From assembly GCA_021798985.1 (NCBI GenBank), contig JAJZBI010000020.1, forward strand, positions 4,785-68,784: a DNA stretch of 64,000 nucleotides, read 5' to 3'. The DNA comes from Actinomycetes bacterium (GTDB lineage: Bacteria > Actinomycetota > Acidimicrobiia > Acidimicrobiales > Bog-793). Made by a program: the position numbers and the translations under genes. The first letter of the stretch is position 1; every line of letters starts with the position of its first letter. Under the pieces are notes generated by a model. That model was not told the origin of the DNA, ran no database searches, and saw nothing but the letters and a program-made list of their open reading frames with translations. Below, piece after piece: positions 1 through 64,000 of this stretch.

Positions 1-193
1 TGGGAAGTTCTACCCCTTCTACCGGGGCTTAGCGGTGAGGTCTTCACGTTTGGGTGTGACCTGGCGGTTGTCGTGACGCGGAAGGTAACAACCGCGGGTT
101 AAGGGGCTGGCGCTCGCGCCTTATCCACGGGCGCGCGGCGAGCGCCCCAACGAGGCCGGCATCAACGTCGACGTCCGAGGCTGGTGCAAGCTC

Positions 194-385
194 ATGGGCG
201 TCACCCCCTTTGGGCTCTTCCTCGCCTGCGCGTGCGCCATCGTCAACTTCGGTCTCGTCGACACCTTCAAACGGCACGCGGACGACGTCAGCCGACGCAG
301 CGGTCCGCCAGTGCCTCGGCCGCGCCCCCGGCGCCGGCGCACCCTCGCAGACCTCGCAGCGGCCGGCGCCAACGCGCCGCCGTAG
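194..385 (+). CDS. hypothetical small protein (63 aa) with N-terminal hydrophobic segment
   Basis: ATG ORF in which nearly every codon ends in G/C, clearly better than the antisense ORF 44..277. MGVTPFGLFLACACAIVNFGLV looks like one TM helix. No family recognised. Confidence 0.3.
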   Translation: MGVTPFGLFLACACAIVNFGLVDTFKRHADDVSRRSGPPVPRPRPRRRRTLADLAAAGANAPP

Positions 386-538
386 TCCCGCTCCTCACCC
401 GAGCGCTGCAGGACCGCCCGGGTCAGCACGCGCGCCGTGGGGGGGCGAAACGCGCCGAACGGCCCGCTACGGGGCCGTTCGCGCACTGTCACAGCAAAAC
501 GTGAAGATGGGGAGGTTCAAAACGTGAAGGCCTCGGAG

Positions 539-612
539 TGCGCTCGGAGGGACTCGAACCCCCAACCTTCTGATCCGTAGTCAGATGCTCTATCCAATTG
601 AGCTACGAGCGC
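539..612 (-). tRNA. tRNA-Arg (anticodon ACG)
   Basis: 74-nt cloverleaf on the minus strand. Acceptor GCGCTCG/CGAGCGC, D-stem GCTC/GAGC, anticodon stem TCTGA/TCAGA with loop CTACGGA, T-arm GGGGG-TTCGAGT-CCCTC, discriminator A. CCA is not encoded. Confidence 0.95.
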
Positions 613-639
613 TTGGCGCCAAGGAAAGCACGGCACCAG

Positions 640-728
640 CGGAGAGGGGGGGATTTGAACCCCCGGACCGGATCTCTCCGGTCAACTCATTAGCAGTGAG
701 CCCGATTCGGCCGCTCTCGCACCTCTCC
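640..728 (-). tRNA. tRNA-Ser (anticodon GCT)
   Basis: 89-nt class II tRNA on the minus strand. Acceptor GGAGAGG/CCTCTCC, anticodon arm GCTCA-CTGCTAA-TGAGT, long variable arm GACCGGAGAGATCCGGTC, T-arm GGGGG-TTCAAAT-CCCCC. CCA is not encoded. Confidence 0.95.
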
Positions 729-1207
729 TCGTCCTGTGAACTGCGCCTTTGTCATCCTAGCGAGGGGCAAATGATGCCCAGGACAACCACCGGACCACAA
801 GCCCGAGCCGAGCGACGTGGTCTCCCGGCATCCTCGCTGCCCGGTAAGGACCAGCGAAGCGTAGCCGAGCCCGCTGGTGGCGGCGGACGCCACCTCGAGC
901 CCTCGACCTGCCCCAGCGTCGGCTCGGCCGGCTATCCCGCGACCTCGTGGCCCACTGGCGGCTCAGGCGCCCCTCCCGCGGGCACCCAGAGTCGGTGGCG
1001 GCGGCGACAGCTCCGTGGGCGACGCGTGCGCCGAGTGGGAGAGAACCGCCGCGGCCAGGTCGATCAGGCTCGAGCATGATGACCCGCGGGTGGCCGGCCG
1101 GCTCTACGCTCGGGGAGCGCCCGATCCCGCCGCGTGACGATCATCGAGACGGCGAGCTGGCGGCGTGAGGTCGTTGTCTGCCGTTGGCATCAGCAAGGAG
1201 GGCGACG

Positions 1208-1444
1208 ATGAGCGATGCGCCCGAGGGCCGTGCCGAGCCCGACCGTGATGCAGTCCCACTTCCCCAGGGGGAGTTCCACGGTGTGCCCTTTGATTTCCGC
1301 AAACCGTCGCTTCGCCGCGCCAAGTCGCGCTGGTGGAACCCGGGTGACCCGCGCGTCTTCACCCCCAAGGCCTTCGGAGCCGGCTGGGACATCAACTTCT
1401 ACTGGTTGACGCACCCTCGCTCGTATCTCCATCGGGACCGCTAG
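1208..1444 (+). CDS. DUF5808-like small protein
   Basis: GVPFDFRKPSLRRAKSRWWNPGDPRVFTPKAFGAGWDINF matches the DUF5808 signature as I remember it. ATG 1208 lies 5 nt after AAGGAGGG. The ORF-track start 1184 is an upstream alternative. Confidence 0.7.
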   Translation: MSDAPEGRAEPDRDAVPLPQGEFHGVPFDFRKPSLRRAKSRWWNPGDPRVFTPKAFGAGWDINFYWLTHPRSYLHRDR

Positions 1445-1783
1445 CCACAACATCGTCAGACGAGCCCTCGCGTGTCTCTGCTGCCCGCGGAAGCGCCTCG
1501 CCATGGTTCGTTCGGGGTGCGCGCTTGACGCGTGGGCGGGCGCTCCGTCCCGGTGGCAACGCGCCGGCACCGGGTCCTCGTGAGTGCGGCGAGGGGCCTC
1601 GAGGTGGGAGTCGCCAGGGTCCGCTCCGCTCGCTCGGCGAGGTGCCGGAGGTGCGTTGACCAGGCCGCCAAGTGCTGCTAGACCGCTCGGAACGCGGCAG
1701 GAGCATCCCCCACAGTCGGTTCGCCCGCCGAAGAGGATTCTCGCCCCGGATGGCCCCGGGACGCGAAGGGCAGGTCGGCGACA

Positions 1784-4700
1784 TTGACGCAGGAGCGGAG
1801 GTGGCTTGTGCCGCAGCACAAGGTGCGAAGGAGCGGACTCGGTCGTCCGACGGCCGTGCTCGTGGCGAGCGGCGTCTCGCTCACGATCCTCGCCCCGCTT
1901 TTGTCTCCCGCGGCGACGGCGAACGGTGCCGCACGCCCGGCGGCGCTCGGTGCGCTCGTCGAGGTGGGCGCGCTCGCCCACCCTCCGGCCGGGGCGCGCC
2001 CGACGGGGACGCTCGGCGCAGAGGCCCGCGTCTCGCTCGGGGTGGCGCTCGCTGCCCGCAACACGGCCGGGCTCGCCAACTACGCGGCCGCGGTCTCGAC
2101 CCCGAGCTCGCCTGACTACCACCACTTCCTCACGCCGGCCCAGTTCGCCACCCGCTACGGCCCGCGTCCCGGCGCGTTCGCCGCACTCCGAGGCGAGCTG
2201 CACGCGGCGGGGCTGTCGGTCTCCGCGCCCTCCGCCAACGGGCTCCTCGTGAGCGTGCACGGCACGGCGGGCCAGGTAGATCGCGCCTTCCACACCTCGC
2301 TTGAGGGCTACCGCCTCCCCAGCGGTTCGCTCGGCTGGTCGCCGTCGACGCCGACCAGGCTGCCGGCCGCGATCGCCAGCGGAGTCGCGGCGGTCGTTGG
2401 GCTCGACAACACGGCCGCGCCGCGCTCGATGCTCGAGCGGGCGCCCGTTGCACGCCGCGTCCAGGTCAGCACTGCGGCGCTGCGCGCCGCACGGGCGGGG
2501 GCCGCCCGGGCGCCGCACGGCTCGCCACGGGCCTGCGTCGCCGCCACGGACGCCGCGCTCCAAGCGGGGGGTTGGACGGACCAGCAGCTCGCCTCCGCCT
2601 ATGGCTTGGAGGGCCTGTACCGGGCGGGTGACCTCGCCCAGGGCCAGTCGATCGGCGTCTTCGAGCTCGAGCCGTTCTCCAACGCCGATCTCGCCACCTT
2701 CGATCGCTGCTACTTCGGCACCAGCCACGTGTCCCAGATCAGCCGCGTCAACGTTGACGGCTTCAATCTGAACGGCACCGGCTCGGGCGAGGCGCTGCTC
2801 GACCTCGAGGACCTCCAGGCGCTCGCGCCGGACGCCAAGATCGTCGTCTACCAGGCGCCGAACACGACCTTTGGGGCGATCGACGCCTACAACGCGATCG
2901 TGAGCCAGGATCGCGTCAACATCATCTCGACCAGTTGGGGCGAGTGCGAGCAGGCGGTCCAGACCGCTGCACCCCAAACCCAACAGCTTGAGAACATCTT
3001 GTTCGAAGAGGCCGCCGCACAGGGCCAGACCGTGTTCGCCGCGGCGGGGGACACGGGCTCGGACGACTGCGCGAGCACGCCGTTCGGCTCGTCGACCCCG
3101 GCCGCGCCCTATCTGTCGGTCGACGACCCGGCGAGCCAGCCCTATGTAGTCGGCGTCGGCGGAACCTCGATGACCAACGATGCGAACCCACCCCGCCAGA
3201 CGGTTTGGAACGACGGCGCGAAGTGGGGCGGTGGCGGCGGTGGGCTCTCCAACACCTGGCCGAGCCCGCCCTGGCAGCAGGGCTCGGGCGTTCCCGGGGC
3301 GGCGACCTCGACGCGGCGCGAGGTCCCCGACGTCTCGGCGGCCGCCGACGAGTGGCGCGGGATCACCGTGTTCAGCGCGCTCTTTGGCACGGGCGGCTCC
3401 ATCCGCGCGCCGGCTGGGTCACCGACCACCTCGCCGTGGCCGACGCCGCCGGCGGGCTGGGTCACGCTCGGGGGGACCTCGTCGGCGGCGCCGATCTGGG
3501 CGGCTGTCGACGCCGAGATCACCGCCTCGCGCCTGTGCGCCGCCGCGCCAGTCAACTCGGCCGGTCGGGACCTTGGCTTCCTCGCGCCGCTGCTCTATGA
3601 GGTGGCGGGCTCGCCGGCGGGGTATGCGCACGCCTTCGACAACGTGCGCGTCGGCACCAACGACGTGTTCGGCCTCGGCCTCGGCTACGCGGCCCATGCC
3701 GGCTTCAACCTGGCCTCGGGGCTCGGTTCGCCCATCGTGACCGACGCGGCCGGCCGCGGTGGCCTCGACGCGGCGCTGTGCGCGCTCGCCACGGCCAGCA
3801 CCCCCGCCCCGGTCGTCACGAGCGTCTCCCCCTCGGTCGGCCCGACGACGGGGGGCACGGCGGTGACGATCACCGGGACCGGCTTCCCAGCGGGCGATCC
3901 TGCGGCCGTCTCGGTCGACTTCGGCGCGACGTCCGCCACGGTGACCGCTGTGCCGTCCTCGACCACGATCGACGTCACCGCGCCGGCGGCGCTGCTCCCT
4001 CCCGGTGCGGCGAGCGGCAGTGGGACCGGGAGTGCCGGACCGGTGAACGTCAGCGTCACGGTCACGACGTCAACGGCGCGCCAGACGGCACGCGTGGGTC
4101 TCGGCGCCCGCTTCGACTACGTGGTCCAGGCGAGCAACGGCTCGACCATCCCCAGCGTCGCGGCGATCGACCCCTCGGGCGGCAACCTCCTCGGCGGGGA
4201 CCGGGTCCTTGTCTACGGCTCGGGGTTCGCGGCGTCCTCCGTCCCGTCGGTGACCTTCGGCGGCGTGGCCTCGCCGTCGGTCAGCGTGCTCAGTTCCACC
4301 GAGCTCTCGGCGGTGGTCCCGCCCGAGCAGCCCTCCACCGCGTGTGCCACCGGATCGGGCTACACGCCCTCGGCGGCGTGCCAGGTCCAGGTCGTCGTCA
4401 CCGACGCCAACGGCTCCAGCCCGACGGCGACGATCCTCCCGCCGATCTCCGGGCCGATCGTCTTCCAGCCCAACGGCGTCGTGGCGCCGACGCCGGAGAC
4501 CGAGGTGGGTCCGGCGCCGAGCGAGTACGACTACGCGCCCAAGCCCGTGATCACCTCGGTCGCACCCGATCCGGGGGACGCGTCCGGCCAGACGCCGGTC
4601 GAGATCAACGGCCGCGGCTTTAGCTTCAACACCTTGGAGTGGGTGAACTTCGGTCCACCCGGCCAGGTCGCAAGCGAGCAGACCCAGATCCTCGAGATCA

Positions 4701-6433
4701 CGCCGACCAGGATCATCATCACCCCACCGAGCGGCAGCGCCAACGGCTCGAGCGCGACCCGGCTCCCCGGCGGAGTGAGCGTCCAGACGGTCGGCGGGCG
4801 CAGCGCGCAGGTCCCCTACTGGTTCGCCGGCGTTCCGGAGATCTCCGCGATGTCTGCTTTCGGCGGCCCGGCGACGGGGGGGAGCCGGATCGTCATCCGC
4901 GGCCACGGCATGGGACTGGTGGACTACGTCGAGTTCGCGAGCCAGGTCTCGCCCAGCGCCTTCGGCGCCTCGCTCAGCGTGCGGATCAGCTCGCGCACGG
5001 CGCGCGCGGTTACCGTGCGCACGCCGGCCGACCTGCCCGGACCGGTCGACGTGCTCGCCTGCAGCGCAACGGCGTGCTCGGGGCGCGACCCGTCGGTCGA
5101 CACCTTCGTCTACTACTCCGTCGGTCGTCCGAGCCTGGCGGCGATCAGCCGGGCCTCGGGGCCGGCGGCGGGGGGCACCGCCGTCGATCTGTTCGGCAAC
5201 GGGCTGAACGGGACCACGGCCGTGCGCTTCGGTCATGCGCTGAGCAAGCGGATCGAGCCGGTCGTCGGCTACCCCGACGGGGATCCCTATGTCGTCCGGG
5301 TGCTCTCGCCGCCTGGTCCCGCCGCGGCGAGCGTCCCGGTGCGGGCCGTGACGCGCGCCGGGACCAGCGCGCAGCGCTCGACGCTGCGGTTCCACTACCT
5401 GCCGAGCGCGCCGAGCGCGCCGGCGCCCTTGCACGTCACGCTGCGCGCCAGCGCGGCGAGCCTGCACTGGAGCCCTCCGGCGAGCGACGGGGGATCGCCG
5501 GTGACCGGCTACGTCGTGCTGGTGAGCGGGGCGGGGATGGCGCCCCTTGGCGCCCACCTCGCCGCCTCGGCGCGCTCGTACGCGTTCGCCTCGCTGCCGA
5601 GCGGACGCGCCCTGACCTTCCGGGTCGCGGCGGAGAACGCGGCGCACGGGCGGGGTCCCTGGGCAAGCAAGGGGCCGCTCTTGTCGAGTTATGGCGCGGC
5701 CGGCTACCGCGTGGTGAGCCCCGCGGGGCTCGTCGAGGGGTTCGGCAGCCTGCCCTCCCTCGGTGGCATCGGGGGCGGCCGGGTTGCCTCGCCCGTCGTC
5801 AGCATGGTCGGCACCAGTACCGGTGAGGGCTACTGGCTGGTGCAGCAGGACGGCACGGTCACCGCCTTCGGGGACGCCCCCCGCTTTGCCTTCGCGCACC
5901 CCGCCGAGGCCACGATCGGCCTTGCCCCGACGCCGGACGACCTCGGCTACTGGGTCGCCACGGCGACCGGCAAGGTCTTCGCGTACGGCAACGCCCGCCA
6001 GCTGGCCTCGCTCGACCCTGCCCGGCTCGGGCGCAACGCGCGCGTGGTGGCGATCGTCCCGAGCCCGAGCGGGCAGGGCTACTGGCTCGTGACGAGCACC
6101 GGAGGCATCTTCGCCTTCGGTGACGCGACCCACGTCCCCAGCGCGAACCTCCACGGCGCCCGGGTCGTCGCAGCGCAAGGGGTGGGATCGGTCGACGGCC
6201 TGTGGCTGCTCACCTCCACCGGATCGGTGATCGCCCGCGGCAAGCTGGCAGCGTACGGGGGGATCCCCGCCGCCTCGATCGCCAAGCACCCTCCGGTCGG
6301 CCTCGCGCCGACGGCCGGCGGGAAGGGGTACTGGATCGCGACGGCCGCCGGTGCGGTCTTCAGCTTCGGCAATGCCCGCTATGAGGGCGGCGCGCCGCTG
6401 AGCGGCGGCGTCGCCGCCATCGCCACCATTTAG
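1784..6433 (+). CDS. secreted S53 (sedolisin/kumamolisin-type) serine peptidase with IPT/TIG, FN3 and C-terminal GYWLV repeats
   Basis: N-terminal signal-like LVASGVSLTILAPLLSPAATA. Pro-kumamolisin-type propeptide (SSPDYHHFLTPAQFATRYGP). Catalytic blocks GSGEALLDLEDLQ and LGGTSSAAPIWAAV. Repeated xVxSVSPxxGPxxGGTxVTIxGxGF units. LHWSPPASDGGSPVTGYVV (FN3-like). Five to six GYW(L/V)..DG.V.AFGDA repeats. An alternative GTG start at 1808 follows GGAGCGGAGG. Confidence 0.9.
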   Translation: MTQERRWLVPQHKVRRSGLGRPTAVLVASGVSLTILAPLLSPAATANGAARPAALGALVEVGALAHPPAGARPTGTLGAEARVSLGVALAARNTAGLANYAAAVSTPSSPDYHHFLTPAQFATRYGPRPGAFAALRGELHAAGLSVSAPSANGLLVSVHGTAGQVDRAFHTSLEGYRLPSGSLGWSPSTPTRLPAAIASGVAAVVGLDNTAAPRSMLERAPVARRVQVSTAALRAARAGAARAPHGSPRACVAATDAALQAGGWTDQQLASAYGLEGLYRAGDLAQGQSIGVFELEPFSNADLATFDRCYFGTSHVSQISRVNVDGFNLNGTGSGEALLDLEDLQALAPDAKIVVYQAPNTTFGAIDAYNAIVSQDRVNIISTSWGECEQAVQTAAPQTQQLENILFEEAAAQGQTVFAAAGDTGSDDCASTPFGSSTPAAPYLSVDDPASQPYVVGVGGTSMTNDANPPRQTVWNDGAKWGGGGGGLSNTWPSPPWQQGSGVPGAATSTRREVPDVSAAADEWRGITVFSALFGTGGSIRAPAGSPTTSPWPTPPAGWVTLGGTSSAAPIWAAVDAEITASRLCAAAPVNSAGRDLGFLAPLLYEVAGSPAGYAHAFDNVRVGTNDVFGLGLGYAAHAGFNLASGLGSPIVTDAAGRGGLDAALCALATASTPAPVVTSVSPSVGPTTGGTAVTITGTGFPAGDPAAVSVDFGATSATVTAVPSSTTIDVTAPAALLPPGAASGSGTGSAGPVNVSVTVTTSTARQTARVGLGARFDYVVQASNGSTIPSVAAIDPSGGNLLGGDRVLVYGSGFAASSVPSVTFGGVASPSVSVLSSTELSAVVPPEQPSTACATGSGYTPSAACQVQVVVTDANGSSPTATILPPISGPIVFQPNGVVAPTPETEVGPAPSEYDYAPKPVITSVAPDPGDASGQTPVEINGRGFSFNTLEWVNFGPPGQVASEQTQILEITPTRIIITPPSGSANGSSATRLPGGVSVQTVGGRSAQVPYWFAGVPEISAMSAFGGPATGGSRIVIRGHGMGLVDYVEFASQVSPSAFGASLSVRISSRTARAVTVRTPADLPGPVDVLACSATACSGRDPSVDTFVYYSVGRPSLAAISRASGPAAGGTAVDLFGNGLNGTTAVRFGHALSKRIEPVVGYPDGDPYVVRVLSPPGPAAASVPVRAVTRAGTSAQRSTLRFHYLPSAPSAPAPLHVTLRASAASLHWSPPASDGGSPVTGYVVLVSGAGMAPLGAHLAASARSYAFASLPSGRALTFRVAAENAAHGRGPWASKGPLLSSYGAAGYRVVSPAGLVEGFGSLPSLGGIGGGRVASPVVSMVGTSTGEGYWLVQQDGTVTAFGDAPRFAFAHPAEATIGLAPTPDDLGYWVATATGKVFAYGNARQLASLDPARLGRNARVVAIVPSPSGQGYWLVTSTGGIFAFGDATHVPSANLHGARVVAAQGVGSVDGLWLLTSTGSVIARGKLAAYGGIPAASIAKHPPVGLAPTAGGKGYWIATAAGAVFSFGNARYEGGAPLSGGVAAIATI

Positions 6434-6678
6434 CGCCCGACCGAACGCCGGCGAGCCATCGGCGGCGATCGGGCCTACCGGAGGCTCAGGGACCTCCGCC
6501 GTGACGAGCGGTCACCTCAACACGGCAAGCTTTCACCGCGCGTTCATCTCAGCGTCGCGACGCAACGGATCCCTGTCAATCTGGCCCTTCTAGCTTCTCG
6601 AGATGTCACGTCCCGTGCATGCAGCGGCGGCACGGATCGAGCATGCGTCCCGGTCGGGACGGCGAGGAGGAGCAAGGG

Positions 6679-7842
6679 ATGGGGAAGGTGTCGGCGGCCC
6701 GGTGGTCGGCCGCGGCGGCGGGAGGTGCGCTCGCAGCGCTCTGCACGCTCGCTCCGGCCACGATGGCGAGCACGAAGGCGGCGACGACGGTCGCCCACAC
6801 GAAGAAGGCGAGCTGTGACTGGGCGATCGCCACGTCGGTTGCCTCCTGCGGCGGCATGCACGCGCTCGTCGCGGCCGCCAAGAAGGAGGGCGTGCTCAAC
6901 GTGATCACGCTCCCGGCCAATTGGGCGAACTACGGCACGATCATGAAGGACTTCACGGCCAAGTATGGCATCAAGATCAATGACGCCAACCCGGACGGCT
7001 CGAGCCAGGACGAGATCAACGCCATGGTGCAGCTGAAGGGCCAGACCCGGGCGCCTGACGTGCTCGACATGGGAACGCCCTTTGCCGTCAAGGCCGACCA
7101 GGAGCACCTGCTCGCTCCCTATCGCGTCTTGACCTGGAGCGCGATCCCGGCCTCGGCCAAGGCCGCGGATTCCACCTGGTACGACGACTACGGCGGCTAC
7201 ATCGCGATCGGCTATGACCCGAGCAAGGTCAAGGTCGCGCCCACGTCCTTCAAGGACCTGTTGAAGCCGATCTACAAGAATGAGATCGCGATCAACGGCA
7301 ACCCCACCGAGGCCGGCGCCGCCTTCGCTGCGGTCTTCGCGGCGGCGCTCGCCAACGGCGGCTCGCTACACAACATCGCACCGGGCATCAGCTACTTCGC
7401 GAATCTGCACCAAGAAGGCAACTTCGTTCCCGTGACCGGGAGCGCGACGACGGTCGAGAGCGGCCAGACCCCGATCTTGATCTGGTGGGACTACCTGCTC
7501 GCGAGCGAGGTTCAGCCGAGCGTCAAGAACTTCAAGATCGTCATCCCGAGCGACGCTCACTACGCCGGCTACTACAGCCAGGCGATCAACAAGAACGCCC
7601 CGGACCCAGCCGCGGCGCGCCTTTGGGAGGAGTATTTGTACTCCAAGGTCGGCCAGAACCTCTGGCTGGAGGGCAAGACCCGGCCGATCGAGCTCTCGCA
7701 CCTCGTCGCCCGCCAGGCGGTGAACCGCGCCGCCTACAAGGCGCTTCCTCCCGTCGAGGGCGCGACCGAGATCGCCTCGGTGCCCGAGCTGACCGCAGGA
7801 GAGACGGTCGTCGCCAAGCAGTGGTCGGCAAAGGTCGGCTAG
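6679..7842 (+). CDS. ABC transporter substrate-binding protein (solute-binding family 1, PotD/AfuA-like); putative aminophosphonate binding
   Basis: ATG 6679 after GAGGAGGAGCAAGGG. Signal-like MGKVSAARWSAAAAGGALAALCTLAPA. Body typical of family-1 SBPs (VLNVITLPANWANYG, YGGYIAIGYDPSKV). First gene of the operon that ends with the FAD oxidoreductase and phosphonatase-like genes. Confidence 0.8.
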   Translation: MGKVSAARWSAAAAGGALAALCTLAPATMASTKAATTVAHTKKASCDWAIATSVASCGGMHALVAAAKKEGVLNVITLPANWANYGTIMKDFTAKYGIKINDANPDGSSQDEINAMVQLKGQTRAPDVLDMGTPFAVKADQEHLLAPYRVLTWSAIPASAKAADSTWYDDYGGYIAIGYDPSKVKVAPTSFKDLLKPIYKNEIAINGNPTEAGAAFAAVFAAALANGGSLHNIAPGISYFANLHQEGNFVPVTGSATTVESGQTPILIWWDYLLASEVQPSVKNFKIVIPSDAHYAGYYSQAINKNAPDPAAARLWEEYLYSKVGQNLWLEGKTRPIELSHLVARQAVNRAAYKALPPVEGATEIASVPELTAGETVVAKQWSAKVG

Positions 7843-7849
7843 CGCCGCG

Positions 7850-8785
7850 ATGAGCGCTCCGGTGATGGCGGCGCCCCTTTCCGGCGGGATCGCCGGCGAG
7901 GGCGCGCCGCCGACGGGGTCCAGTCCCCCGCGCCGCCGACGGGGTCGCCTGCGTGACGTCGCCGCGATGGCGCCGTTTTGCGGTTACACCATCGTCTTCT
8001 TGATCGTCCCGGCGGTCGTGGTCGCGCTCGGCGCCTTCCAGGCGCCGAGCGGCGGGCTCACCTGGTCGAACCTCACGACCGCGACCTCGGGCGTGTACGC
8101 GACGGGCATCAAGAATTCGATCGAGCTCTCGCTCTTGACCGCGATCGTGCCGGCAGTCTTTGGCACCTTGATCGCCTATGCCATCTATGTCGGGCGTCCC
8201 GAGAGCCTGCTCCGCCGGGCGGTCGTCACGGCATCGGGCGTGTTCGGCCAGTTCGGCGGGGTCCCCCTCGCATTCTTGTTCATCGCCAGCTTCAACCCCT
8301 ACGGCCTCGCGACGTCTTGGCTGGCGGCGATCGGGATCAACCTCTCCTCTCTCGGCTTCAACCTGTACACCTTCGGCGGCGTGGCGCTCGTCTACCTGTA
8401 CTTCCAGATCCCGCTGATGGTCCTCATCGTCTTGCCGGCCTTCGGGGGGCTGCGGCAGACCTGGAAGGAGGCGACGCGCAACCTCGGTGGCTCGACGTGG
8501 CGGTACTGGCGCCACGTCGCGCTCCCGGCGCTGGCACCGACCATCCTCGGCTGCCTGCTCGTGCTGTTCGGCTCGGCGTTGTCGGCCTATGCGACGGCAG
8601 ACGCCTTGACGAGCGGCAGCATCGCCCTCAGCCCGATCCAAATCGGCTCGTTCCTCAACGGCAACGTGCTCGCTGGCCAGCAGAACGTCGGCAAGGCGAT
8701 CGGCCTGTTGATGCTCGCGCTCTTGGCCGTCGTCATGCTCGCGTACTCGCTCTTGCAGCGAAAGGTGTCGAGATGGCTGCGCTAG
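7850..8785 (+). CDS. ABC transporter permease
   Basis: Multi-TM protein with a binding-protein-dependent permease core (EATRNLGGSTWRYWRHVALPALAP = EAA-loop region). Confidence 0.85.
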   Translation: MSAPVMAAPLSGGIAGEGAPPTGSSPPRRRRGRLRDVAAMAPFCGYTIVFLIVPAVVVALGAFQAPSGGLTWSNLTTATSGVYATGIKNSIELSLLTAIVPAVFGTLIAYAIYVGRPESLLRRAVVTASGVFGQFGGVPLAFLFIASFNPYGLATSWLAAIGINLSSLGFNLYTFGGVALVYLYFQIPLMVLIVLPAFGGLRQTWKEATRNLGGSTWRYWRHVALPALAPTILGCLLVLFGSALSAYATADALTSGSIALSPIQIGSFLNGNVLAGQQNVGKAIGLLMLALLAVVMLAYSLLQRKVSRWLR

Positions 8786-9645
8786 GGGCCTTCGACGTCT
8801 CTGTCCGCGACGACCGCCTGGGCGGGGCGCGCTCGGTGTCGATGACCCGCCTTGGCCGCCTGCGCTGGTGGCGCCTCGCGATCTTGGCGCCGGCCGGGCT
8901 GTTCTTCTTCGTCCCGCTGATCGCCGCGGTGCGCTTTTGTGTCGACACCCCCGGTGGCGGCCACTCGCTCGCTGCGTTCACCTCGCTCGTTGGCCAGCAG
9001 GGCTTCGCTCCCTCGGTCTGGCTCTCGCTGCGCCTTGCTGGGGTCGCCCTGGCGATCTCGCTGGCGCTGATGGTCCCGACGGCGATCTACGTCCACTTGC
9101 GCCTGCCCCGCCTGCGCCGAGCGATGGACGGCGTCACGGTGCTGCCGATCGTGATTGCCCCGATCATCCTCATCACCGGCGTGCTCAGCGTCGCGCCGTC
9201 GTGGCTGAAGGCGACCCCCTATTTGCTGGCGCTCGAGTACGCGGTCTTGGCGATGCCGTTCATGTACCGCTCCCTTGACGCCGGCCTGCGGGCGATGGAT
9301 CTCGCCACCCTGGTCGACGCCGCCCGCTCGCTCGGCAGTCGGTGGAGCACGACGATGCTGCGGGTCCTCGTGCCGAACCTGCGCGCGGCGATCATCTCGG
9401 GCAGCGTGCTCACCGTCGCGCTCGTCTTCGGCGAGTACACGATGGCGACCCTTGACCAGTACCAGAACTTCTCGGTGTGGATCTACGTCTTCTCCCAGTC
9501 GAGCGCGCAGGTCTCGGTGGCCGCGTCCCTCTTCGGCCTCGTGCTGCCGTGGGCGCTGCTCTTTGCGATCTCGTTCCTCGCGACCGCCAAGCCGGGCCGC
9601 CTTCGGCGCCACCGGGTCGATGTCACTGGAGGTGAGCGATCGTGA
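8773..9645 (+). CDS. ABC transporter permease (second subunit)
   Basis: Same frame as ORF 7978..9645. Hydrophobic permease body with EAA-type loop (DAARSLGSRWSTTMLRVLVPNLRAA). Start is ATG 8773 (overlapping the upstream gene end) or ATG 8842 (MTRLGRLRWW). Confidence 0.8.
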   Translation: MAALGAFDVSVRDDRLGGARSVSMTRLGRLRWWRLAILAPAGLFFFVPLIAAVRFCVDTPGGGHSLAAFTSLVGQQGFAPSVWLSLRLAGVALAISLALMVPTAIYVHLRLPRLRRAMDGVTVLPIVIAPIILITGVLSVAPSWLKATPYLLALEYAVLAMPFMYRSLDAGLRAMDLATLVDAARSLGSRWSTTMLRVLVPNLRAAIISGSVLTVALVFGEYTMATLDQYQNFSVWIYVFSQSSAQVSVAASLFGLVLPWALLFAISFLATAKPGRLRRHRVDVTGGERS

Positions 9646-10769
9646 GCATCCTCTCGCGCAGCGAGCTCGCGCCACGCACCCCACGGGCGCCCGAGGCGGC
9701 CCGCGGCAGCGCGGTCGAGCTCGTCGGCGTCAGCCGCCACTACGACAAGCTCCGGGCGCTCGACGACTTGCACCTGCGGCTCGAGCCCGGCGAGCTCGTC
9801 GCGCTGCTCGGCCCGTCGGGGTGCGGCAAGACGACGGCACTGCGGATCCTGGCGGGCTTCGAGCACGCCGATCGGGGGCTGGTGCTCGTGAACGGCCGCG
9901 AGGTGGCGAGCGTGCCGCCCCAGCGCCGGGACATGGGGATGGTCTTCCAGAGCTACAGCCTCTTTCCGACGATGAGCGCGCTCGACAACGTCGGCTTCGG
10001 GCTGCGCCTGCGCGGCGTCGCCCGCAACGAGCGCCAGCGACGCGCCCGTGAACTGCTCGAGCTGGTCGGGCTCGCCGAGTGGGTCGGGCACTTTCCCCAC
10101 CAGCTCTCGGGCGGCCAGGCACAGCGCGTGGCGCTCGCCCGGGCGCTCGCCATCGAGCCGCGCGTCCTGCTGCTCGACGAGCCGCTCTCGGCGCTCGACG
10201 CCAAGGTGCGCGTCCAGCTGCGCGAGCACATCCGCGCGCTGCAACAGCGCCTCGGCATCACCACCTTGTTCGTCACCCACGACCAGGAGGAGGCGCTCTC
10301 GATCGCCGACCGGGTCGGCGTGATGCGCTCGGGGCGTCTGGAGCAGATCGGAACCCCGGCCGAGGTCTACACCCAGCCCGCGACCGCCTTCGTGGCGAGC
10401 TTCGTCGGCTCGGTGAACCGCCTGGCCGGCACCAGCGTGAACGCGCGCAGCGTCGAGGTGCTCGGGGTGCGCCTGCCAATCCCGCCGGGACAGGGCGATC
10501 TCGTGGCGAGCCGCCCGGTCGAGGTCCTGCTGCGCCCCGAGGCGCTCCGGGTCAGCGCCGACCGGGAGGGCCGCGCGCTTGTCACGGGCCGGGCCTTCCA
10601 CGGTGCCACCATGCGCATCACGGTCCGGATCGACGCCGCGACCGAGGTCGTCGCCGCGCTGAGCGCGCTTGAAGGCAGCCTCCTCGAGGCGGGGACCGCG
10701 GTGCGCCTCGAGCCGGTCGGCACGCCGCTGTTCGTCGTTCCCGGCGCCGATCCGGAAGGCAACCCGTGA
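9642..10769 (+). CDS. ABC transporter ATP-binding protein (PotA/FbpC-like)
   Basis: Walker A GPSGCGKTT, signature LSGGQAQRVALARAL, Walker B LLLDEPLSALD, plus a C-terminal TOBE-like regulatory domain. GTGA overlap with the upstream permease. Confidence 0.92.
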   Translation: MSILSRSELAPRTPRAPEAARGSAVELVGVSRHYDKLRALDDLHLRLEPGELVALLGPSGCGKTTALRILAGFEHADRGLVLVNGREVASVPPQRRDMGMVFQSYSLFPTMSALDNVGFGLRLRGVARNERQRRARELLELVGLAEWVGHFPHQLSGGQAQRVALARALAIEPRVLLLDEPLSALDAKVRVQLREHIRALQQRLGITTLFVTHDQEEALSIADRVGVMRSGRLEQIGTPAEVYTQPATAFVASFVGSVNRLAGTSVNARSVEVLGVRLPIPPGQGDLVASRPVEVLLRPEALRVSADREGRALVTGRAFHGATMRITVRIDAATEVVAALSALEGSLLEAGTAVRLEPVGTPLFVVPGADPEGNP

Positions 10770-12424
10770 GCTGCCTCGTGCCGGGTCCGCGCGGCCCCGG
10801 CGGCTACCGCCGCCTGGTCGGCGCCCCCGAGGGCGCCCCCGTGCTGCGCCGCGACCTCGGGGTCCACCTGCCAAGCGGCGTGGCGCGCTCGCTCGTGAAC
10901 TTCGTCCAGCTCTCCGACCTGCACGTGACCGACGCCCAGAGCCCGGCGCGCGCCGAGTTCCTCGACCGCCTCGGCGATGTTGACCAGCCGAGCGCTTTGG
11001 CGGTCGGCCGCGTCGGCACCTACCGCGCCCAGGAGGCGCTCACCCACCAGGTGCTCGAGGCGATGGTCCGCGCCGTGCGCAGCGAGGGTCGCGGCCCGTT
11101 GACCGGCGCGCCGGTGAGCTTTGCGATCTCGACCGGCGACAACATCGACAACGGCCAGGACAACGAGCTTCGCGCCTACCTCGCGTTGTTGAACGGTGGG
11201 ACGTCGGTCGTGCCCGACTCGGGTGACCCGGCCCGCTACGACGGGGTCGGCGCTCAGCACTGCTACGACGTGCGCTACTACCACCCCGACGGCACGCCGC
11301 CCGGCGAGCGCGACGACTGCTGCCGTGCCGGGCGGGGCTTCCCACTCATCCCGGGTCTCCTCGATGCGGCGCGCCGGCCCCTTGCGGCGAGCGGGCTCGG
11401 CATCTCCTGGTACGCGGTCTACGGCAACCATGACGCGCTCATCGGTGGCACGATGCCGCCAGAAGACGAATTGGTCGCGCTGGCGCTCGGTGGCCGCAAG
11501 CCGATCGCCGCGCCGGAAGGCATCGACCTCGTGGCGCCGCTGGCGGACAACGAGTTCGGGCCACCGGCCGGGGTGTGGGGGATGGCAGGCGGCGCCACAC
11601 GCCCGGTCGCCGCCGACGCCAGCCGCCGGCCGGTCGGAGCCAAGGAGTGGATCGCCGCGCACCTTTGCGACGGCGGCTCGCCGGTCGGCCATGGCTTTGG
11701 CGAGGGGGCGCGCGACACCGGCCGCGCCCACTACGCCTTCAGCGCGGGCGGGGTCCGCTTCGTCGTGCTCGACACGGTGAACCGCGCCGGGGGCTGGCAG
11801 GGCTCGCTCGACCGCGGGCAGCTCGAGTGGCTCGAGGCCGAGCTCACCGCCGTGCACGGCGCGTTCTTCGACGACACCGGTCGCCGCCGGCACCACGGCG
11901 CGGCGGACCAGCCCGTCATCGTCTGCTCGCACCACACGCTCGAGACGATGACCAACCCCTGGGCGCCCGACGGGGCCCGCCGCGTCCTCGGCCCCGAGCT
12001 CGCCCGCCTGCTCGCCCGCTTCCCCAACGTGGTCGCCTGGCTGAACGGCCACACCCACGCGCATCGCATCGTCGCCCGCCCCGCCGCGGCGCACCTGTCC
12101 GGCGTGCCCGGGGGCTACTTCGAGATCACCACGGCCTCGCACATCGACTGGCCCCAACAGGCGCGCCTTGTCGAGGTGGCGATCGATGACGACCAGCTCG
12201 TGCTGGCCACCGGGGTGCCCGATCACGCCGGGGCACGCGATGGGCGCAGCGAAGCGCTCGACGAGCCGGTCGCGCTGGCCGGCTGGTCGCGCGAGCTCGC
12301 GCTGAACGCTTGGCAGGGCCTCGGGCCCGACGGGGTCCCGCTCGGTGCCGGGCGGGTCGAGGACCGCGACGTGCTGGCGGTGTTACCGCTTCGCCCGCCG
12401 AGGTGGGGAGGTGCGGCCCGATGA
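10766..12424 (+). CDS. large metallophosphoesterase (calcineurin-like; resembles the TIGR03767 family)
   Basis: QLSDLHVTD, ISTGDNIDNG, VYGNHD, CSHHTLETM and LNGHTHAH are the successive calcineurin-like metal-binding blocks. 4-nt overlaps with both neighbours (10766/10769 and 12421/12424). Confidence 0.85.
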   Translation: MSCLVPGPRGPGGYRRLVGAPEGAPVLRRDLGVHLPSGVARSLVNFVQLSDLHVTDAQSPARAEFLDRLGDVDQPSALAVGRVGTYRAQEALTHQVLEAMVRAVRSEGRGPLTGAPVSFAISTGDNIDNGQDNELRAYLALLNGGTSVVPDSGDPARYDGVGAQHCYDVRYYHPDGTPPGERDDCCRAGRGFPLIPGLLDAARRPLAASGLGISWYAVYGNHDALIGGTMPPEDELVALALGGRKPIAAPEGIDLVAPLADNEFGPPAGVWGMAGGATRPVAADASRRPVGAKEWIAAHLCDGGSPVGHGFGEGARDTGRAHYAFSAGGVRFVVLDTVNRAGGWQGSLDRGQLEWLEAELTAVHGAFFDDTGRRRHHGAADQPVIVCSHHTLETMTNPWAPDGARRVLGPELARLLARFPNVVAWLNGHTHAHRIVARPAAAHLSGVPGGYFEITTASHIDWPQQARLVEVAIDDDQLVLATGVPDHAGARDGRSEALDEPVALAGWSRELALNAWQGLGPDGVPLGAGRVEDRDVLAVLPLRPPRWGGAAR

Positions 12425-13539
12425 GCGCGTCGCCCTCCCTCCCGCGCCTCGTCGTCGTCGGCGGGGGGATCCTCGGGACGATGCACGCGCTCGCAGGTGT
12501 CCGCCGCGGCTTCTCGGTGACTCAGCTTGAGCGCGACGAGGTCCCTCGCGGCGCCTCGGTGCGCAACTTCGGTCTCATCTGGGTCGGCGGCCGGGCCCCC
12601 GGTGCCGAGCTCGAGCTCGCGCTGGCGGCGCGTGAGCGCTGGGAGGCGATCGCCGCCGCGGCCCCGGCGGCGGGCTTTCGGTCCGCCGGCTCGCTCACCC
12701 TCGCGCGCCGGCCCGAAGAGCTGGCGGTGCTTGAGGCGGCGGTCGAGCTCGAGGACGCAAAGGCGCGGGGCTTCTCCTTGTGCTCGCGCGCCGAGGCGAT
12801 GGCGATCGAGCCGGCGCTGCGCGGCGACTTCCTCGCCGCCTTGCACTGCGCGCAGGACGCGATCGTCGAGCCGCGTCTCGCGCTCAGCGCGTTGCGCAGC
12901 AGCCTGCAGGCGAGCGGCCGGTACCGCTACCGGGGTGGCTGCGAGATCGTCGAGCTCGGCGACCACCACGTGGTGGACGCGACCAGGACGCGCCACGATG
13001 CCGACCTCGTGGTCTGCTGTCCGGGCGCCTCGCCGGCCGGCGCGCTCGCCGAGGCGCTCGCCGGCGCGCCGCTGCGGCGGGTGCGACTGCAGATGCTCGA
13101 GACCGCGCCGTTCGCGTCGCCCCTCGCGTCAGCGCTCGCGGACGGCGACTCGCTGCGCTACTACCCCGCCTACGCCGGACCGCCCCGCGAGGCGCTCGGC
13201 CCCCAGGCCCCCGTCCCCGCGGCGTGGACCGCGCAGCTGTTGATGGTGAAGCGCCTCGCCGGCCACCTCACCATCGGGGACACCCACCAGTACGTGGAGC
13301 CCTTCCCCTTCGACCTGTGCGCCGAGCCCGAGCAGCACCTCGTGGAGGTCGCCGCTCGCCTGCTCGCCACGGCACTCCCGCCGATCGAGCGGCGCTGGGC
13401 GGGGATCTACAGCGAGGTCACCGATCCCGCCCTCCTCTACTACCGCGCCGAACTCGCGAGCGGCGTGGTGGTCGTCACCGGACCGGGAGGCCGGGGGATG
13501 ACCCTCTCCCCGGCGATCGCCGAGGAGACCTTCGCATGA
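12421..13539 (+). CDS. FAD-dependent oxidoreductase (DAO family; resembles TIGR03364 aminophosphonate-associated clade)
   Basis: N-terminal Rossmann motif RLVVVGGGILGTMHA followed by VTQLERDEVPRGASVRNFGLIW. ATGA overlap with the upstream gene. Followed by a phosphonatase-like HAD gene. Confidence 0.85.
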   Translation: MSASPSLPRLVVVGGGILGTMHALAGVRRGFSVTQLERDEVPRGASVRNFGLIWVGGRAPGAELELALAARERWEAIAAAAPAAGFRSAGSLTLARRPEELAVLEAAVELEDAKARGFSLCSRAEAMAIEPALRGDFLAALHCAQDAIVEPRLALSALRSSLQASGRYRYRGGCEIVELGDHHVVDATRTRHDADLVVCCPGASPAGALAEALAGAPLRRVRLQMLETAPFASPLASALADGDSLRYYPAYAGPPREALGPQAPVPAAWTAQLLMVKRLAGHLTIGDTHQYVEPFPFDLCAEPEQHLVEVAARLLATALPPIERRWAGIYSEVTDPALLYYRAELASGVVVVTGPGGRGMTLSPAIAEETFA

Positions 13540-14219
13540 GCCAGCCGCAGATCCAGCTGTGCTGCATCGACCTTGCGGGCACGACGGTGGTCGACGAGGG
13601 GGCCGTGCTCGCCGCCTTTGGCACCGCGCTCGATGCGGTGGGCGTCCCCGCCGCCTCACCTGGGCGCAAGTCCATGGAGCGCGCCGTGGGCAGGAGCATG
13701 GGCACCTCCAAGATCGAGGTGTTCCGCCAGCTTCTTGGCGACGAGGCCCTCGCCAGGGAGGCCAACGGCGCCTTCGAGCGCGCGTACGGCGAGGCGCTCG
13801 AGCGCGACGGCGCGGCGCCGATCCCCGGCGCCCGCGAGACGATCGAGGCGCTCCAGCGGGCAGGACTCCGCGTCGCCCTGCACACCGGCTTCTCGGCGGT
13901 GACGCGCGACCGCCTGCTCGGCACCCTCGGCTGGCAGGACCTCGCCGATCTCGTCCTGTGCCCCGCCGAGGCGGGCCGGGGCCGACCCTACCCGGACATG
14001 ATCCTCGCCTCGGTCCTCGCCCTTCGGATCGACGACGTGCGCCTCGTGGCGGCGGTCGGCGACACCGCCGCCGACATGGCCGCGGGGGTGCGCGCCGGGG
14101 CCTCGATCGTCGCCGGCGTGCTCACCGGCGCCGACGCCCGCGAGCGGCTCGAGGAGGCCGGCGCGACCCACGTCCTCTCCTCGGTCGCCGAGCTGCCCCG
14201 GTTCCTCGGTCTCGCGTGA
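13536..14219 (+). CDS. phosphonatase-like HAD hydrolase (PhnX-like)
   Basis: HAD motif I CCIDLAGTTVVDEG, motif III/IV region VAAVGDTAADMAAGVRAGA. ATGA overlap with the FAD oxidoreductase gene. Confidence 0.8.
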   Translation: MSQPQIQLCCIDLAGTTVVDEGAVLAAFGTALDAVGVPAASPGRKSMERAVGRSMGTSKIEVFRQLLGDEALAREANGAFERAYGEALERDGAAPIPGARETIEALQRAGLRVALHTGFSAVTRDRLLGTLGWQDLADLVLCPAEAGRGRPYPDMILASVLALRIDDVRLVAAVGDTAADMAAGVRAGASIVAGVLTGADARERLEEAGATHVLSSVAELPRFLGLA

Positions 14220-14390
14220 GTCACCGGGCGGGATCGCCCCCCCGGGGGGGGACGGCGCCCTGCACGCGTGACGGCCACCGCGGGCCGCCCGAACCGAACC
14301 CGTGCGCGAACACCAAAGAGGCGCAGTGCTCGCTGGCCTCCAGGGACGCCGCAAGCCGGCCGAGCCGAGCAGGCCGGGGGCGTCAGCTGG

Positions 14391-14702
14391 TCAGGATTGG
14401 TCGGAGTCCTCGATCTCGAGCACCGGCGCGCTGGTGAACAGGTAGGTGCGTAGCTGCCGATCGAGCGCCGGGTCATGGCGACGCAACCACTCAAGGGTCA
14501 TCGCGGCGTGCTCTTTCTCCTCGTCGCGATTGTGCGCAAGGATGGCTGCCAGCTCGGGATCGCTCGCCGCGGCGACACGCTGGTCGTACCAGTCGATCGC
14601 CTCCAGCTCCTCCATGATCGAGACGATCGCCCGATGACGGTCGATGAGCTCGGGGGAAAGTACCGCCTCGGACTCATGCAGCGACGAGCTTGACCCGGCC
14701 AT
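14391..14702 (-). CDS. EncFtn-type (encapsulated-ferritin-like) ferritin-like protein lacking a targeting tail
   Basis: HRAIVSIMEELEAIDWYDQRVAAASDPELAAILAHNRDEEKEHAAMTLEWLRR is near-identical in pattern to EncFtn proteins such as R. rubrum EncFtn (from memory). ATG 14702 follows GAGAGGAGAAGCC. The protein ends at ...LFTSAPVLEIEDSDQS. Confidence 0.85.
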   Translation of the reverse strand: MAGSSSSLHESEAVLSPELIDRHRAIVSIMEELEAIDWYDQRVAAASDPELAAILAHNRDEEKEHAAMTLEWLRRHDPALDRQLRTYLFTSAPVLEIEDSDQS

Positions 14703-14769
14703 GGCTTCTCCTCTCGCTCGGGCACCTCTCCTCTCGACCTTAGGCAGGACTGCGCCGGTCTCAGTCGCC

Positions 14770-16263
14770 TCAGCTCGAGAGGAAGCGGCGCTGTTTGGGG
14801 GTGCTCGCCTTGGCCCACACGGTGGGAAAGCGCTCGGCGGCGGCCGCCATGGCGCTCCGCTCGCGCTCGGCGAGCACGCCGAAGGCAAAGGCGTGGCCCG
14901 CGCGCTGGCCGGCGCGCAGCGCCTCGGCGCGGTAGCGGTCGTGGGCGACCACTGCGTCGTGGCGCTCGCCGAGCACGTCCTGGACGGCGGTGAAGGCCGC
15001 GGCGAGCCGCGTCGCCGCCTTGTGGTCGACGGCGGCGAGCACCTCGGCGCCGTAGCGGACGCGCTTCGCGCGCTTGCGCGCCGAGTGGAAGGCCGCCTCG
15101 GCCTCCGGGCCGTCCGAGGCGAGCGCGCTGCGCACGGTCACCGCGACGCGCTCGATCTCCTTGGCGACGCAGCGGCGCAGCCGGCGCGGGCTCGCCGCCC
15201 GCCCGGGCCGGTAGCGCGGCGCGGCGGCGAAGCGGGCGAGTGACTCGAGCGCCTCGCAGTACCGGGTGCTGTCGAGCACCTCCTCGAGGCGGGCACGCGC
15301 CGTGCTCGCCTCCGCCTCGAGTGTGCTGAGGAGGTCGGCCGCGACCGTGGCGAGGTGCGCCTCGTCAAGGCGTTCGCCGAGGTCGGCGCGCGCCCGAGCA
15401 GCGAGGACCTCGGCGTCGCGCGCCGCGCCGAGCGCTTCGTTCAGCCAGCCGAGCTCGGCCCGCAGGCCCGCCACGGCGGGCTCGTCGAGCAGCGGGGCGA
15501 ACGTGCGCAGCGCCGAGCGCGTCCTGCGGAGGGCGACGCGGAAGTCGTGGATGGCCTCCGGCGCGCGCTGGCGGACGCGGACGTCTTGTTCGGCGAGCAT
15601 GGCGACGAGGGCGTGCAGCCGGGCGGCCAGGAGGTCGCGTCGCGCCTTGTCGTCGGCGGGGGGAGCGACGTCGAGGGCGCGCGCCGCCTTGGACGCCGCG
15701 GCGGCCGGGCGGGCGCCGGCGCCCGCCAGCAGCCGCTCGAGCGCGCGGGCGACCTTGCCCTCGTCGCCGAGCCGCTCGACCTCGACCTCCCGCCAGGCGC
15801 GCACCTGGTGGTCGCCGAGGCGCTCGGCGACCACGCGGTCCTCGGCCACCTCGACGAGCGCCTCGCCGCCCTCGGCGCTGATCCGCGTCGCCTGGCGGTC
15901 CGTATCGAGGGTGAGGACCGGGCGCAGCCGAGCGCCGCGCAGGTACGCGGTCATGAGCTTGGCGAGCTCGGGCGGCACGGCGGTGCCGGCTGAGAGCGGC
16001 AGGCGCAGCTCCATCCGCTCGCCGGGCCCGCCGGCGGGCAGCTTCAGGTGCCAGCCCTCGTCGGGGCCGCCGACGCGGCGCCGCAAGGTGATGTCGGCGC
16101 GCAGCAGGCGCAGGTCGGCGCTGTCGAAGTAGGTGGCGCGCAGCATCGCGTGCTGGGCCGCCTCGGCGTGCACGCCGAGGCGGGCGAGCGGTGGACCGAG
16201 GGCGGCGAAGCTGAAGCCGTCCTGCACGTCGAACTTGTGCTCCTGCTCGCGGTGGCGCTCCAT
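14770..16263 (-). CDS. CYTH and CHAD domain-containing protein
   Basis: N-terminal MERHREQEHKFDV (ExExK CYTH motif) and a long helical Arg/Ala/His-rich C-terminal half typical of CHAD (AIHDFRVALRRTRSAL, FHSARKRAKRVRY). Confidence 0.85.
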   Translation of the reverse strand: MERHREQEHKFDVQDGFSFAALGPPLARLGVHAEAAQHAMLRATYFDSADLRLLRADITLRRRVGGPDEGWHLKLPAGGPGERMELRLPLSAGTAVPPELAKLMTAYLRGARLRPVLTLDTDRQATRISAEGGEALVEVAEDRVVAERLGDHQVRAWREVEVERLGDEGKVARALERLLAGAGARPAAAASKAARALDVAPPADDKARRDLLAARLHALVAMLAEQDVRVRQRAPEAIHDFRVALRRTRSALRTFAPLLDEPAVAGLRAELGWLNEALGAARDAEVLAARARADLGERLDEAHLATVAADLLSTLEAEASTARARLEEVLDSTRYCEALESLARFAAAPRYRPGRAASPRRLRRCVAKEIERVAVTVRSALASDGPEAEAAFHSARKRAKRVRYGAEVLAAVDHKAATRLAAAFTAVQDVLGERHDAVVAHDRYRAEALRAGQRAGHAFAFGVLAERERSAMAAAAERFPTVWAKASTPKQRRFLSS

Positions 16264-16319
16264 CGCCTCAATTATCCGGTGCCGCCGACCCGGCGGCGCC
16301 CCCTGGCGTCAGATGGCTC

Positions 16320-16985
16320 GTGCCGGCAGCGCCGCCGGGTCGCGCCGAACACGAGATTGTGCACGGCGCGCCGATGCGAGACGCTTTGGCGATGCCCATC
16401 GACGACTCGGGAAGTGAGCCGCTCGCCAGTGTCATGGGCTGGTTCGACGCGGCGCGCGAGGCGGCTGATCCGGCTCTCGTGCACCTGGCGCTCGCCACCG
16501 CGACCCCAGCTGGCGTCCCCTCGCTGCGCATGGTGCTCCTGCGCGGCCTCGGCCCCGGGGGCTTCGTCTTCTACACGGACCGCTCGAGCCGCAAGGCCAG
16601 CGAGCTCGCGGCGAACCCGATGGCCGCCGCGGTGCTGCACTGGCAGGCGCCGCGCCACCGCCAGGTGCGGGCCGTCGGGCCCGTGGAGCCGGTGAGCGCG
16701 GCCGAGTCCGACGCCTACTGGGCGAGCCGACCGGCTGAGTCGCGGCGCTCGGCGATGGCCAGCCACCAGAGCAGCGTCGTCGCCGACCTCACCGAGCTCG
16801 AGGCGAGGCGTGCCGCGCTCGAGGGGCTCGGCGAGGAGGCGCTCGTGCGCCCCGAGCGCTGGGGTGGCTATCGCCTCCGGCCGGTCGAGGTGGAGCTGTG
16901 GGAGGAGCGCCCGCACCGCTTCCACGAGCGGGTCCGCTGGCGCCGCGTCGGCGATGCCTGGGTCAGCGAGCGCCTCGCCCCGTGA
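16320..16985 (+). CDS. pdxH: pyridoxamine 5'-phosphate oxidase
   Basis: LATATPAGVPSLRMVLLRG, GFVFYTDRSSRKASELAANP, RQVRAVGPVE, YWASRPAESRRSA, WGGYRLRPVEVELWEERPHRFHERVRW. Start uncertain (GTG 16320, ATG 16374 or ATG 16392). Confidence 0.92.
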   Translation: MPAAPPGRAEHEIVHGAPMRDALAMPIDDSGSEPLASVMGWFDAAREAADPALVHLALATATPAGVPSLRMVLLRGLGPGGFVFYTDRSSRKASELAANPMAAAVLHWQAPRHRQVRAVGPVEPVSAAESDAYWASRPAESRRSAMASHQSSVVADLTELEARRAALEGLGEEALVRPERWGGYRLRPVEVELWEERPHRFHERVRWRRVGDAWVSERLAP

Positions 16986-17455
16986 TCAGGCGTGGCGCCC
17001 CGACTCGACGACGCGGCGCAAGAAGCGCTGGGTGCGCGGGTCGCGCGGCGCTTCTTGTCGGCGAGGCCGAAGCGGGCGAGCAGCGCCCGCGCCTCGGACT
17101 CGGCCTCGACGCGGCTGTGGCCGAGCACGACGGTCGGCGCGAGCGTGATGTTGCGCAGGACCGTCATATGTGGGAAGAGGTTGTAGGACTGGAAGACGAT
17201 CCCGACCTCTCGCCGCACGAGGTTGGGATCGATGCCCTCGGCGGTCAAGTCGTGGCCCTCGAGAAGGATCTTGCCGGCGTCGATCGGCTCGAGGAGGTTG
17301 GCGCAGCGCAAGAGGGTCGACTTGCCCGACCCCGAGGCGCCGATCAAACAGACGACCTCGTGGGGGGCGACGGCGAGGTCGATGCCACGCAGCACGGGGC
17401 TGTGGGCGAAGGACTTGTGCACGCCGGCGAGCTCGAGCGCGGGCGTCGCGCTCAC
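16986..17455 (-). pseudogene. amino-acid ABC transporter ATP-binding protein, internally deleted
   Basis: Intact N-terminal 135 aa (Walker A GASGSGKSTLLRC, Q-loop IVFQSYNLFPHMTV) up to ARFGLADKK. The reading frame then changes and the text jumps straight to the family C-terminus (E)APRDPRTQRFLRRVVESGRHA-stop at 16986. The LSGGQ signature, Walker B and H-loop are absent. Confidence 0.75.
17019..17057. terminator. GC-rich stem-loop between convergent pdxH and the decayed ABC ATPase gene
   Basis: Perfect 10-bp arms CAAGAAGCGC (17019..17028) and GCGCTTCTTG (17048..17057), with inner GCGCG/CGCGC pairing. It begins 34 nt after the pdxH stop. No U-tract. Confidence 0.3.
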
Positions 17456-18384
17456 CGCGCCCCCGCGAGGCGCCGGGCCCGGTCCTTGGCGATGAGGCGG
17501 TCGGTGAAGCGGGCGAGCGGGATCGTGACGAGGAGGAACAGGATCGCCGCCACGGTCAGCCCGGCATAGCTGAAGGCGGTGTCGCCGTAGATCTCCGCGG
17601 CGCGCAGCGTCTCGATCGTCCCGAGCACCGAGACGAGCGCGGTGTCCTTCTGCAGGCTGATGAAGTCGTTGAGCAGCGGCGGGATGACCGTGCGGACGGC
17701 CTGGGGGAGGACGACGTGGCGCAGCGCCTGCCAGTGGCCGAGCCCCAGCGAGCGCGCTGCGGCGACCTGGTGGTTCGGGACCGAGTTGATGCCGGCCCGG
17801 TAGACCTCTGAGACGTAGGCCGAGTAGGAGAGCACGAGTGCTGCCACGCCGTAGACGACCGAGGACTGGGTCGAGAGGAAGTGGATCTGCAGCGCCGGGA
17901 TGCCGAAGCCGATCGCGTAGATGACGAGCAGCGTCGGCACGCCGCGCATCAAGTCGGCGTAGATGGTCGCCAGGACGCGCAGCGGGAAGAACACCGGGCT
18001 GTGCTGTAGGCGCACGATCGCCACGATCAGCGCCAGCACCAAGACGAGCGCCTCGGAGACGAGGAACATCTCGATGTTCAAGACGAAGCCGTCGCCGACC
18101 GAGGCGAGGCCCTTGGCCGGGTCGCCGAGGAAGGCCTGGCGCATGTCGGAGAAGTTGAAGAAGTAGTGCCGCACCTCGGCGCTGCCGGGCGCGAGCAGGA
18201 AGGCGAGGACGATGAGGCCGAGGAAGACGACCGTGCTCGTCGCCGAGACCGCGCCCGCCCGCCCGCCGCGCAGCATCCGGCTGCGTCGAGCCGAGCCGAG
18301 CGGCCCGAGCGGGCGCGCCTCCAAGACGCTCGGCGGGCTGGGCGCGCTGGCCGCGTCGGGTTCTTGCGGCACGGGACCGCTCAA
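17452..18384 (-). CDS. amino-acid ABC transporter permease (His/Glu/Gln/Arg/opine type)
   Basis: Multi-TM body with EAA-loop AARSLGLGHWQALRHVVLPQAVRTVIPPLLNDFISLQKDTALVSV. Overlaps the ATPase remnant start by 4 nt. Confidence 0.88.
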   Translation of the reverse strand: MSGPVPQEPDAASAPSPPSVLEARPLGPLGSARRSRMLRGGRAGAVSATSTVVFLGLIVLAFLLAPGSAEVRHYFFNFSDMRQAFLGDPAKGLASVGDGFVLNIEMFLVSEALVLVLALIVAIVRLQHSPVFFPLRVLATIYADLMRGVPTLLVIYAIGFGIPALQIHFLSTQSSVVYGVAALVLSYSAYVSEVYRAGINSVPNHQVAAARSLGLGHWQALRHVVLPQAVRTVIPPLLNDFISLQKDTALVSVLGTIETLRAAEIYGDTAFSYAGLTVAAILFLLVTIPLARFTDRLIAKDRARRLAGAR

Positions 18385-18399
18385 GGGGGCGCGGGCTGC

Positions 18400-19316
18400 C
18401 TAGGGCTTGATCGTCGGGATCGCGTTGTAGATGCCGAGCCAGCGGTGCTCGAGCGCGGCGATCGTGCCGTTGGCGCGCAGCTTGGCGATGGCGTCGTCGA
18501 CGCAGGAAACGAGCGGGTCGCCCTTGGCGAACAGCAGCCCGAAGTGTTCGTTGGAGCGGCTGAACTGGCCGACAACCACCGAGTTGGGGATCTCGGACGA
18601 CGCGATGTACTGCGCCGTCGGGGTGTCGGCGACGAACGCGTCGATGCGGTGGGTCTGCAGCGCCGACTTGGCGTCGTTCAGCGTGTTGAAGACCTCGGCC
18701 GTGCTCTTGGGTTTGATTGCGGTGTTGATGAAGCCGAGGCTCGTCGAGCCGATCTGGTCGCCGTAGATGTAGTTGCGCAGCTGTGCCGGGCTGTGGTGGT
18801 GGACGATCGGCGAGTTCTTGAGGGCGATGATCGCCTGGGTGACGTCGTAGTAGCTGGTCGAGAACGAGACAGCCGTGGCGCGCTGGGGCGTGTAGGAGAT
18901 CTCGTTGATGTCGAAGTCGAACTTCTTCGGCCCCGGCGCGAAGGAGGCGTCGAAGGGCTCGACAACCCAGCGGACCTTGGGGGCGGGGATCTTGAGCTGG
19001 CGGGCGACCGCGTAGGCGACGGCGCTCTCATACCCCTTGCCGTTGGAGGGCTTGTTGCCGATGAACCACGGCGTGTAGGCCGGGCTGTCGGTGGCGACGG
19101 TGAGCACGCCCTTTTGGTAGAGGTCGTGCTGGATGCGCGCCGGGCTGCAGCTGGCGACGGCCCGCCCGTGGCGCTCGGGTGCGGCGGCGCGCCGCGCCGC
19201 GCCGCGACGCTGCGCTGGCTGGCGCCGGCCGCCGGCATCCCGGCGATCCCTCCGCCGAGCGCCGTGCCGAGCGCGGCCAGCCCCGCCAGCGAGATCAGCA
19301 CCTTGCGCACGAGCAT
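18400..19316 (-). CDS. amino-acid ABC transporter substrate-binding protein (family 3), probable N-terminal frameshift
   Basis: Mature domain (GVLTVATDSPAYTPWF, FDFDINEISYTPQRATAVSFSTSYY, DAFVADTPTAQY) lies in the frame of ORF 18400..19335. The only signal peptide (MLVRKVLISLAGLAALGTALGGGIAGMPAAGA, ATG 19316) is in another frame (ORF 18678..19592). Confidence 0.7.
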
Positions 19317-19410
19317 CCTCCGTCCAACGGGCCACGGCGTGGCGAGCGAGCGCCGCGCCATACCTCCGGCGGCGGCGAAGCCACCAGGGTCGCCATCGCG
19401 GCGGCGCCTG

Positions 19411-20232
19411 TCAAGCCGGCAGGGCGCGATCGGGCCAGGCTGGGGCGGGGAGCGGTGCGACGCTGGCGCGGATCCCCCGCTCGTCCACGTCGATGCGCAC
19501 GAGGCCGCATCCGGCAACGGGCTGGAACTCCACGCTGGCGAGGGGGTCGGCGAGATAGGCGGTAGCCGGCGCGACGAGGACGGGGATTGCACCGAGCGCG
19601 CCCTGGCAGTGGTGGTGGGCGTGCCCGCAGGTGATCAGTCGGACGTCGCTGCCGGCGATCGCCTCGGCGATCGCCTCGGGCGCGCGCAGTCCGAGGCGCG
19701 CCATCGGCTCGATCGGCGAGTCGATGGGCGGGTGGTGCAGCATGAGGATGGTCCCCTCGCCGGCGGGCCGGGCGAGCTCGTCGGTGAGGAAATCAAGCGT
19801 GGCAGGGGCGAGGGCGCCGGCATCCTCGCCCGGGATCGTCGAGTCGAGCGCGATGACGCGCAGCGCGCCGTGCCAGGCGACGCTGTTCAGCGGCTCGTCC
19901 CCGCTGCCGGTGGGCAGTGCCGCGCGCTCGAGCTGGGCGAAGAGGTGCTGGCGCATCGCCGCGCGCCTGTCGTGGTTGCCCGGGACGGCGACGACGAGAG
20001 CGCCACCGAGCGCCGACGAGCTCGCCAGCGCCTCGGCCAGCTCGTGATAGCAGCTCGCCTCGCCGCGGTCGGTGAGGTCCCCGCTCAGCAAGACCACGTC
20101 CGGCCGGAGGCCGTGGCGCTCGATCGCCGCGAGCGCCACGGCGAGGCCCGCGGCGGGTTCGGCGCCGGCGCGCAGTCGAGGGGCGGTCGTCAGGTGCGTG
20201 TCGGACAGCTGGACGAGCAGGTGGCTGCCCAT
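19411..20232 (-). CDS. class III metallophosphoesterase / cyclic-nucleotide phosphodiesterase (CpdA/GpdQ-like)
   Basis: LSDTHL, LSGDLTDRGE, VPGNHD, MLHHPP and CGHAHHH metal-binding blocks in canonical order. Confidence 0.85.
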   Translation of the reverse strand: MGSHLLVQLSDTHLTTAPRLRAGAEPAAGLAVALAAIERHGLRPDVVLLSGDLTDRGEASCYHELAEALASSSALGGALVVAVPGNHDRRAAMRQHLFAQLERAALPTGSGDEPLNSVAWHGALRVIALDSTIPGEDAGALAPATLDFLTDELARPAGEGTILMLHHPPIDSPIEPMARLGLRAPEAIAEAIAGSDVRLITCGHAHHHCQGALGAIPVLVAPATAYLADPLASVEFQPVAGCGLVRIDVDERGIRASVAPLPAPAWPDRALPA

Positions 20233-20245
20233 CGACCGGTCGCGG

Positions 20246-21214
20246 TTAGTGCCCGGCGATGCGATGCGGCTCGTAGGGCTCCTCGAGCTGCTCGAGCTCC
20301 TCGTTCGAAAGATCCAGGCTCAAAGCTCCGAGCAGATCGCCCAGCTGCTCGGGGCGGGTGACGCCGATGATCGGCGAGTCCACGCCGGCCTGGCCGAGCA
20401 GCCACGAGAGGGCGACCTGGGCCCGAGAGGCCGAGCGCTTGGTGGCAATCTCGGCGACCCGCAGGACGATCGTGCGGTCCTCGTCGTGGTACAGGCGCTT
20501 GCCGAACTCGTCGGTGCCGCTCCGCTCGGTCTGCTCGTCCCAGTCGCGCGTCAGCCGGCCGCGGGCGAGCGGGCTCCACGGGATCACGCCGATGCCCTCG
20601 TCCGCGCACAGCGGCAGCATCTCGCGCTCCTCCTCCCGGTAGAGGAGGTTGTAGTGGTTCTGCATGCTCACAAAGCGCGTCCAGCCGTTCGCGTCAGCGA
20701 CGTGCAGCATCTTGGCGAACTGCCACGCGTACATCGACGACGCGCCGATGTAGCGGGCCTTGCCGGCCCGCACGACGTCGTGCAGGGCCTCCATCGTCTC
20801 TTCGACCGGCACCGTCGGGTCGAAGCGGTGGATCTGGTAGAGGTCGACGTAGTCGACGCCGAGCCGGCTCAGGCTTTGGTCGATCTCTGACAGGATCGCC
20901 TTGCGCGACAGCCCGGCGCCGTTCGGCCCGTCGTGCATCCTTCCGTGCACCTTGGTGGCGAGCACAATCTCGTCGCGGCGCGCGAAGTCGGCGAGCGCGC
21001 GGCCGACGATCTCCTCGCTGGACCCGTCGGAATAGACATTGGCCGTGTCGAAGAAGTTGATCCCCGCGTCGAGCGCCTGGCGGATGATCGCCCGCGACGG
21101 CTCCTCGGGGAGGCTCCAACTGTGGTTCCCCCGGTCCTTTTCGCCAAAGCTCATGCAGCCAAGGCAGAGGCGGGAGACCTCGAGACCTGTCGAGCCGAGC
21201 TTCACGTACTCCAT
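20246..21214 (-). CDS. aldo/keto reductase
   Basis: MEYVKLGSTGLEVSRLCLGCMSFG, INFFDTANVYSDGSSEEIVGRAL, VDLYQIHRFD, IGASSMYAWQ. ATG at 21214. The longer ORF to 21466 is upstream read-through. Confidence 0.92.
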   Translation of the reverse strand: MEYVKLGSTGLEVSRLCLGCMSFGEKDRGNHSWSLPEEPSRAIIRQALDAGINFFDTANVYSDGSSEEIVGRALADFARRDEIVLATKVHGRMHDGPNGAGLSRKAILSEIDQSLSRLGVDYVDLYQIHRFDPTVPVEETMEALHDVVRAGKARYIGASSMYAWQFAKMLHVADANGWTRFVSMQNHYNLLYREEEREMLPLCADEGIGVIPWSPLARGRLTRDWDEQTERSGTDEFGKRLYHDEDRTIVLRVAEIATKRSASRAQVALSWLLGQAGVDSPIIGVTRPEQLGDLLGALSLDLSNEELEQLEEPYEPHRIAGH

Positions 21215-21329
21215 CGGGCAACCGTCCTCGGGTCGAGCCGAGCCCCGAGCCCTGCGCAAGGGGCGTGGCGTGGCCGTCACCCACCCTACCGGCGCGGCGG
21301 TGACCGCTCCGGCAGGGTGGGTGACGGGC

Positions 21330-22661
21330 TCAGCGGCTGTTGGCGCCGCCTCGCGTGGCGGAGCGAGGGCCCTGACGACTGGCGGCGGCAGCCGCCTTGT
21401 GGCGCGGGGGGCGCGCCGGGCGGTTGCGGCGTCGCCCGTCGCCCTCGGCGACGGGTCGGGCCCCACCGGGACGACCGCTCGGGCGGGGGCGGGAGCCGGC
21501 GGGCCGCTCGGCCGGGAGCGGGGCGAGGTCGCCGACGTGCTCGACCTCGACGGCGAGTGCGCGCTGCAAGCTGGCGGCGGCGCGGCGCATCTCGGGGGTG
21601 ACGAGCGCGATGACGGTGCCGCTGGCGCCGGCGCGGGCGGTCCGGCCCGAGCGGTGCACGTAGGTCTTGGGGTCCTCGGGGAGGTCGAAGTGGATCACGC
21701 AGGCCACGTCGTCGACGTGGATCCCTCGCGCCGCGACGTCGGTGGCGACGAGCGCCTGGACCTTGCCGTCGCGAAAGGCCGAGAGCGCCCGCTCGCGCTG
21801 GGCCTGGCTGCGATCCCCGTGGATCGCCGCGGCGCGCACGCCGACGCGGTCGAGCTGCTTGGCCACGCGCTCGGCGCCGTGCTTGGTCCGCACGAACACC
21901 ACGCTCGCGCCGGCGTCGCCGATCAGCTCGGCGCACAGCGCTGCCCGCCCCGCCGCGTCGACGGCGTGGAAGCGGTGGGTGGCCCGACCGAGGTCGTCCT
22001 CGTCCACCTCGACCTCGTGACGGGCCGGGTCGTGCTGGTAGTTGCGGACCAAGACGTCGACCTCGCCGTCCAAGGTGGCCGAGAACAACAGGGTCTGGCG
22101 CCGGTTGACGGTCTTGTCGAGGATCCGGCGAACGGCGGGCAGGAAGCCCATGTCGGCCATCCGGTCCGCCTCGTCGATGACCACGACCTCGACCTGGTCG
22201 AGGCGCAGCTCGCCGCGCTCGAGCAGGTCCTCGAGGCGCCCGGGGCAGGCGACCGCGACGTCGATGCCCTTGCGCAGGGCCTGCTGCTGGCCGCCGAAGC
22301 CCACCCCGCCGTAGAAGGGGTGCGCCCGCATCTTGCGGGCGGCGAGCAGCGGCGAGAGCTCCTCGGCGATCTGGGCGGCGAGCTCGCGCGTCGGCGCGAG
22401 CACGAGGCCGCGGGGCCGACGCGGCTCGCTGCGCCGCATGGCGGCCGCCAGCGGGATCGAGAAGGCAAGCGTCTTGCCCGATCCGGTGGGAGCCTTGCCG
22501 CACACGTCGCGGCCCGCCAGCGCGTCGGCGATCGTTGCGGCCTGGATGGGCAGCGGCGAGGAGATGTCGCGCCGGGCGAGCGCGCCGACGAGCTCTGGCA
22601 GCACGCCGAGCTCGGCGAAGGTGGGGACGGGCGCGTGGCAGCCCGCGAGTAAAGACGACAA
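21330..22661 (-). CDS. DEAD-box ATP-dependent RNA helicase
   Basis: Q-motif TFAELGV..PIQ, motif I GKAPTGSGKT, VVIDEADRM, LLFSATL, VATDVAARGIHV, HRSGRTARAG, and an Arg/Gly/Pro-rich tail. Proposed TTG start 22661 after ACGGAGA. No ATG lies upstream of the Q-motif. Confidence 0.9.
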   Translation of the reverse strand: MSSLLAGCHAPVPTFAELGVLPELVGALARRDISSPLPIQAATIADALAGRDVCGKAPTGSGKTLAFSIPLAAAMRRSEPRRPRGLVLAPTRELAAQIAEELSPLLAARKMRAHPFYGGVGFGGQQQALRKGIDVAVACPGRLEDLLERGELRLDQVEVVVIDEADRMADMGFLPAVRRILDKTVNRRQTLLFSATLDGEVDVLVRNYQHDPARHEVEVDEDDLGRATHRFHAVDAAGRAALCAELIGDAGASVVFVRTKHGAERVAKQLDRVGVRAAAIHGDRSQAQRERALSAFRDGKVQALVATDVAARGIHVDDVACVIHFDLPEDPKTYVHRSGRTARAGASGTVIALVTPEMRRAAASLQRALAVEVEHVGDLAPLPAERPAGSRPRPSGRPGGARPVAEGDGRRRNRPARPPRHKAAAAASRQGPRSATRGGANSR

Positions 22662-22795
22662 CCGACAATCTCCGTTCTCTAGGTGGCGCACTCGCAACCC
22701 GAGGGACGGATCCGCTGGTTCGGAGTGTGCTCGCGCCGAGATCAGCTTCCCGGCGCGTCGGTGAGCACAGCATAGGGCGAATCGCGCCCCGTCGC

Positions 22796-23287
22796 TCAGC
22801 GTGACCCGAGCGCCTCGTTCAGCGCGTCCGCCTCGCCGTCGAGGCGCGCCAGGATCCCAGGGACAAGGCGCGCCTCGGCGCCGCGTCCGATCACGGGGAC
22901 GGCCACCACGATCTCGCCGTTGAGGCGGCGCTGCGTGCCACCGCCGGGCTCGCCGGCGAGCGTGAAGCTGGCCGTCCCGTGCAGACGCCGGCGGTCGCGC
23001 TCGGCCCACATGACGAGACCGCCGCCGCTCGCGTCGTCGGCGACGCTGAGCTCTTGGATCCAGGCGAGCTCGTGCCCGCCGAGCAGGCGGCGGGCGATCG
23101 GGTCGAGGCTCCCGGTGAAGACGTAGCGGAGCCGGAGCACGCTGGCAGCAGCCTCGTGACGCGCCGCGACCAGCGTGGGGGGAGCCACGTCGGCGAGCGC
23201 GAGGCCGGTGTGGAACTCGGGGTCGGCGAGCAGGCGGGCGACCGCGTCCGCATCGCCGCGAAAGCGGTGTTCGCACACAAAGCGCAC
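22796..23287 (-). CDS. DUF2505/SRPBCC-like protein
   Basis: 163-aa ORF with strong GC3 bias. The composition and length resemble the DUF2505 family (MRFVCEHRFRGDADAVARLLADPEF...). Assignment from memory only. Confidence 0.55.
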   Translation of the reverse strand: MRFVCEHRFRGDADAVARLLADPEFHTGLALADVAPPTLVAARHEAAASVLRLRYVFTGSLDPIARRLLGGHELAWIQELSVADDASGGGLVMWAERDRRRLHGTASFTLAGEPGGGTQRRLNGEIVVAVPVIGRGAEARLVPGILARLDGEADALNEALGSR

Positions 23288-23373
23288 GCCGCATGCTCGC
23301 GCGTCCGCCGACCGGCCCGGGCGCTGGCAGACTGGGGCCGATGCGCGCCCCGTTGGACGAGACCGCCTGAGCC

Positions 23374-24678
23374 GTGTTCGACGTCTTGGACTGGCGCGAG
23401 CTGCTGGTCGCCGAGGCGCGCCAGCTGCAAGAGAGTGGCTACGAGCCGGCGCTCGGCGCGGACGAGCTCGACCGGCTGGTGGGCGGCGCGCTGCCCGAGT
23501 CCCCCGAGCTCGGGGCCGCGTACGCGCGCCTTGCCACGAGCCGTCGCCGCGCCGGCACGACGGAGGTCGCGCCCGAGTCGCTCGAGGACATCACGGCGCT
23601 GTCGTCGCCGCCCCCGGCAGAGCCCGTGCCGGCCGGGCGAGCCGAGGACGGGGTGCTCGCCGCCTGGCTCGGGCGGTGCGTGGGCTGCAACCTCGGCAAG
23701 CCCGTCGAGGGCTTCGGCTGGAGCCGGCAAAAGCTCCGGCGCTACCTCGAGGCGGCCGGTGCCTACCCGATCACGGACTACCTGCCCGTGCTCGATCCGA
23801 TGCCGGACGGCCTCGTCTTCAACCCCGCCTGGCGGGAGACGACGCGCGGGCACGTGCGGGCGATGGCCCGCGACGACGACCTCGACTACACCGTGATCGG
23901 CCTCGAGCTCCTCGAGCGGTACGGGCCGGGTTTTCGCACCGCGGACGTCGGCGAGCTGTGGCTGGAGCTGCTGCCGTTCTCCAAGACCTACACGGCCGAG
24001 CGCGCGGCCTACCGCAACCTCGTGCGCGGCCTCGTGCCACCGCAGACCGCCACCTTTGCCAATCCCTATCGGGAGTGGATCGGGGCGATGATCCGCGCCG
24101 ACATCTTCGGCTACGTCTGTCCCGGCGACCCGGCCGCGGCGGCCCGCCTTGCCTACCGCGACGCCACGCTGTCGCACACCGCCAACGGCGTGTACGCCGC
24201 GATGTGGGCGGCCGCCCTCGTCGCCACGGCGTTCTCTGCCACCTCGCCGCGCCAGGCGATCGAGCGGTCGCTGTCGGTGGTCCCGCCCGGCTCTCGCCTC
24301 GCCCGGGCGGTGCGCGACCAGCTCGACGCGCACGCCGAGGGGGTCGGCTTCGACGAGGCGATGGCCCGGGCCGACCAGCGCCTCGGCCACTACCACTGGA
24401 TCCACGCCATCAACAACGCCGCAGTGGTCGCCGCCGCGCTGCTGTGGGGCGAGGGCGACTTCACGCGTACCGTCGGCTATGCCGTCGAGGGCGGCCTCGA
24501 CACCGACTGCACCGGGGCGACGGCCGGCTCGGTGTGCGGCGTGCTGGTCGGCACCGCCGGGCTGCCCGCGCACCTCGTCGACCCACTCGAGGACACGCTG
24601 CACAGCGCCGTCTTTGGCTACGAACCCTCGCGCATCTCCGAGCTGGCGAGGCGCACCGTGGCGCTGCGGGCGGGCTGA
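23374..24678 (+). CDS. ADP-ribosylglycohydrolase family protein
   Basis: ARDDDLDYTVIGLELLE and VEGGLDTDCTGATAGSVCGVLVG are the two Asp-rich metal-binding blocks of the family. Confidence 0.82.
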   Translation: MFDVLDWRELLVAEARQLQESGYEPALGADELDRLVGGALPESPELGAAYARLATSRRRAGTTEVAPESLEDITALSSPPPAEPVPAGRAEDGVLAAWLGRCVGCNLGKPVEGFGWSRQKLRRYLEAAGAYPITDYLPVLDPMPDGLVFNPAWRETTRGHVRAMARDDDLDYTVIGLELLERYGPGFRTADVGELWLELLPFSKTYTAERAAYRNLVRGLVPPQTATFANPYREWIGAMIRADIFGYVCPGDPAAAARLAYRDATLSHTANGVYAAMWAAALVATAFSATSPRQAIERSLSVVPPGSRLARAVRDQLDAHAEGVGFDEAMARADQRLGHYHWIHAINNAAVVAAALLWGEGDFTRTVGYAVEGGLDTDCTGATAGSVCGVLVGTAGLPAHLVDPLEDTLHSAVFGYEPSRISELARRTVALRAG

Positions 24679-25658
24679 GGGGGGCGCTCGGGCGAAGCGT
24701 CTGGTTGCGCGGCGCCGATCAGGTACTCGGAGATGTCCCGCACGCTCAGCGTGTCCCCGGCTGCCTTGCGGAGGTTGATGAGGCACAGCGGGCACATCGT
24801 CACGCACGCCGTGCCCACTTCGCGCAGCTGGGCGACCCGCGCCGCGGCGACCTGTGCCGCCTTGTCGGCGTCGAGCGACTCGACCGGCCCGCCGCAGCAC
24901 CAGGTCCGGGCGCGGGAATGCACCGGCTCGAGGACGCGCAGCCCGGCGGCGGCCAGCAGCTCCCGGGGCGCTTCGAGCACGCCCTCGGCACGGGCAAAAA
25001 CGCACGAGTCGTGGATCACGACCTCGTTCTCGACGGCTCGAGGCGACCCGGTGGCCGCCGCGGCGAGCACCTCGAGGTACGTGCGAACCGACACGTCGTA
25101 GCCCGGCACGAGGCGGGGGTAGATGCTGCGCAGCATCGTCGTCGTGTGGGGGTCGATCGTGATGACCTCGCGCACGCCGTAGCGCTCGAAGATGCGAGCG
25201 ACGCGGCGGGCGTGGGCCGCCACGACCTCGTCAGCGCCGAGGTCGTAGGCGAGCGCCCCGGCGTACAGGTCGTCCTCGTACAGCGAGCCGAACTCGACGC
25301 CGGCGCGCTGGAGCAGCCGGGCGACGTTGGCCGGCACGGCGTCGTAGTCGCGGCGCTCCGCCGCGCTCGGCCGCGCCACGAGGCCGATCGCGTTGACAAC
25401 GCGGTTGACGCGTCGCGCCAGGCCACTCAGGCGGGCAAGCGGCGTGTCGGCGATCCTCTGTTCGAGGCGCACCACCCGTTCGATGTAGGGGATCAGCTGG
25501 TACATCGCCCCCGTGTAGAGGACGCGCGGGCCGCCGCGGGGCAGCGCGAGACCGCGCGCCCAGCCGGTGGCGGCGCGCGCCGGGATCGGCAGCACCGATC
25601 CGCGCCGCTCGAGGTTGTCCGCGAGGATGCCGACGACGTCGACGGTGGAAAGCCTCAT
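24618..25658 (-). CDS. HdrB-like CCG-domain (Fe-S) protein with a single Cys-complete CCG motif
   Basis: C-terminal half carries HDSC...TWCCGGP...TMCPLC (CCG pattern). The first ~200 aa contain no cysteine. ATGA overlap with the hdrC-like gene. Confidence 0.8.
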   Translation of the reverse strand: MRLSTVDVVGILADNLERRGSVLPIPARAATGWARGLALPRGGPRVLYTGAMYQLIPYIERVVRLEQRIADTPLARLSGLARRVNRVVNAIGLVARPSAAERRDYDAVPANVARLLQRAGVEFGSLYEDDLYAGALAYDLGADEVVAAHARRVARIFERYGVREVITIDPHTTTMLRSIYPRLVPGYDVSVRTYLEVLAAAATGSPRAVENEVVIHDSCVFARAEGVLEAPRELLAAAGLRVLEPVHSRARTWCCGGPVESLDADKAAQVAAARVAQLREVGTACVTMCPLCLINLRKAAGDTLSVRDISEYLIGAAQPDASPERPPQPARSATVRLASSEMREGS

Positions 25659-25957
25659 CGCGCCTCTTTCCTGAGCAGGTAGCGCCGCAGGAGCCGGATG
25701 TCCTCGCTGATGTGCACTCCGGCGGGACAGGCGCTCTCGCACGCCCGGCACAACAGGCACGAGAAGATCGCCTCCGCCTCCGCGAGGAGGTGGTCCTCGA
25801 GGCCGAGCGCGGCGTCCCGCAGCACGCGCCGCGGCAGGACGTCGATGCCGAGCGGGCAGGTTGCCGTGCAGGTGCCACAGCTCATGCAGACCTCGGGATC
25901 AAAGGGCCCGAGGGTGCGCAGCGCGTCGGCGACCTGTGGCGACACGGTGGCCGTCAT
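25655..25957 (-). CDS. HdrC-like 2x[4Fe-4S] ferredoxin-type subunit
   Basis: CMSCGTCTATCP and CLLCRACESACP (two CxxCxxCxxxCP motifs) in 100 aa. ATGA overlaps on both sides. Confidence 0.82.
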   Translation of the reverse strand: MTATVSPQVADALRTLGPFDPEVCMSCGTCTATCPLGIDVLPRRVLRDAALGLEDHLLAEAEAIFSCLLCRACESACPAGVHISEDIRLLRRYLLRKEAR

Positions 25958-26181
25958 CGCTTTGCCACCGCGTAGGAGAAGTAGCCCTCTGGGGTTGGCT
26001 CGCCGACCGTCACGTCGCCGTACTTGCGCATGCCCATCACCCAGATCACGACCTCGTCGGCCGGGTGCCCCGAGGCCGCAGCGAGCTCAGGCACGGTGAG
26101 CGGTCCCGCCTCGAGGAGCTGGAGCAGCCGGCGACGAACCAGCGGCTCGTCGCGCACGACCTCGCGTACCTCCCGGGTCAT
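25954..26181 (-). CDS. small (75 aa) winged-helix-like protein embedded in the hdr-like operon
   Basis: RRRLLQLLEAGPLTVPELAAASGHPADEVVIWVMGMRKYG looks like an ArsR/MarR-style wHTH. ATGA overlaps at 26181/26178 and 25957/25954. Confidence 0.6.
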   Translation of the reverse strand: MTREVREVVRDEPLVRRRLLQLLEAGPLTVPELAAASGHPADEVVIWVMGMRKYGDVTVGEPTPEGYFSYAVAKR

Positions 26182-27899
26182 GGCGCCACCTCCCCGGCCA
26201 TCGCCGTGATCATCGCCCGCAGCTGAACGTCCCGGTATCCCTGGAGATCGATCGCGTCTTCCGGGCAGACCGGCACGCAGGCGCCGCATCCCTTGCACGC
26301 CGAGGCGTCTACCCGGGCGCGCGGCGACGCGCCATCGAGAAGCGCGATCGCTGCAAAGGGGCAGGCGGAGACGCACTCCCCACAGCCGCTGCACGCCTCG
26401 GCGCGCACGATTGCGACCTCCGGGTCGAGCTCGGCGACGCCGCGTTTCAGCACGGCGGCGGCATGCGCCGCGGCCGCGAGCCCCGAGGTGACCGCCTCGG
26501 CGGCGGTCTTTGGTCCCTGGCACGCGCCGCAGATGCTCACGCCGTCGACGATCGTCTCGACGGGCCGGAGCTTGGGGTGGATCTCGTTGAAGAAGCCGTC
26601 CCGGCCGACCGGCAGCTTCAGGGTGTTCACGAGCTCATCGTTCGACCGCGGGCGCATGCCCGTCACGAGCACGAGCAGGTCCACCGAAAGGGCGAGCTCC
26701 TCGCCGGCCGCCAACTGGTCGCGCACGATGACGCGCACCTGTTCGCCCTCGGCGCTGATCCGGGGCGCGTCGTCGTCGCCAAAGCGCAGGTAGAGCGAGC
26801 CGAGACGCCGAGACTCGCGAAAGGCGAGCTCGTTGCGCCCATAGGTGCGGAGGTCGCGATGCAGGTGGAACTGGCGCAGCGACGGCTGGCGCCGCGCCGC
26901 GAGGATCGAGGCGTGCACCGCCGCGCTGCAGCAATAGCGAGAGCACGCCGGATTCTCCTCGTTGCGGCTGCCGACGCAGTACAGGTAGGCGACCGAGGAG
27001 ACCTCGCGCCCGCCGGCGCGCAGCGGGCCGCTGCTCTTGGCGAGAAGGCGGTCGAACTCCTCGAGGGTCACGACCCCGGGCATCCCGTAGCCGTACTCGC
27101 CGAGCTCGGGGGTATAGCTCACAAAGCCCGTGGCGACGATGATCTGGCCGACGGCGACGCGAGACACCTTGCCAGCTGTCTCGACCGCGACCTCGTAGTT
27201 GCCGTAGGTGCCCCGCTTTTCGCGCAGGACCGAGCGCGTGCGCACCGTGATGGCCTCGCGCTGTTCGATCTCGGCGATGAGGCGAGCGGCGAGTTCGTCG
27301 CCGCGCACCTGGTTCGGGAACATCTCCCCGAGGCCCGCCACGGCGCCGCCGAGGTGATCCTCCCGCTCGACCAGGACGACCTCGATGCCCACGTCGGCCA
27401 GCGCGACGGCGCTGCGCATGCCGGCGACGCCGCCGCCCACCACGAGGGCGCGACGCGTCGTCGTCACGTTGAGCGGCTCGAGCGGCGCCGAGAGGCGGGT
27501 CTTCGCGATGCCGGCCCGGACGAGGCGGATCGCCTTCTCCGTTGCCCCCGCGCGGTCGTCGGTGTGAGTCCACGAGCACTGCTCGCGGATGTTCACCTGG
27601 CTGTAGAGGTACGGGTTCAGTCCGCCGCGGCGAGCGACCTCCCGGAAGGTCGTCTGGTGCAGCTTGGGCGAGCAAGAGGCGACGACGAGGCCATCGAGCT
27701 CTTCGGCGGCGATGTCCTCGACGATTTCGCGCTGGGTGGCTTCCGAGCACGTGAACATCGCCTCGCGGGCAACGACCACGTCGTCCTCTTCTCGCACCGC
27801 CTCGACGACGCGGCCGACATCGACGTAGTCAGAGATGTTCCCGCCGCAGTGGCAGACGTAGACGCCGATGCGGCGCCGGCGGGGCTGAGGGGCGGTCAT
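26178..27899 (-). CDS. HdrA-like FAD/Fe-S flavoprotein (HdrA/QmoB type) with C-terminal 2x[4Fe-4S] domain
   Basis: IGVYVCHCGGNISDYVDV, dinucleotide fold VVGGGVAGMRSAVALAD, YLYCVGSRNEENPACSRYCCSAA, C-terminal CSGCGECVSACP and CKGCGACVPVCP. ATGA overlap with the upstream gene. Confidence 0.85.
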   Translation of the reverse strand: MTAPQPRRRRIGVYVCHCGGNISDYVDVGRVVEAVREEDDVVVAREAMFTCSEATQREIVEDIAAEELDGLVVASCSPKLHQTTFREVARRGGLNPYLYSQVNIREQCSWTHTDDRAGATEKAIRLVRAGIAKTRLSAPLEPLNVTTTRRALVVGGGVAGMRSAVALADVGIEVVLVEREDHLGGAVAGLGEMFPNQVRGDELAARLIAEIEQREAITVRTRSVLREKRGTYGNYEVAVETAGKVSRVAVGQIIVATGFVSYTPELGEYGYGMPGVVTLEEFDRLLAKSSGPLRAGGREVSSVAYLYCVGSRNEENPACSRYCCSAAVHASILAARRQPSLRQFHLHRDLRTYGRNELAFRESRRLGSLYLRFGDDDAPRISAEGEQVRVIVRDQLAAGEELALSVDLLVLVTGMRPRSNDELVNTLKLPVGRDGFFNEIHPKLRPVETIVDGVSICGACQGPKTAAEAVTSGLAAAAHAAAVLKRGVAELDPEVAIVRAEACSGCGECVSACPFAAIALLDGASPRARVDASACKGCGACVPVCPEDAIDLQGYRDVQLRAMITAMAGEVAP

Positions 27900-30586
27900 G
27901 CCGGCACCCTCGTGGACTGAAGGTAGGCCGCCGCCTGCACGGCGGCCGCCCCGGCATGCAGGATCGACTCGGGGATGTCGCGCGGGCCGGTGACCGCTCC
28001 GGCGGCAAAGACGCCGGGAATGCTCGTCGCCGCGGGGTGATCGTCCTCGCTGACCTCGAGCACGAAGCCCTGTGGGTCGAGCTCGAGGCCGTCCTCGAAG
28101 AGCCGGGCGATGCCGGGGCTCGGCTGCACGCCGACCGCCAGCACCACGAGGTCGTACTCGGCCACTCGCACGCCGCCGTGCGCGATGTCCTCGTAGGAGA
28201 GCATGAGGTCGCCGTTCTCGAGCTCGTTGATCTCGGCGACGCGCCCTTTGATGAAGGTCGTCCCCATCGCCTTGGCCTGCTCGAAGAACTCGTCGTAGCC
28301 CTTTCCTGCCGCCCGGATGTCGATGTAGTGGACGGTGACATCGGCGAGGGGGAGCGCGCCGAGGATCAGCTGGTTCTGCTTGAGCGAGTACATACAGCAG
28401 AACTTCGAGCACATCGGGTTGTTGACCGTCTCGTCTCGAGAGCCCGTGCACATGACGTAGGCGATCTTCTCGGGGACCTTGCCGTCGCCTGGGCGCAGGA
28501 CCCCGTGATAGGGGCGTGTTGGTGCCAGCAAGCGCTCCATCTGGGTCCCGGTGACGACGTTCTTGAATCGCCCGTAGCCGTACTGCGGCTTGAGGTCCGC
28601 GTCGAAGAGGCGGTAGCCGGTGGACACGATCACGGCCCCGGCGCGCACCGTGTGGTCCTCGGGGCGCATCTCGAGATGGATGGCGTCCGCCGGGCAGGCG
28701 GCGACGCACTCGTGGCACTCCGAGCAGACCCCGCAGTCCAAACAGCGTCCGGCCGCAGCGAGCGCCTCGTCCTCGCTGAGCGGTCCCTCGAGCTCCGCGA
28801 ATCCCCGAGGTGCGGGCGAGAGTACCGGCCGGTGGACGAACGCCTCGCGGCGCGTATAGGCGCGCTGGCGGGCGAGCACCGCGTCGTGGGAGACGACCGG
28901 TAGCGGCACCTCGAGGCCGGCGAGATCCTTTCCCGAGAGGTAGCGGTCGATCATGTGGGCGGCGTCGCGTCCGGCGCCGACCGCCTGGGCGATCGTGGAG
29001 GGCCCGCTGACCGCATCGCCGGCGGCGAAGACTCCCTCCTCGGCGGTGCGAAACGTCGCCGGGTCGGCCCGAAGGCGCCGAGACCCCGCCGGGGCGAGGG
29101 AGGGGAAGGCCGCGGTGTCGACCTCCATGCCGATCGCGACGAGCACGACGTCGGCGCCGAGCTCGGCGCGCCGGCGATCGTCGTAGGTGGGAGCGAAGCG
29201 GCCGTCGGCGTCGAAGACGGCCGTGCAGGCCTTCAGCCCGACGGACGCCACGGCGTCGCTCCCGGACAGGTCGGCGATGCCCCAGCCGTCATGGAGCTCG
29301 ATCCCTTCGGCGAGCGCCTCTTCGACCTCGAAGGCGTGCGCCGGCATGTGCTCGCGCTGCTCGAGGCAGACGAGGTGCACCGAGCGGGCGCCGAGGCGTG
29401 CGGCGCTGCGCGCCGCGTCGATCGCCACGTTGCCGCCGCCGATCACGGCGACGGTGCGATCGGTGAGGTCCACTGGCGCACCGAGCTTGAGGTCACGCAG
29501 CAGCCCGAGGGCGCTGCGCACCCCGTCGAGGTCCTCTCCCGCCACGCCGAGCCGTGCGGCAAGGGGCGTGCCGGTCGCCACGAGCACGGCGTCGAAGCCG
29601 CCCGCCCGCAGCTCGGCGAGGTCGCGCACCAAATGCCCGGTCTCGATCTCGACGCCGAGCTCGGCGAGGTTGGCGAGGTCGCGCTCGACCGTCGCCACCG
29701 GCAGGCGGTAGGAGGGGATCGAGAGGCGCATGGCGCCGCCGGCGACGGGCGCGGCCTCGAAGATGCGGACCGCGTGCCCGGCGCGCGCGAGCTGCCAGGC
29801 GGCGGTCACCCCCGCCGGCCCCGATCCCACGATCGCCACCCGCTTGCCGCTCGGTTCGGGACGGGCGGGCGCTTCGTGGTTACCGTCGGACCCATAGTGC
29901 ACATCGGCGACGAACCGCTTGAGGCGCCGAATGGCGAGCGGGCCCTCGAGCGCTCCTCGGGTGCAGGCCGCCTCGCAGGGCGCGTAGCAGGCCCGCCCGA
30001 GGCTCCCGACGAGCGGCGTCGTCTCCGAGACGAGCGCGAACGCCTTGTCGTACTCGCCGCTACGCACGAGCGACACGTAGCCGTGCGCTTTGATCCCCGC
30101 AGGGCACGCAAAGGTGCACGGGGAGGTGCCGGCCCGCTCGATGAGCGCCTTTTGCGGCAGCGCCTGGGGGAAGGGCAGGTAGGCGGCGCGGCGCGACACC
30201 AGCTCGCCGTTGTACTGGTCCGGCACCGCCACGGTGCAGGCGAGCTCGCACTGGCGGCACGCCGTGCACGCCGCCACGTCGACATAGCGCGGCGTCTGGT
30301 GGATCGTGGCGCTGAAGCCGCCGTCGGTCATACGCACGACCCGCTCGAGACGGGCGTCGGTCAGCACGCTCACGTTGGGATGGTGGGCGGTGGCCGCCAT
30401 CTTGGGCGTCGAGATGCAGCTCGCGCAGTCAAGGGTGGGGAAGACCTTGCTCAACAGGATCATCTTCCCGCCGATGCTCGGCTCGGACTCGACGACGAGG
30501 ACCCGGTAGCCCATGTCGCCGAGCTTGAGCGCGGACTCCATGCCGCCGATGCCGCTGCCGAGGACGAGGACGTCGTAGTCCGTCAC
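27896..30586 (-). CDS. HdrA-like flavoprotein with an inserted GltD/NfnB-type NAD(P)H oxidoreductase module
   Basis: N-terminus DYDVLVLGSGIGGMESAL..VFPTLDCASCI (HdrA). Then PCTFACPAGIKAHGYVSL..KRVAIVGSGPAGVTAAWQLARAG..VAVIGGGNVAIDAARSA..VFAAGDAVSG (GltD/NfnB-like). Then CLDCGVCSECHECVAACP and YVMCTGSRDETVNNPMCSKFCCMYS (HdrA C-terminal part). GTG 30586 follows GAGGAG. Confidence 0.85.
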   Translation of the reverse strand: MTDYDVLVLGSGIGGMESALKLGDMGYRVLVVESEPSIGGKMILLSKVFPTLDCASCISTPKMAATAHHPNVSVLTDARLERVVRMTDGGFSATIHQTPRYVDVAACTACRQCELACTVAVPDQYNGELVSRRAAYLPFPQALPQKALIERAGTSPCTFACPAGIKAHGYVSLVRSGEYDKAFALVSETTPLVGSLGRACYAPCEAACTRGALEGPLAIRRLKRFVADVHYGSDGNHEAPARPEPSGKRVAIVGSGPAGVTAAWQLARAGHAVRIFEAAPVAGGAMRLSIPSYRLPVATVERDLANLAELGVEIETGHLVRDLAELRAGGFDAVLVATGTPLAARLGVAGEDLDGVRSALGLLRDLKLGAPVDLTDRTVAVIGGGNVAIDAARSAARLGARSVHLVCLEQREHMPAHAFEVEEALAEGIELHDGWGIADLSGSDAVASVGLKACTAVFDADGRFAPTYDDRRRAELGADVVLVAIGMEVDTAAFPSLAPAGSRRLRADPATFRTAEEGVFAAGDAVSGPSTIAQAVGAGRDAAHMIDRYLSGKDLAGLEVPLPVVSHDAVLARQRAYTRREAFVHRPVLSPAPRGFAELEGPLSEDEALAAAGRCLDCGVCSECHECVAACPADAIHLEMRPEDHTVRAGAVIVSTGYRLFDADLKPQYGYGRFKNVVTGTQMERLLAPTRPYHGVLRPGDGKVPEKIAYVMCTGSRDETVNNPMCSKFCCMYSLKQNQLILGALPLADVTVHYIDIRAAGKGYDEFFEQAKAMGTTFIKGRVAEINELENGDLMLSYEDIAHGGVRVAEYDLVVLAVGVQPSPGIARLFEDGLELDPQGFVLEVSEDDHPAATSIPGVFAAGAVTGPRDIPESILHAGAAAVQAAAYLQSTRVPA

Positions 30587-31023
30587 GATCCGAGCTCCTC
30601 GAGCGAGTCGCAAAAGGCGCGCACCTGGCGCGCAAAGGGCTCGGCGCACACCGAGCAGATCGCCGTCATCTTGAGGCGTCTCCCGTCGATCCCCTCGGTT
30701 GCGAGCAGCTCCTGCGCCGTTGCGACCAGGCGCGCCGAGCGCGCCGAGCAGTCGGCGAGGTAGCCGCACTCGTCGCCGTCGGCGGCGATGAAGACCCCGT
30801 CGAAGCCTTCGCGCAGCGCGTGCAGGATCCAGGCCGGCTTGATGCCGCTCGTGCAGGGAACGCTCAGCACCACGACGCCCGGGTCGTAGTGCAAATGCGA
30901 GCTCCCGGCGAGGTCGATCCCGGGATCGGAGATGAGGTTCGTCGAGAACACCAGCACGCGCGGCGCGCCTGGGCGAGCGAGCAGTTGCGGGGCGCGCAGC
31001 GGCGTCGCGCTGGACGTGCTCAC
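30583..31023 (-). CDS. MvhD/FlpD-like (methyl-viologen-reducing hydrogenase delta subunit family) protein
   Basis: DLAGSSHLHYDPGVVVLSVPCTSGIKPAWILHALREGFDGVFIAADGDECGY..RRLKM follows the FlpD domain pattern. GTGA overlaps at both ends. Confidence 0.75.
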   Translation of the reverse strand: MSTSSATPLRAPQLLARPGAPRVLVFSTNLISDPGIDLAGSSHLHYDPGVVVLSVPCTSGIKPAWILHALREGFDGVFIAADGDECGYLADCSARSARLVATAQELLATEGIDGRRLKMTAICSVCAEPFARQVRAFCDSLEELGS

Positions 31024-31286
31024 TTGGCCCGGCGGATGAAGACGCGGTCGTAGCCCTGCGCCGCGACGACGCCGAGGAAGCCGTGCCCCACCTTGTTGGC
31101 CCACGCCGCGACGTCGGTCTTGGTCTGCGGGTCGCTCGACCACAGCTCGAGCACGGCGCCGATCTCGATGCCACCCATGGCCTTCTTCGCCTCGAGTAGC
31201 GGTCCCGGGCAGGCCGCGCCGCGGGCGTCGACGACCGTCGAGGCCTCGAAGGCCTCGGCATCGCTCTCGTTCAGCATGCTGGTCAT
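31020..31286 (-). CDS. TusA-family sulfur carrier protein
   Basis: VDARGAACPGPLLEAKKA (D-x-RG-x-x-CP-x-P motif), 88 aa. GAGAGGAG RBS before ATG 31286. Confidence 0.85.
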   Translation of the reverse strand: MTSMLNESDAEAFEASTVVDARGAACPGPLLEAKKAMGGIEIGAVLELWSSDPQTKTDVAAWANKVGHGFLGVVAAQGYDRVFIRRAK

Positions 31287-31310
31287 TGCGAACTCCTCTC
31301 TGGCGGGTGC

Positions 31311-31679
31311 TCAGTACACGAGGCTGGCGGTGGCCGAGGTCACCTCGGCGACAAAGCGCGCCCCGGCGACGATCTCGGCGCCGTCGACGAGGTCCTCTTG
31401 GGTGAGGCCTCTGGACTTGAGGCACGGCGAGCAGACGAGCAGCTTGCCGCCGAGCTCCTGGACGGTCTTTAACAAGACATGCATGGGTGTGAACTCGGGA
31501 ACGGCGATCTGCTCGGCGACGCCCTTCTTCATGAGCTCACACCCCGCGGCTTGGAAGCCCATCACGACCTCGACGTCTGAGGCGACGGCGGCGCCGGCCA
31601 TCACGAAGGGAATCGTGGCGAGCTCAGGCTCCTCAGGGCCATGGGTCACCATGATCACGAGCTTCTCGGTCTCTGCCAT
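31311..31679 (-). CDS. DsrE/DsrF-family protein (DsrE3-like)
   Basis: KLVIMVTHGPEEPELATIPFVMAGAA ... LLVCSPCLKSRG, 122 aa, typical DsrE-fold length and Cys placement. Confidence 0.78.
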   Translation of the reverse strand: MAETEKLVIMVTHGPEEPELATIPFVMAGAAVASDVEVVMGFQAAGCELMKKGVAEQIAVPEFTPMHVLLKTVQELGGKLLVCSPCLKSRGLTQEDLVDGAEIVAGARFVAEVTSATASLVY

Positions 31680-31680
31680 C

Positions 31681-31932
31681 TCAGGCCTCCTTGCCTTTGC
31701 GGATCAAAAAGACGAAGGTCTCGCCCTCGCGGTGTTGCGCGACGAGCTCGTTGCCGGTCGTCTGTGTCCACGCCGGCACGTCGGCGAGCGAGCCGCGGTC
31801 GGTGGTGGTGAGCCTGAGGACCTGGCCCGGCGCGAGGCCGCGCACGGCGGCCGCGGTCTTGATGATCGGCATCGGGCACAGCAGCCCGCGCGCGTCGAGC
31901 TCCAGGTCTGCCTGCGGTGGCGCGTCAGTCAT
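31681..31932 (-). CDS. TusA-family sulfur carrier protein
   Basis: LDARGLLCPMPIIKTAAA motif, 83 aa. Its stop lies 1 nt from the dsrE3-like start. Confidence 0.85.
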   Translation of the reverse strand: MTDAPPQADLELDARGLLCPMPIIKTAAAVRGLAPGQVLRLTTTDRGSLADVPAWTQTTGNELVAQHREGETFVFLIRKGKEA

Positions 31933-31951
31933 CTGCTCGCTCTTTCTCTCT

Positions 31952-32581
31952 CTAGACGAACAAGGTCACGTGCGCTGCCCGCGCCTCGGCGAGGAAGGCC
32001 GCCGCACCGGCGAACTCCACCCCGTTGATGAAGTCATCGGTCTGGTAGCCAAAGACGTCCATCGTCATCTGGCAGGCGATGAGGCGGACCTCGAGGTCGC
32101 GCGCGGCCTCGAGGAGCTCGCCGATCTCGGGCACGTGCTTGCTGGCAAACTTCGTGCGCATGAGGCGCGTCGACATCGGGCCCATCCCGGGGAGGCCGAG
32201 GAGGAAGTTCGGCATCGGCACCGGCATTGGCATCGCCGGGTTGCCGAGCGGAGAGACCTTGAGGAGGCGGGCGAAGTCCTTGTGGATGATGTTCAGCCCG
32301 TAGAAGGTGAAGAAGACCGAGGTGGCCATGCCCGAGGCGGCCGCCGTCGTAGCCAAGATGAGCGGGGGGTAGGCCCAGTCGAGGGTGCCCTTGGAGGCGA
32401 TGATCGCCGCCGAGCTCGTGCCCCGATCCGCCAGCGCCAGCTCGCCGAGCTCGGAGCGGACGATCCTTCTGATGTCCGCTTCGCTCAGCGCGCCGTCTCG
32501 CCGTGGCCCACCGTCTCGTTTCAGTGCATCGAGCGCTCGCGCAGGTGCCGCTTGGCGCGCTCTGGCCGCAGCCGTCGTCAT
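31952..32581 (-). CDS. DsrE2-like (DsrE/DsrF/DsrH-like family) protein
   Basis: AAIIASKGTLDWAYPPLILATTAAASGMATSVFFTFYGLNII ... RLIACQMTMDVFG resembles the DsrE2 family. ATG 32581; an alternative GTG 32596 follows GGAGG. Confidence 0.75.
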   Translation of the reverse strand: MTTAAARARQAAPARALDALKRDGGPRRDGALSEADIRRIVRSELGELALADRGTSSAAIIASKGTLDWAYPPLILATTAAASGMATSVFFTFYGLNIIHKDFARLLKVSPLGNPAMPMPVPMPNFLLGLPGMGPMSTRLMRTKFASKHVPEIGELLEAARDLEVRLIACQMTMDVFGYQTDDFINGVEFAGAAAFLAEARAAHVTLFV

Positions 32582-32663
32582 GGGACGCTCGCTCACGTCG
32601 CCTCCGTCCCTCGCAGGTCCGTGAGCAAGCTTCCGTCGCGATCGAGGGGTGCTGTAGATGGCG

Positions 32664-32687
32664 AAGGTCACCGGGGCCGGTGACCTT
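32664..32687. promoter_or_regulatory. 24-bp palindrome AAGGTCACCGG-GG-CCGGTGACCTT upstream of the dsrE2-like gene (candidate operator)
   Basis: Perfect 11-bp inverted arms with a 2-nt spacer, which is too tight for a hairpin. Lies 83 to 106 nt upstream of the first gene of the sulfur-relay/hdr-like operon. Confidence 0.4.
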
Positions 32688-32765
32688 GGTTGGATACCCG
32701 CCCCGGTGTCTCGCGACGCGCCGTCGGCGAGCGCGACGCACCATCGCGTCCAGCTGGCGACGCGC

Positions 32766-32803
32766 CACCGCCCCGCCGCTGCGTCGGCAGGGGCGGGGCG
32801 GTG
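32766..32803 (-). terminator. GC-rich hairpin downstream of the cupredoxin genes
   Basis: 12-bp perfect stem CACCGCCCCGCC / GGCGGGGCGGTG with a 14-nt loop, 15 nt after the stop at 32818. No U-tract. Confidence 0.4.
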
Positions 32804-32817
32804 GCGCGAGGGTTCGA

Positions 32818-33816
32818 CTACTTGATGGTGACGGTGCCCTTCATGTAGCCGCTCGCGTCCATCGGGCCGTGCTCGCTGTTCTTGCCCGTGCCGCAGGGGG
32901 CGTAGCACTGCCAGCTGTAGGTCCCGGCCTTGCCCGTGTGGATCGTCGCTTGCACCACGATGACCTTGCCGGTGGGGGCGGCGGGGATCGGCAGGTTGAT
33001 GCCGAGCTGGGGGATGGTGAAGGTGTGGGAGATCACCTTGTTGCTGACGTCGCTCAGCGTCTTGCCGCCGGCCTTCTCCTTGCCGCCGACGGTGCCCATG
33101 ACTTTGTCGTAGAAGATGACGTTCTTCGGCAGCGGGGCAGCGCCGTCGTCGTGGGAGTCGATCGTGAGGACCACGGTCGAGTTCTTCGGCAGCACGATGT
33201 CCTTGCTGTTGACGTACTCGGGCCAGCCCTTGCGTCCGCTCGACTGGATGACGAGCGTCTTGTGGACGACGGCGCTGGCGTGCTTTGCGGCCGGAACCCT
33301 GGCGGCACCGGCGGGAGCGGCGAGCGCCGCGGTGCCGCCGGCGACGGCGAGGGCGCCGGTCAGTCCGGTGGCGATCGTCTTGGCGGCGGTGCTCTTGGTC
33401 AACATGTTGGAGGATTCCTTTCTGGTGGTGGAGCTCTGGGCGTTGCGAGGAGCGTTGGCGCTCGAGGACAGCGCCGTGGTGGTCGCGGCGATCGGCACGG
33501 CGGCGGCGCTTGCCGCCCCCGCCGGCCCAGCGGTGAGCCAGGCGTTCTCGTCGGAGATGTTGCTGACGACCCCGACGCCGAGCACGGCGACGAGGCTGGT
33601 GACGCCGGCTGCGACGACCCAGGACGTCCAGGCAATCCGCTGCTTGTTCGCCGCAGCGATGCGGCGCTGCTCGCGCCAGGAGAGCACCCGGGCGCCGAGG
33701 TGGTCGAGCGCCATCAAGAACGAGTAGCCGGCGCCCGCGGCGACCTCGATCTGGCGAGTCGTGTCGAAGACGGCGCGCCCGCGGCCGGGGTGGCGCAAGG
33801 CAGGGAAGGTGCTCAT
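32818..33816 (-). CDS. membrane-anchored CuA-like cupredoxin domain protein (paralogue 2)
   Basis: C-terminal domain SHTFTIPQLGINLPIP ... WQCYAPCGTGKNSEHGPMDASGYMKG. TM segment TSWVVAAGVTSLVAVLGVGVV. ATG 33816 overlaps the upstream stop (ATGA). An in-frame internal ATG at 33405 (MLTKSTAAKTIATGLTGALAVAGG) after AAGGA could give a shorter signal-peptide form. Confidence 0.75.
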   Translation of the reverse strand: MSTFPALRHPGRGRAVFDTTRQIEVAAGAGYSFLMALDHLGARVLSWREQRRIAAANKQRIAWTSWVVAAGVTSLVAVLGVGVVSNISDENAWLTAGPAGAASAAAVPIAATTTALSSSANAPRNAQSSTTRKESSNMLTKSTAAKTIATGLTGALAVAGGTAALAAPAGAARVPAAKHASAVVHKTLVIQSSGRKGWPEYVNSKDIVLPKNSTVVLTIDSHDDGAAPLPKNVIFYDKVMGTVGGKEKAGGKTLSDVSNKVISHTFTIPQLGINLPIPAAPTGKVIVVQATIHTGKAGTYSWQCYAPCGTGKNSEHGPMDASGYMKGTVTIK

Positions 33817-34337
33817 GCCGTCACCTTGATCGAACCCATCATGTAGCCGGCGTGTGCCATGACCCAGCTGCCGCAGGGAACCTCGCACTGCCAGCTGGCG
33901 AGACCCGCCTGCTTCGGGTCGATCGTGAAGTGCACGGTCGCCGGGCCCGGCGGGACCGTCTCATTGACGCCGAGCGAGGGCACCGTGAAGGTGTGGGGCA
34001 TGGGCGTTTTGTTGACGATCGTGACCGTCGTCGGCGACCCGGCCGTCACGGTGCCGAGCACCGCCGCGCCGACGCCGTTGCTGCCGACGTAGGCGGGCTG
34101 CTGGCCCTCGGGGGTCTTGACGTTCTCGATGCTGACCGTGAGCGACGTGCCGCCCGCAGGCGAGGCGGCCGCAGGCGACGCGGCGGTCGTCGCGCTCGCC
34201 GGGTTCGTCGCGTGCCAGACGGCACCGACGCCCGCTGCCACACCGATCACCGCCGCTGCGCTGAGGGCGACCCCGCCAAGGAGGCTGCTCAGACCGATCA
34301 TGACTCGCCGTGGCGACGGTGCCTGGGTGGTGTCCAC
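33813..34337 (-). CDS. membrane-anchored CuA-like cupredoxin domain protein (paralogue 1)
   Basis: GTG 34337 lies 8 nt after AAGGAGG. N-terminal anchor VMIGLSSLLGGVALSAAAVIGVAAGV. PHTFTVPSLGVNETVP ... WQCEVPCGSWVMAHAGYMMG (H...C-x3-C-G...H...M pattern). Confidence 0.8.
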   Translation of the reverse strand: MDTTQAPSPRRVMIGLSSLLGGVALSAAAVIGVAAGVGAVWHATNPASATTAASPAAASPAGGTSLTVSIENVKTPEGQQPAYVGSNGVGAAVLGTVTAGSPTTVTIVNKTPMPHTFTVPSLGVNETVPPGPATVHFTIDPKQAGLASWQCEVPCGSWVMAHAGYMMGSIKVTA

Positions 34338-34686
34338 CTTGTTGACCTCCTTCCGCCCCGTACGGCCGAGGCGACACCGACATCGTCGGCGTTCGGGGCG
34401 AGCGGCGATACCCGGATGCCACGGGACTACGGGCGCGCAATCTTTCGGGGGTCGCTCCGTGGAACTACGGAGATCGCACGAAGACCAACAGATCGGGTGC
34501 GTTTCGCCAGCTTCTCCGGGTGTCCCGGCCAGGCGGGATCAGCGTTTTCACGGAGCCACCCGTGGCATCTCGGGTGCTGGCATCCGCAGTACCGGGGTAT
34601 CGCCATCGCCCGGGTCCCTGGAGGATTGCTCCAGCGGCCCGCCCTCCCCCCTGATCTTCGGCGCGAGGTCCGCGAGGAGGCTCATC

Positions 34687-35682
34687 ATGTCGACCGCCGT
34701 GACGGCAGGACCGCAGATCCTGCGGGTGCCGCGCCGATTGCTCCAGTGCCAGGCGCCACGGCGCCAGGGCGCCGTGGCCGCGTGCTCGCTCCGAGCGCGC
34801 CGCATCCAGCTGGCGCTCGGGATCTTGTGGCTCCTCGACGGCGTGTTGCAGCTGCAGCCGTCGATGTTCTCCCGCACCTTTGTCACCACGGTGCTGCTCC
34901 CGAGTGCCGCGGGCAGCCCGGGTTTTGTCGCCGGCCCGATCAGCGAGGCCGCCCGGCTGCTCGCGCCGCGGATCGTCGTCTTCAACGCCCTGTTCGCCGC
35001 CGTCCAGCTCGGCATTGGCGTCGCGCTCGTGCTCGGGCGCCAGGTGCGCGCCGCGCTCGCCGCCTCGGTGGCCTGGTCGCTCGGGGTGTGGTGGCTCGGC
35101 GAGGGCCTCGGCGGCCTGCTCGGCGGCGCGGCCTCGCCGATCAGCGGCGCGCCGGGAGCCGTGCTGCTGTACGGGATCGCCGCCCTGCTCGCCTGGCCCC
35201 CTGGCCAGTCCGCGCCGGCCGATCGGGTCGGCGTGTTCTCCGCTCGGGCGGCACGTTCGCTGGTCGCCCTCGTCTGGGTGCTCGGCGCGGCCCTCTTGGC
35301 CCAGCCGGCCAACCTCGCCGCGCATGGCTTGTCCTCACAGCTGCTCGCCGGCGCGGCCGGCGAGCCGGCGTGGCTCGCCTCCCCGATCCGGGACCTCGCG
35401 CGCCTGCTCGGTGGTGGCGGCACGGCGGCGACCTTCGCGGTGATGGTTACGATGCTCGCCGTGGCGATCGGTCTTGCGACCGGGCGATTCCTCGGGGCGG
35501 TGATCCCGCTCGCCATCGCCCTCGCGCTCGCGATCTGGTGGTTCGGCCAGGCCTTCGGCGGTATCGCCACCGGCTCGGCGACCGACCCCAACTCGGCCCC
35601 GTTGTTGATCCTGCTCACCCTCTCGGTCAGTGGCGCTGCCAGCCAGCGCCCGCCGGCCCGCGAGCTCGCGGGTGCGCAATGA
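34687..35682 (+). CDS. polytopic integral membrane protein of unknown function
   Basis: ATG 34687 after GAGGAGG. About 8 hydrophobic segments (ALGILWLLDGVLQLQP, VFNALFAAVQLGIGVALVLG, VAWSLGVWWLGEGLGG ...). ATGA overlap with the response-regulator gene. Confidence 0.75.
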   Translation: MSTAVTAGPQILRVPRRLLQCQAPRRQGAVAACSLRARRIQLALGILWLLDGVLQLQPSMFSRTFVTTVLLPSAAGSPGFVAGPISEAARLLAPRIVVFNALFAAVQLGIGVALVLGRQVRAALAASVAWSLGVWWLGEGLGGLLGGAASPISGAPGAVLLYGIAALLAWPPGQSAPADRVGVFSARAARSLVALVWVLGAALLAQPANLAAHGLSSQLLAGAAGEPAWLASPIRDLARLLGGGGTAATFAVMVTMLAVAIGLATGRFLGAVIPLAIALALAIWWFGQAFGGIATGSATDPNSAPLLILLTLSVSGAASQRPPARELAGAQ

Positions 35683-36578
35683 GCGCGCCGCTGACCCGCT
35701 TGGGTCCCTCGGCCGTGCCCTGTGACGTGGCCGAAGACGAGCCACCGGTCGAAGTGCCGGGGGGGACTTCGGACGAGGACAAAGAGGCCTTTTGGCATCG
35801 GCGGCCGATCGGCACCTTCCCCCACACTGGCGAGGTGCCGACACTGACCAACGAGCCAACTGCCCAGCCAGCGGCCCTGCCAGGGGAAACGCTACGCGCC
35901 GGCCAGCGGGCCATCACCGTGGCCATCGTCGACGACCATGCGCTGTTTCGCGAGGGCACCGTCTATGTCCTCGAAGGCGAGGAGGGCGTCGAGGTCGTCG
36001 GCGAGGCAGGCACCGGCGAGGACGCGCTCGAACTCCTCGAGCGGCTGCGCCCGGACGTCGCGATCGTGGACATCAACCTGCCGGGGATGAGCGGCTTGCA
36101 GGTCGCGCGCACCCTCGCCGATGCCGGCTCGCCGGTGCGGGTCCTCATCGTGAGCGCCTACGACGACTATGCCTACGTGACCGAGGCGCTCGAGGTCGGG
36201 GTCGCCGGCTACCTGCTGAAGACCGCGTCCGGCCGGGAGCTCGTCGACGCCGTGCGCGCCGTGGCCGACGGGGTGTTCGTCTTGGACCGGGCCGTCTCCT
36301 CTCGCCTGGCGCGCCGCAATCGCGTCGGCGCGGCAACCAGCAGCGACCAGCTGACTCCTCGGGAAGTCGACGTGCTCGCCCTGCTGGCCCAAGGGCTCTC
36401 GAACAAGCAGATCGCCCAGCGCCTCGTCCTCGGACTGCGCACCGTCGAGAGCCACGTGTCGAATGTGCTCGCCAAACTGGGCGTGACCTCGAGGACCGAG
36501 GCCGTGCTCTACGCGCTTGAGCACCATCTCGTGACCGGGGGGACGGACCGTGGCGCGGACCCACGCAACTCGCGCTGA
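35679..36578 (+). CDS. LuxR/NarL-family response regulator with ~75-aa N-terminal extension
   Basis: Receiver domain VAIVDDHALFREG..DVAIVDINLPGMSG..VLIVSAYDD. C-terminal HTH LTPREVDVLALLAQGLSNKQIAQRLVLGLRTVESHVSNVLAKLG. Confidence 0.9.
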   Translation: MSAPLTRLGPSAVPCDVAEDEPPVEVPGGTSDEDKEAFWHRRPIGTFPHTGEVPTLTNEPTAQPAALPGETLRAGQRAITVAIVDDHALFREGTVYVLEGEEGVEVVGEAGTGEDALELLERLRPDVAIVDINLPGMSGLQVARTLADAGSPVRVLIVSAYDDYAYVTEALEVGVAGYLLKTASGRELVDAVRAVADGVFVLDRAVSSRLARRNRVGAATSSDQLTPREVDVLALLAQGLSNKQIAQRLVLGLRTVESHVSNVLAKLGVTSRTEAVLYALEHHLVTGGTDRGADPRNSR

Positions 36579-38010
36579 GCTCTCGGCGGCGCTGAGAGGC
36601 GCGCTGCGCCCGCCCGTGCGAGAGGGGCGCTTCTGGGTCATCCAGCTGATGGTCGTCGTCATCGCTGGCGCCCACCTGGTGCTCGACGCCCACGGTGGCT
36701 TCGACAACGAGGCGGTGCCCGGGTTCATCTCGGTGGCCCTGCTGCTCGTCCCCGTCGGCTACGCCGCGGTCCGCTACGGGCTCGCCGGCTCGGCGGCCAC
36801 CGCCTTGTGGGCGACGCTGTTGTGGATCCCCGACCTGACGATCCGCCCCTTCGATCGGCACCTCCTCGGCGATGTCGCCAACCTGGTCCTCGTCGATCTC
36901 GTGGCGTTCGTCTTCGGCCGCAGCATCGAGGCCGAGCGGCTCGCCCACCTGCGCCTCGAGGAGGCCACCGCCGAGCGGCTGCGCGCCGAGGCGCGCTTTC
37001 GCCGCCTGTTCGAGACGAACAGCGCGCCGATCCTCGTCCTGTCCGAGCGCGGGATCGTGCGGGCCGCTAACCCCGCCGCCGAGGACATCTTCGGCGCCCT
37101 GCTGATCGGTCGGCCAGGAGCCGAGCTCCTCGATGACCGCCGCCAGCTCACCGAGCGCGCCGGCGAGCTCGTCTCGTTGGCGAACGGGCACGATTACCGC
37201 ATCGACGTGGCGGTGGACGCCTCGGCGAGCGAGGCCATGGTCCAGGTCATCTTTGAGGACGTGACGGCGGAGCGCCGCGCCGGCCGGCGCGCCGAGCGCT
37301 ACGCCCAGCTCGTCGTCCAGGCCGAGGAGGAGCAGCGCCTGCACCTCGCCCGTGAGCTCCACGACGAGCCCCTCCAGCTCTTCTTGCACCTGGCGCGCCA
37401 GCTCCAGCACCTTTCGGAGGTGCGCGGCGTCCCCGAGCGCGTCGCATCGGGCCTGGCGGCCGCCCGTGGTCAGGCACTCGAGGCGGCCGGCCGGCTGCGG
37501 ACGCTCGCCCGCGACCTGCGCCCGCCAGCGCTCGACCAGCTGGGCTTGGTCGCGGCGCTCTCGAGTCTCGTCGCCGACGTCGAGGAGGAAACGCCGTTGC
37601 ACTGCGACCTCGCGGTCCACGGCGAGGAGGTCCGGCTCGCCCGCGACATCGAGCTCGCAGCGTTCCGGATCGTCCAGGAGTCGGTGCGCAACTGCCTCAA
37701 GCACGCCCGCGCGAGCGCGGTGCGCGTCGAGGTCGCGTACGCGCCCGAGGCGCTCCGCCTGTCGATCGTCGACGACGGGCGCGGCTTTGAGCCCGCGGCG
37801 ATCGACGAGCTGCGCACCGACCACTTCGGCCTCCTCGGCATGAGCGAGCGTGCCCGGGTCCTCGGGGGCGAGCTGTCGGTCCACTCCACGCCGGGCTGTG
37901 GGACCCACGTCGAGGTGACGGTGCCCCTCGCCGGGCCGGACGAAGCGAGCCGGCCGATCAGCGCACCGCAGGGCTCGGGCGAGGCCGCCCCCGCCGCTCG
38001 GGCCAGCTGA
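36550..38010 (+). CDS. sensor histidine kinase (HisKA_3/NarX-DesK type) with N-terminal TM segments and PAS-like region
   Basis: LARELHDEPLQLFLHL (H-box), ESVRNCLKHARAS (N-box), DDGRGF, GLLGMSERARVLGGEL. GTG start at 36550 overlaps the RR gene end. Confidence 0.9.
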   Translation: MARTHATRAELSAALRGALRPPVREGRFWVIQLMVVVIAGAHLVLDAHGGFDNEAVPGFISVALLLVPVGYAAVRYGLAGSAATALWATLLWIPDLTIRPFDRHLLGDVANLVLVDLVAFVFGRSIEAERLAHLRLEEATAERLRAEARFRRLFETNSAPILVLSERGIVRAANPAAEDIFGALLIGRPGAELLDDRRQLTERAGELVSLANGHDYRIDVAVDASASEAMVQVIFEDVTAERRAGRRAERYAQLVVQAEEEQRLHLARELHDEPLQLFLHLARQLQHLSEVRGVPERVASGLAAARGQALEAAGRLRTLARDLRPPALDQLGLVAALSSLVADVEEETPLHCDLAVHGEEVRLARDIELAAFRIVQESVRNCLKHARASAVRVEVAYAPEALRLSIVDDGRGFEPAAIDELRTDHFGLLGMSERARVLGGELSVHSTPGCGTHVEVTVPLAGPDEASRPISAPQGSGEAAPAARAS

Positions 38011-38143
38011 GCGCGCTCTTGCCGGGCGTTCCACGGACGAGCCGAGGCGCGGACGGGAAGCGGCGCAGGCCAGTGCGTGCCGTGATCGGGATCATGCGAC
38101 TGGCCGGTCCCGGGCGCTCGCCGGTGGGCGCGCCGCCCGCCAC

Positions 38144-38722
38144 TCAGCGCCCGGCGCGGTAGCGCAGGGCGAGGACGCCAGAGGAGACGGCGCGCGCCTC
38201 CACCAGCTCGAGTGCCAACCGGTGCTCCTGGCGGGGGAAGTAGGCGGTGCCGCCGCCGAGCAGGACCGGGTGGACCCGGGGCCGGTACTCGTCGATCAGG
38301 CCCAACGCGGCCGCCTCCGCGGCGAGCGTCGCGCCACCGATCGCGATGTCGCTCGTGGCTGGCTCGGCCCGCAGCCGTTCGATCTCTTGGGCGAGCGTGC
38401 CCCGGGCGAGGCGGGCATTCCCCTCGAGCGCCGACAGCGTGGTGGAGAACACCACCTTGGGGAGCGCCTTCCACAGTGCGGCGAACTCGAGCGTCGAGAA
38501 ACCGAGTGCCGGATGCTGGTCGGTGCGCTCCCAGTACTGCATCGTCTGATACAGCCGTCGACCCAACAGGTGCACGCCGACGTCGCGGAGCTCGTCCGTG
38601 GCGAGACCGAAGAGCTCCTCGTCGGGTGCCGTGAAGTCGAAGCTGGCGTCGGGGGCCGCGATGTAGCCGTCCAGTGAGACGTTCATCGCGTAGGTCACCC
38701 TGCGCATGAGGGTCCTCCCCAA
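38144..38722 (-). CDS. dihydrofolate reductase-like (RibD C-terminal domain) protein
   Basis: MRRVTYAMNVSLDGYIA ... GRRLYQTM ... IAIGGATLAAEAAALGLIDEYRPRVHPVLLGGG. The start may be the second ATG at 38707. Confidence 0.85.
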   Translation of the reverse strand: MGRTLMRRVTYAMNVSLDGYIAAPDASFDFTAPDEELFGLATDELRDVGVHLLGRRLYQTMQYWERTDQHPALGFSTLEFAALWKALPKVVFSTTLSALEGNARLARGTLAQEIERLRAEPATSDIAIGGATLAAEAAALGLIDEYRPRVHPVLLGGGTAYFPRQEHRLALELVEARAVSSGVLALRYRAGR

Positions 38723-39365
38723 GCGGCGCGTTGGTCCCCGCCGGCGCGTCCCGGAGCGGGCTGCGCCGGTGGCGTCGGCGACGCTACTAGCCTCAGGGCG
38801 CGTGGAGAATGCCTCGACGCGAGCCTTCGCCGCGGCGTCGCGCTTTTATGCCGACGCGGTCGCGGCGGTGCCGCCCGAGCGCTACGCCGAGCGATGGTCC
38901 GATGTCTGGCGCATCATCGACCTGATCGCGCACGGCAATCGCGCCAACACCCTGCCCGTCGAGTACTACGAGCGGCCGGTCGCCAAGGCGGGGCCTGAGT
39001 ACGTGCTCCCCGAGAGCATCGCCGCTCGCGCCCGTGAGGCGGTGAGCTTCCTCGGCGAGGATCCCGTCGCAACGGTGCGCGCCGCATCGGAGCGTGCGCT
39101 CGCCGTGGTGGCGGCGGCGCCCGAGGGCGCGACGGTGGGCACGCCCTTTGGCGAGGAGCTGCTCGAGACCTACCTCGCCTCGCGCACGGCCGAGCTCATG
39201 CTCCACGGCCTCGACCTCGACGCCGACCTCGACCCGCCAGACGAGGCCGTCACCGCCGCCACCGCCTTTCTGTGTGGGCGCGCGGTTCGCCTCGGGCGCG
39301 GGATCGAGTTGCTGCGTGCGCTGAGCGGGCGCGGCGCGCTCGCCCCCGGCTTCAGCGTGTACTGA
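38706..39365 (+). CDS. DinB/MDMPI-type (mycothiol-dependent maleylpyruvate isomerase N-terminal domain) protein
   Basis: FYADAVAAVPPERYAERWSDVWRIIDLIAHGNRAN resembles the TIGR03083/MDMPI_N signature. Start position uncertain. Confidence 0.65.
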   Translation: MRVLPKRRVGPRRRVPERAAPVASATLLASGRVENASTRAFAAASRFYADAVAAVPPERYAERWSDVWRIIDLIAHGNRANTLPVEYYERPVAKAGPEYVLPESIAARAREAVSFLGEDPVATVRAASERALAVVAAAPEGATVGTPFGEELLETYLASRTAELMLHGLDLDADLDPPDEAVTAATAFLCGRAVRLGRGIELLRALSGRGALAPGFSVY

Positions 39366-39456
39366 GCCGCCGAGCCGCGGGTCCCGGCGCGATCGCCGTG
39401 GGCGACACAGCGACCCGGCCGCCCGCGCTGCCCGGCCCGACCCCCGCAGTGCTCGG

Positions 39457-40134
39457 TCAGGCGAGCGGTTCCCCAGGAGCATCGAGGGACGGGGCGTCGT
39501 CGACCGAAGCGCCGTGGCTTGCGCGCGCGGCGCTGCGCTCGATGACCTCGACGACGGCGGGTACCACCGCAGGGTCAAAGAGCGTGCCCGATCCTTCGCG
39601 TAGGTGGGCGAGCGCCTCGTCAGGCCGGAAGGTGCGCGGCCGGTAGTAGCGGAGCTCGATCATCGAGTCGTAGACGTCGATCGGCCCGAGGATGCGGCCG
39701 ATGGTCGAGATCTCCTCGCCCTGGCGGCCGTAGGGATAGCCCGAGCCGTCCCAGCGCTCGTGGTGCTCGAGGATGCCCACCGCGACCCGCTCGAACTCCT
39801 CGCCTCTCGCCGCGGCGGCTCCGGGGACACAGGCGCGCACGATGTCGGCGCCGATGGCGGGATGGCACTCGATCTCCTCGCGCTCGTTAGGGTCGAGCGG
39901 GCCCGGCTTGGACAGGGTCCCCTCGCTCACTCCGAGCTTGCCGAGATCGTGTAGCAACGCCGCCTGCCACAGGCATTCGAGCTCGGGACCCTCGAGGCCA
40001 AGGACGACGCCCACCTCCCTCGCCAGCGAACCGACCCGGCGTGAATGCACGCCGGTGGGCACGTGGTAGGCGCTCAGCGCCTCGCTCAATGCCGTCGCGA
40101 GCCGCGGCCTCCTCGTCCCCATCGGGTGCATCAT
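39457..40134 (-). CDS. stand-alone HD-GYP domain phosphohydrolase
   Basis: HSRRV...AALLHDLGKLGV...HPAIGADIV...HHERWDGSGYPYG. GAGGAG RBS before ATG 40134. Confidence 0.88.
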   Translation of the reverse strand: MMHPMGTRRPRLATALSEALSAYHVPTGVHSRRVGSLAREVGVVLGLEGPELECLWQAALLHDLGKLGVSEGTLSKPGPLDPNEREEIECHPAIGADIVRACVPGAAAARGEEFERVAVGILEHHERWDGSGYPYGRQGEEISTIGRILGPIDVYDSMIELRYYRPRTFRPDEALAHLREGSGTLFDPAVVPAVVEVIERSAARASHGASVDDAPSLDAPGEPLA

Positions 40135-40550
40135 CTCTCCTCATCGCGTGCGAGCGACCTGCACACTAAGCAATGGCGACGCTGCGCCGCGTGATCTGGC
40201 CGCGCCGGTGGTACTGGCCGGGTGGCAACGTTGCCGCGCAGGGGCCCTCGCCGGGCCCGGACTGCGCTCAGTGTGATCAGATCCCCGCTGGCGCGACCTC
40301 GCCGACGAGCGTCGCCCACCGACACCTGCGCCGTGCGCTCGTGCTCGGCTTCGGCGGTCGGCTCCGAGGTGCGCGCCCGAGTGTGGCGGCGCGAGCTGGA
40401 CGGATGCTGCGTGGCCCGGTGGCCGCGCCGGGCGGAAGGTTCGCTCGCGTCCAGCCCCTTGACGACTCGAGGGGGATCCGCTTAAGTACGGCTAAGCAGT
40501 AAGGGGGACTCGTCGAGCAACGCCCGGGGGGACGGTCGGGCACTCGATCA

Positions 40551-40564
40551 TGATAGCGCTATCA
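40551..40564. promoter_or_regulatory. LacI-family operator 1 (TGATAGCGCTATCA)
   Basis: Perfect 14-bp palindrome of the TGnnAGCGCTnnCA type upstream of the sugar ABC operon. Confidence 0.7.
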
Positions 40565-40583
40565 ATGTCCTGGTATCGGATGG

Positions 40584-40597
40584 TGGTAGCGCTATCA
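40584..40597. promoter_or_regulatory. LacI-family operator 2 (TGGTAGCGCTATCA)
   Basis: 13/14 palindromic, same core as operator 1, starting 33 nt downstream of it. Confidence 0.65.
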
Positions 40598-40661
40598 CGA
40601 TGGCTTGATCGGTGGCGGAGCAGGTGACCGGATCGGAAGGGGACGACGGTTCCCGGTCGCG

Positions 40662-40675
40662 TGGTAGCGCTACCA
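40662..40675. promoter_or_regulatory. LacI-family operator 3 (TGGTAGCGCTACCA)
   Basis: Perfect 14-bp palindrome 48 nt upstream of the SBP start codon at 40723. Confidence 0.7.
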
Positions 40676-40722
40676 AATCCGGGTCCCGGATCAGCGAGCA
40701 CCCACCACAAGGGGGAAGTGGC

Positions 40723-41790
40723 ATGACCCGAACTATCAGTCCACGCACCAGCCGGCCGCGCCGCATCGCTGCGCTCGCCGGCGCTGCGCTCGCCGCCGCG
40801 GCGATGTCGACCGCCGTCGTCGGCACCTCAGGCGCGGCGACCAAGCACGCTGGCAAGCCGATCAAGGTCGCCATCGTGCCGAAGCTCCTCGGCCTGCCGG
40901 TGTTCGAGGCGAATGTGAAGGGGGCGGAGGAGGTCGCGCCCTCGCTCGGGATCGCCCTCAAGTACACGGCACCGGCGACCGCATCGGCCGAAGGGCAGGT
41001 GCAGATCTTCAACAGCTTGATTCTGCAGCACTACAACGTCATCACCTTGTCCTCGGACGACCCGACCGTGCCGGCCCCGGTGCTCGAGAAGGCGATGAAG
41101 GCGGGGATCAAGGTCATCACCTTCGACTCCGACGTCATCCCGGCCGCTCGGGACTTCTTCATCCAAGACACCGCGTACAACACGATCGCCCAGGGTGTGA
41201 TCAACGCGGCGGAGAAGTTCACTGGTCCGAACGCCGAGGTGGCGATCATGTCGTCCACGCCGGACGCGACGATCCAGCTGGCGTGGATCAAGGCGATGAA
41301 GGCCTACCTCGCCACCAAGTTCCCGCACCTCAAGATCGCCACGATCGGCTACGGCCAGTCCAACCAGGCGACCTCGCTGACCCAGGCCGAGGACATCATC
41401 CACTCCTACCCGAACGTCAAGGCGATCCTGCCGATCGACGGTGCTGCCGTCGTCGGCACGGCCCAGGCGGTCCAGGACCTCGGAGATGCCGGCAAGATCG
41501 GCGTCTTCGGCATCGGGGATCCCCAGCCGAACCAGAAGTACTTCGCCAACGGCTCCCTGCAGGGCCTGTTCCTCTGGAACGAGGTCAACCAGGGCAAGCT
41601 GATCATGTACGTGGCCAAGCTCGCCTATGAGAACAAGCTCAAGGCCGGGCACGCCTTCCGCGCCGGTTCGCTCGGCACCTTCATGGTGCAGGCCAAGGCC
41701 GATCCCGTGACGGGCGCGACGCGCAACACGATCATCTTCTCCAAGCCGCTCGAGTTCACCAAGGCGAACTACAAGAAGTACGACTTCTAG
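40723..41790 (+). CDS. sugar ABC transporter substrate-binding protein (RbsB/LsrB/RhaS-like)
   Basis: Signal peptide RRIAALAGAALAAAAMSTAVVG. KVAIVPKLLGLPVFEANVKGAEE, IKVITFDSDV, ILPIDGAAVVG. ATG 40723 follows GGGGGAAG. Confidence 0.88.
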   Translation: MTRTISPRTSRPRRIAALAGAALAAAAMSTAVVGTSGAATKHAGKPIKVAIVPKLLGLPVFEANVKGAEEVAPSLGIALKYTAPATASAEGQVQIFNSLILQHYNVITLSSDDPTVPAPVLEKAMKAGIKVITFDSDVIPAARDFFIQDTAYNTIAQGVINAAEKFTGPNAEVAIMSSTPDATIQLAWIKAMKAYLATKFPHLKIATIGYGQSNQATSLTQAEDIIHSYPNVKAILPIDGAAVVGTAQAVQDLGDAGKIGVFGIGDPQPNQKYFANGSLQGLFLWNEVNQGKLIMYVAKLAYENKLKAGHAFRAGSLGTFMVQAKADPVTGATRNTIIFSKPLEFTKANYKKYDF

Positions 41791-41916
41791 TCCTCCTCCG
41801 GCCGGTGGGCTCCCGCAGGCGTCCCCCTGCGGGAGCCGCCGGAGGCGGCGTCCTTGTCAACCTCGCAATGCAAAGGCAGAAGCTCGAAGGATTCCAGTGA
41901 GTACGTACTCGTGCCG

Positions 41917-43524
41917 ATGACGATGCCCTTCATCCACCGGGTCCAGCCGAAGACCGCGGCTGCTCCCGAGCCCACCGCTGGCGGGTCCGGTCCGCTCGTG
42001 GACCCACCGCCAGCAAGCGGCGCCCGCCTGGTCGCCCACGGGCTCACCAAGTCCTTCAGCGGCGCGACCGTCCTCGACGCCGTGTCGGTGAGCTTCGAGC
42101 CCGGCGAGATCCACACCCTGCTCGGCGAGAACGGCGCGGGGAAATCCACGCTGTTCAAGATCCTGAGCGGCCTGTATCCCGCCGATGCCGGTTGGCTGGA
42201 GCTGGTCGGCGACCGCCTGCCCGAGCTCACACCGCGGCTGGCGCTCGAGCGGGGCATCTACCTCGTGCCGCAGGAGCCGACGCTGATGGCGCACCTTTCG
42301 GCGGCGGAGAACCTCTACACCGGGGTGCTCCCGCGCCGGCGGATCTCGGCGCTCGTCGACTGGGGTCGCATCCGAAAGGACGCCGCGAGCTCGCTCGAGC
42401 GGGTCGGCCTCGACATCGACCCGGAGACCCCAGCCCGAGATCTCAGCATCGCCCAGCAGCAACTGCTCGAGTGCGCCCGCGCGCTGGTGCACCACTGCCG
42501 CGTGATCCTGTTCGACGAGCCGACGTCACCGCTCACCGCTCATGAGACCGAGATCCTCTTCGGGCTCATGCGGGCCCTGCAGGCCGAGGGGCTATGCCTC
42601 GGCTTCATCAGCCACCGCCTCGACGAGGTGATCGAGATCAGCGACCGCATCAGCGTCCTTCGCGACGGGCGCCACGTGGCCTCCTTCGACCGCGGCACGG
42701 TGGCACGCGACGACCTCGTCACCGCGATGGTCGGGCGCGAGATCGGCGTGCGGACCCGGACACGGCGGACCTCGGACCTGGCGTCGCGCCAAGAGGTCCT
42801 GCGCGTCGAGGGCCTGAGCCTTGCCCCGGTCTTCACCGACATCTCCTTTCACCTGCTCAGCCATGAGGTAGTCGGCATGGCGGGCCTCGTGGGCAGCGGG
42901 CGCACCGAGATCGCTGAGACTCTGTTCGGGCTGCGCAGCGCGGACCGGGGGAGCGTCCGGATCGGCGAGCGCACCCTGGGGCACCGCTCGCCGCGCACCT
43001 GCATCGACGCGGGCCTGATCTACCTGCCCGAGGACCGGGGGCGCCACGGGATCTTCGCCGAGGTGGATCTCACGCGCAACGTCACCGCCGGGATCGTGCC
43101 CCGCCTGCCGCGCCGGTGGGGCCTGCTCAACAAGTCCGAGGAGGAGCGGGGGGCGTCGACGGCCGTTGCGCGGACCTCGGTCAAGACGGCCTCGCTCGGC
43201 GCGGCGATCAACACGTTGTCGGGTGGGAACCAGCAGCGGGCGATGTTCTCCCGGTGGCTGATGGCCGAGCCGCAAGTCGCCATCCTCGACGAGCCGACGA
43301 GGGGCGTCGACATCGGCGCGAAGGACGACATCTACGACATCATCTCAGACCTCGCCGCCTCGGGAATGGCCTGCCTCATCATCTCCTCGGACCTTGAAGA
43401 GCTCGCGCTGACCTGCGACCGGGTACTCGTCGTCTACGAGGGACGCATCGTCGGTGAGGTGGGCGGCGCCGAGATCACGACGGCGCGCCTTGGCGAGCTC
43501 GTCGTCGGGGCGGGCGTCCGGTGA
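41917..43524 (+). CDS. sugar ABC transporter ATP-binding protein (duplicated ABC domains, RbsA-like)
   Basis: GENGAGKSTLFKIL, LSIAQQQLLECARAL, ILFDEPTSPL, then a second domain GLVGSGRTE, LSGGNQQRAMFSRWL, AILDEPTRGVD. Start uncertain (TTG 41854, ATG 41917, or a GTG near 41998). Confidence 0.88.
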   Translation: MTMPFIHRVQPKTAAAPEPTAGGSGPLVDPPPASGARLVAHGLTKSFSGATVLDAVSVSFEPGEIHTLLGENGAGKSTLFKILSGLYPADAGWLELVGDRLPELTPRLALERGIYLVPQEPTLMAHLSAAENLYTGVLPRRRISALVDWGRIRKDAASSLERVGLDIDPETPARDLSIAQQQLLECARALVHHCRVILFDEPTSPLTAHETEILFGLMRALQAEGLCLGFISHRLDEVIEISDRISVLRDGRHVASFDRGTVARDDLVTAMVGREIGVRTRTRRTSDLASRQEVLRVEGLSLAPVFTDISFHLLSHEVVGMAGLVGSGRTEIAETLFGLRSADRGSVRIGERTLGHRSPRTCIDAGLIYLPEDRGRHGIFAEVDLTRNVTAGIVPRLPRRWGLLNKSEEERGASTAVARTSVKTASLGAAINTLSGGNQQRAMFSRWLMAEPQVAILDEPTRGVDIGAKDDIYDIISDLAASGMACLIISSDLEELALTCDRVLVVYEGRIVGEVGGAEITTARLGELVVGAGVR

Positions 43525-44564
43525 CCGTCGCGCTCCCCTTGCGCCGGCGCGAGCGCGGCGGCGCCTCGATGCGGCGCGCGGTCCTCGGCCGCTGGCTGCG
43601 GCTGCGCGAAGTCCAGCTCGTCCTGGCGATGGCCGCCGTCGTCATCGCCAGTGCGATCTTGCACCCCGACTTCCTCGCGCCCGGGAACATCTCGTTCATG
43701 CTCGCCGACTCGGCGGTGACCGCGATCCTCGCGACCGGCCAGACGCTGGTGATCCTCGGCAAGGGGATCGACCTGTCGGTCGCTCCAATCCTCGGCATCT
43801 GCGCGGTCGAGGTGGGATTCCCCGCACAGAACCACAACCTCAACCTCGCGCTCGCGCTCATGCTCGTGATGGGCATCGGCATCATGCTCGGGATCGGCAA
43901 CGGGCTCCTCGTCAGCTGGGCCCGCATCCCGCCGATCATCACCACGCTCGCGACGCTGTCAGTCTACGGCGGCCTCCAGTTCATCTTGGCGAACGGCCAG
44001 GAGGTCGTGAACATCCCGAACGCCTACGACACGCTCGGGAACGCGGACCTCCTCAGCGGCGTTCCCTGGGTGCTCGTGATCGCGGTGGGGATCGCCGTGG
44101 CGGTGGCGCTCTTTCTGCGCCAGACCAATCTCGGCCGCTCCATCTACGCGGTCGGCAACAACGCGGACGCCGCCCACCGCTCGGGGATCGCGGTGCGGCG
44201 GATCATCTTCACGACCTACGTGCTCTCGGGCCTGCTTGCCGGCATCGCCGGCCTGATCTACCTCTGCCACACCGGCTCGGCGGATTCGACGACGGGCACC
44301 GACTCCAATGTCGAGCTGACCTCGATCGCCGCCACCTTGATCGGCGGCACGACGCTGACCGGCGGCCGGGGCGGGGTGATCGGCAGCGTGCTCGGGGCGA
44401 TCTTCTTGTCGGTGGCGCTCACGGCGATGGTCTTTGCCCGCATTCCGGCGATCTGGGAGCCCGCGGGCGTCGGTGCGCTGATCCTGCTCGCGATGGTGAC
44501 GGACCGGCACTCGGGCACGCTCGCCTCGCGCGCACGACGGCGAGGTGGCGAGGTGGCGAGATGA
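43521..44564 (+). CDS. sugar ABC transporter permease (RbsC-like)
   Basis: Polytopic protein with TGQTLVILGKGIDLSV and IAATLIGGTTLTGGRGGVIGSVLGA. 4-nt overlap with the ATPase gene. Confidence 0.88.
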   Translation: MTVALPLRRRERGGASMRRAVLGRWLRLREVQLVLAMAAVVIASAILHPDFLAPGNISFMLADSAVTAILATGQTLVILGKGIDLSVAPILGICAVEVGFPAQNHNLNLALALMLVMGIGIMLGIGNGLLVSWARIPPIITTLATLSVYGGLQFILANGQEVVNIPNAYDTLGNADLLSGVPWVLVIAVGIAVAVALFLRQTNLGRSIYAVGNNADAAHRSGIAVRRIIFTTYVLSGLLAGIAGLIYLCHTGSADSTTGTDSNVELTSIAATLIGGTTLTGGRGGVIGSVLGAIFLSVALTAMVFARIPAIWEPAGVGALILLAMVTDRHSGTLASRARRRGGEVAR

Positions 44565-45640
44565 TCGACCTGAAACTGCCGCGCCCGGCGGCGCCCGCGG
44601 CCACCGTCGCGAGACGGGCGGACACGCGACGGCGGGACCGCAACTGGGTGCTCGCCCTCGTCCTGCTCCTCGTGCTCGAGGTCCTCTACTTCTCGGTGAC
44701 CGTCTCGGGCTTCTTCGGGAACGGGTCGGGGCTGCTCGCGCTCAGCGAACAGTTCCTCGACGTCGGGGCGATCGCGCTCGGCGAGGCCGTCGTCATCCTC
44801 GCCGGCGAGATCGACCTGTCGGCGGGCACGCTGTCCAGCCTGTCGGGCATCGTCATGGCGGTCCTGTGGCAGCAGCAGCACGTCGAGATCTGGGTCGCCG
44901 TGGTGATCGCGCTGGTGCTGTCCGGCGTGATCGGCGCCTTCAACGGCCTCGTGATCACGTTCTTTAAGGTGGACTCGCTGCTCGTGACGCTGGCGACCCA
45001 GTTCATCCTCGGTGCGGTGGCCACGGCGCTCAGCGGCTCGTCGCCGCCCTATGGCTTCCCGGGCTCATTCGTCTCGATCGCCGGCACCGGGACGATCGGG
45101 CCGATCCCGAACCAGCTCGTGGTGTTCGCCGTGCTGGCGATCGGAGTCGCCGTGGCGGTGAGCCGCACGCGCATGGGGCGCTCGCTCGCGCTCATCGGCT
45201 ACAACCGTCCTGCCGGTCGCTACTCCGGCATCCGGATCGAGCGGACGGTGCTCGGCGCCTTCGTGTTCAGCGCGCTGATGGCCGGCGTTTCGGGCATCTT
45301 GGTCTCGGGTCTGTACAACGCGGCGCGCGACGACATCGGCAACTCGCTGCTCCTGCCCGCCATCACCGTCGTCGTCCTCGGCGGCGTCGACATCTTCGGC
45401 GGTCGCGGGCGCATCAGCGGGGTCATCGTGGCGACCTTCGTCCTCGGCTTTCTCACCCAGGGGCTCCTCGTGGCCGGTGACAGCTCGCTCTCGGCGACGA
45501 TGGTGACCGGCATCTTGCTGATCGTCTGCCTGGTCCTAAAGATCGGCCTCGATCGCCGCGCCGGGCTCGACGTCCGGGCGATGCTGCGCCAACGGATCGC
45601 CCGCACCTCCGGTCCGCGGCGCGCCGGGGAGGCGTCATGA
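44561..45640 (+). CDS. sugar ABC transporter permease (second RbsC-like subunit)
   Basis: ATG 44561 overlaps the upstream TGA. ALGEAVVILAGEIDLSAG and VVVLGGVDIFGGRGRISGVIVATF. Confidence 0.88.
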   Translation: MIDLKLPRPAAPAATVARRADTRRRDRNWVLALVLLLVLEVLYFSVTVSGFFGNGSGLLALSEQFLDVGAIALGEAVVILAGEIDLSAGTLSSLSGIVMAVLWQQQHVEIWVAVVIALVLSGVIGAFNGLVITFFKVDSLLVTLATQFILGAVATALSGSSPPYGFPGSFVSIAGTGTIGPIPNQLVVFAVLAIGVAVAVSRTRMGRSLALIGYNRPAGRYSGIRIERTVLGAFVFSALMAGVSGILVSGLYNAARDDIGNSLLLPAITVVVLGGVDIFGGRGRISGVIVATFVLGFLTQGLLVAGDSSLSATMVTGILLIVCLVLKIGLDRRAGLDVRAMLRQRIARTSGPRRAGEAS

Positions 45641-45719
45641 GTCGTCGGTGCACCACGGCCAGTTGCTCGACGCGACCGACGCGCCTTGGCCTGCCGCCCC
45701 CACCCGGGGGATGGGCGAT

Positions 45720-45733
45720 TGGTAGCGCTAACA
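45720..45733. promoter_or_regulatory. LacI-family operator 4 (TGGTAGCGCTAACA) upstream of the lacI-type gene
   Basis: Same AGCGCT-centred motif as operators 1-3. Lies between the permease stop (45640) and the regulator start. Confidence 0.55.
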
Positions 45734-45885
45734 TCTGTGCCCGACGACACCGCCGGCGATGGAGGGGCACCGTGGAGGTCGACCAGCCCCAAGTGAGCGC
45801 GCCCGGCACGGGCGCGAGCACGGCGGCGATCGAGAACCCGCCCGGAGCGGCGCCGTCGCCCGAGGCGGCGCGCACCTCGCCGCTC

Positions 45886-46887
45886 ATGACCGACGTGGCG
45901 CGGGCGGCGGGCGTGTCGCCGATGACGGTCTCGCGCGTGCTGAACGGGCACCCCTCGGTGCGGCCCGAGACCCGCCAGAAGGTCCTCGAGGCGGTCGAGC
46001 GCCTGGAGTACCGGCGAAACTCCGCGGCGCGGACCCTCGCGACGCGACGGTCGCAGACCATCGGCGTCGTCGCGTTCGACAGCACCTTTTACGGCCAGGC
46101 GGCGTGCGTGCGCGGCGTCGAGCACGCCGCCCGGGCCGCCGGCTACTTCGTCAGCATCGCCACCGTGAAGGAGGTCAACGAGCGCTCGCTGGGCGAGGCG
46201 TCGGACTCCCTTGTCGCCCAGTCCGTCGACGGCCTCGTCGTGGTGACCCCGCGGGCCTCGGTCCTTGAGGAGCTGAGAGAGCGGGCGGTGGGCGTCGCGA
46301 TGGTCGTGGCGGGCGGGTCGCCCCACAGCGGCCTGCCGACGGCATCGGCCGACCAGGAGGCCGGCGGGCGGCGGGCGACGCGCCACCTGTTGTTCCGCGG
46401 GCACGAGACGGTCTGGCACGTCGCCGGCCCGGAGGACTGGGACGACTCGCACGGGCGGCTCGTCGGCTGGCAGTCGGCGCTCGCCGACGCCGGGGCGATC
46501 GAGCCGCGCGTGATCCGCGGGGACTGGACGGCGGCGTCTGGCTACCAGGCCGGGCTCGAGCTCGCCCGCCATCGTGACGTGACCGCCGTCTTCGTCGCCA
46601 ACGACCAGATGGCCCTCGGGGTGATGCTGGCGCTCAAGCAGTCGGGACGGCGCGTGCCCGAGGACGTCAGCGTCGTCGGCTTCGACGACATCCCCGAGGC
46701 GGCGTTCTTCGATCCGCCGCTCACGACCATCCGCCAGGACTTCGAGGAACTGGGGCGACGGAGCATGCGCCTGCTGCTGCAGGCGATGGAGACCGGGTCG
46801 GTGGCCTCGAGCGCCCCGGTGATCCCCGAGTTCGTCGGCCGCTTGAGCACGGCGGACGCGGGAGCGGTGGCCAATGGGCTCCGCTGA
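45886..46887 (+). CDS. LacI-family transcriptional regulator
   Basis: MTDVARAAGVSPMTVSRVLNGHPSVRPETRQKVLEAVERLEYRRNSAARTL HTH, then a periplasmic-binding-fold effector domain. An upstream GTG 45772 after GGAGGGG is an alternative start. Confidence 0.9.
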   Translation: MTDVARAAGVSPMTVSRVLNGHPSVRPETRQKVLEAVERLEYRRNSAARTLATRRSQTIGVVAFDSTFYGQAACVRGVEHAARAAGYFVSIATVKEVNERSLGEASDSLVAQSVDGLVVVTPRASVLEELRERAVGVAMVVAGGSPHSGLPTASADQEAGGRRATRHLLFRGHETVWHVAGPEDWDDSHGRLVGWQSALADAGAIEPRVIRGDWTAASGYQAGLELARHRDVTAVFVANDQMALGVMLALKQSGRRVPEDVSVVGFDDIPEAAFFDPPLTTIRQDFEELGRRSMRLLLQAMETGSVASSAPVIPEFVGRLSTADAGAVANGLR

Positions 46888-47902
46888 GCGCGGCCTCGGC
46901 GCAAGTGGCGCGCCGATCGCCCGCATCGACGCGAACGGAGCGACGCTCGTGCTCACTCGCCATGGCAACTACACGGTCGAGCCGATCAGCTTCACGAGCT
47001 CCCGCCTGCAGCTCGCCGGCACGCTCTACGTGCCGGCGGGGCTGGAGCGCCCCGCCCCGGCGATCGTCATCTTGGGGCCGCTCGGGCAGGTGAAAGAGCA
47101 CAGCCCCGTGCAGTACGCGACGCGGCTCGCCGACGAGGGCTTCTTGGTGCTCGCCTTCGACTGCGCCCACCATGGGGAGAGCGCCGGTGAGCCCCGCCAG
47201 CTGATCGATCCGGCGCGCAAGGTCGCCGACCTGCGCGCCGCGGTCGGCACGGTGGCGAGCCTGTCGATGGCCGACCCGAACGCCATCGTCGTGGTGGGTA
47301 TCGGGGAGGGCGGCGCGGAGGCGATCGCTGCGGCGGCGAGCGAGCCGAGGATCTCCGCCGTCGTCACGGTCGCCGGCCGCTACCGCGACCCCGACAGCGA
47401 CCTCGTCGCGCTCGGTGGCGAGGACGCCGACCTCCCCACCAGCGAGGGGGCACGCCGGCTGCGCGCCCGTCTGGAGCGCGCCCGGGCCGCCTCTGCCCGC
47501 TACGCCACCACGGGCGAGGTCGACTACGCCCCCCTCGTCGACCCCGCCCGCGACGATGTGGCGCTGCCGGGCGAGGCAGCGTGGCGGTGGTTCAACCGCA
47601 ACGCCGGTCTTGGGCGCTGGGAGAACCGCTACGCGGTGATGGGGGACCTCTCCTACTTCGCCTTCGAGTCGCTCGGCGCCGCCGCCTCGCTCACCGTGCC
47701 CTTGCTGATGGTGCACGGCCAGATGGACTCGCCGGACGCCGCCGCGGCGCGCCGGCACTTCGAGCGCGTGGCCTCGCCCAAGCAGCTGGTGTGGCTGGAG
47801 GAGCCCTCGCGGCTTCGCTATTACGACGACCCGGTCGTCGTCGACCAGGTGGCCGCCCAGATCACGCGCTGGCTCGCGCGCGGTTCGCCAGCGCGCCGGT
47901 AG
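46874..47902 (+). CDS. alpha/beta-fold hydrolase-like protein (dienelactone-hydrolase/COG1073-like)
   Basis: PAIVILGPLGQVKEH, GFLVLAFDCAHHGESAG, VVVGIGEGGAEAIAAA (nucleophile-elbow position), LLMVHGQMDSP. Confidence 0.7.
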   Translation: MGSAERGLGASGAPIARIDANGATLVLTRHGNYTVEPISFTSSRLQLAGTLYVPAGLERPAPAIVILGPLGQVKEHSPVQYATRLADEGFLVLAFDCAHHGESAGEPRQLIDPARKVADLRAAVGTVASLSMADPNAIVVVGIGEGGAEAIAAAASEPRISAVVTVAGRYRDPDSDLVALGGEDADLPTSEGARRLRARLERARAASARYATTGEVDYAPLVDPARDDVALPGEAAWRWFNRNAGLGRWENRYAVMGDLSYFAFESLGAAASLTVPLLMVHGQMDSPDAAAARRHFERVASPKQLVWLEEPSRLRYYDDPVVVDQVAAQITRWLARGSPARR

Positions 47903-47925
47903 CCAGCGCGCCGGTAGTCAGCGCG
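47888..47925. repeat. 15-bp tandem repeat CCAGCGCGCCGGTAG x2 plus partial third copy
   Basis: 47888..47902 and 47903..47917 are identical, followed by TCAGCGCGG. The first copy contains the hydrolase stop codon TAG. Confidence 0.8.
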
Positions 47926-47956
47926 GTCGAGGGCCACCCGCCCTGAAGGGCGCGCC

Positions 47957-48682
47957 TCAGTGGCCGCGGCGGTGATGGCGCGCACCGTCGCGCCCCGCGG
48001 CCGGCTCCTCGTCGCCGAGGCGCGAGCCGTAGGCCGTGATGGACAAGAAGCGCACCGGGACGCCCGCCAGGCGGACCGGCCCGTGGGGCACCTCGCCGTC
48101 GAACTGGAGCGCATCGCCCGGCGCCAGGCCGTAGACGGCGCCGCCGTAGCCGTAGTCCATCTCCCCCTCGAGCAGGTAGAGGAGCTCGGTGCCGGGGTGC
48201 TGGTAGAGCGGGAAGACCTCCGCCTCGTTCATCAAGGTGACGAGCATCGGCTCCATGCGCTTGGCCGGCCCGCGCATCGAGCCGAGCAGCTGGTAGCGAT
48301 GGCCCGAGCGGGTGCCCGGCCGACCGAGCTCTGGCGCCTCGCCGGCGCGGGTGAACAGGGCGTCGCGCTCCTCGTCGAGGCCCTGGAACAGCGCGGTCAC
48401 GGGGATCTCCAGGGCGTCGGCGAGGCGCACCAGCGTATGCAGGCTCGGCGAGCCCTGGGCGGCCTGGATCTTGGAGATCATCGGCTTGGAAAGGCCCGTC
48501 CTGCGGGCGAGGTCGCTCTGGGACAGCCCCAGCTCCTGGCTGCGGCTGCGCACCCGGCCGGCGATCACGCGCGCTAACTCGGCGAGGCGGTCCTCGCTCG
48601 TCGCCGAGGGCGCGGGCGCGCTCAGCCGGTCGGCGCGCGAGCCGGCGCGGCGCTCGCGACGCCTGGCGACCGCCTCGCTCAA
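47957..48682 (-). CDS. XRE-family HTH regulator with C-terminal cupin domain
   Basis: IAGRVRSRSQELGLSQSDLARRTGLSKPMISKIQAAQGSPSLHTLVRLADALEIPV (HTH_3). Cupin part YQHPGTELLYLLEGEMDYGYGG..LAPGDALQFDGEVPHGP. No ATG. TTG 48682 (TTGA overlap with the hsp20 stop) or a downstream GTG at VIAGRV are candidate starts. Confidence 0.75.
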   Translation of the reverse strand: MSEAVARRRERRAGSRADRLSAPAPSATSEDRLAELARVIAGRVRSRSQELGLSQSDLARRTGLSKPMISKIQAAQGSPSLHTLVRLADALEIPVTALFQGLDEERDALFTRAGEAPELGRPGTRSGHRYQLLGSMRGPAKRMEPMLVTLMNEAEVFPLYQHPGTELLYLLEGEMDYGYGGAVYGLAPGDALQFDGEVPHGPVRLAGVPVRFLSITAYGSRLGDEEPAAGRDGARHHRRGH

Positions 48683-49128
48683 GCGGACGGGCTCGCGGCG
48701 ACCATCGGGTGGACGGGCGCGTCGAGCGACTCGACCTCGATGGTCCGCGCGGCGTGCGACGCCCGCAGCGGCGCCTGGAGGTGGAGCACGCCGTTGGCAA
48801 CGCTGGCGCGCAGCTCGTCGAGCTTCCAGTGGCTCGGGAAGACGAGCCGCCGCTCGAACAGGCCCTGCACTCGACCGCGCTCGATCAGCTTGATGTCCGA
48901 GTCGGGCAGCTCGCGAGAGACCGAGATGGTGAGGTACTGGTTCTCGAGCGAGACGTGGATCGCCGACGCTTCGACACCGGGCACATCGAAGTCGATGCAC
49001 AGGTCATCGCCCGAGCGGTAGACGTCGTAGGCGAGCGGTGCCTCGGTGCCGATCTGCTCGGAAAGGTTGGCGAAGGGGGCGACCGGCAGGGGCCGCATCT
49101 CCTCGACGGGGTCGAATCGCTTGGTCAT
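48679..49128 (-). CDS. Hsp20/alpha-crystallin family small heat-shock protein
   Basis: DVYRSGDDLCIDFDVPGVEASAIHVSLENQYLTISVSR...FERRLVFPSHWKLDELRASVANGVLHLQAP. ATG 49128 follows GAGAGGAG. Confidence 0.88.
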   Translation of the reverse strand: MTKRFDPVEEMRPLPVAPFANLSEQIGTEAPLAYDVYRSGDDLCIDFDVPGVEASAIHVSLENQYLTISVSRELPDSDIKLIERGRVQGLFERRLVFPSHWKLDELRASVANGVLHLQAPLRASHAARTIEVESLDAPVHPMVAASPSA

Positions 49129-49425
49129 GGCCCACTCCTCTCTGCTGACCTTGAGCCTACCGCCGCGGTCACGTTCAGTAACCACTTTTTCCGATCCGTG
49201 AACCAGGGCACCGGGTCGTCCGCTGCGCCGCGCTGGCGAGCCGAGTGCTGGGGTCCCGGGTGGCCGGGTGCGGTCGCGCGCCCGGCTGTGTACCTTGGCT
49301 CCCGATCGCGTGGGCCAGCGGACGGCGACGCCGAGACGGCTCGGGGATGGCTTCAGAGCACCGCTCGTCGAGACACCCGCGGGTCTAATCGAGGATCGAG
49401 AGAGGCAACGGAAGGACTCCAGCTG

Positions 49426-51387
49426 ATGACCACCTTGTATGTGGCGACCGACGGCTCCGACGCGGCGGACGGGTCGCCGGCCCATCCGCTGCGGACGATC
49501 GACCGGGCCGCACAGCTGGCGCGGGCCGGGGACACCGTCAGGGTGCACGCTGGCGAGTACCGGGAATGGGTGCGGCCGCGCCGCGGCGGGCTGAGCGACC
49601 AGCGGCGCATCACCTACGAAGCCGCCCCGGGTGAGCACGTCGTGATCAAGGGGTCCGAGCGCGTCACGGGCTGGGAGCTCGAGTCGGGCACCGTGTGGCG
49701 GGTTTCGGTCCAAAACGCGCTGTTCGGTGAGTGGAACCCCTTTGGCGAGGAGATCGCCGGTGACTGGCTCGTCGAGCCGGAGGCGCCACGCTGCAAGCAC
49801 CTTGGCGATGTCTACCTCAACGGCCTCAGCTTCTATGAGGTCGAGCACCACGGCGATCTCGCCGACCCGCCGCGGCGCACCGAGGTGGTCGACCACTGGA
49901 CGGGCGTCACCGACCGCGTCCGCAACCCTGAGCAGACCCGCCTCGTCTGGTACGCCGAGGTGGGCGACGACGCGACGACCATCTGGGCGAACTTTGCGGG
50001 CGCGGATCCGAACGCCGAGATCGTCGAGATCAATGTGCGCCGCTCGGTCTTCTTCCCGATCGAGCATCACATCGACTACATCACCGTGCGCGGCTTCGAG
50101 CTCGCCCAGGCCGCCACCCCGTGGGCGCCGCCGACCGCCGATCAGCCGGCGCTGATCGGCCCCAACTGGGCCAAGGGATGGATCATCGAGGACAACGTCA
50201 TTCACGACGCCAAATGCTCGGCGATCTCGCTCGGCAAGGAGGCCTCGACGGGCCACAACTACTCGAGCCTGCGGGGCGACAAGCCCGGGTACCAGTACCA
50301 GCTCGAGTCGGTGTTCTCCGCCCGAGACATCGGCTGGGACAAAGAGCACATCGGCTCGCACGTGGTCCGGCGCAACACCATCTTCGACTGCGGCCAGAAC
50401 GGCGTGGTGGGCCACCTCGGATGCGTCTTCTCGACGATCGAGGACAACCACATCTACAACATCGCCATCAAACGAGAGTTCTACGGCCACGAGATCGCCG
50501 GGATCAAGCTGCACGCCGCGATCGACGTGGAGATCCTCCACAACCGCATCCACGACTGCTCACTCGGGACCTGGCTTGACTGGCAGACCCAAGGCACTCG
50601 GGTCGCACGCAACCTCTTCTACCGCAACAATCGCGACCTGTTCATCGAGGTGAGCCACGGCCCCTATCTCGTCGAGCACAACGTGCTGGCCTCGCCGGTC
50701 GCCTTCGAGTCCTTCAGTCAGGGCGGTGCGTTCGTGCACAACCTCTTCGGCGGGACGCTCCGGCTTCAGACCGTCATGGACCGCGCGACCCCTTACCACC
50801 GCCCGCACAGCACCCAGGTCGCGGGCTACGCCGTGATCTATGGCGGTGACGACCGCTACCTCGGCAACATCTTCCTCTCCGGAGAGCGCTCCGCCGCCTA
50901 CCAGAACCTGCCAAACGCGCATGTCGGCTACGGGACCGGCGGCTATGACGGCCACCCGTCGAGCTTCGAGGAGTACCTCGAGCGGGTCGACGCCGAGCCG
51001 GCCGGAGACCTCCAGCGCTTCATCGACGTGCGCCAGCCGGCCTATGTCGCCAAGAACGCCTACGCGCCGGGGGCTTCCGCCTACTCCGGCGAGGACGGCG
51101 CGCTCGTTTTTGACGAGGAGGTCGCCTTCGAGGTCGTCGAGGAAGGCGACCACGTCTACCTCGACGCCCAACTCCCCGCGGCGTTCGACGATCTGCGCCT
51201 CGGCGTCGTCACGGGCGCCGACCTGGCGCGGGTGCGCTTTGTCGACGCAGAGTTTGAGGCGCGCGATGGGGGCGCGGTCGTGGCGGACGTGGACCTGCTC
51301 GGCGCACACAAAGCACCCGATGACCGCTATCCCGCCGGCCCCATCGCGAGTCTCGGCGCCGGCAGGTCCCGCCTGCGCGTGTGGTGA
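49426..51387 (+). CDS. right-handed parallel beta-helix repeat protein (DUF1565-type N-terminus), no signal peptide
   Basis: MTTLYVATDGSDAADGSPAHPLRTIDRAAQLARAGDTVRVHAGEY. Repeated beta-helix turns (IEDNVIHD, VRRNTIFDCGQNG, IEDNHIYNI, ILHNRIHDC, ARNLFYRN). ATG 49426 follows GGAAGGA. Confidence 0.8.
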   Translation: MTTLYVATDGSDAADGSPAHPLRTIDRAAQLARAGDTVRVHAGEYREWVRPRRGGLSDQRRITYEAAPGEHVVIKGSERVTGWELESGTVWRVSVQNALFGEWNPFGEEIAGDWLVEPEAPRCKHLGDVYLNGLSFYEVEHHGDLADPPRRTEVVDHWTGVTDRVRNPEQTRLVWYAEVGDDATTIWANFAGADPNAEIVEINVRRSVFFPIEHHIDYITVRGFELAQAATPWAPPTADQPALIGPNWAKGWIIEDNVIHDAKCSAISLGKEASTGHNYSSLRGDKPGYQYQLESVFSARDIGWDKEHIGSHVVRRNTIFDCGQNGVVGHLGCVFSTIEDNHIYNIAIKREFYGHEIAGIKLHAAIDVEILHNRIHDCSLGTWLDWQTQGTRVARNLFYRNNRDLFIEVSHGPYLVEHNVLASPVAFESFSQGGAFVHNLFGGTLRLQTVMDRATPYHRPHSTQVAGYAVIYGGDDRYLGNIFLSGERSAAYQNLPNAHVGYGTGGYDGHPSSFEEYLERVDAEPAGDLQRFIDVRQPAYVAKNAYAPGASAYSGEDGALVFDEEVAFEVVEEGDHVYLDAQLPAAFDDLRLGVVTGADLARVRFVDAEFEARDGGAVVADVDLLGAHKAPDDRYPAGPIASLGAGRSRLRVW

Positions 51388-51550
51388 CCAGCGGCGAGGA
51401 CCGGCTGCGCCAATGCGATGACGGGGGAGGATGCGGGTCGGCGCGAGGATCCGCCGAGGGGCGCGGCCGGTGCCCGCGTCGCAGGCGCGCGAGCGCGGCG
51501 GAAACAAGAGCGACCGGGTCGGGCGCGCGGCGCGGCGCGAGCTGGCCGGG

Positions 51551-51697
51551 ATGCAGGAGGTGACGGTGCCTGGGCCGCGGCGGGCGCTCGAGCGCCCGCC
51601 GCTCGGCTGGAACAGCTGGATCTGTTATGGCGCGAGCCGCGGTGCATCGCGTTCGACGGCCTGGGCAGGCGGGGCGCCCGCGATGGCGCCGGCGTGA
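51551..51697 (+). pseudogene. possible 5' remnant of a GH27-type alpha-galactosidase gene
   Basis: MQEVTVPGPRRALERPPLGWNSWICYGAS carries the PP(L/M)GWNSW.C(Y/F)G N-terminal hallmark of GH27-like enzymes. The frame then degenerates (RGASRSTAW...) and stops after 48 codons. Confidence 0.3.
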
Positions 51698-51826
51698 GGC
51701 AACTGCACAAGGGCTCGAGGTGGTTCCTCGACAAACGATGATTGCCGGCGCGACGGCGCGCTGGTACAACCGACGGGGCGACGCGCAAACGCCGTCTGAT
51801 GTGTCCGACGAGAAGGGGGGAAGGTC

Positions 51827-52993
51827 GTGACTATTCCTTTGTCCATCCGCCGCGGGGCGATCGCGGCGCTGATGGTGGCGACCACCTTTGGGGTGGCGAG
51901 CTCACCAGCGAATGCGGCGAGCCCCCGGGCTCAGAGCTCGGGGACCTACCTGGTCGGCGTCTCTGAGCCGATGACCGGTGCAGAGGCGCAGGCGGGGACG
52001 GAGATCTACGACGGTGAGCTGCTCGCGGCTCAGCGGATCAACGCGCAAGGTGGCGTGCTCGGGCACAAGATCGTGCTCAAAGAAGAGGACGACGCCTGCG
52101 ACCCGCAGACGTCGGTGAACGCCGCGAACAAGCTCGTTTCCCTCGGGGTCAAGGCGATGGTCGGCGGCTACTGCTCGAGTGCCGCGCAGCCGGCCGAGTC
52201 GATCTATGCGCGTGCCGGGATCCCGAACATCGAGGCGGCGGCGAACTCGACCACCCTCACCCAGGGCGGGTTCCACAATGTCTTCCTCGTAGACCCGGGC
52301 GGTAACCTCCAGGCCAAGGAAGCCGCCAATTTCTTCACCAAGATTCTCAAGACCAAGAAGCTGCTCATCGCCGATGACCAGTCGACCTATGCCGTCAACG
52401 TCGCGCAGCTGACCGCCGCCGCGCTGAAGCACAGCTCGGTCAGCGTCCTGCCGATCCAGGCCGTTCCGAACACGACCCAGGACTTCAGCGCCGTCATCAA
52501 CACGATTCGCAGCGACAACGCCGGCGCCGTCTACTGGACCGGCTACTTCGCGCAGGCCGCGGAGTTCGTGCGCCAGCTGCGACAGGCCGGTTTGCACATC
52601 CCCTTCGCGACGGCGGACGGCTCGGTCGACCCGACGTTCATCAAGGACGCCGGCGCGGCAGCCCAGGGCACCTTTGCGACGATCTCGGTGCTCTCGGCCT
52701 TCCTCACCGGCCCGGCGGCGCGCGCCTTTGACGCCGGCTACCAAAAGGAGTTCCACGCCCAGCCCGGCCCGTACTCGGCCTATGGCTACGACGGGATCTT
52801 CGCGCTGGCGAACGCGGCCAAGAAGGCGCACAGCCTCGTCCCTGCCAAGGTGATCGCGGCGCTGCACCACCTCAAGTTCCAAGGGCTCACGGGCATGGTC
52901 TCGTTCGCGCCTAATGGGGCGCGGGTCGGTGCGCACTTCGTCGTGCTGCAGGTCCGTGGCGGCGCCTACCACCTGGCACCGCGCCAGCCCTGA
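51827..52993 (+). CDS. branched-chain/amino-acid ABC transporter substrate-binding protein (LivK/LivJ-like)
   Basis: GTG 51827 after GGGGGAAGG. Signal IAALMVATTFGVASSPANA. YLVGVSEPMTGAEAQAG, VKAMVGGYCSSAAQPA, KKLLIADDQSTYAV. Confidence 0.88.
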   Translation: MTIPLSIRRGAIAALMVATTFGVASSPANAASPRAQSSGTYLVGVSEPMTGAEAQAGTEIYDGELLAAQRINAQGGVLGHKIVLKEEDDACDPQTSVNAANKLVSLGVKAMVGGYCSSAAQPAESIYARAGIPNIEAAANSTTLTQGGFHNVFLVDPGGNLQAKEAANFFTKILKTKKLLIADDQSTYAVNVAQLTAAALKHSSVSVLPIQAVPNTTQDFSAVINTIRSDNAGAVYWTGYFAQAAEFVRQLRQAGLHIPFATADGSVDPTFIKDAGAAAQGTFATISVLSAFLTGPAARAFDAGYQKEFHAQPGPYSAYGYDGIFALANAAKKAHSLVPAKVIAALHHLKFQGLTGMVSFAPNGARVGAHFVVLQVRGGAYHLAPRQP

Positions 52994-53032
52994 GGAGACC
53001 GAGCGACTCGGTCCTGACCGCGAGGGGATGAC

Positions 53033-53944
53033 GTGGCCTGGAACACTGTCGGTCCCGACATCGTCGCCGGGCTGTTTCTCGGGGCGTTCTTCGCCCTGAT
53101 CGCGGTCGGCTACTCGATGGTGTACGGCATCTTGCGGCTCATCAACTTCGCCCACGGCGACTTCTACATGGCCGCGGCGTTCGTGAGCTACTCCATCCTT
53201 GGTGCCGTCACCATCGGGACCCGGATCAATTGGGGAAATGTCGCGTGGGTGGGCCTCGTCACCATGGTCGCGGGCGGTGTGCTCGCGGTCGCGGTGGAGC
53301 GGCTTGTCTACCGGCCGATGCGGAGGGCGGCGGTCCTCTCCTTGATGATCGCCGCCCTCGGCGTCTCCCAGATCCTCGAGAACGGGACGCTCAACATTCC
53401 CGCCTGGGGCTCCAACTACCTGCCCTATCCCGTCACCCCGCCGATCACGGGCTTCGACGTCGCCGGCGTGCACTACACCTGGACCCAGCTCGGGATCGTG
53501 GTCATCGCGATCGTCCTCATCCTCGCCACCTATCTCGTCGTCAACCACACGATGCTCGGCACGGCCATGCGTGCCGTCGCCCAGGACCGTGCCGCCGCGA
53601 CGCTGATGGGGATCAACACCGACCGGATCATCTCGCTCGTCTTCTTCATCGGCGGCGCGCTCGCGGGCGCCGCTGCGGTGATGGCGAGCCTCTACTACGG
53701 CCAGATCAACTACCTGATGGGCTTCTCGATCGGTTTGCAGGCCTTCACGGCAGCGGTGCTCGGCGGGATCGGAAACGTGGCCGGCGCGGCGGTGGGCGGC
53801 CTGCTGCTCGGGATCCTCGAGTCCGTCGGGACCGGCCTGTTCGGCCCGCAGTGGGCGCTGCTGTTCGCGTTCGGCGCGCTGGTGCTGACGCTCTGGCTGC
53901 GGCCCTCGGGGCTGCTCGGCGAGCGGATCGGGCAGCGTGTCTAG
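53033..53944 (+). CDS. branched-chain amino-acid ABC transporter permease (LivH-like)
   Basis: LIAVGYSMVYGILRLINFAHGDFYM ... AVLGGIGNVAGAAVGGLLLGILES. Confidence 0.9.
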   Translation: MAWNTVGPDIVAGLFLGAFFALIAVGYSMVYGILRLINFAHGDFYMAAAFVSYSILGAVTIGTRINWGNVAWVGLVTMVAGGVLAVAVERLVYRPMRRAAVLSLMIAALGVSQILENGTLNIPAWGSNYLPYPVTPPITGFDVAGVHYTWTQLGIVVIAIVLILATYLVVNHTMLGTAMRAVAQDRAAATLMGINTDRIISLVFFIGGALAGAAAVMASLYYGQINYLMGFSIGLQAFTAAVLGGIGNVAGAAVGGLLLGILESVGTGLFGPQWALLFAFGALVLTLWLRPSGLLGERIGQRV

Positions 53945-55007
53945 CCTGCTCGAAGGCGGAGGCGAAGAGGAGATCGTCGTCCCGGCGATCAAAGAGGCCC
54001 GTTCCCGCTCGGCGCTCGCGCTCGGCGGCGCGGCGGCCCGCCTTGCGCGCGCGGGCGCGCTAGTAGGCCTCGTCGTCATCGCCGGCTTCTTTCCTGACCT
54101 GGCGCACAGCAACTACCTGACGAGCATCGGGCTCCAGATCGAGATCTTGATGTGCCTCGCCCTCGGGCTCAACTTCGTCGTCGGCTACGCCGGCATGCTC
54201 GACCTCGGCTTCGCCGCCTTCTTTGCTATCGGCTCCTACACGACCGGGATGCTGTCGGTGCACGCGCACTGGCCGATCCTTGCCACGCTCCCGCCCGCCG
54301 TCGTGATCGCGCTGATCGGGGCGATCTTCGTGGGGGTCCCGACGCTCCGGCTGCGCAGCGACTACCTGGCGGTCGTGACCTTGGGCTTCGGCGAGATCAT
54401 CCAGACGGTCGTCAACAACTTGAACCAGACCGGTGGCCCCGAGGGCATCTACGGCATCCCGCCGCTGCGGATCGGGAGCTGGACGCTCACGAGTACGGCG
54501 AGCTACTTCGAGATCTTCCTTTTCCTCGTGGTGGTCTTCGTCGCCGTGAGTGCTCGGATCCGCCACGCCCGCCTCGGGCGCGCCTGGCTCGCGATCCGCG
54601 AGGACGAGGACACGGCCCAGGCGATGGGCATCAAGGTGCGCCGCTACAAGCTGTACGCCTACATGGCGGGCAGCGTCTTCGGCTCGATCACGGGCTCGCT
54701 GTACGCGCCCGCCTTCATCGCTATCGCCCCGCCCAGCTTCGGCTTCACCGAGTCGCTGCTCGTGGTGATGGCGGTGTCGATCGGCGGCATCGGCAGCATC
54801 TGGGGCGCGCTGCTCGGTGCCGGCGTCGTCATCGCCTTCCCCGAGGTCTTCCGCCAGTTCGCCCAGGCCCGCCTGCTCGTCTTCGGGATCGCCCTCGTCC
54901 TCGTGATGGTGCTCCGCCCCCAGGGCATCTGGCCGGAGAACGGGCTCGGCTTCGGGCGCCTCCAGCAACGCTGGCGGAGCCGCCGCGTCGAGGGCGCGCG
55001 CCGCTGA
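53937..55007 (+). CDS. branched-chain amino-acid ABC transporter permease (LivM-like)
   Basis: GLNFVVGYAGMLDLGFAAFFAIGSY ... LRSDYLAVVTLGFGEI ... IGGIGSIWGALLGAGVV. Confidence 0.9.
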   Translation: MSSLLEGGGEEEIVVPAIKEARSRSALALGGAAARLARAGALVGLVVIAGFFPDLAHSNYLTSIGLQIEILMCLALGLNFVVGYAGMLDLGFAAFFAIGSYTTGMLSVHAHWPILATLPPAVVIALIGAIFVGVPTLRLRSDYLAVVTLGFGEIIQTVVNNLNQTGGPEGIYGIPPLRIGSWTLTSTASYFEIFLFLVVVFVAVSARIRHARLGRAWLAIREDEDTAQAMGIKVRRYKLYAYMAGSVFGSITGSLYAPAFIAIAPPSFGFTESLLVVMAVSIGGIGSIWGALLGAGVVIAFPEVFRQFAQARLLVFGIALVLVMVLRPQGIWPENGLGFGRLQQRWRSRRVEGARR

Positions 55008-55771
55008 TGGCCGCGCTCAGCGTGCGTGAGCTGTCATTGCGCTTCGGCGGCGTCGATGCGCTCGCGCAGGTCAGCCTCGAGGTCCCGGACCGCTCGCTGT
55101 TCGCCGTGATCGGGCCGAACGGGGCGGGGAAGACCTCGTTCTTCAACTGCCTCACCGGCTACTACCGCCCGACTGGTGGCTCGGTCCTCTTCGACGGACG
55201 AGATATCACGCGTCTTGGCGCAGCGGACGTCGCGGCGCTCGGGATCCGGAGAACCTTCCAGAACGTCCGGGTGTTCCCCAAGCTGAGCGCCCGGGAGAAC
55301 GTGCTCGCCGGCGCGCACCTCCGGGCGAGCGCGAGCGTCCTCGGGACGCTGTTCGGGACCCCGGCGCATCGCCGTGGCGAGCGGGAGCTGGCCGAGGAGG
55401 CGGACCGCTGGCTGGACTTCGTGGGGCTCGCCGACAAGGCGGCGGTGCTCGCCGGCGACCTCCCTTACGGCGTGCGCAAGCGCCTCGAGGTCGCCCGTGC
55501 CCTCATCGCCCACCCGGCGATGCTGCTGCTCGACGAGCCCGCCGCCGGGGTCAGCTCCGTCGAGCGCGAAGAGCTCGCCTCGGTGATCCGCCGCACCGCG
55601 GCGGACGGGGTGACGGTCGTGATGATCGAGCACGACGTCGAGCTCGTGATGCAGCTCGCGGCGGGCGTCGCCGTGCTCGACCGCGGGCGGCTGCTCGTCC
55701 AGGGCAGCCCCGAGGCCGTCCGGGCCGACCCCCGGGTGGTCGAGGCCTACCTCGGCAGGCGTCAGCGATGA
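55007..55771 (+). CDS. branched-chain amino-acid ABC transporter ATP-binding protein (LivG-like)
   Basis: LSLRFGGVDALAQVSLEV, GPNGAGKTSFFNCLTG, LPYGVRKRLEVARAL, LLLDEPAAGV. TGATG junction at 55005..55009. Confidence 0.92.
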   Translation: MAALSVRELSLRFGGVDALAQVSLEVPDRSLFAVIGPNGAGKTSFFNCLTGYYRPTGGSVLFDGRDITRLGAADVAALGIRRTFQNVRVFPKLSARENVLAGAHLRASASVLGTLFGTPAHRRGERELAEEADRWLDFVGLADKAAVLAGDLPYGVRKRLEVARALIAHPAMLLLDEPAAGVSSVEREELASVIRRTAADGVTVVMIEHDVELVMQLAAGVAVLDRGRLLVQGSPEAVRADPRVVEAYLGRRQR

Positions 55772-56535
55772 GCTCACGACTAGAACAGGGTGGACCAGTG
55801 AGCGTGCTCGAGCTCTCCGGCCTCTCCGTCTACTACGGCCCGGTGCGCGGCGTCGTCGACGTCGACCTCAGCGTCAAAGAAGGCGAGATCGTGGCGCTCC
55901 TTGGCGCCAATGGTGCGGGGAAGTCCACCGTCTTGAAGGCGGTCTCCGGCCTGGTGCGGCCCCGCGGCGGGACCGTCGCGTTCTTCGGGGACGACCTGCG
56001 GCGCGTGCCGGCCGCGGCCCGCGTCCGACGCGGGCTGGTCCAGGTCCCCGAGGGTCGCCGCATCTTCCCCGCGCTCACCGTGCGAGAGAACCTCGAGCTC
56101 GCCGCGTTCGGCTTCGGCATTGCCCGCGGCGCCCGGCGCCAACGCCTCGAGTCGGTCGTCGAGCGCTTCCCGTTGATCCGAGCCCATCTTGCCAAGCTCG
56201 CCGGCATGCTCTCGGGCGGCGAGCAGCAGGTGCTGGCGATCGCCCGGGGGATGATGGCCGAGCCAAGGCTGCTCATGGTCGACGAGCCGTCGCTCGGCCT
56301 CGCGCCGCAGATGATCGAGTCCGTCTACGACCTGCTCGTGCAGATCGCGGCGGAGGGGACACCGGTGCTGCTCGTCGAGCAGAACGTGACCCTCGCGTTC
56401 GAGATCACGGCGCGCGCCTATGTGCTCCAACAGGGGAGCGTCGTCCTGTCTGGGGAGAGCGATGCGCTTGCCGAGGACCCCCGCGTGATCGCCGCCTACC
56501 TCGGGGCCGCGGCGCAGGCGCCGGCGGAGCCGTGA
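55768..56535 (+). CDS. branched-chain amino-acid ABC transporter ATP-binding protein (LivF-like)
   Basis: GANGAGKSTVLKAVSG, LSGGEQQVLAIARGM, LMVDEPSLGLAP, LLVEQN. Confidence 0.92.
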   Translation: MSSRLEQGGPVSVLELSGLSVYYGPVRGVVDVDLSVKEGEIVALLGANGAGKSTVLKAVSGLVRPRGGTVAFFGDDLRRVPAAARVRRGLVQVPEGRRIFPALTVRENLELAAFGFGIARGARRQRLESVVERFPLIRAHLAKLAGMLSGGEQQVLAIARGMMAEPRLLMVDEPSLGLAPQMIESVYDLLVQIAAEGTPVLLVEQNVTLAFEITARAYVLQQGSVVLSGESDALAEDPRVIAAYLGAAAQAPAEP

Positions 56536-57707
56536 GCGTGCCCGCCGCGCTCGAGGTGGCGGCGCGCCTGCGCGAGCGGCTCGAGGAGCTCCTCGGGCGC
56601 CAAGGGGTGCTGGCCGTCGACCTGCACGCAGCCGGAGAGCACGGTCGGGTGATCTTGAGCGGGGCACCGGCGGTGCCGGCCGCCTCGATGCTCGAGGCGA
56701 TGCGCTACCTCGCGAGCGCAGAGGACGACTTGCGCCTGCGGATGCTGCGCGAGCCGCGGGGCTATCCGGCCGCCAACTGCAACCTCGTGCTCCCCGCCTC
56801 GGTCCCCGAGGCGGCGTGCGGCTTCGTCATCATGGAGCAGGTCGAGTACCCGCTGATGTCGGGCAGCAACACGATCTGCGTGGCGACCGCGCTGATCGAG
56901 ACCGGCCTCGTCGCGCCGAGCGAGCCGACCACGACCTTCGTGCTCGAAACCCCCGCTGGCCTCGTCGGCATCACCGCCGCGGTCGCAAACGGCAGGGCGA
57001 GCGCGATCACCTTCGAGAACGCGCCGAGCTTCGTCTTCGACCTCGACGTCCCGATCACGGTTCCCGGCATCGGGGAGGTGCGCGTCGATCTCGCCTACGG
57101 CGGGATGATCTACGTGCTCGCCGACGCCGAGGCCCTCGGGGTCGACCTCGCGCCCGAGAACGCGCGCACCTTGGTACGCGTGGGCGAGGCGATCAAGGCC
57201 GCCGCTCGGGAGCAGGCGCCGCAGGTGCACCCCGAGCGCCCTGACGTGGTCGGCCCGACCATCGCTTGCCTCACCGGCTCGCCGAGCGGGCCGCACGCCG
57301 ACCAGAAGAACGCGGTCGTCGTCTCGACGGGCGCCTTGGAATGGGACCGCCCCGACACCTTCACCGGGGCGCTCGACCGCTCGCCGTGCGGCACGGCGAC
57401 CTGTGCCCGCATGGCGGTGCTGCACGCGCGCGGCCAGCTCGGGCTCGGGGCGGAGTTCCGAAACGAGGGGCCGCTCGGGACGATCTTCGTCGGCCGCCTC
57501 CTTCGCGAGACCGAGGTCGCAGGGCGCCGCGGTGTCGTAGCGAGCATCACCGGCTCGGCCTACGTCACCGGCTACCACCTCGACGTCTTGGAGGACGCCG
57601 ACCCGTTTCCGGCCGGCTATACCCTCGGGGACCTCTGGGGGGCGAACCCGCTCGCGCGCTCACTGAATGCCCCGGGGGCCCCTAGCCCCGCCCGCACTCG
57701 GCGATGA
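56532..57707 (+). CDS. proline racemase-superfamily enzyme with Ser/Cys catalytic pair (candidate 3-hydroxyproline dehydratase)
   Basis: LAVDLHAAGEHGRVILSG. First catalytic position reads PLMSGSNTICV (Ser where racemases/epimerases have MCGH). Second position reads LDRSPCGTATCARMAVL. Confidence 0.8.
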   Translation: MSVPAALEVAARLRERLEELLGRQGVLAVDLHAAGEHGRVILSGAPAVPAASMLEAMRYLASAEDDLRLRMLREPRGYPAANCNLVLPASVPEAACGFVIMEQVEYPLMSGSNTICVATALIETGLVAPSEPTTTFVLETPAGLVGITAAVANGRASAITFENAPSFVFDLDVPITVPGIGEVRVDLAYGGMIYVLADAEALGVDLAPENARTLVRVGEAIKAAAREQAPQVHPERPDVVGPTIACLTGSPSGPHADQKNAVVVSTGALEWDRPDTFTGALDRSPCGTATCARMAVLHARGQLGLGAEFRNEGPLGTIFVGRLLRETEVAGRRGVVASITGSAYVTGYHLDVLEDADPFPAGYTLGDLWGANPLARSLNAPGAPSPARTRR

Positions 57708-58660
57708 GCAGCTCCCCCCCTCCCTATTTCGACCGGGCCGCGATCGAGTCGGCGGTCTCGCCCCTCGCCGCCCGGGCCGCGATCGCGGCCCTCGCCTCCG
57801 CCGGCGGCCTCGATGGCCCCCAGCGCTGGTCAGTCCCCTTCGGCGGCGGCGAGCTGCTGCTCATGCCGGCGGCCGGCGCTCGCCTGGGCGGCGTCAAGGT
57901 GGTGGCGCTCCCCGACCACCGCCGCCCGCCGCCCGCGCCGCTCCCCGGGGTCCAGGGGCTCTACGTGCTCTTCGACAACGACACGCTCGCGCCGGTGGCC
58001 CTGCTCGACGCGGCGGCGCTGACGGAGCTGCGCACCGCCGCGGTCTCCGCCTTCGTGGCGGACTGCTTGCTGCCCGCCGGCGACATCGTGGCGATGCTCT
58101 TCGGCACCGGTGCCCAGGCGCGCGCCCATCTCGTGGCGCTCGACGCGACGCGCCCGCTCGTCGAGGTGCTGGTGGTCGGACGGCGGGAGGAGGCCGTCGC
58201 CACGATGCTCGCCTTTGCCGCCGCGAAGGGCATCGCGGCGCGCCCGGCGACGGCCGAGGAGGTGGACCGGGCCGGCGTCGTCTGCTGCTGCACGACGAGC
58301 GCCGAGCCGCTCTTTGACGGGGCGCGCCTCGCCCCGGGCACCCACGTCATCGCCGTCGGCTCGCACCGCCCGACGCGCCGGGAGGTGGACACCACCACGG
58401 TGCGGCGCAGCTTCGTCGTCGTCGAGACCCGCCCCGCGGCGCGACGGGAGGCGGGCGACCTGCTGGTCCCGCTCGCCGAGGGCGCCGTCGAGTCCCTGCC
58501 CGTCGACGCCGACCTCGCCGAGCTCGCGGCCGGCGTCCGCGCCGACGCCGACGCCGACCTCACCTTGTTCAAGTCCGTCGGCGTCGCCGCAGAGGACCTC
58601 GCCGTCGCCGAGGCGGTGCTCGCCGTCGCCGAGGCAGCGAGCACCGCCAGGGGGTCCTGA
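57704..58660 (+). CDS. ornithine cyclodeaminase/mu-crystallin family protein (candidate pyrroline-2-carboxylate reductase)
   Basis: LLDAAALTELRTAAVSAFVADCL, MLFGTGAQARAHLVAL, VVCCCTTSAEPLF, THVIAVGSHRP. 4-nt overlap with the upstream gene. Confidence 0.82.
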   Translation: MSSSPPPYFDRAAIESAVSPLAARAAIAALASAGGLDGPQRWSVPFGGGELLLMPAAGARLGGVKVVALPDHRRPPPAPLPGVQGLYVLFDNDTLAPVALLDAAALTELRTAAVSAFVADCLLPAGDIVAMLFGTGAQARAHLVALDATRPLVEVLVVGRREEAVATMLAFAAAKGIAARPATAEEVDRAGVVCCCTTSAEPLFDGARLAPGTHVIAVGSHRPTRREVDTTTVRRSFVVVETRPAARREAGDLLVPLAEGAVESLPVDADLAELAAGVRADADADLTLFKSVGVAAEDLAVAEAVLAVAEAASTARGS

Positions 58661-58667
58661 GGGGCGC

Positions 58668-59873
58668 TCAGGGCACCCCGGCGCTGCGCCCGGTGAGGCG
58701 GGCGAGCTTCAGGCCGAGGTGGACGGTGAGGCGGTCGTAGCCGTTGGAGAAGTCGACTCCGGTCAATCGCTCGGCCTTGGCCAGGCGGTAGTAGAGGGTG
58801 CCGCGGTGGAGGTGGAGCGCCTCCGAGGCGGCCTTCACGTCGCCGGCGAGGTCGAGAAAGGTCTCGACGGTGTCGACCAGCGCCGCCTCGCCGATCTCGA
58901 GGAGCGCACAGACCCGCGGGTCGAGCGCGGCCTCCTGGGCCTCCCGGGTCGGCAGCTGCGCGAGGGCGCGGAACACCCCGAGCTCGGACCAGCGCACGAG
59001 GTCGCCGGTCGAGGGGATGGCGGCGGCGACCTTGGCGGCGAGCCGGGCCTGGCGGTAGGAGGCGACGACGTGGGGCAGCTCGGCGCAGGCATCGCCGATC
59101 GCCGCGACCACCCGCACCGGCGCGCCGCCGGCGGCCTGGAGGCGCCGCGCGCACGCCGCCTGCGCGGCGCCGGCCAGCTCGAGCACGGCGTCGTCGCCCC
59201 CGCGCAAGCGCACCAAGAGCACCGCGTGATCGCTGAGCGCCAGCCGCAGCAGTGAGCCCGCCGGCGCCTCCCAGCCGACGTCGGTGAGCCCCTGCTCGAG
59301 CACGAGCCCCGGATCGAGCCCGCCGCCGGCGGCGATCGGCTGGATGACGACCGCGGCGACGGGCTGGCCCGAGGTGAACAGTGCCTGGTCGGCGATCTGC
59401 TGCGCGGCCGCGGCGCGCAGCTCTTCGGAGGGCGAGAGGAGGTGGGAGAGCACCTGGCCCATGAGCCGCTGGGCGAGCTGTTCCTCATAGAGCAGCACCG
59501 CGGCGTGCTCGGCAGTCTTGGCGATCGCCGGCAGGTGGTTGGCGGCGACCGCGCCGTCGCCGTCGATGACCCAGACGAAGCCGAGGAGCCGGTCCCGATA
59601 ACGCGCCGGGGCGCAGACGCGGGGCAGGATCGCCCCCTCGGCGTGCCCAGGGACGAGCACGGGCCCGGTCGCGCTGGCGATCCCGAGGCCGCGCAGCCAG
59701 GCGATGATCTCCGGCGGCGTTGCCCGGTGCAGGATCGAGTCGCGCCGCAACTCGTCGATGACGCCGAGCTGGGAGGAGTGCGCGAGGGTGCGCTGCTCGT
59801 GGTCCTCGAGCACCACCGAGGAGCCGACCTCCTCGGCGAGGTGGTCGATCAACAGCTGCAGATCAGAAGCCAT
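58668..59873 (-). CDS. PucR/CdaR-family transcriptional regulator
   Basis: C-terminal PucR HTH TFLDLAGDVKAASEALHLHRGTLYYRLAKAERLTGVD. Confidence 0.85.
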   Translation of the reverse strand: MASDLQLLIDHLAEEVGSSVVLEDHEQRTLAHSSQLGVIDELRRDSILHRATPPEIIAWLRGLGIASATGPVLVPGHAEGAILPRVCAPARYRDRLLGFVWVIDGDGAVAANHLPAIAKTAEHAAVLLYEEQLAQRLMGQVLSHLLSPSEELRAAAAQQIADQALFTSGQPVAAVVIQPIAAGGGLDPGLVLEQGLTDVGWEAPAGSLLRLALSDHAVLLVRLRGGDDAVLELAGAAQAACARRLQAAGGAPVRVVAAIGDACAELPHVVASYRQARLAAKVAAAIPSTGDLVRWSELGVFRALAQLPTREAQEAALDPRVCALLEIGEAALVDTVETFLDLAGDVKAASEALHLHRGTLYYRLAKAERLTGVDFSNGYDRLTVHLGLKLARLTGRSAGVP

Positions 59874-59897
59874 CGCGTTCCCCCGCGGCGCGGCACT

Positions 59898-61328
59898 CTA
59901 GACGACTGTCGAAGGCCCCGCGGCCGCAGGGTCGGCGTCGCGCTCGTCGGCGGGTGCCGCGTCCGGCGCGCCGAGGGCACCGAGGGCGACGGGTGTCGCG
60001 ACCGGTCGTAGGTGCAGGTCGCCGACGAGCGCGGTGGCGCGACCGGTCGCCGCCGCGACCAAGAGCTGGGCGATCGGGCCGCACGTCCGGCCCTGGCAGT
60101 AGCCCATCCCACAGCGCGTGACACTGCGCAGCTCGCGCACCGAGCGCGCGCCGCCCGCGAGCGCGCGCCGCAGCGCCCCGACGGTCACGTCCTCGCAGCG
60201 GCAGACGACCGTCTCCTGGTCGCTCCACTCGAGCCAGCCCGGGGCGAGCGGGTAGAGCGCCGCTAGCCCCGCGGCGACCCGTCCGGCCCGCGCGAGGGCG
60301 CCGTGGCGGGCGCGCTCTGGCGCGCCGTGCCCGAGATAGCGCGCCGCGGCCGCCCCGGCGCGCTCGCCCTCGAGCTCGGCGAGGTGGGCGCCGCCGATGC
60401 CCGTCAGCTCACCGGCGACGAAGACGCCCGCCAGGCCGGTGACGCCCCCGTCATGGCGGGCCGCCGCGCCCGGGCGCCCGGGCGCGGTGTGGTCGGACAG
60501 GCCGAGCTGCCGGGCGAGCTCGAGGCGGGGGACGAAGCCGAAAGAGACGCACGCCGCGTCCACCAAATAGCGCCGCTCGCCGTCCGGCCGCGGTCGCCAC
60601 TGCGCGTCGAGGCGGGAGACGACGACCGCTTCGACCCGCTCGCCGCCGACGGCAGCGGTGACCGCCGCGCCCCGAAGCAGCGGGACCCGTGCGCCGGCAA
60701 GGACGGCGAGGTAGGAGAGCGCGTCGCGCACGACGCGGGGCGCGGCACCGAGGCGGGCGAGCGCCTGGGGGCGACGCAGCGGATCGCCCGCCTCGACGAC
60801 GGCGGCGACGTGGGCACCGCCGCGGACGAGGGCGGCGGCGACGGGAAGCAGGAACGGCCCCGACCCGGCGACCACGACCCGGCGCCCGAGGAGGACTCCC
60901 TCGTGCTTCAAGAGCGCCTGGGCCGCCCCGGCGGTCGTGACGCCGGGGAGCTCCCAGCCCCGGAACGGCAGCACGAGCTCGCTGGCTCCGGTCGCGAGCA
61001 CGAGCGCCGGCGCGACGAGCCGCCCGGCGCCCGCCCCCTCGGGTGTCGCGAGGAAGAGCTCGTAGCCGCCCGGCACCGGCGACACGGCCCAGACGAGGCG
61101 TCCGGTCAGCAGCTCGACCCCGGCGTCGCGCAGCGCGGCGAAGCGCGCCGGGAGGTGCGGACCGATCGCCGCGCCGCTGCCGTCTGCGTCGCGAAGCGGT
61201 TGGCGGTAGATCTGGCCGCCGAGGCGCGGCGCCGCGTCGAGCAGGGTGACCGAGACACCGGCGGCGCTCGCGGCAAGGGCGGCGGCCATGCCGGCCGGGC
61301 CGCCCCCGACGACGACGAGCTCAGACAT
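59898..61328 (-). CDS. FAD/NAD(P)-binding oxidoreductase, OoxA/HcnB-like alpha subunit (candidate D-hydroxyproline dehydrogenase alpha)
   Basis: ELVVVGGGPAGMAAALAA, VVVAGSGPFLLPVAAAL, C-terminal VVCRCEDVTVGALRRA..TRCGMGYCQGRTC (BFD-like 2Fe-2S). Confidence 0.8.
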   Translation of the reverse strand: MSELVVVGGGPAGMAAALAASAAGVSVTLLDAAPRLGGQIYRQPLRDADGSGAAIGPHLPARFAALRDAGVELLTGRLVWAVSPVPGGYELFLATPEGAGAGRLVAPALVLATGASELVLPFRGWELPGVTTAGAAQALLKHEGVLLGRRVVVAGSGPFLLPVAAALVRGGAHVAAVVEAGDPLRRPQALARLGAAPRVVRDALSYLAVLAGARVPLLRGAAVTAAVGGERVEAVVVSRLDAQWRPRPDGERRYLVDAACVSFGFVPRLELARQLGLSDHTAPGRPGAAARHDGGVTGLAGVFVAGELTGIGGAHLAELEGERAGAAAARYLGHGAPERARHGALARAGRVAAGLAALYPLAPGWLEWSDQETVVCRCEDVTVGALRRALAGGARSVRELRSVTRCGMGYCQGRTCGPIAQLLVAAATGRATALVGDLHLRPVATPVALGALGAPDAAPADERDADPAAAGPSTVV

Positions 61329-61608
61329 CGTCGGCGCCGCCCGTCGAGGCGGAGGTCTCCAGGCGGTCGCCGTCGCAAAGCGGCCGCAGGCAGGCGCGCA
61401 CGGCGCGCTCGCCGTTGACGTCGATCAGGCAGTCAAAGCAGGTACCGATCCCGCAGAAGACGCCGCGGGCCTGTCCGGCGACGCGGGTGCGCCGCCAAGA
61501 TGCGATGCCGTTGCGCACCAGCGCGCCGGCCAGCGTCGAGCCCACCGGCGCCTCGAGGGGCCGGCCGTCGAAGCTGAAGCGCAGCGCGCTCGCGGGCTCT
61601 TTGCTCAT
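61321..61608 (-). CDS. small (2Fe-2S)-binding subunit, HcnA/SoxA-N-like (candidate gamma subunit)
   Basis: FSFDGRPLEAPVGSTLAGALVRNGI...GVFCGIGTCFDCLIDVNGERAVRAC. Confidence 0.8.
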   Translation of the reverse strand: MSKEPASALRFSFDGRPLEAPVGSTLAGALVRNGIASWRRTRVAGQARGVFCGIGTCFDCLIDVNGERAVRACLRPLCDGDRLETSASTGGADDV

Positions 61609-62783
61609 CGGCGTAGCGGCGCGAAGCGCGCCGGGGAGAACGGGTCCAGGCCAAAGCCGGGGGATGGCCCGCCGAGCAGGGCGAGGATTGCCCGGGCGCT
61701 CGCCGGGGCGAGGCCGACCCCGGCGCCCTCGTGGCCGGTCGCGTGCAACAGCCCCGGCGCGTGGAGGTCCTCGCCGAGCACGGGGAGCCGATCAGGGGTG
61801 GCGGGGCGGAAGCCGACGTAGGTGCGCAGGAGGCGTACCGAGGTGAGCGCGGGAAACAGCCGGATCGCCCGCGCAGCGATCGCCGCGCACACCGCGGGGT
61901 TGATCGTGCGGGAGAAGCCGACGAACTCGCGCGACGAGCCGAGCAGCATGGTGCCGCTCGGCGTCGCCTCGACGACGGCCGAGGCGCCGTAGCCGCCGGC
62001 ATCGTCGTGGATGGCCGCGACGTAGCCGGACTCGTAGACCTTGTGCGGCGTGAGCGGTGCGACGGGCTCGGTGACGAGCACGTGCCCGCGCCGCGGCGTG
62101 ACGGGGACCTCGCCGCCGAGGCATGCCGCGACCTCGCCCGCCCACGCGCCGGCGGCATTGACCACGGCGCGCCCGACGCCGATCTCGCCGGCCGAGGTGC
62201 CAAGGCGCCCGATCCGCCCCTCGCCCGAGCGCGTGGCGCCACGGACCGTGACGCCGCCGACGAGCCGTCCGCCGTGGCGGCGTAGGGAGCGGACGAACGC
62301 GTCGACCGCGAGCATCGGCTGGATCTGCGCGTCCTCCTCGTAGAAGACGCCCCCGGCCACCTCCCGGGACAGGTTGGGCTCGAGCGCAAAGAGCTCGGCG
62401 CCGGCGAGGACGCGCACCGCCGCGCCCTCCTCGCGCTGGGCGCGCGCCAACGCGACGAGCTCGGCGAAGGCCGCCTCGTCGGAGGCGACGACGAGCCCGC
62501 CCTTTTGCTCGTACTCGAACTCCCCCGAGTGCTCCTGCGCGAGCTCGCGCCAGCGCGCCAGGCTGGCGCGAGCCATCTCGAGGTCGAGCCCGGGGAGCTT
62601 GTCGGAGACGAGCAGGTTGCCCTCTCCCGCCGAGCTCGATCCCGCCGCCGGACCGATCTGGTCGACGACGCACACCTCGAGCCCCTCGGCTTGCAGCAGC
62701 GCTCCGATCGCGCAACCGACGATCCCTGCGCCGATCACCACCACCTCCGCGCTCGTTGGGAGCTCGTCGTCGGGCACGAGCAA
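61605..62783 (-). CDS. FAD-dependent oxidoreductase (DAO family, HcnC/OoxB-like; candidate D-hydroxyproline dehydrogenase beta)
   Basis: AEVVVIGAGIVGCAIGALLQAEGLEV. Typical DAO body. Start TTG 62783 or GTG 62777, just after the epimerase stop at 62792. Confidence 0.8.
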   Translation of the reverse strand: MLVPDDELPTSAEVVVIGAGIVGCAIGALLQAEGLEVCVVDQIGPAAGSSSAGEGNLLVSDKLPGLDLEMARASLARWRELAQEHSGEFEYEQKGGLVVASDEAAFAELVALARAQREEGAAVRVLAGAELFALEPNLSREVAGGVFYEEDAQIQPMLAVDAFVRSLRRHGGRLVGGVTVRGATRSGEGRIGRLGTSAGEIGVGRAVVNAAGAWAGEVAACLGGEVPVTPRRGHVLVTEPVAPLTPHKVYESGYVAAIHDDAGGYGASAVVEATPSGTMLLGSSREFVGFSRTINPAVCAAIAARAIRLFPALTSVRLLRTYVGFRPATPDRLPVLGEDLHAPGLLHATGHEGAGVGLAPASARAILALLGGPSPGFGLDPFSPARFAPLRR

Positions 62784-62791
62784 GGCCGGGA

Positions 62792-63802
62792 TCAGGCCTC
62801 GGTGAAGCTGAAGCCGGCCGGAAAGGGGTCGTCGGGATCGAGCAGGTAGCTCGCCAGGCCCGTCACGTAGGCCCGCCCGGTGACCGTCGGCACGACCGCA
62901 GGGAAGTCGCCGACGCGCGACTCGGCGACCAGGCGGCCGACGAAGCGGGTCCCGATTGTCGACAGGTGTGGGAAGTCCTCGTCGAGACCGAGGCGGCCGC
63001 GGGCGTGCAGCTGGGCCATGCGCGCCGAGGTTCCCGTGCCGCACGGCGAGCGGTCGAGCCAGCCCGGGTGGATGGCGACGGCCGCGCGCGCCGGCTCGGT
63101 GTCGGTGGCGTCCTTGGCCAAGATGACGTGGTGGCAGTGGTCGACGCCGTTCTCTGGATGTGCGAAGTCGAGCTGGGCGTTCACGGCCTCCATAACCGAC
63201 AGCCCGGCGCGGATCAGCTCGTCGTGGCGCCGGGGTGCCACCTCGAGGCCGACGGCTGCGGCGGGGACGATGGCGTAGAAGTTCCCGCCCCACGCGAGGT
63301 CGAGGCGCAGACTGCCGAGGCCGGCCACCTCGACCTCGGCGTCGCGCAGGTGGAGGTAGGAGGGGACGTTGCGGATCGTCACCGCCGTCGCCCGCCCGTC
63401 TTGCACGGCAACGCTCGCCTCGACGAGGCCAGCTGGAGTGTCGAGGCGGATGACCGTCGTTGGCTCTTTTACCGCCACCATCCCCGTCTCGACGAGGACG
63501 GTGGCGGTCCCGATCGTGCCGTGCCCGCACATCGGCAGGCAGCCGGAGACCTCGATGAACAGCACGCCGAAGTCGGCATCTGGGCGCGCCGGGCGCTGCA
63601 GGATCGCCCCGGACATCGCCGAGTGCCCGCGCGGCTCGAGCACGAGGAGGCGGCGCAGGTCGTCACGCTCGTGCATCAGGTACTGCCGGCGTGCCTCCAT
63701 CGTGACCCCGGGGAGGTCGCCGACCCCGCCGGTGATGACGCGCGTCGGCATGCCCTCGGTGTGGCTGTCGACGGCGGAGAGGACGACGCGGCTACGCATC
63801 AC
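62792..63802 (-). CDS. 4-hydroxyproline 2-epimerase / proline racemase family enzyme (Cys/Cys)
   Basis: SAVDSHTEGMPTRVITGG, first catalytic LPMCGHGTIG, second LDRSPCGTGTSARMAQL. Confidence 0.88.
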   Translation of the reverse strand: MMRSRVVLSAVDSHTEGMPTRVITGGVGDLPGVTMEARRQYLMHERDDLRRLLVLEPRGHSAMSGAILQRPARPDADFGVLFIEVSGCLPMCGHGTIGTATVLVETGMVAVKEPTTVIRLDTPAGLVEASVAVQDGRATAVTIRNVPSYLHLRDAEVEVAGLGSLRLDLAWGGNFYAIVPAAAVGLEVAPRRHDELIRAGLSVMEAVNAQLDFAHPENGVDHCHHVILAKDATDTEPARAAVAIHPGWLDRSPCGTGTSARMAQLHARGRLGLDEDFPHLSTIGTRFVGRLVAESRVGDFPAVVPTVTGRAYVTGLASYLLDPDDPFPAGFSFTEA

Positions 63803-64000
63803 AACGCGAGCGCCTGCACCCGCCTCGCCAGCGCGCGCACCGCCGCTTCTTCTGTGGCCGGCAGGGGGAGGCGGGGCAGGCGGACGCCGCCCGCAGGGCG
63901 GCCGGCCTCCTCCTGGGCGAGCTTGATGGCCTGGACGAAGCGGGGATCGGCGTCGTAGCGCAACAGCGGGAGCATCGCGCGATACAGCGGCACCGCCGCG
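63799..64000 (-). CDS. dihydrodipicolinate synthase-family protein, C-terminal part only (candidate pyrroline-4-hydroxy-2-carboxylate deaminase); continues beyond the window
   Basis: AIKLAQEEAGRPAGGVRLPRLPLPATEEAAVRALA is the usual DapA-family C-terminus (G.VR.P..PL). ATGA overlap with the epimerase gene. Confidence 0.6.
   Translation of the reverse strand, partial: AAVPLYRAMLPLLRYDADPRFVQAIKLAQEEAGRPAGGVRLPRLPLPATEEAAVRALARRVQALAL

Follow-up and report, generated by a model that had tools for sequence, protein, structure and literature searches.

The ten-gene operon

The window (the whole 64,000-nucleotide stretch of DNA that was analysed) comes from a soil actinobacterial genome and contains a tightly packed operon of ten genes on the minus strand (24618-32596). 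In order, these encode DsrE2, TusA, DsrE3, a second TusA, MvhD, an HdrL-type HdrA, a second HdrA, a winged-helix (wH) protein, an HdrC-like protein and an HdrB-like protein. Translations, Pfam and NCBIfam bear out the order and strand of the original prediction, and the public-assembly gene calls on the identical sequence give the same ten genes. Our Pfam scan matched PF13686 DrsE_2 (2e-48), TusA (2e-22), DsrE (4e-14), TusA (2e-18) and FlpD/MvhD (4e-27), then an HdrA with a GltD/NfnB-type module, an HdrA with a C-terminal 2x[4Fe-4S] domain, weak wHTH matches in the 75-aa protein, an HdrC-like dicluster protein and a CCG protein (2e-13).

Six junctions are indeed 4-nt overlaps (ATGA at four, GTGA at two), and the remaining gaps are 19, 1 and 24 nt. 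The span first proposed holds for the ten genes but not for the dsrE2 start: GTG 32596, which has GGAGG 4 nt upstream and gives the 214 aa of the public call, is more likely than ATG 32581. The upstream non-coding region (32597..32817, minus strand, as are all features below) is likely to be the promoter/operator region. Its sequence has a GC-rich hairpin directly after the preceding gene and a perfect palindrome with 11-bp arms ~100 nt ahead of dsrE2. The region holds no match to the sigma-70 consensus, and the palindrome is not kept in orthologous loci.

Sulfur carriers

The dsrE2-like gene (31952..32596; 214 aa from the GTG, 209 aa from the ATG) encodes a sulfur carrier that matches PF13686 (2.3e-48) and scores 188 bits against NCBIfam DsrE2, under the cutoff of 210. 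Its closest solved relative is 2qs7 (DsrE2B; 1.2e-11), with the active-site cysteine aligned, and Cys170 is invariant in 44 orthologs. The DsrE3-like carrier (31311..31679; 122 aa; PF02635 3.7e-14) has 3mc3 (SSO1125, DsrE3A; 6.7e-10) as its closest solved relative and keeps Cys83 in 85% of 62 orthologs.

Copy 1 of tusA (31681..31932; 83 aa; PF01206 1.7e-22) has a CPxP cysteine motif and is confined to the Actinomycetota/Dormibacterota form of the operon. Copy 2 (31020..31286; 88 aa; PF01206 1.6e-18) is the universal core TusA: it lies immediately 5' of mvhD in all loci, is translationally coupled to it by a GTGA overlap, and has an invariant Cys26 (74 orthologs). Neither TusA nor DsrE has a predicted redox cofactor. 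DsrC had been described as a TusA-related carrier; this needs correcting, as the relative of DsrC is TusE, not TusA.

The carriers might instead hand selenium to a selenide-making reductase. Both TusA copies weakly match YedF selenium-metabolism models, and HdrL and the HdrB-like protein match NCBIfam 'diclust_near_Sec' (pyridine nucleotide-disulfide oxidoreductase/dicluster-binding protein). However, all of these matches are far under cutoffs, the top matches are TusA, DsrE2 and DsrE3, and the window contains no selD, selA, yedE or other selenium gene, so we give selenium trafficking next to no credence.

MvhD and the two HdrA halves

The MvhD/FlpD-like [2Fe-2S] connector (30583..31023; 146 aa; PF02662 3.5e-27) has five cysteines that never vary across 74 orthologs, and its port has no encoded partner enzyme. 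The HdrL-type subunit (27896..30586; 896 aa) consists of an HdrA thioredoxin-reductase-like FAD domain with an inserted NfnB/GltD module. Its residues 1-151 and 616-890 align to 143-290 and 289-566 of HdrA 5odc, while residues 154-~615 align to NfnB/GltD-type proteins, confirming the predicted fusion of such an NAD(P)H module into an HdrA. This NAD(P)H-FAD-2x[4Fe-4S] module sits inside the inserted-ferredoxin domain, which it interrupts, and is predicted to bind NAD(P)H. All Fe-S ligand cysteines of HdrL are invariant (72 orthologs).

HdrL is without the N-terminal and C-terminal domains of HdrA and retains Cys57, the equivalent of HdrA Cys197. The second HdrA (26178..27899; 573 aa), which aligns to 5odc HdrA 4-234 and 318-650 (1.7e-109), has N-terminal Cys-cluster, FAD and C-terminal 2x[4Fe-4S] ferredoxin domains. 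It has neither a Cys197 equivalent nor an inserted ferredoxin domain, and reads FPNQVRGDE where HdrA has FPTNDCSIC. Within the pair, HdrL is the source of both the inserted ferredoxin domain and the ligand of Cys197 type. A new point is that, judging by these alignments, the two proteins are complementary halves of a predicted obligate heterodimer.

Winged-helix, HdrC-like and HdrB-like proteins

Between hdrA and hdrC lies the gene for a Cys-free wH protein of 75 aa (25954..26181). Its AF2 model (pLDDT 93.8) is a three-helix bundle with a two-strand wing, and its top Foldseek match is ArsR/SmtB, with an E of only 1.4e-3. The protein occupies the same position in 71 loci, and its family comprises 403 representative clusters, almost all stand-alone. 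The HdrC-like 2x[4Fe-4S] protein (25655..25957; 100 aa; Fer4_17 3e-10) is under the cutoff for TIGR03290 HdrC (1.2e-14) and keeps eight cysteines at 97% or above.

The HdrB-like CCG protein (24618..25658; 346 aa; PF02754 matched once) resembles mycobacterial EtfD more closely than it does catalytic HdrB. This applies to sequence comparison (9e-10 for EtfD 9ojn vs 2e-3 for HdrB), profile comparison (1.6e-16 vs 6.7e-6) and Foldseek (1.6e-10 vs 3.6e-5). It has a single predicted noncubane-cluster motif (C219, C254, C255, C289, C292) with an EtfD-type His171, a combination which is also a new point, and its N-terminal half is conserved yet Cys-free. According to the EtfD paper, the EtfD histidine completes cluster coordination, making the cluster non-catalytic. 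The last ~25 residues are unconserved, have pLDDT <50 and lie in a 61-nt overlap with a convergent gene. MvhD, the short HdrC and the single-cluster HdrB-like protein would provide two further electron ports.

Distribution and neighbourhood

The operon is a widespread conserved module, not a one-genome oddity. Our search found 240 relatives, from which 80 loci were fetched and 63 were complete enough to judge. The core TusA-MvhD-HdrL-HdrA-wH-HdrC/B occurs in the same order in 63/63 complete loci, which span at least ten phylum-level groups (taxonomy as recorded). In our neighbourhood census, the exact ten-gene order was present in 29 loci (Actinomycetota and Dormibacterota). DsrE genes almost always adjoin the core, either upstream or downstream, and fusions occasionally occur (MvhD-HdrL, HdrL-HdrA, HdrC-HdrB). 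Dozens of genomes belonging to different phyla share the order, which puts the arrangement far beyond chance, and this wide conservation raises the importance of the module. We found no paper describing the ten-gene set as one unit and, given its recurrence in many phyla, the product of the operon is probably a sulfur redox enzyme that has yet to be studied.

Another new point is that nine of the 63 complete loci have a QmoC-like membrane subunit in place of HdrC/B, with TusA and DsrE retained. In the HdrL tree, the soluble and QmoC-like forms intermingle, and TusA and DsrE3 remain. Since HdrC/B is replaceable, the sulfur chemistry may not sit on HdrB, and the replacement combined with the single-cluster, EtfD-like HdrB weakens the case for persulfide cleavage there. 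The proposal of chemistry on carrier-bound persulfide is therefore only partly upheld: the TusA/DsrE genes are welded to the operon, but the HdrB cleavage site has lost ground.

One could go further and treat the HdrC/HdrB-like pair as an electron-transfer module only, belonging to an NAD(P)H/ferredoxin/third-partner oxidoreductase with a non-sulfur redox substrate. TusA/DsrE would then be accessory (e.g., sensing, sulfur supply or cluster protection). The EtfD-type histidine, an architecture with one cluster, like that of FadF and DgcB, the swapping with QmoC-like subunits and the non-disulfide roles of CCG proteins in several enzymes (PMC13083937) agree with this. However, TusA is always the first core gene, coupled to mvhD and with an invariant active cysteine, and DsrE3 or DsrE2 is present at nearly every locus. 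Hdr-type complexes elsewhere are not known to need such accessory proteins, and we consider this explanation unlikely.

The neighbour most often seen upstream of orthologous loci is an ArsR-family regulator with two conserved cysteines. Crp/FNR and Rex regulators also occur, CsoR-family repressors are in four loci, and PFOR/POR genes adjoin four. One locus (L016) neighbours an SQR-like protein and a TusE/DsrC-like protein, and another (L007) a rhodanese. Together, these neighbours fit a redox/anaerobiosis-controlled, ferredoxin-connected function.

The ArsR and CsoR regulators would also suit reactive-sulfur detoxification or homeostasis without energy conservation, in which sulfide or persulfide stress would induce an NAD(P)H-dependent reductase of persulfides and polysulfides. 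Three loci have palindromes 5' of dsrE2 which we take to resemble CsoR/CstR operators, and multidomain TusA/DsrE sulfurtransferases act in sulfide-stress operons. Such a role is nonetheless quite improbable: the ArsR cysteines are not at SqrR/BigR positions, neither regulator type is near the window operon, and two HdrA-type flavoproteins plus MvhD far exceed the machinery of simple persulfide reductases.

Proposed function

We tentatively favour a soluble multi-subunit HdrA-family iron-sulfur flavoprotein with its own sulfur-carrier relay, which may perform NAD(P)H-linked, possibly bifurcating chemistry on TusA-bound sulfur. DsrE2 and DsrE3 would charge TusA with sulfane sulfur, as persulfide or thiosulfonate, and electrons would pass between NAD(P)H and TusA-bound sulfur via the complex. 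The direction would most likely be reductive, with sulfide released and NAD(P)+ regenerated. Bifurcation at the HdrL/HdrA flavin could follow if the third port serves ferredoxin or a similar low-potential partner. In the soluble form, the most plausible sulfur site would be the HdrB-like noncubane cluster by the conserved Cys-free pocket, which is the weakest step; in HdrB (PMC13083937) and DsrK relatives, a noncubane cluster acts on disulfide or trisulfide substrates. Direction, nucleotide specificity and bifurcation are alike inferred.

Counting for this explanation are the domain and cofactor assignments, the heterodimer pattern of the HdrAs, the gene order, the translational coupling, the occasional fusions, the neighbouring regulators and genes, and the near-complete conservation of every Fe-S ligand and of the TusA/DsrE2 active cysteines (44-74 orthologs). 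Counting against it are the EtfD likeness and histidine of the HdrB-like protein, the exchange of HdrC/B for a QmoC-like subunit, the lack of a predicted redox cofactor in TusA/DsrE and the lack of an encoded MvhD partner.

The inserted ferredoxin domain serves methanogen HdrA as its low-potential exit (PMC9012536), so NAD(P) might be the acceptor rather than the donor. Sulfane sulfur or sulfide, delivered by DsrE/TusA, would then be a mid-potential donor whose electrons the HdrL/HdrA flavin splits. Electrons on the downhill branch would reach quinone, or a different high-potential acceptor, by way of the HdrC/HdrB-like module or the QmoC-like subunit. Those on the uphill branch would pass via the inserted ferredoxin domain and the NfnB module to NAD(P)+, so that sulfur would yield NAD(P)H with no need for reverse electron transport. 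Consistent with such oxidative bifurcation, the NfnB module lies on the branch that leads to the low-potential acceptor in methanogen HdrA, HdrC/B is interchangeable with a quinone-type subunit, and the HdrB-like protein resembles EtfD, a feeder of menaquinone. In addition, SQR-like, TusE/DsrC-like and rhodanese genes adjoin some loci, and many hosts belong to soil lineages, usually aerobic. We still regard it as unlikely, because no site that could catalyse sulfur oxidation can be recognised, the lipoate carrier that sHdr needs is missing from the window and from the ORFs nearest to orthologous loci, and the window version is without a membrane or quinone-binding subunit. Moreover, GltD/NfnB-type modules usually serve as NAD(P)H input, and the presence of Rex and Crp/FNR genes nearby hints at reoxidation of NADH.

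Comparison with described Hdr-type systems

As originally predicted, the operon fits none of sHdr, FlxABCD-HdrABC and QmoABC; tests of membership were negative for all three. The window version is soluble, with no TM segment found by hydropathy scan in DsrE2, HdrC-like or HdrB-like, which agrees with the predicted lack of a membrane subunit. The ~50 other window ORFs scanned contain no GcvH/LbpA or lipoate ligase, also as predicted, and no rhodanese, YeeE, Sqr, Dsr, Apr or Sox domains.

The operon could be a divergent member of one of these systems, with LbpA, FlxABC or AprAB encoded elsewhere in a genome of which only 64 kb is visible. TusA/DsrE genes do accompany sHdr (PMC11094781), and two HdrA paralogues with HdrCB recall QmoAB-HdrCB (PMC10504309, PMC6397845). 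This is very improbable, however, as the HdrAs are far closer to methanogen HdrA (1e-94 to 1e-109) than to sHdrA 6tjr (1e-28 to 1e-38), there is one C/B pair where sHdr has two, and LbpA, lipoate, Apr and Flx genes are absent both from the window and from the two closest ORFs at either flank of ~70 orthologous loci.

The claim of novelty survives for the layout as a unit but not for the flavoprotein core. Uncharacterised gene sets that match parts of it have been reported before: sulfate reducers have HdrL/MvhD/HdrABC, and ANME archaea have HdrA-NfnB fusions as well as heterodimeric HdrAs. HdrL (an HdrA/GltD fusion) beside mvhD and hdrABC was named in Desulfobacterium autotrophicum (PMC2702500), and the HdrL/mvhD/hdrABC set was detected in Syntrophobacter fumaroxidans (PMC5947623). 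In ANME archaea, NfnB is inserted into this same HdrA domain, and tandem HdrAs complement each other; the insertion point here is that of ANME-1 HdrA9-11, and Cys197 on one HdrA with the N-terminal domain on the other is the pattern described for heterodimeric HdrAs (PMC9012536).

Gene content and organisation

Ten minus-strand genes lie back to back at 24618-32596, in a window with a G+C content of approximately 72%. One protein of the window is an identical match to an NCBI entry from an Actinomycetota metagenome-assembled genome. Six junctions are start/stop overlaps of 4 nt (GTGA in two cases, ATGA in four), and the remaining intergenic gaps are 19, 1 and 24 nt. We assigned the proteins with Pfam and NCBIfam, and this HMM scan recovered the TusA, DsrE, MvhD/FlpD, CCG and GltD/NfnB-type content that the original prediction had read from the DNA. 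In order, the genes encode DsrE2 (PF13686, 2e-48), a first TusA (2e-22), a DsrE-family protein (4e-14; DsrE3 hereafter), a second TusA (2e-18), MvhD/FlpD (PF02662, 3.5e-27), an 896-aa HdrA containing a GltD/NfnB-type module (HdrL hereafter), a second HdrA of 573 aa with two [4Fe-4S] motifs at its C-terminus, a 75-aa protein with only weak winged-helix matches, a 100-aa HdrC-like dicluster protein and a 346-aa HdrB-like protein with a single CCG domain.

The public assembly collection's calls for the identical sequence contain the same ten genes. Their sole difference is the start of dsrE2, which is a GTG five codons earlier with a GGAGG four bases upstream. Domain content and matching public calls together confirm the predicted ten-gene unit, with that start as one small coordinate correction. 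The operon is real, widespread and compact; its function is a matter of inference.

At the far end of the operon, the hdrB-like gene shares 61 nt (24618-24678) with a convergent ADP-ribosylglycohydrolase gene. Conservation is lost over the final ~25 residues of the HdrB-like protein, where the model has pLDDT <50, so its true C-terminus may be functionally dispensable.

Distribution in other genomes

A scan of one genome per species for HdrL-type proteins gave 240 relatives, and the best 80 of these 240 loci were compared by tblastn with all ten window proteins as queries. Wherever the contig was long enough, the core TusA-MvhD-HdrL-HdrA-75aa-HdrC(-HdrB) had constant order and strand. The gene-neighbourhood census for the exact ten-gene order found it in 29 of these best 80 loci, all from Actinomycetota or Dormibacterota. 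Chloroflexota loci are without the first DsrE2-TusA pair, and DsrE3- and/or DsrE2-like genes are placed after the Hdr genes in Bacillota, Acidobacteriota, Myxococcota, NC10, Gemmatimonadota, Planctomycetota, Verrucomicrobiota and Desulfobacterota. At least one carrier is cultured (Desulfofundulus thermobenzoicus, Bacillota). Genes outside the operon set show no conservation across loci; the operon is a self-contained, widely distributed module.

The downstream end exists in two forms. HdrC plus the HdrB-like gene is present in 54 of the 63 loci that are complete downstream, and in the other nine their place is taken by a ~400-aa protein whose N-terminus resembles HdrC and which has a polytopic membrane domain. 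We call these proteins QmoC-like, with the caveat that they score 180 bits against a qmoC model whose cutoff is 300. The two forms are interleaved in a neighbour-joining tree of HdrL orthologs, which suggests that HdrC/B and QmoC-like modules have been exchanged repeatedly.

Some loci vary in other ways. Three that are titled Gaiellaceae or Actinomycetes (L026, L029 and L032) have a DsrE2-like gene between mvhD and hdrL, 36-39% identical to the window's DsrE2, and show no matches to DsrE2, the first TusA or DsrE3 upstream of tusA. Apparent in-frame fusions occur in L038 (MvhD-HdrL and HdrL-HdrA), L023 (HdrL-HdrA) and L024 (HdrC-HdrB), and these could be real or assembly indel artefacts. Fusions tying TusA or DsrE to a particular subunit were sought in the 80 loci, and none was found.

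The two HdrA subunits

The anatomy of both HdrAs was taken from alignment to the solved methanogen HdrA (5odc). HdrL residues 1-151 align to HdrA 143-290 and residues 616-890 to HdrA 289-566; the NfnB/GltD module (~154-615) sits inside the inserted ferredoxin domain. [quoted passage not shown] The Fe-S ligand cysteines of both proteins are essentially invariant across 64-72 orthologs.

One cysteine is particularly informative. HdrL Cys57 aligns with HdrA Cys197, where the second HdrA reads FPNQVRGDE. In HdrA, Cys197 supplies the fourth ligand to the N-terminal [4Fe-4S] cluster of the partner protomer, and a tandem pair with Cys197 in one HdrA and the N-terminal domain in the other has been read as an obligate heterodimer (Chadwick et al. 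2022, PMC9012536). The same paper describes ANME-1 HdrAs with a ~500-aa NfnB insertion in the same place (PMC9012536). Judged by these alignments, HdrL and the second HdrA fit both descriptions and would make up a heterodimeric HdrA, one half of which is NfnB-inserted.

We also considered the invariant DCxxC of HdrL as a flavin-adjacent thiol/disulfide site for TusA. This was rejected because its second cysteine is the counterpart of HdrA Cys197, i.e., a ligand of the partner's N-terminal [4Fe-4S] cluster.

The HdrB-like subunit

The only cysteines in the HdrB-like protein are those of its C-terminal CCG motif (C219, C254, C255, C289 and C292), and this is true across the family. Its N-terminal half is cysteine-free and strongly conserved. 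By three measures, the nearest solved relative is not HdrB but Mycobacterium smegmatis EtfD (9ojn): 9e-10 versus 2e-3 for HdrB in a single-sequence search, 1.6e-16 versus 6.7e-6 in a family profile search, and E 1.6e-10 with TM 0.63 versus E 3.6e-5 with TM 0.45 in a fold comparison of the AF2 model (pLDDT 78). No transmembrane segment was found in the HdrC-like or HdrB-like protein.

The five cysteines align to the EtfD D2 ligands C637, C672, C673, C709 and C712, and the invariant His171 (DPHT) aligns to EtfD His583 (CPHC). These six aligned D2 ligand residues are conserved at ≥94%. The D1 ligands of EtfD that fall within the alignment (C538, C581 and C584) are replaced by Tyr132, Asp169 and Thr172. 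In EtfD, the histidine completes D2 coordination, and the authors call D2 non-catalytic for this reason; HdrB has a bridging cysteine in place of the histidine, and FadF and DgcB are also without D1 ligands (PMC13083937). The HdrC/HdrB-like pair may therefore be an electron-transfer port, not a disulfide-cleaving site. Alternatively, the cysteine-free pocket beside the remaining cluster may serve as an active site of a novel kind. A single-cluster, His-bearing HdrB-like subunit and its exchange for a QmoC-like protein both bear on whether CCG proteins are catalytic or act only as wires.

The winged-helix protein and the sulfur carriers

The 75-aa protein is modelled as a minimal, cysteine-free winged helix (pLDDT 93.8). 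It has no close structural relative, the best match being ArsR/SmtB at E 1.4e-3, and its family comprises 403 representative clusters, nearly all stand-alone and of similar size. The gene overlaps hdrA and hdrC at its two ends and keeps this position in 71 loci, so we lean towards a putative subunit or adaptor rather than a regulator. One natural-looking fusion was seen, a 165-aa protein from a representative library (P0402) in which the 75-aa winged helix is joined to a TusA-like domain whose CPxP cysteine is gone. Other long matches were rejected as fusions; they are frameshifted read-throughs of the adjacent hdrA, winged-helix and hdrC genes.

For the sulfur carriers, the best solved relatives are 2qs7 (DsrE2B) for DsrE2 and 3mc3 (DsrE3A) for DsrE3, with active cysteines aligned. 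TusA Cys26 and DsrE2 Cys170 are invariant in orthologs. Pfam matches of the carriers are above cutoffs, and the NCBIfam equivalog cutoffs for DsrE2 and TusA are missed. We think it quite unlikely that the complex acts on redox substrates other than sulfur, and extremely unlikely that the operon serves selenium trafficking.

Proposed reaction and its significance

HdrA-based complexes are the best-studied flavin-based electron-bifurcating machines. To our knowledge, most bacterial HdrA complexes, including the HdrL types of sulfate reducers and those of ANME archaea, have no assigned substrate. The question is tractable here because the compact operon specifies a soluble system, encodes its own candidate substrates (TusA, DsrE3 and DsrE2) and is found in at least one cultured organism.

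The sequence shows that the operon pairs an HdrA-type flavoprotein core of three ports with a sulfur relay. These ports are NAD(P)(H), via the NfnB module; MvhD; and the HdrC/HdrB-like pair. Our best reading, held tentatively, is that DsrE2 and DsrE3 would put sulfane sulfur on TusA, and that this TusA-borne sulfur would be reduced with electrons from NAD(P)H. Ferredoxin might be a third partner, making the reaction a bifurcating one.

The opposite direction should also be considered. Sulfur-driven bifurcation would send electrons to a high-potential acceptor and to NAD(P)+, and two features speak for it: the branch that bears the NfnB module corresponds to the low-potential exit of methanogens, and the third port is EtfD/QmoC-like in character. 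We nevertheless rate this direction as unlikely.

Going further, the operon might represent a class of flavin-based electron-bifurcating enzyme that is widespread and has so far gone unrecognised, with carrier-bound sulfane sulfur as one of three redox partners. This is a speculative proposal that we would not bet on. In one version of it, electrons from TusA-bound sulfur would be bifurcated to a high-potential acceptor (quinone, via the EtfD-like HdrC/B or QmoC-like module) and to NAD(P)+ (via the NfnB module), giving a direct path from reduced sulfur to NAD(P)H in soil Actinomycetota, Dormibacterota and Chloroflexota. If reversed, the enzyme would act as a sulfur reductase that depends on NAD(P)H, conserves energy and also yields reduced ferredoxin. 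The hosts include abundant lineages of peat and soil that are seldom regarded as sulfur metabolisers (Thermoleophilia, Acidimicrobiia, Dormibacterota and Chloroflexota). A real sulfur redox function would change how metagenomes are read for cryptic sulfur cycling in soils and peat.

Neighbours and regulators in related loci

The two nearest upstream ORFs of ~70 loci include several kinds of regulator. ArsR-family proteins account for 21 of these ORFs, followed by Crp/FNR-type (5), CsoR-family (4), sigma-54 activators (3) and Rex (2). In distant loci, an ArsR-family regulator with two conserved cysteines lies directly before tusA on the same strand; it is ~115-130 aa long and occurs in L062, L068, L071 (8937-9284), L072, L073, L074, L077 and L080. 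There it is the first gene of the operon, with cysteine motifs HAxLCK and xACxLI. An ArsR-family gene in L015 (353-697) is on the opposite strand. The ArsR-type regulators are akin to NolR, HlyU, SqrR and BigR. When they were compared with persulfide sensors of the SqrR/BigR type, they proved related (1e-12 and 3e-11), but their first cysteine is off the position of the first cysteine in HlyU, the relative aligned; BigR and SqrR have theirs at HlyU's position too.

In three actinobacterial loci (L010, L016 and L025), dsrE2 is preceded at a distance of 30-220 nt by palindromes of the TACCCC...GGGGTA type, which resemble CsoR/CstR operators. CsoR-family repressor genes flank the operon in Bacillota and Desulfofundulus loci (L053, 8673-9062; L055, 1170-1514). 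Alongside such regulators, a detoxification role for the operon has to be weighed, and we consider it improbable.

Metabolic neighbours are more scattered. Hemerythrin genes are 3' of the operon in eight loci (Chloroflexota where checked by eye), and pyruvate or 2-oxoacid:ferredoxin oxidoreductases are 3' in four. In a Centralia Actinomycetota MAG (L016, 4717-7616), the ten-gene operon is preceded by genes for an SQR-like flavoprotein and a TusE/DsrC-like protein and by an additional DsrE2-like gene; no other locus seen has a DsrC-family neighbour. Another Actinomycetota locus (L007) has a rhodanese neighbour. Directly downstream of a Dormibacteria operon (L003, 16560-22812) are a stand-alone GltD/NfnB-like NAD(P)-binding protein (PRK12771, 756 bits), a 1300-aa pyruvate:ferredoxin oxidoreductase and a dihydroorotate-dehydrogenase-like protein; a second HdrL-related match similar to that of L003 is present in L004 and L017. 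We sought a conserved partner enzyme in the flanks of the related loci, and none was general. ETF neighbours were sought among ten candidate ORFs without a hit, and ETF domains occur in 4 of 112 downstream flanking ORFs. These neighbours hint at redox- or thiol-responsive control and at a connection with ferredoxin metabolism; not every locus has them, and all are missing from the window.

Surroundings of the operon in the window

Two single-pass membrane proteins, each with a C-terminal cupredoxin-like domain, are encoded upstream of the operon on the minus strand, one directly upstream at 32818-33816 and its paralogue at 33813-34337. Both end in a common W-Q-C-x2-P-C-G...H...G-Y-M-x-G motif, which looks like a possible CuA-type or blue-copper site. 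We excluded the two genes as operon members because they occur in no related locus and a hairpin separates them from the operon. In minus-strand reading, this GC-rich hairpin (CGCGCCACCGCCCCGCC...GGCGGGGCGGTGGCGCG, ~32758-32812) comes directly after the upstream gene and is followed by ~170 nt of non-coding DNA before the operon. A perfect palindrome with 11-bp arms (AAGGTCACCGG-CC-CCGGTGACCTT, minus-strand reading, ~32663-32687) lies ~100 nt before dsrE2. As a conserved operator it fails, since it is not kept in 30 orthologous loci.

Beyond the cupredoxin-like genes is a divergent three-gene unit on the plus strand (34687-38010). It encodes a 331-aa polytopic membrane protein that matches no Pfam family, together with a PAS-HisKA_3 histidine kinase and a NarL/GerE-type response regulator, and might act locally to regulate the cupredoxin genes or the operon. 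A domain scan of the ~50 other window ORFs found no GcvH/LbpA, lipoate-ligase, rhodanese, YeeE, SQR, Dsr, Apr or Sox domains, in agreement with the prediction that the window holds no LbpA set.

Elsewhere in the window, 51839-64000 contains a branched-chain-type ABC transporter and then an apparent hydroxyproline or proline-derivative catabolic cluster, with two proline-racemase-family genes, an ornithine cyclodeaminase-like gene, a DAO-type oxidase, a Pyr_redox_2 protein with BFD and sarcosine-oxidase A3 domains, and a PucR-type regulator. A secreted 1525-aa protein (1856-6433, plus strand) combines a pro-kumamolisin activation domain with TIG/IPT repeats and a fibronectin type III domain, and looks like a large protease of the sedolisin type. 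The minus-strand gene at 14770-16263 encodes a CYTH-CHAD two-domain protein (triphosphate tunnel metalloenzyme plus polyphosphate-associated CHAD domain).

Comparison with known systems

The operon departs from defining features of sHdr, Flx-Hdr, Qmo and methanogenic Hdr. The original prediction had placed the layout outside the first three, and this held for sHdrA type, the single HdrC/HdrB pair, LbpA, FlxABC, CCG count and Apr linkage. We consider it very unlikely that the operon is a hidden member of a known system.

Like the operon, the sHdr-LbpA system encodes an Hdr-like complex with TusA, DsrE2 and DsrE3 sulfur transferases and has a small uncharacterised gene between hdrA and hdrC (PMC11094781, PMC6067878). 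However, sHdrA is of a short (~350 aa), homodimeric type (6tjr), whereas HdrL and the second HdrA have 896 and 573 aa and are distant from it (4e-38 and 1e-28); overall, both match methanogen HdrA at 1e-94 to 1e-109 and sHdrA at 1e-28 to 1e-38. sHdr has two HdrC/HdrB pairs (or an HdrB3 fusion with EtfAB-EMO), and the operon has one hdrC-like and one hdrB-like gene with no etfAB or emo. sHdr also requires LbpA and lipoate-maturation genes, which the operon does not have; none was found in ~60 window ORFs or among the top flanking families of ~70 orthologous loci. Conversely, sHdr is without MvhD and an NAD(P)H module, and the operon has both.

QmoABC and QmoAB-HdrCB are analogous in combining two different HdrA-like flavoproteins with an MvhD-type element, and the choice between membrane QmoC and soluble HdrCB (PMC10504309) matches the alternation among the operon's orthologs, nine loci of which have the QmoC-like form. 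In the operon, however, MvhD is a separate protein and one HdrA bears an NfnB module. Qmo is linked to aprBA/sat and has a role in APS reduction; for the operon no such linkage was seen, Apr and Sat domains being absent both from the window and from the common flanking families of orthologous loci.

FlxABCD-HdrABC shares a nicotinamide-nucleotide input, an MvhD-like connector and an HdrABC acting on a protein-bound sulfur carrier. The NADH-oxidising FlxABC subunits are absent from the operon, though, and the nucleotide module is of NfnB/GltD type and fused into HdrL. The Flx-Hdr HdrB has two CCG motifs and its carrier is DsrC, whereas the operon has one CCG motif and TusA and DsrE as carriers. 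In methanogenic HdrABC, two noncubane [4Fe-4S] clusters of HdrB flank the heterodisulfide site; the operon has a split HdrA and a single noncubane cluster, the ligands of the other being replaced (Y132, D169 and T172). The EtfD/FadF/DgcB family (PMC13083937) shares the five D2 noncubane-cluster cysteines with the HdrB-like protein, as well as the coordinating histidine in the case of EtfD and the missing first-cluster ligands in the case of FadF and DgcB. The membrane haem b domain of EtfD and genes for ETF, its electron donor, are absent from the operon, where the EtfD-type module is attached to an HdrA core.

The core of the operon most resembles the HdrL gene sets of Desulfobacterium autotrophicum and Syntrophobacter fumaroxidans and the HdrA variants of ANME archaea, all uncharacterised. 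The HdrL/MvhD/HdrABC sets of sulfate reducers, for which a soluble, NAD(P)H-linked complex is predicted, are biochemically uncharacterised (PMC2702500, PMC5947623). By their descriptions, D. autotrophicum locus VIII and S. fumaroxidans Sfum_0819-0824 are like the operon in that HdrL adjoins mvhD, a second hdrA and hdrB/hdrC. These papers (PMC2702500, PMC5947623) make no mention of TusA, DsrE or a small winged-helix gene, all of which are in the operon, and the operon's HdrB-like protein differs in having a single cluster motif. The Sfum cluster also has another gene order, an extra FdhB-like Fe-S protein and DsrC as its proposed substrate. In literature searches directed at this gene combination, which may have missed an earlier mention, we found no description of the TusA/DsrE-linked form, the conserved winged-helix gene, the EtfD-like HdrB or the QmoC-like alternative.

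ANME HdrA pairs (PMC9012536) agree with the operon in that one HdrA has the N-terminal domain and the other Cys197, and ANME HdrA-NfnB fusions agree in that the NfnB-like module enters the inserted ferredoxin domain at the same point. The operon differs in being bacterial and in combining both features in one pair. Furthermore, the ANME HdrAs are tied to FdhAB or to CoM/CoB metabolism, whereas the operon is tied to TusA/DsrE carriers.

Follow-up and report, generated by a model that had tools for sequence, protein, structure and literature searches.

The window analysed here, a 64,000-nucleotide stretch of DNA from an Actinomycetes bacterium, contained an intact hdrL-type gene on the minus strand (27896..30586; 896 aa plus stop). 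Its ORF (27899..30586) was stop-free over 896 residues by translation and was followed by a stop codon at 27896..27898. The start codon was GTG (30586..30584). It formed a GTGA overlap with the stop codon of the mvhD-like gene that precedes it, and had a GAGGAG element 8 nt upstream; homologues shared this start site, beginning MDYDVLVVGSG. The peptide strings quoted in the original prediction, which had named no strand, were all found in the minus-strand translation (10/10). A 1121-aa ATG-started ORF was not accepted as the gene, because its first 225 residues were Arg/Pro-rich and out of frame, and the extension overlapped the mvhD and tusA genes, where the GC3 phase shifted (at 30600-30900 it was that of a different frame, the one of mvhD). 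A plus-strand reading of 27896-30586 was also rejected, as its translation was noise with a stop. We found that the gene belonged to the following operon.

24618..25658, minus strand: hdrB-like gene, 346 aa (Pfam CCG, 1.7e-13, one stretch at residues 213-297; weak TfrB and DsrK matches)
25655..25957, minus strand: hdrC-like 2x[4Fe-4S] ferredoxin gene, 100 aa (Fer4_17, Fer4_8; TIGR03290 HdrC 1.2e-14, under the curated cut-off)
25954..26181, minus strand: winged-helix-like ORF (wH), 75 aa (weak DprA_WH match, 4.7e-4; ATGA overlaps on both sides)
26178..27902, minus strand: hdrA2, a second HdrA-like gene, 574 aa (5ODC alignment, Pfam, NCBIfam)
27896..30586, minus strand: hdrL
30583..31023, minus strand: mvhD-like gene, 146 aa (Pfam FlpD 3.5e-27; NCBIfam VhuD and HdrA2 C-terminal part)
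31020..31286, minus strand: tusA (Pfam TusA)
31311..31679, minus strand: dsrE (Pfam DsrE)
31681..31932, minus strand: second tusA (Pfam TusA)
31952..~32470, minus strand: dsrE2 (Pfam DrsE_2; NCBIfam DsrE2 4.9e-56)

The sulfur-carrier genes (31020..32470) thus lay upstream of mvhD in the same direction, and a whole-genome CCG scan gave one CCG at the hdrB locus. The ORFs 26463..27920 (plus strand), 26635..27750 (minus strand) and 25954..26523 (minus strand) were rejected as neighbours; they had no Pfam match, and frame analysis gave hdrA2, wH and hdrC.

The architecture of HdrL was widely distributed. In the protein collection, full-length homologues (880-940 aa) numbered more than 120, and relatives were encoded in at least 240 species-representative genomes from more than 10 phyla, with six peptide patterns as the sole search key behind the latter number. 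The best 80 of these at least 240 related loci were retrieved for comparison; 77 ORFs from them read through to the stop, and all but four were 873-937 aa long. The genomes that shared the architecture were independently assembled and one was an isolate genome. Also, the cultured sulfate reducer Desulfofundulus thermobenzoicus DSM 14055 had the same operon. The gene order tusA-mvhD-hdrL-hdrA2-wH-hdrC was kept in 80/80 of the best loci, as far as the contigs reached: mvhD was directly upstream of hdrL, and tusA adjoined mvhD, in 79/80 related loci (the remaining one, on a 3-kb contig, had almost no upstream sequence), hdrA2 came after hdrL wherever the contig of a related locus reached past hdrL, and the position of the wH ORF was conserved. 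HdrB was swapped for another subunit in some phyla, so the thiol chemistry is not constant in the family. In the sequences flanking the 80 related loci, no hydrogenase, formate dehydrogenase or DsrAB was found as a conserved partner, and only regulators recurred (ArsR-type, sigma-54-type and histidine kinases). An ArsR-type regulator gene adjoined the operon in 32/80 of these loci; none was found beside the operon of the window. A literature search found no paper on a tusA-mvhD-hdrL-hdrA-hdrC-hdrB operon.

HdrL itself is an HdrA FAD core that carries a complete GltD/NfnB-fold NAD(P)H-FAD module within its inserted ferredoxin domain. Its layout was as follows.

Residues 1-151 (30134..30586, minus strand): HdrA part 1, aligning to 5ODC HdrA (residues 6-151 correspond to HdrA 146-290)
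Residues 152-616 (28739..30133, minus strand): nested GltD/NfnB-fold module (Fer4_20, Pyr_redox_2, PDB matches, Foldseek)
Residue K223 (29918..29920, minus strand): predicted fourth ligand of the FAD-proximal [4Fe-4S] cluster, by alignment to StnC K170
Residues C407-L408-E409 (29360..29368, minus strand): position of the YRR NADPH 2'-phosphate motif of NfnB, StnC and NfnA, by pairwise alignments
Residues 617-896 (27899..28738, minus strand): HdrA part 2 (residues 617-890 align to 5ODC HdrA 289-566)

The first part comprised the start of the thioredoxin-reductase-like FAD domain of HdrA and, after it, the N-terminal half of the inserted ferredoxin domain, with the motifs GSGIGG (10-15), DCASC (C54, C57) and C107-x2-C110-x2-C113-x3-C117. 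The insert contributed an FeS region (C157, C161, C200, C204, C208), the FAD Rossmann motif GSGPAG (254-259), the NAD(P)H Rossmann motif GGGNVA (383-388) and a permuted segment ending R-C615-L-D. C618 completed the permuted CxxC pair, after which came the C-terminal half of that ferredoxin domain (C621-x2-C624-x2-C627-x3-C631-P) and the remaining HdrA FAD domain with its own [4Fe-4S] site (C713, C726, C730, C731). The insert therefore split 5ODC HdrA at positions 290/289, i.e., between both CxxCxxCxxxC motifs. Pfam placed Fer4_20 at residues 154-230 and Pyr_redox_2 at 249-539; NCBIfam HdrA models covered residues 1 to about 150 and 615-892, with the GltD/PRK12771 model at 149-638, and residues 154-627 aligned to residues 101-574 of 9BOV, the NfnA of Caldicellulosiruptor, in a PDB sequence comparison. 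An AlphaFold2 model with 69 homologues as input had a pLDDT of 86.3 and a pTM of 0.81, and residues 150-560 were mostly above 90 in pLDDT. In Foldseek, the insert matched T. maritima NfnB (4YLF_B) with a target-normalised TM of 0.79 over 429 columns, and the rest of HdrL matched HdrA 8RWN_A with a target-normalised TM of 0.86. The original prediction of one polypeptide combining an HdrA core with a complete GltD/NfnB-type module was thus borne out by Pfam, NCBIfam, PDB alignments, AlphaFold2 and Foldseek: domain-boundary mapping by HMM and structure prediction recovered the HdrA/insert/HdrA order, the insert has the NAD(P)H-binding fold, and the database search retrieved the same insertion from at least 240 species genomes.

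Conservation followed this layout. Across 69 sequences from more than 10 phyla, G10/G12/G15, C54/C57, C107/110/113/117, C157/161/200/204/208, K223, G254/256/259, G383-385/N386, C615/618/621/624/627/631 and C713/726/730/731 were all invariant. HdrL has a complete set of binding motifs for 2 FAD and 5 [4Fe-4S] clusters; those for one FAD and two of the clusters are in the insert module, together with an NAD(P)H site. The protein is an HdrA core without the N-terminal and C-terminal domains of HdrA.

The second HdrA-like protein, HdrA2, aligned to 5ODC HdrA 4-234 and 318-650. It had the N-terminal FeS, FAD and C-terminal 2x[4Fe-4S] ferredoxin domains, and had neither an inserted ferredoxin domain nor the DCxxC (Cys197) motif (FPTNDCSIC of HdrA reads FPNQVRGDE in HdrA2). 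Because HdrA2 complements the domains of HdrL, the two genes overlap by 7 nt and the pair is sometimes a single ORF (in two related loci and one relative), a heterodimer of HdrL and HdrA2 is suggested. The same complementary pattern is seen in tandem HdrA pairs (PMC9012536).

The site of insertion bears on the direction from which electrons may enter. The module interrupts the inserted ferredoxin domain of HdrA, which in methanogens is the exit arm to ferredoxin in the canonical HdrA electron routes (PMC9012536). By topology, the module would either replace ferredoxin or add a port, and it does not occupy the entry used by hydrogenase, formate dehydrogenase or Flx. The original prediction that an NAD(P)H site is wired into an Hdr scaffold is reasonable, and the idea had been put forward before, in 2009 for HdrL (PMC2702500) and in 2022 for the ANME-1 HdrA-NfnB proteins (PMC9012536). 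Its suggestion that the module could replace hydrogenase, formate dehydrogenase or FlxABC as the electron input or output was not supported, since the insert lies in the ferredoxin arm and mvhD is retained directly upstream of hdrL.

With regard to cofactors, the best sequence matches of the insert were 9BOV (4e-89), 9N5U (9e-83) and 8OH5 (about 1e-76 to 1e-77), compared with 6e-60 for NfnB 4YLF_B. By sequence, the insert was nearest to the GltD-like modules of StnC and Bfu-type NfnA and less like the bifurcating NfnB. For example, the column of K223 has K170 in StnC (8OH5) and the same Lys in 9BOV and 9N5U, whereas it has Glu in T. maritima NfnB (LERFVAD). Both Lys and Glu coordination of the proximal cluster have been documented (PMC10482914, PMC12018979), Glu being the ligand in NfnB/NfnL, and the functional meaning of the difference was called unclear by the structure authors (PMC12018979). 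Similarly, RCLDCG (residues 614-619) aligned with RCLECG of 9BOV and 8OH5, and the permuted segment (593-633) aligned to the N-terminal residues 20-58 of the NfnL-type 5VJ7. At the YRR position, C/S-L-E was found in 33/34 rows of the Actinomycetota/Dormibacterota clade in a column survey, the row of the window included. In other phyla, YRR was present in every row but one, a Clostridia MAG with CLE. Because the NADPH-type YRR reads CLE in HdrL, NADH is suggested to be the preferred partner over NADPH, by a rule of thumb.

The host was an aerobic, high-GC soil-type bacterium with three haem-copper oxidase (COX1) genes. Its 97%-complete genome gave no match to the DsrC/TusE family and none to the YeeE/YedE sulfur import proteins, and DsrC was rejected as the substrate because of the missing DsrC/TusE match. 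Given the lack of DsrC and YeeE and the presence of three haem-copper oxidases, the physiological substrate cannot be borrowed from sulfate reducers.

We consider it likely that the protein is an HdrL-type subunit whose nested NAD(H):FAD module feeds an HdrL:HdrA2 core. From homology we infer the following electron paths. NADH would exchange hydride with the insert FAD at the site where CLE stands in place of YRR. This FAD would act as a converter between two-electron and one-electron transfer, of the StnC/Bfu-NfnA kind, and would not be a second bifurcation site. Single electrons would then go via the Lys223-ligated proximal cluster to a distal cluster (C157, C208, C615, C618) and from there to both ferredoxin-domain clusters (C107-C117 and C621-C631), whose predicted ligands abut those of the distal cluster in sequence, before entering the flavin core of the HdrL:HdrA2 heterodimer. 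In this core, the lone cluster of the HdrA2 N-terminal domain would be completed by Cys from the DCASC motif of HdrL. The core would be linked to HdrC and the single-CCG HdrB-like subunit, a putative thiol/persulfide site whose probable substrate is sulfur bound to TusA and DsrE of the operon, and also to MvhD as a third port. Pyridine nucleotide would thus connect at the arm through which methanogens reduce ferredoxin. As to direction, the system may carry out NADH-driven reduction of protein-bound sulfur or reduce NAD+ upon its oxidation; a reversible NADH:protein-persulfide/disulfide oxidoreduction is slightly favoured.

A strictly oxidative role is possible but would not be our first expectation. 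Here the complex would be a lipoate-independent analogue of sHdr in which sulfane sulfur on TusA/DsrE is oxidised at HdrB, and the insert would serve as electron output, making NADH for the aerobic respiratory chain. The tusA, dsrE, tusA and dsrE2 genes of the operon have counterparts in sHdr loci (PMC11094781), the host is aerobic with three COX1 genes and no DsrC, the ArsR-type regulators beside 32/80 related loci point the same way, and strong induction of sHdr-type clusters is documented for an aerobic Chloroflexi strain (PMC6776052). However, lbpA, a second hdrB/hdrC and shdrA-type genes were missing, and the HdrB-like protein had one CCG domain only. Besides, the same operon was carried by the sulfate reducer D. 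thermobenzoicus, and HdrL/HdrABC of Syntrophobacter was made only under sulfate reduction (PMC5947623).

An improbable reading is that the FAD of the insert is also bifurcating, as suggested for the ANME-1 HdrA-NfnB proteins, giving two bifurcation sites or making the NfnB-like site the main one. The original prediction had started from the bifurcating flavin of NfnB, and the double-bifurcation reading has points in its favour: the fold and the FAD pocket are those of NfnB, R294 of the IPxYRLP motif, equal to the Arg touching the flavin N5 in NfnB, was invariant in 69 sequences, and double bifurcation was raised as a possibility for the archaeal fusions (PMC9012536). Since this Arg is also kept in StnC, sequence alone leaves room for a bifurcating insert flavin. 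The NfnB premise does not carry over simply to the insert, however, as StnC and Bfu-type NfnA are nearer, the StnC FAD was shown by experiment to be non-bifurcating (PMC10482914), and the ligand of the proximal cluster is Lys and not the Glu of NfnL/NfnB (PMC12018979). Also, the operon was without an NfnA-like partner (FNR-type, [2Fe-2S]), and by its motifs one cluster chain would leave the insert FAD, whereas bifurcation requires two exits.

That two genes were joined by an error of assembly or binning or by a frameshift has practically no chance of being true; this worry arose from the unusual length and mosaic look alone, no support for it was found, and it is already refuted by comparative data, as the frame is uninterrupted with a uniform GC3 phase over both junctions, both junctions sit within cluster-binding motifs invariant in 69 homologues, and the same fusion was recovered from 240 independently assembled species genomes, one of them an isolate, as well as from more than 120 clustered proteins.

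Returning to the NAD(H)-linked HdrL:HdrA2 core, a wider and rather unlikely proposal may be made, in which HdrL, HdrA2, MvhD, HdrC, the single-CCG HdrB and TusA/DsrE would form a three-port complex of aerobic soil Actinomycetota, Dormibacterota and Chloroflexota that couples protein-bound sulfane sulfur directly to the NAD+/NADH pool, either as a lipoate-independent sHdr counterpart or as a new bifurcating NADH:persulfide/X oxidoreductase, with the clade-specific change from YRR to CLE marking an exchange of NADPH for NADH. HdrL-type proteins occur widely, in at least 240 species genomes, and the copy of the window adds a predicted Lys-ligated Stn-like electron entry site, the placement in the ferredoxin arm and a clade-wide loss of the NADPH motif. 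The presence of the HdrL module in an aerobe without DsrC argues against DsrC as a universal substrate. We found no report of purified HdrL in the literature; D. thermobenzoicus DSM 14055, as a cultured carrier of the operon, offers a practical route to biochemistry.

Several known systems may be compared with this operon. FlxABCD-HdrABC, QmoABC and sHdr tie Hdr-type modules to NADH, to the quinone pool and to TusA/DsrE, respectively, and the nested insert is absent from all three. Flx-Hdr has an MvhD-like FlxD, and its NADH site is on a separate subunit feeding via FlxD. An NAD(P)H module is missing from Qmo, and in sHdr, with its two HdrB/HdrC pairs, lipoate-binding proteins receive the electrons. 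Canonical HdrA of MvhADG-HdrABC (5ODC, 8RVU) shares with HdrL the TrxR-like FAD domain with its [4Fe-4S] cluster, DCxxC and both inserted-ferredoxin motifs. However, its inserted ferredoxin domain is uninterrupted, and it has N-terminal FeS and C-terminal ferredoxin domains which are both missing from HdrL. HdrL thus departs from the canonical four-domain layout and scored 299-450 bits against NCBIfam HdrA cut-offs of 1100-1400.

The nested module also has relatives outside the Hdr family. NfnB/NfnL (T. maritima 4YLF, P. furiosus 5JCA) resembles the insert: both have the GltD fold, two [4Fe-4S] clusters and sites for FAD and pyridine nucleotide (Foldseek target-normalised TM 0.75-0.79). NfnB/NfnL is characterized by a Glu-ligated proximal cluster, an N-terminal CxxC pair, YRR, an NfnA partner and a bifurcating flavin, whereas the insert has K223, a CxxC pair after the Rossmann domains and CLE; no NfnA/NfnS partner (FNR-like, [2Fe-2S]) was found in the operon or flanks. 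StnC (Sporomusa ovata StnABC, 8OH5) and Bfu-type NfnA (9BOV, 9N5U), the best sequence matches, share the Lys ligand at the FAD-proximal cluster and have RCLxCG after the Rossmann domains and not before. Their module is a plain NADPH entry site feeding a cluster chain. It is found with YRR in NuoG/Fdh-like subunits that have HydBC-like bifurcating partners, in contrast to the HdrA scaffold and CLE observed here; genes for a NuoG/Fdh-like scaffold or HydBC/NuoEF-like subunits were not present in the operon.

Within the Hdr family, Chadwick et al. (2022) described an NfnB-like insertion within the inserted ferredoxin domain of HdrA in ANME-1 (PMC9012536). The insert of HdrA9/10/11 is about 500 aa long and its topology is identical to that of the HdrL of the window; the tandem complementary halves of that paper are HdrA5/6 and HdrA12/13, and not the NfnB-insert proteins. 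The ANME-1 proteins differ in their archaeal origin and in the identity of the insert to T. maritima NfnB, reportedly 45% (about 34% here), and they were discussed with NADPH and CoM/CoB thiols, compared with the non-YRR motif and sulfur-carrier neighbours found here. An earlier precedent is HdrL, named in 2009 as a "heterodisulfide reductase/glutamate synthase fusion" (PMC2702500). The published proteins (HdrL1-3 of D. autotrophicum, Sfum_0824) are likewise large and HdrA-like, carry a GltD-type NAD(P)H-binding domain on the same chain and have an adjoining mvhD; the S. fumaroxidans cluster additionally has hdrA, hdrB and hdrC, and NADH was the proposed partner there. However, these HdrL proteins are from strict anaerobes and some have selenocysteine or a second NADH domain. 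Their neighbours are dsrABC, fdh or FeS-protein genes, with DsrC as the proposed substrate, whereas the neighbours here are tusA/dsrE in an aerobe without DsrC. HdrL membership is judged here by the published architecture and gene context (PMC2702500, PMC5947623), and the protein of the window has both, with HdrA-like FAD and GltD/NfnB-like domains in one chain and an adjoining mvhD (FlpD 3.5e-27). The HdrL architecture is therefore already published, and the protein described here is a further member, from an aerobic bacterium and located beside sulfur-carrier genes.

The hdrL gene lies on the minus strand, within an operon that reads dsrE2-like, tusA, dsrE, tusA, mvhD, hdrL, hdrA2, a 75-aa winged-helix-like ORF (wH), hdrC-like (100 aa) and hdrB-like (346 aa, one CCG domain). 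Within the operon, starts and stops mostly overlap or nearly abut. The features discussed below are:

27896-30586, minus strand: hdrL; translation of 27899-30586 gave 896 residues and no stop
26178-27902, minus strand: hdrA2, a 574-aa HdrA-like protein; 7-nt overlap with hdrL
25954-26181, minus strand: wH ORF, 75 aa, between hdrA2 and hdrC, with ATGA overlaps on both sides
24618-25658, minus strand: hdrB-like last gene; one detectable CCG domain at residues 213-297

All ten peptide strings quoted in the original prediction were found in the minus-strand translation; the plus-strand reading of 27896-30586 gave noise and a stop and was rejected. The gene begins with a GTG that is preceded by GAGGAG and shares bases with the stop codon of its upstream neighbour (GTGA), and homologue starts in related loci coincide with it. 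A longer ORF of 1121 aa was also rejected: upstream of 30586 the third-position GC signal shifts frame, and the frame there codes for a 146-aa MvhD/FlpD-like protein.

It had been predicted from sequence that HdrL is a single polypeptide combining an HdrA core with an NfnB/GltD-type module, and this was borne out by Pfam, NCBIfam, structure-sequence alignments and AlphaFold2/Foldseek. Pfam detected Fer4_20 (residues 154-230) and Pyr_redox_2 (residues 249-539), and NCBIfam placed HdrA models at both ends and a GltD/PRK12771 model at 149-638, all with scores below the curated cut-offs. In a search against sequences of solved structures, HdrL residues 6-151 and 617-890 aligned to residues 146-290 and 289-566 of the same chain, Methanothermococcus HdrA (5ODC). 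Because the two ends match adjoining stretches, the 465 residues between them are an insertion at a single point of HdrA, located between the two CxxCxxCxxxC motifs of its inserted ferredoxin domain. With 69 homologues as input, AlphaFold2 gave a confident model (mean pLDDT 86.3, pTM 0.81), with most of the insert above 90. In Foldseek, the modeled insert matched T. maritima NfnB (4YLF_B; TM 0.79 normalised to target, 429 columns) and was also superposable on P. furiosus NfnL and on GltD, so that the insert has the NAD(P)H-binding fold; the remainder matched HdrA 8RWN_A with TM 0.86.

An assembly or frameshift artefact joining two genes is contradicted by the recurrence of the same architecture in continuous frames. 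More than 120 clustered full-length homologues (870-945 aa, 64-73% identity) were present in the protein collection, with named sources in Acidimicrobiales, Solirubrobacteraceae, Gaiellaceae and Bacillota. Scanning one genome per species, with six peptide patterns as the only search key, identified relatives in at least 240 species. In the best 80 loci from these 240 species the hdrL frame was uninterrupted, and the phyla represented were Actinomycetota, Dormibacterota, Chloroflexota, Bacillota, Acidobacteriota, Gemmatimonadota, Myxococcota and other former Deltaproteobacteria, NC10, Planctomycetota, Verrucomicrobiota and Aminicenantes, including one cultured carrier, Desulfofundulus thermobenzoicus DSM 14055. 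Within the window's lineage, hdrL occurred in 5 of 41 genomes (the window's genome and 40 relatives) and in neither same-genus genome, which marks it as an accessory, patchily distributed trait. The nearest homologue anywhere was only about 72% identical. The operon is probably a patchy accessory module that was horizontally moved.

When the insert was searched alone, the following chains of solved structures were matched by sequence.

Sequence matches of the HdrL insert (residues 152-616)
9BOV, NfnA of Caldicellulosiruptor NfnABC, E 4e-89
9N5U, NfnA of Thermococcus NfnABC, E 9e-83
8OH5, StnC of Sporomusa, E 1e-76
4YLF_B, classical NfnB, E 6e-60
5JCA_L, NfnL, E 2e-47

K223 of HdrL (RRLKRFVAD) falls in the column of StnC K170 and was invariant in all 69 aligned homologues, whereas T. 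maritima NfnB has Glu there (RLERFVAD). Published structures show that the FAD-proximal cluster of StnC and NfnA takes this Lys as its fourth ligand, and that NfnL has Glu at this position (PMC10482914, PMC12018979). The distal-cluster CxxC segment of HdrL (EALAAAGRCLDCG, residues 608-619) follows the Rossmann domains. This order is shared with 9BOV and 8OH5 but not with the NfnL-type 5VJ7, whose homologous segment is N-terminal (residues 20-58). The lysine ligand and the permuted segment place the insert, as judged by sequence, with the StnC/NfnA chains. Since the GltD-like FAD of StnC was shown to be non-bifurcating, with electrons passing singly into the cluster chain (PMC10482914), the insert is best regarded by analogy as an entry or exit site for hydride, not a second bifurcation site. 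The authors of the structures called it unclear what ligation by Lys or by Glu means, and for this reason a non-bifurcating role is what we infer.

Cofactor residues were invariant throughout the 69 homologues: the HdrA FAD fingerprint (G10, G12, G15, E33), the DCxxC pair (C54, C57), the two ferredoxin-domain clusters (C107/110/113/117 and C621/624/627/631), the [4Fe-4S] site of the HdrA FAD domain (C713/726/730/731), the insert's FAD and NAD(P)H fingerprints (G254/256/259; G383-385, N386), and C161/C200/C204/K223 and C157/C208/C615/C618, which by DPD/NfnB numbering would be the ligands of the insert's two clusters. C615 and C618 directly adjoin C621, the first ligand of a ferredoxin-domain cluster, so a continuous electron wire is very likely. 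After the second Rossmann strand, NfnB, StnC and both NfnA chains have YRR, whereas residues 407-409 of HdrL are CLE. Among the 69 homologues, the Actinomycetota and Dormibacterota copies form one well-supported clade (SH-aLRT 98) of 34 rows, and 33 of these, counting the window's own, have C/S-L-E; YRR is retained in Chloroflexota, Bacillota, Acidobacteriota, Gemmatimonadota, Deltaproteobacteria-type and the remaining rows, with one Clostridia exception. A strand end that has lost both arginines and acquired an acidic residue classically marks a preference for NADH over NADPH.

A structure-based summary describes three routes in methanogen HdrA; one electron pair exits via the FAD-domain FeS cluster to HdrBC and the other reaches ferredoxin by way of the N-terminal-domain cluster and then the inserted ferredoxin domain (PMC9012536). 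The HdrL NAD(H) module is nested in the arm that leads to ferredoxin there, and the mvhD gene is present and conserved. These features did not agree with the suggestion that the module replaces a hydrogenase, formate dehydrogenase or Flx input. By topology, pyridine nucleotide may instead stand in for ferredoxin or add a port, and the complex is predicted to keep three ports: NAD(H), MvhD with a putative partner, and HdrC/HdrB.

HdrA2 aligns to 5ODC residues 4-234 and 318-650, lacks the inserted ferredoxin domain and has FPNQVRGDE in place of FPTNDCSIC of HdrA. HdrL is its exact domain complement, with DCxxC and the inserted ferredoxin domain and with neither the N-terminal FeS domain nor the C-terminal ferredoxin domain. 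The same complementary pattern has been described for tandem HdrA genes and explained by a heterodimer in which one subunit supplies Cys197 to complete the partner's N-terminal-domain cluster (Chadwick et al., PMC9012536). The complementarity of HdrL and HdrA2 suggests an obligate heterodimer. The two genes form one ORF of 1448-1483 aa in two related loci, L023:6998-11395 and L038:7001-11347, and in a same-family genome, G009:C209:1048-3726; these are either true fusions, which would support physical association, or long-read indel errors, possible for L023 and L038.

By tblastn, tusA-mvhD-hdrL-hdrA2-wH-hdrC was found in every locus with a sufficiently long contig among the best 80 of 240; no description of this conserved operon with sulfur carriers was found in the literature. 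Nearly all related loci, from different phyla, have the wH ORF in the same place. The terminal subunit varies by clade; Actinomycetota, Chloroflexota and Desulfofundulus have an HdrB-like protein with one CCG. A separate HdrC (100 aa) and single-CCG HdrB, as in the window (24618-25957) and Desulfofundulus, differ from a Deltaproteobacteria MAG (L078:11695-12828), in which a 377-aa subunit has an HdrC-like ferredoxin N-terminus, a C-terminal part without Pfam match (possibly QmoC/HdrE-like) and no HdrB. The window's HdrB-like protein has no cysteine in its first ~200 residues, and in this it is more like DsrK, with its single catalytic CCG site, than like HdrB. The 3' end of its gene overlaps a convergent ADP-ribosylglycohydrolase gene (23374-24678) by 61 nt.

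No recurrent hydrogenase, formate dehydrogenase or DsrAB genes were found in the flanks of the best 80 of 240 loci, where the recurrent genes were regulators only. In 32 of these 80, the operon has an ArsR/SmtB-type gene immediately upstream (e.g., L074:5849-6268, L004:4274-4690), divergent in Actinomycetota and co-directional in Acidobacteriota and Deltaproteobacteria-type loci; no such gene was found beside the window's operon. Directly upstream of the window's sulfur-carrier genes are two tandem genes (32818-34337, minus strand), one with a weak Cupredoxin_1 match (1.3e-5) and the other with no Pfam match, which were not seen as conserved neighbours in related loci.

Taken together, there is good reason to regard HdrL and HdrA2 as an asymmetric flavoprotein core (HdrL:HdrA2) in which HdrL is the half linked to NAD(H). 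Hydride would be exchanged at the insert's FAD, and electrons would pass in one-electron steps from the K223 cluster to the distal cluster and then across both ferredoxin-domain clusters into the HdrA flavin core. The core would in turn hand electrons to MvhD, and to HdrC and the HdrB-like subunit with its single noncubane-type site. Judged by gene context alone, sulfur borne by the TusA/DsrE proteins is the most probable substrate on the thiol side. We lean slightly towards a reversible reaction in which NADH reduces a protein persulfide or disulfide, whether or not a third partner takes part; the oxidative, sHdr-like direction, in which NADH is produced, seems somewhat less likely. No match to DsrC or to YeeE/YedE was found in the window's 97% complete, 3.76 Mb genome, and DsrC was accordingly ruled out as the substrate in this host. 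The same genome contains three haem-copper oxidase subunit I genes, which indicate an aerobe or facultative aerobe.

The fold and the fusion in the original prediction held and the replaced input port did not. Both the HdrL architecture and the central inference had been published. In the 2009 description of HdrL as a heterodisulfide reductase/glutamate synthase fusion, an mvhD gene adjoins each hdrL, and NADH was put forward as donor (PMC2702500). In Syntrophobacter fumaroxidans, an HdrABC/HdrL/MvhD cluster was detected only with sulfate available (PMC5947623). ANME-1 HdrA9-11 have a 500-aa insertion in the ferredoxin domain similar to NfnB (Chadwick et al., PMC9012536), for which two bifurcation sites and an NADPH carrier were raised as possibilities; the supplement describes the inserted ferredoxin domain as interrupted by an NfnB-like domain. 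Biochemical characterisation of any HdrL was not found in the literature. Less ordinary here are the lysine site of Stn type, the clade-wide disappearance of the NADPH motif, the presence of HdrL in an aerobe without DsrC, and the conserved sulfur-carrier operon.
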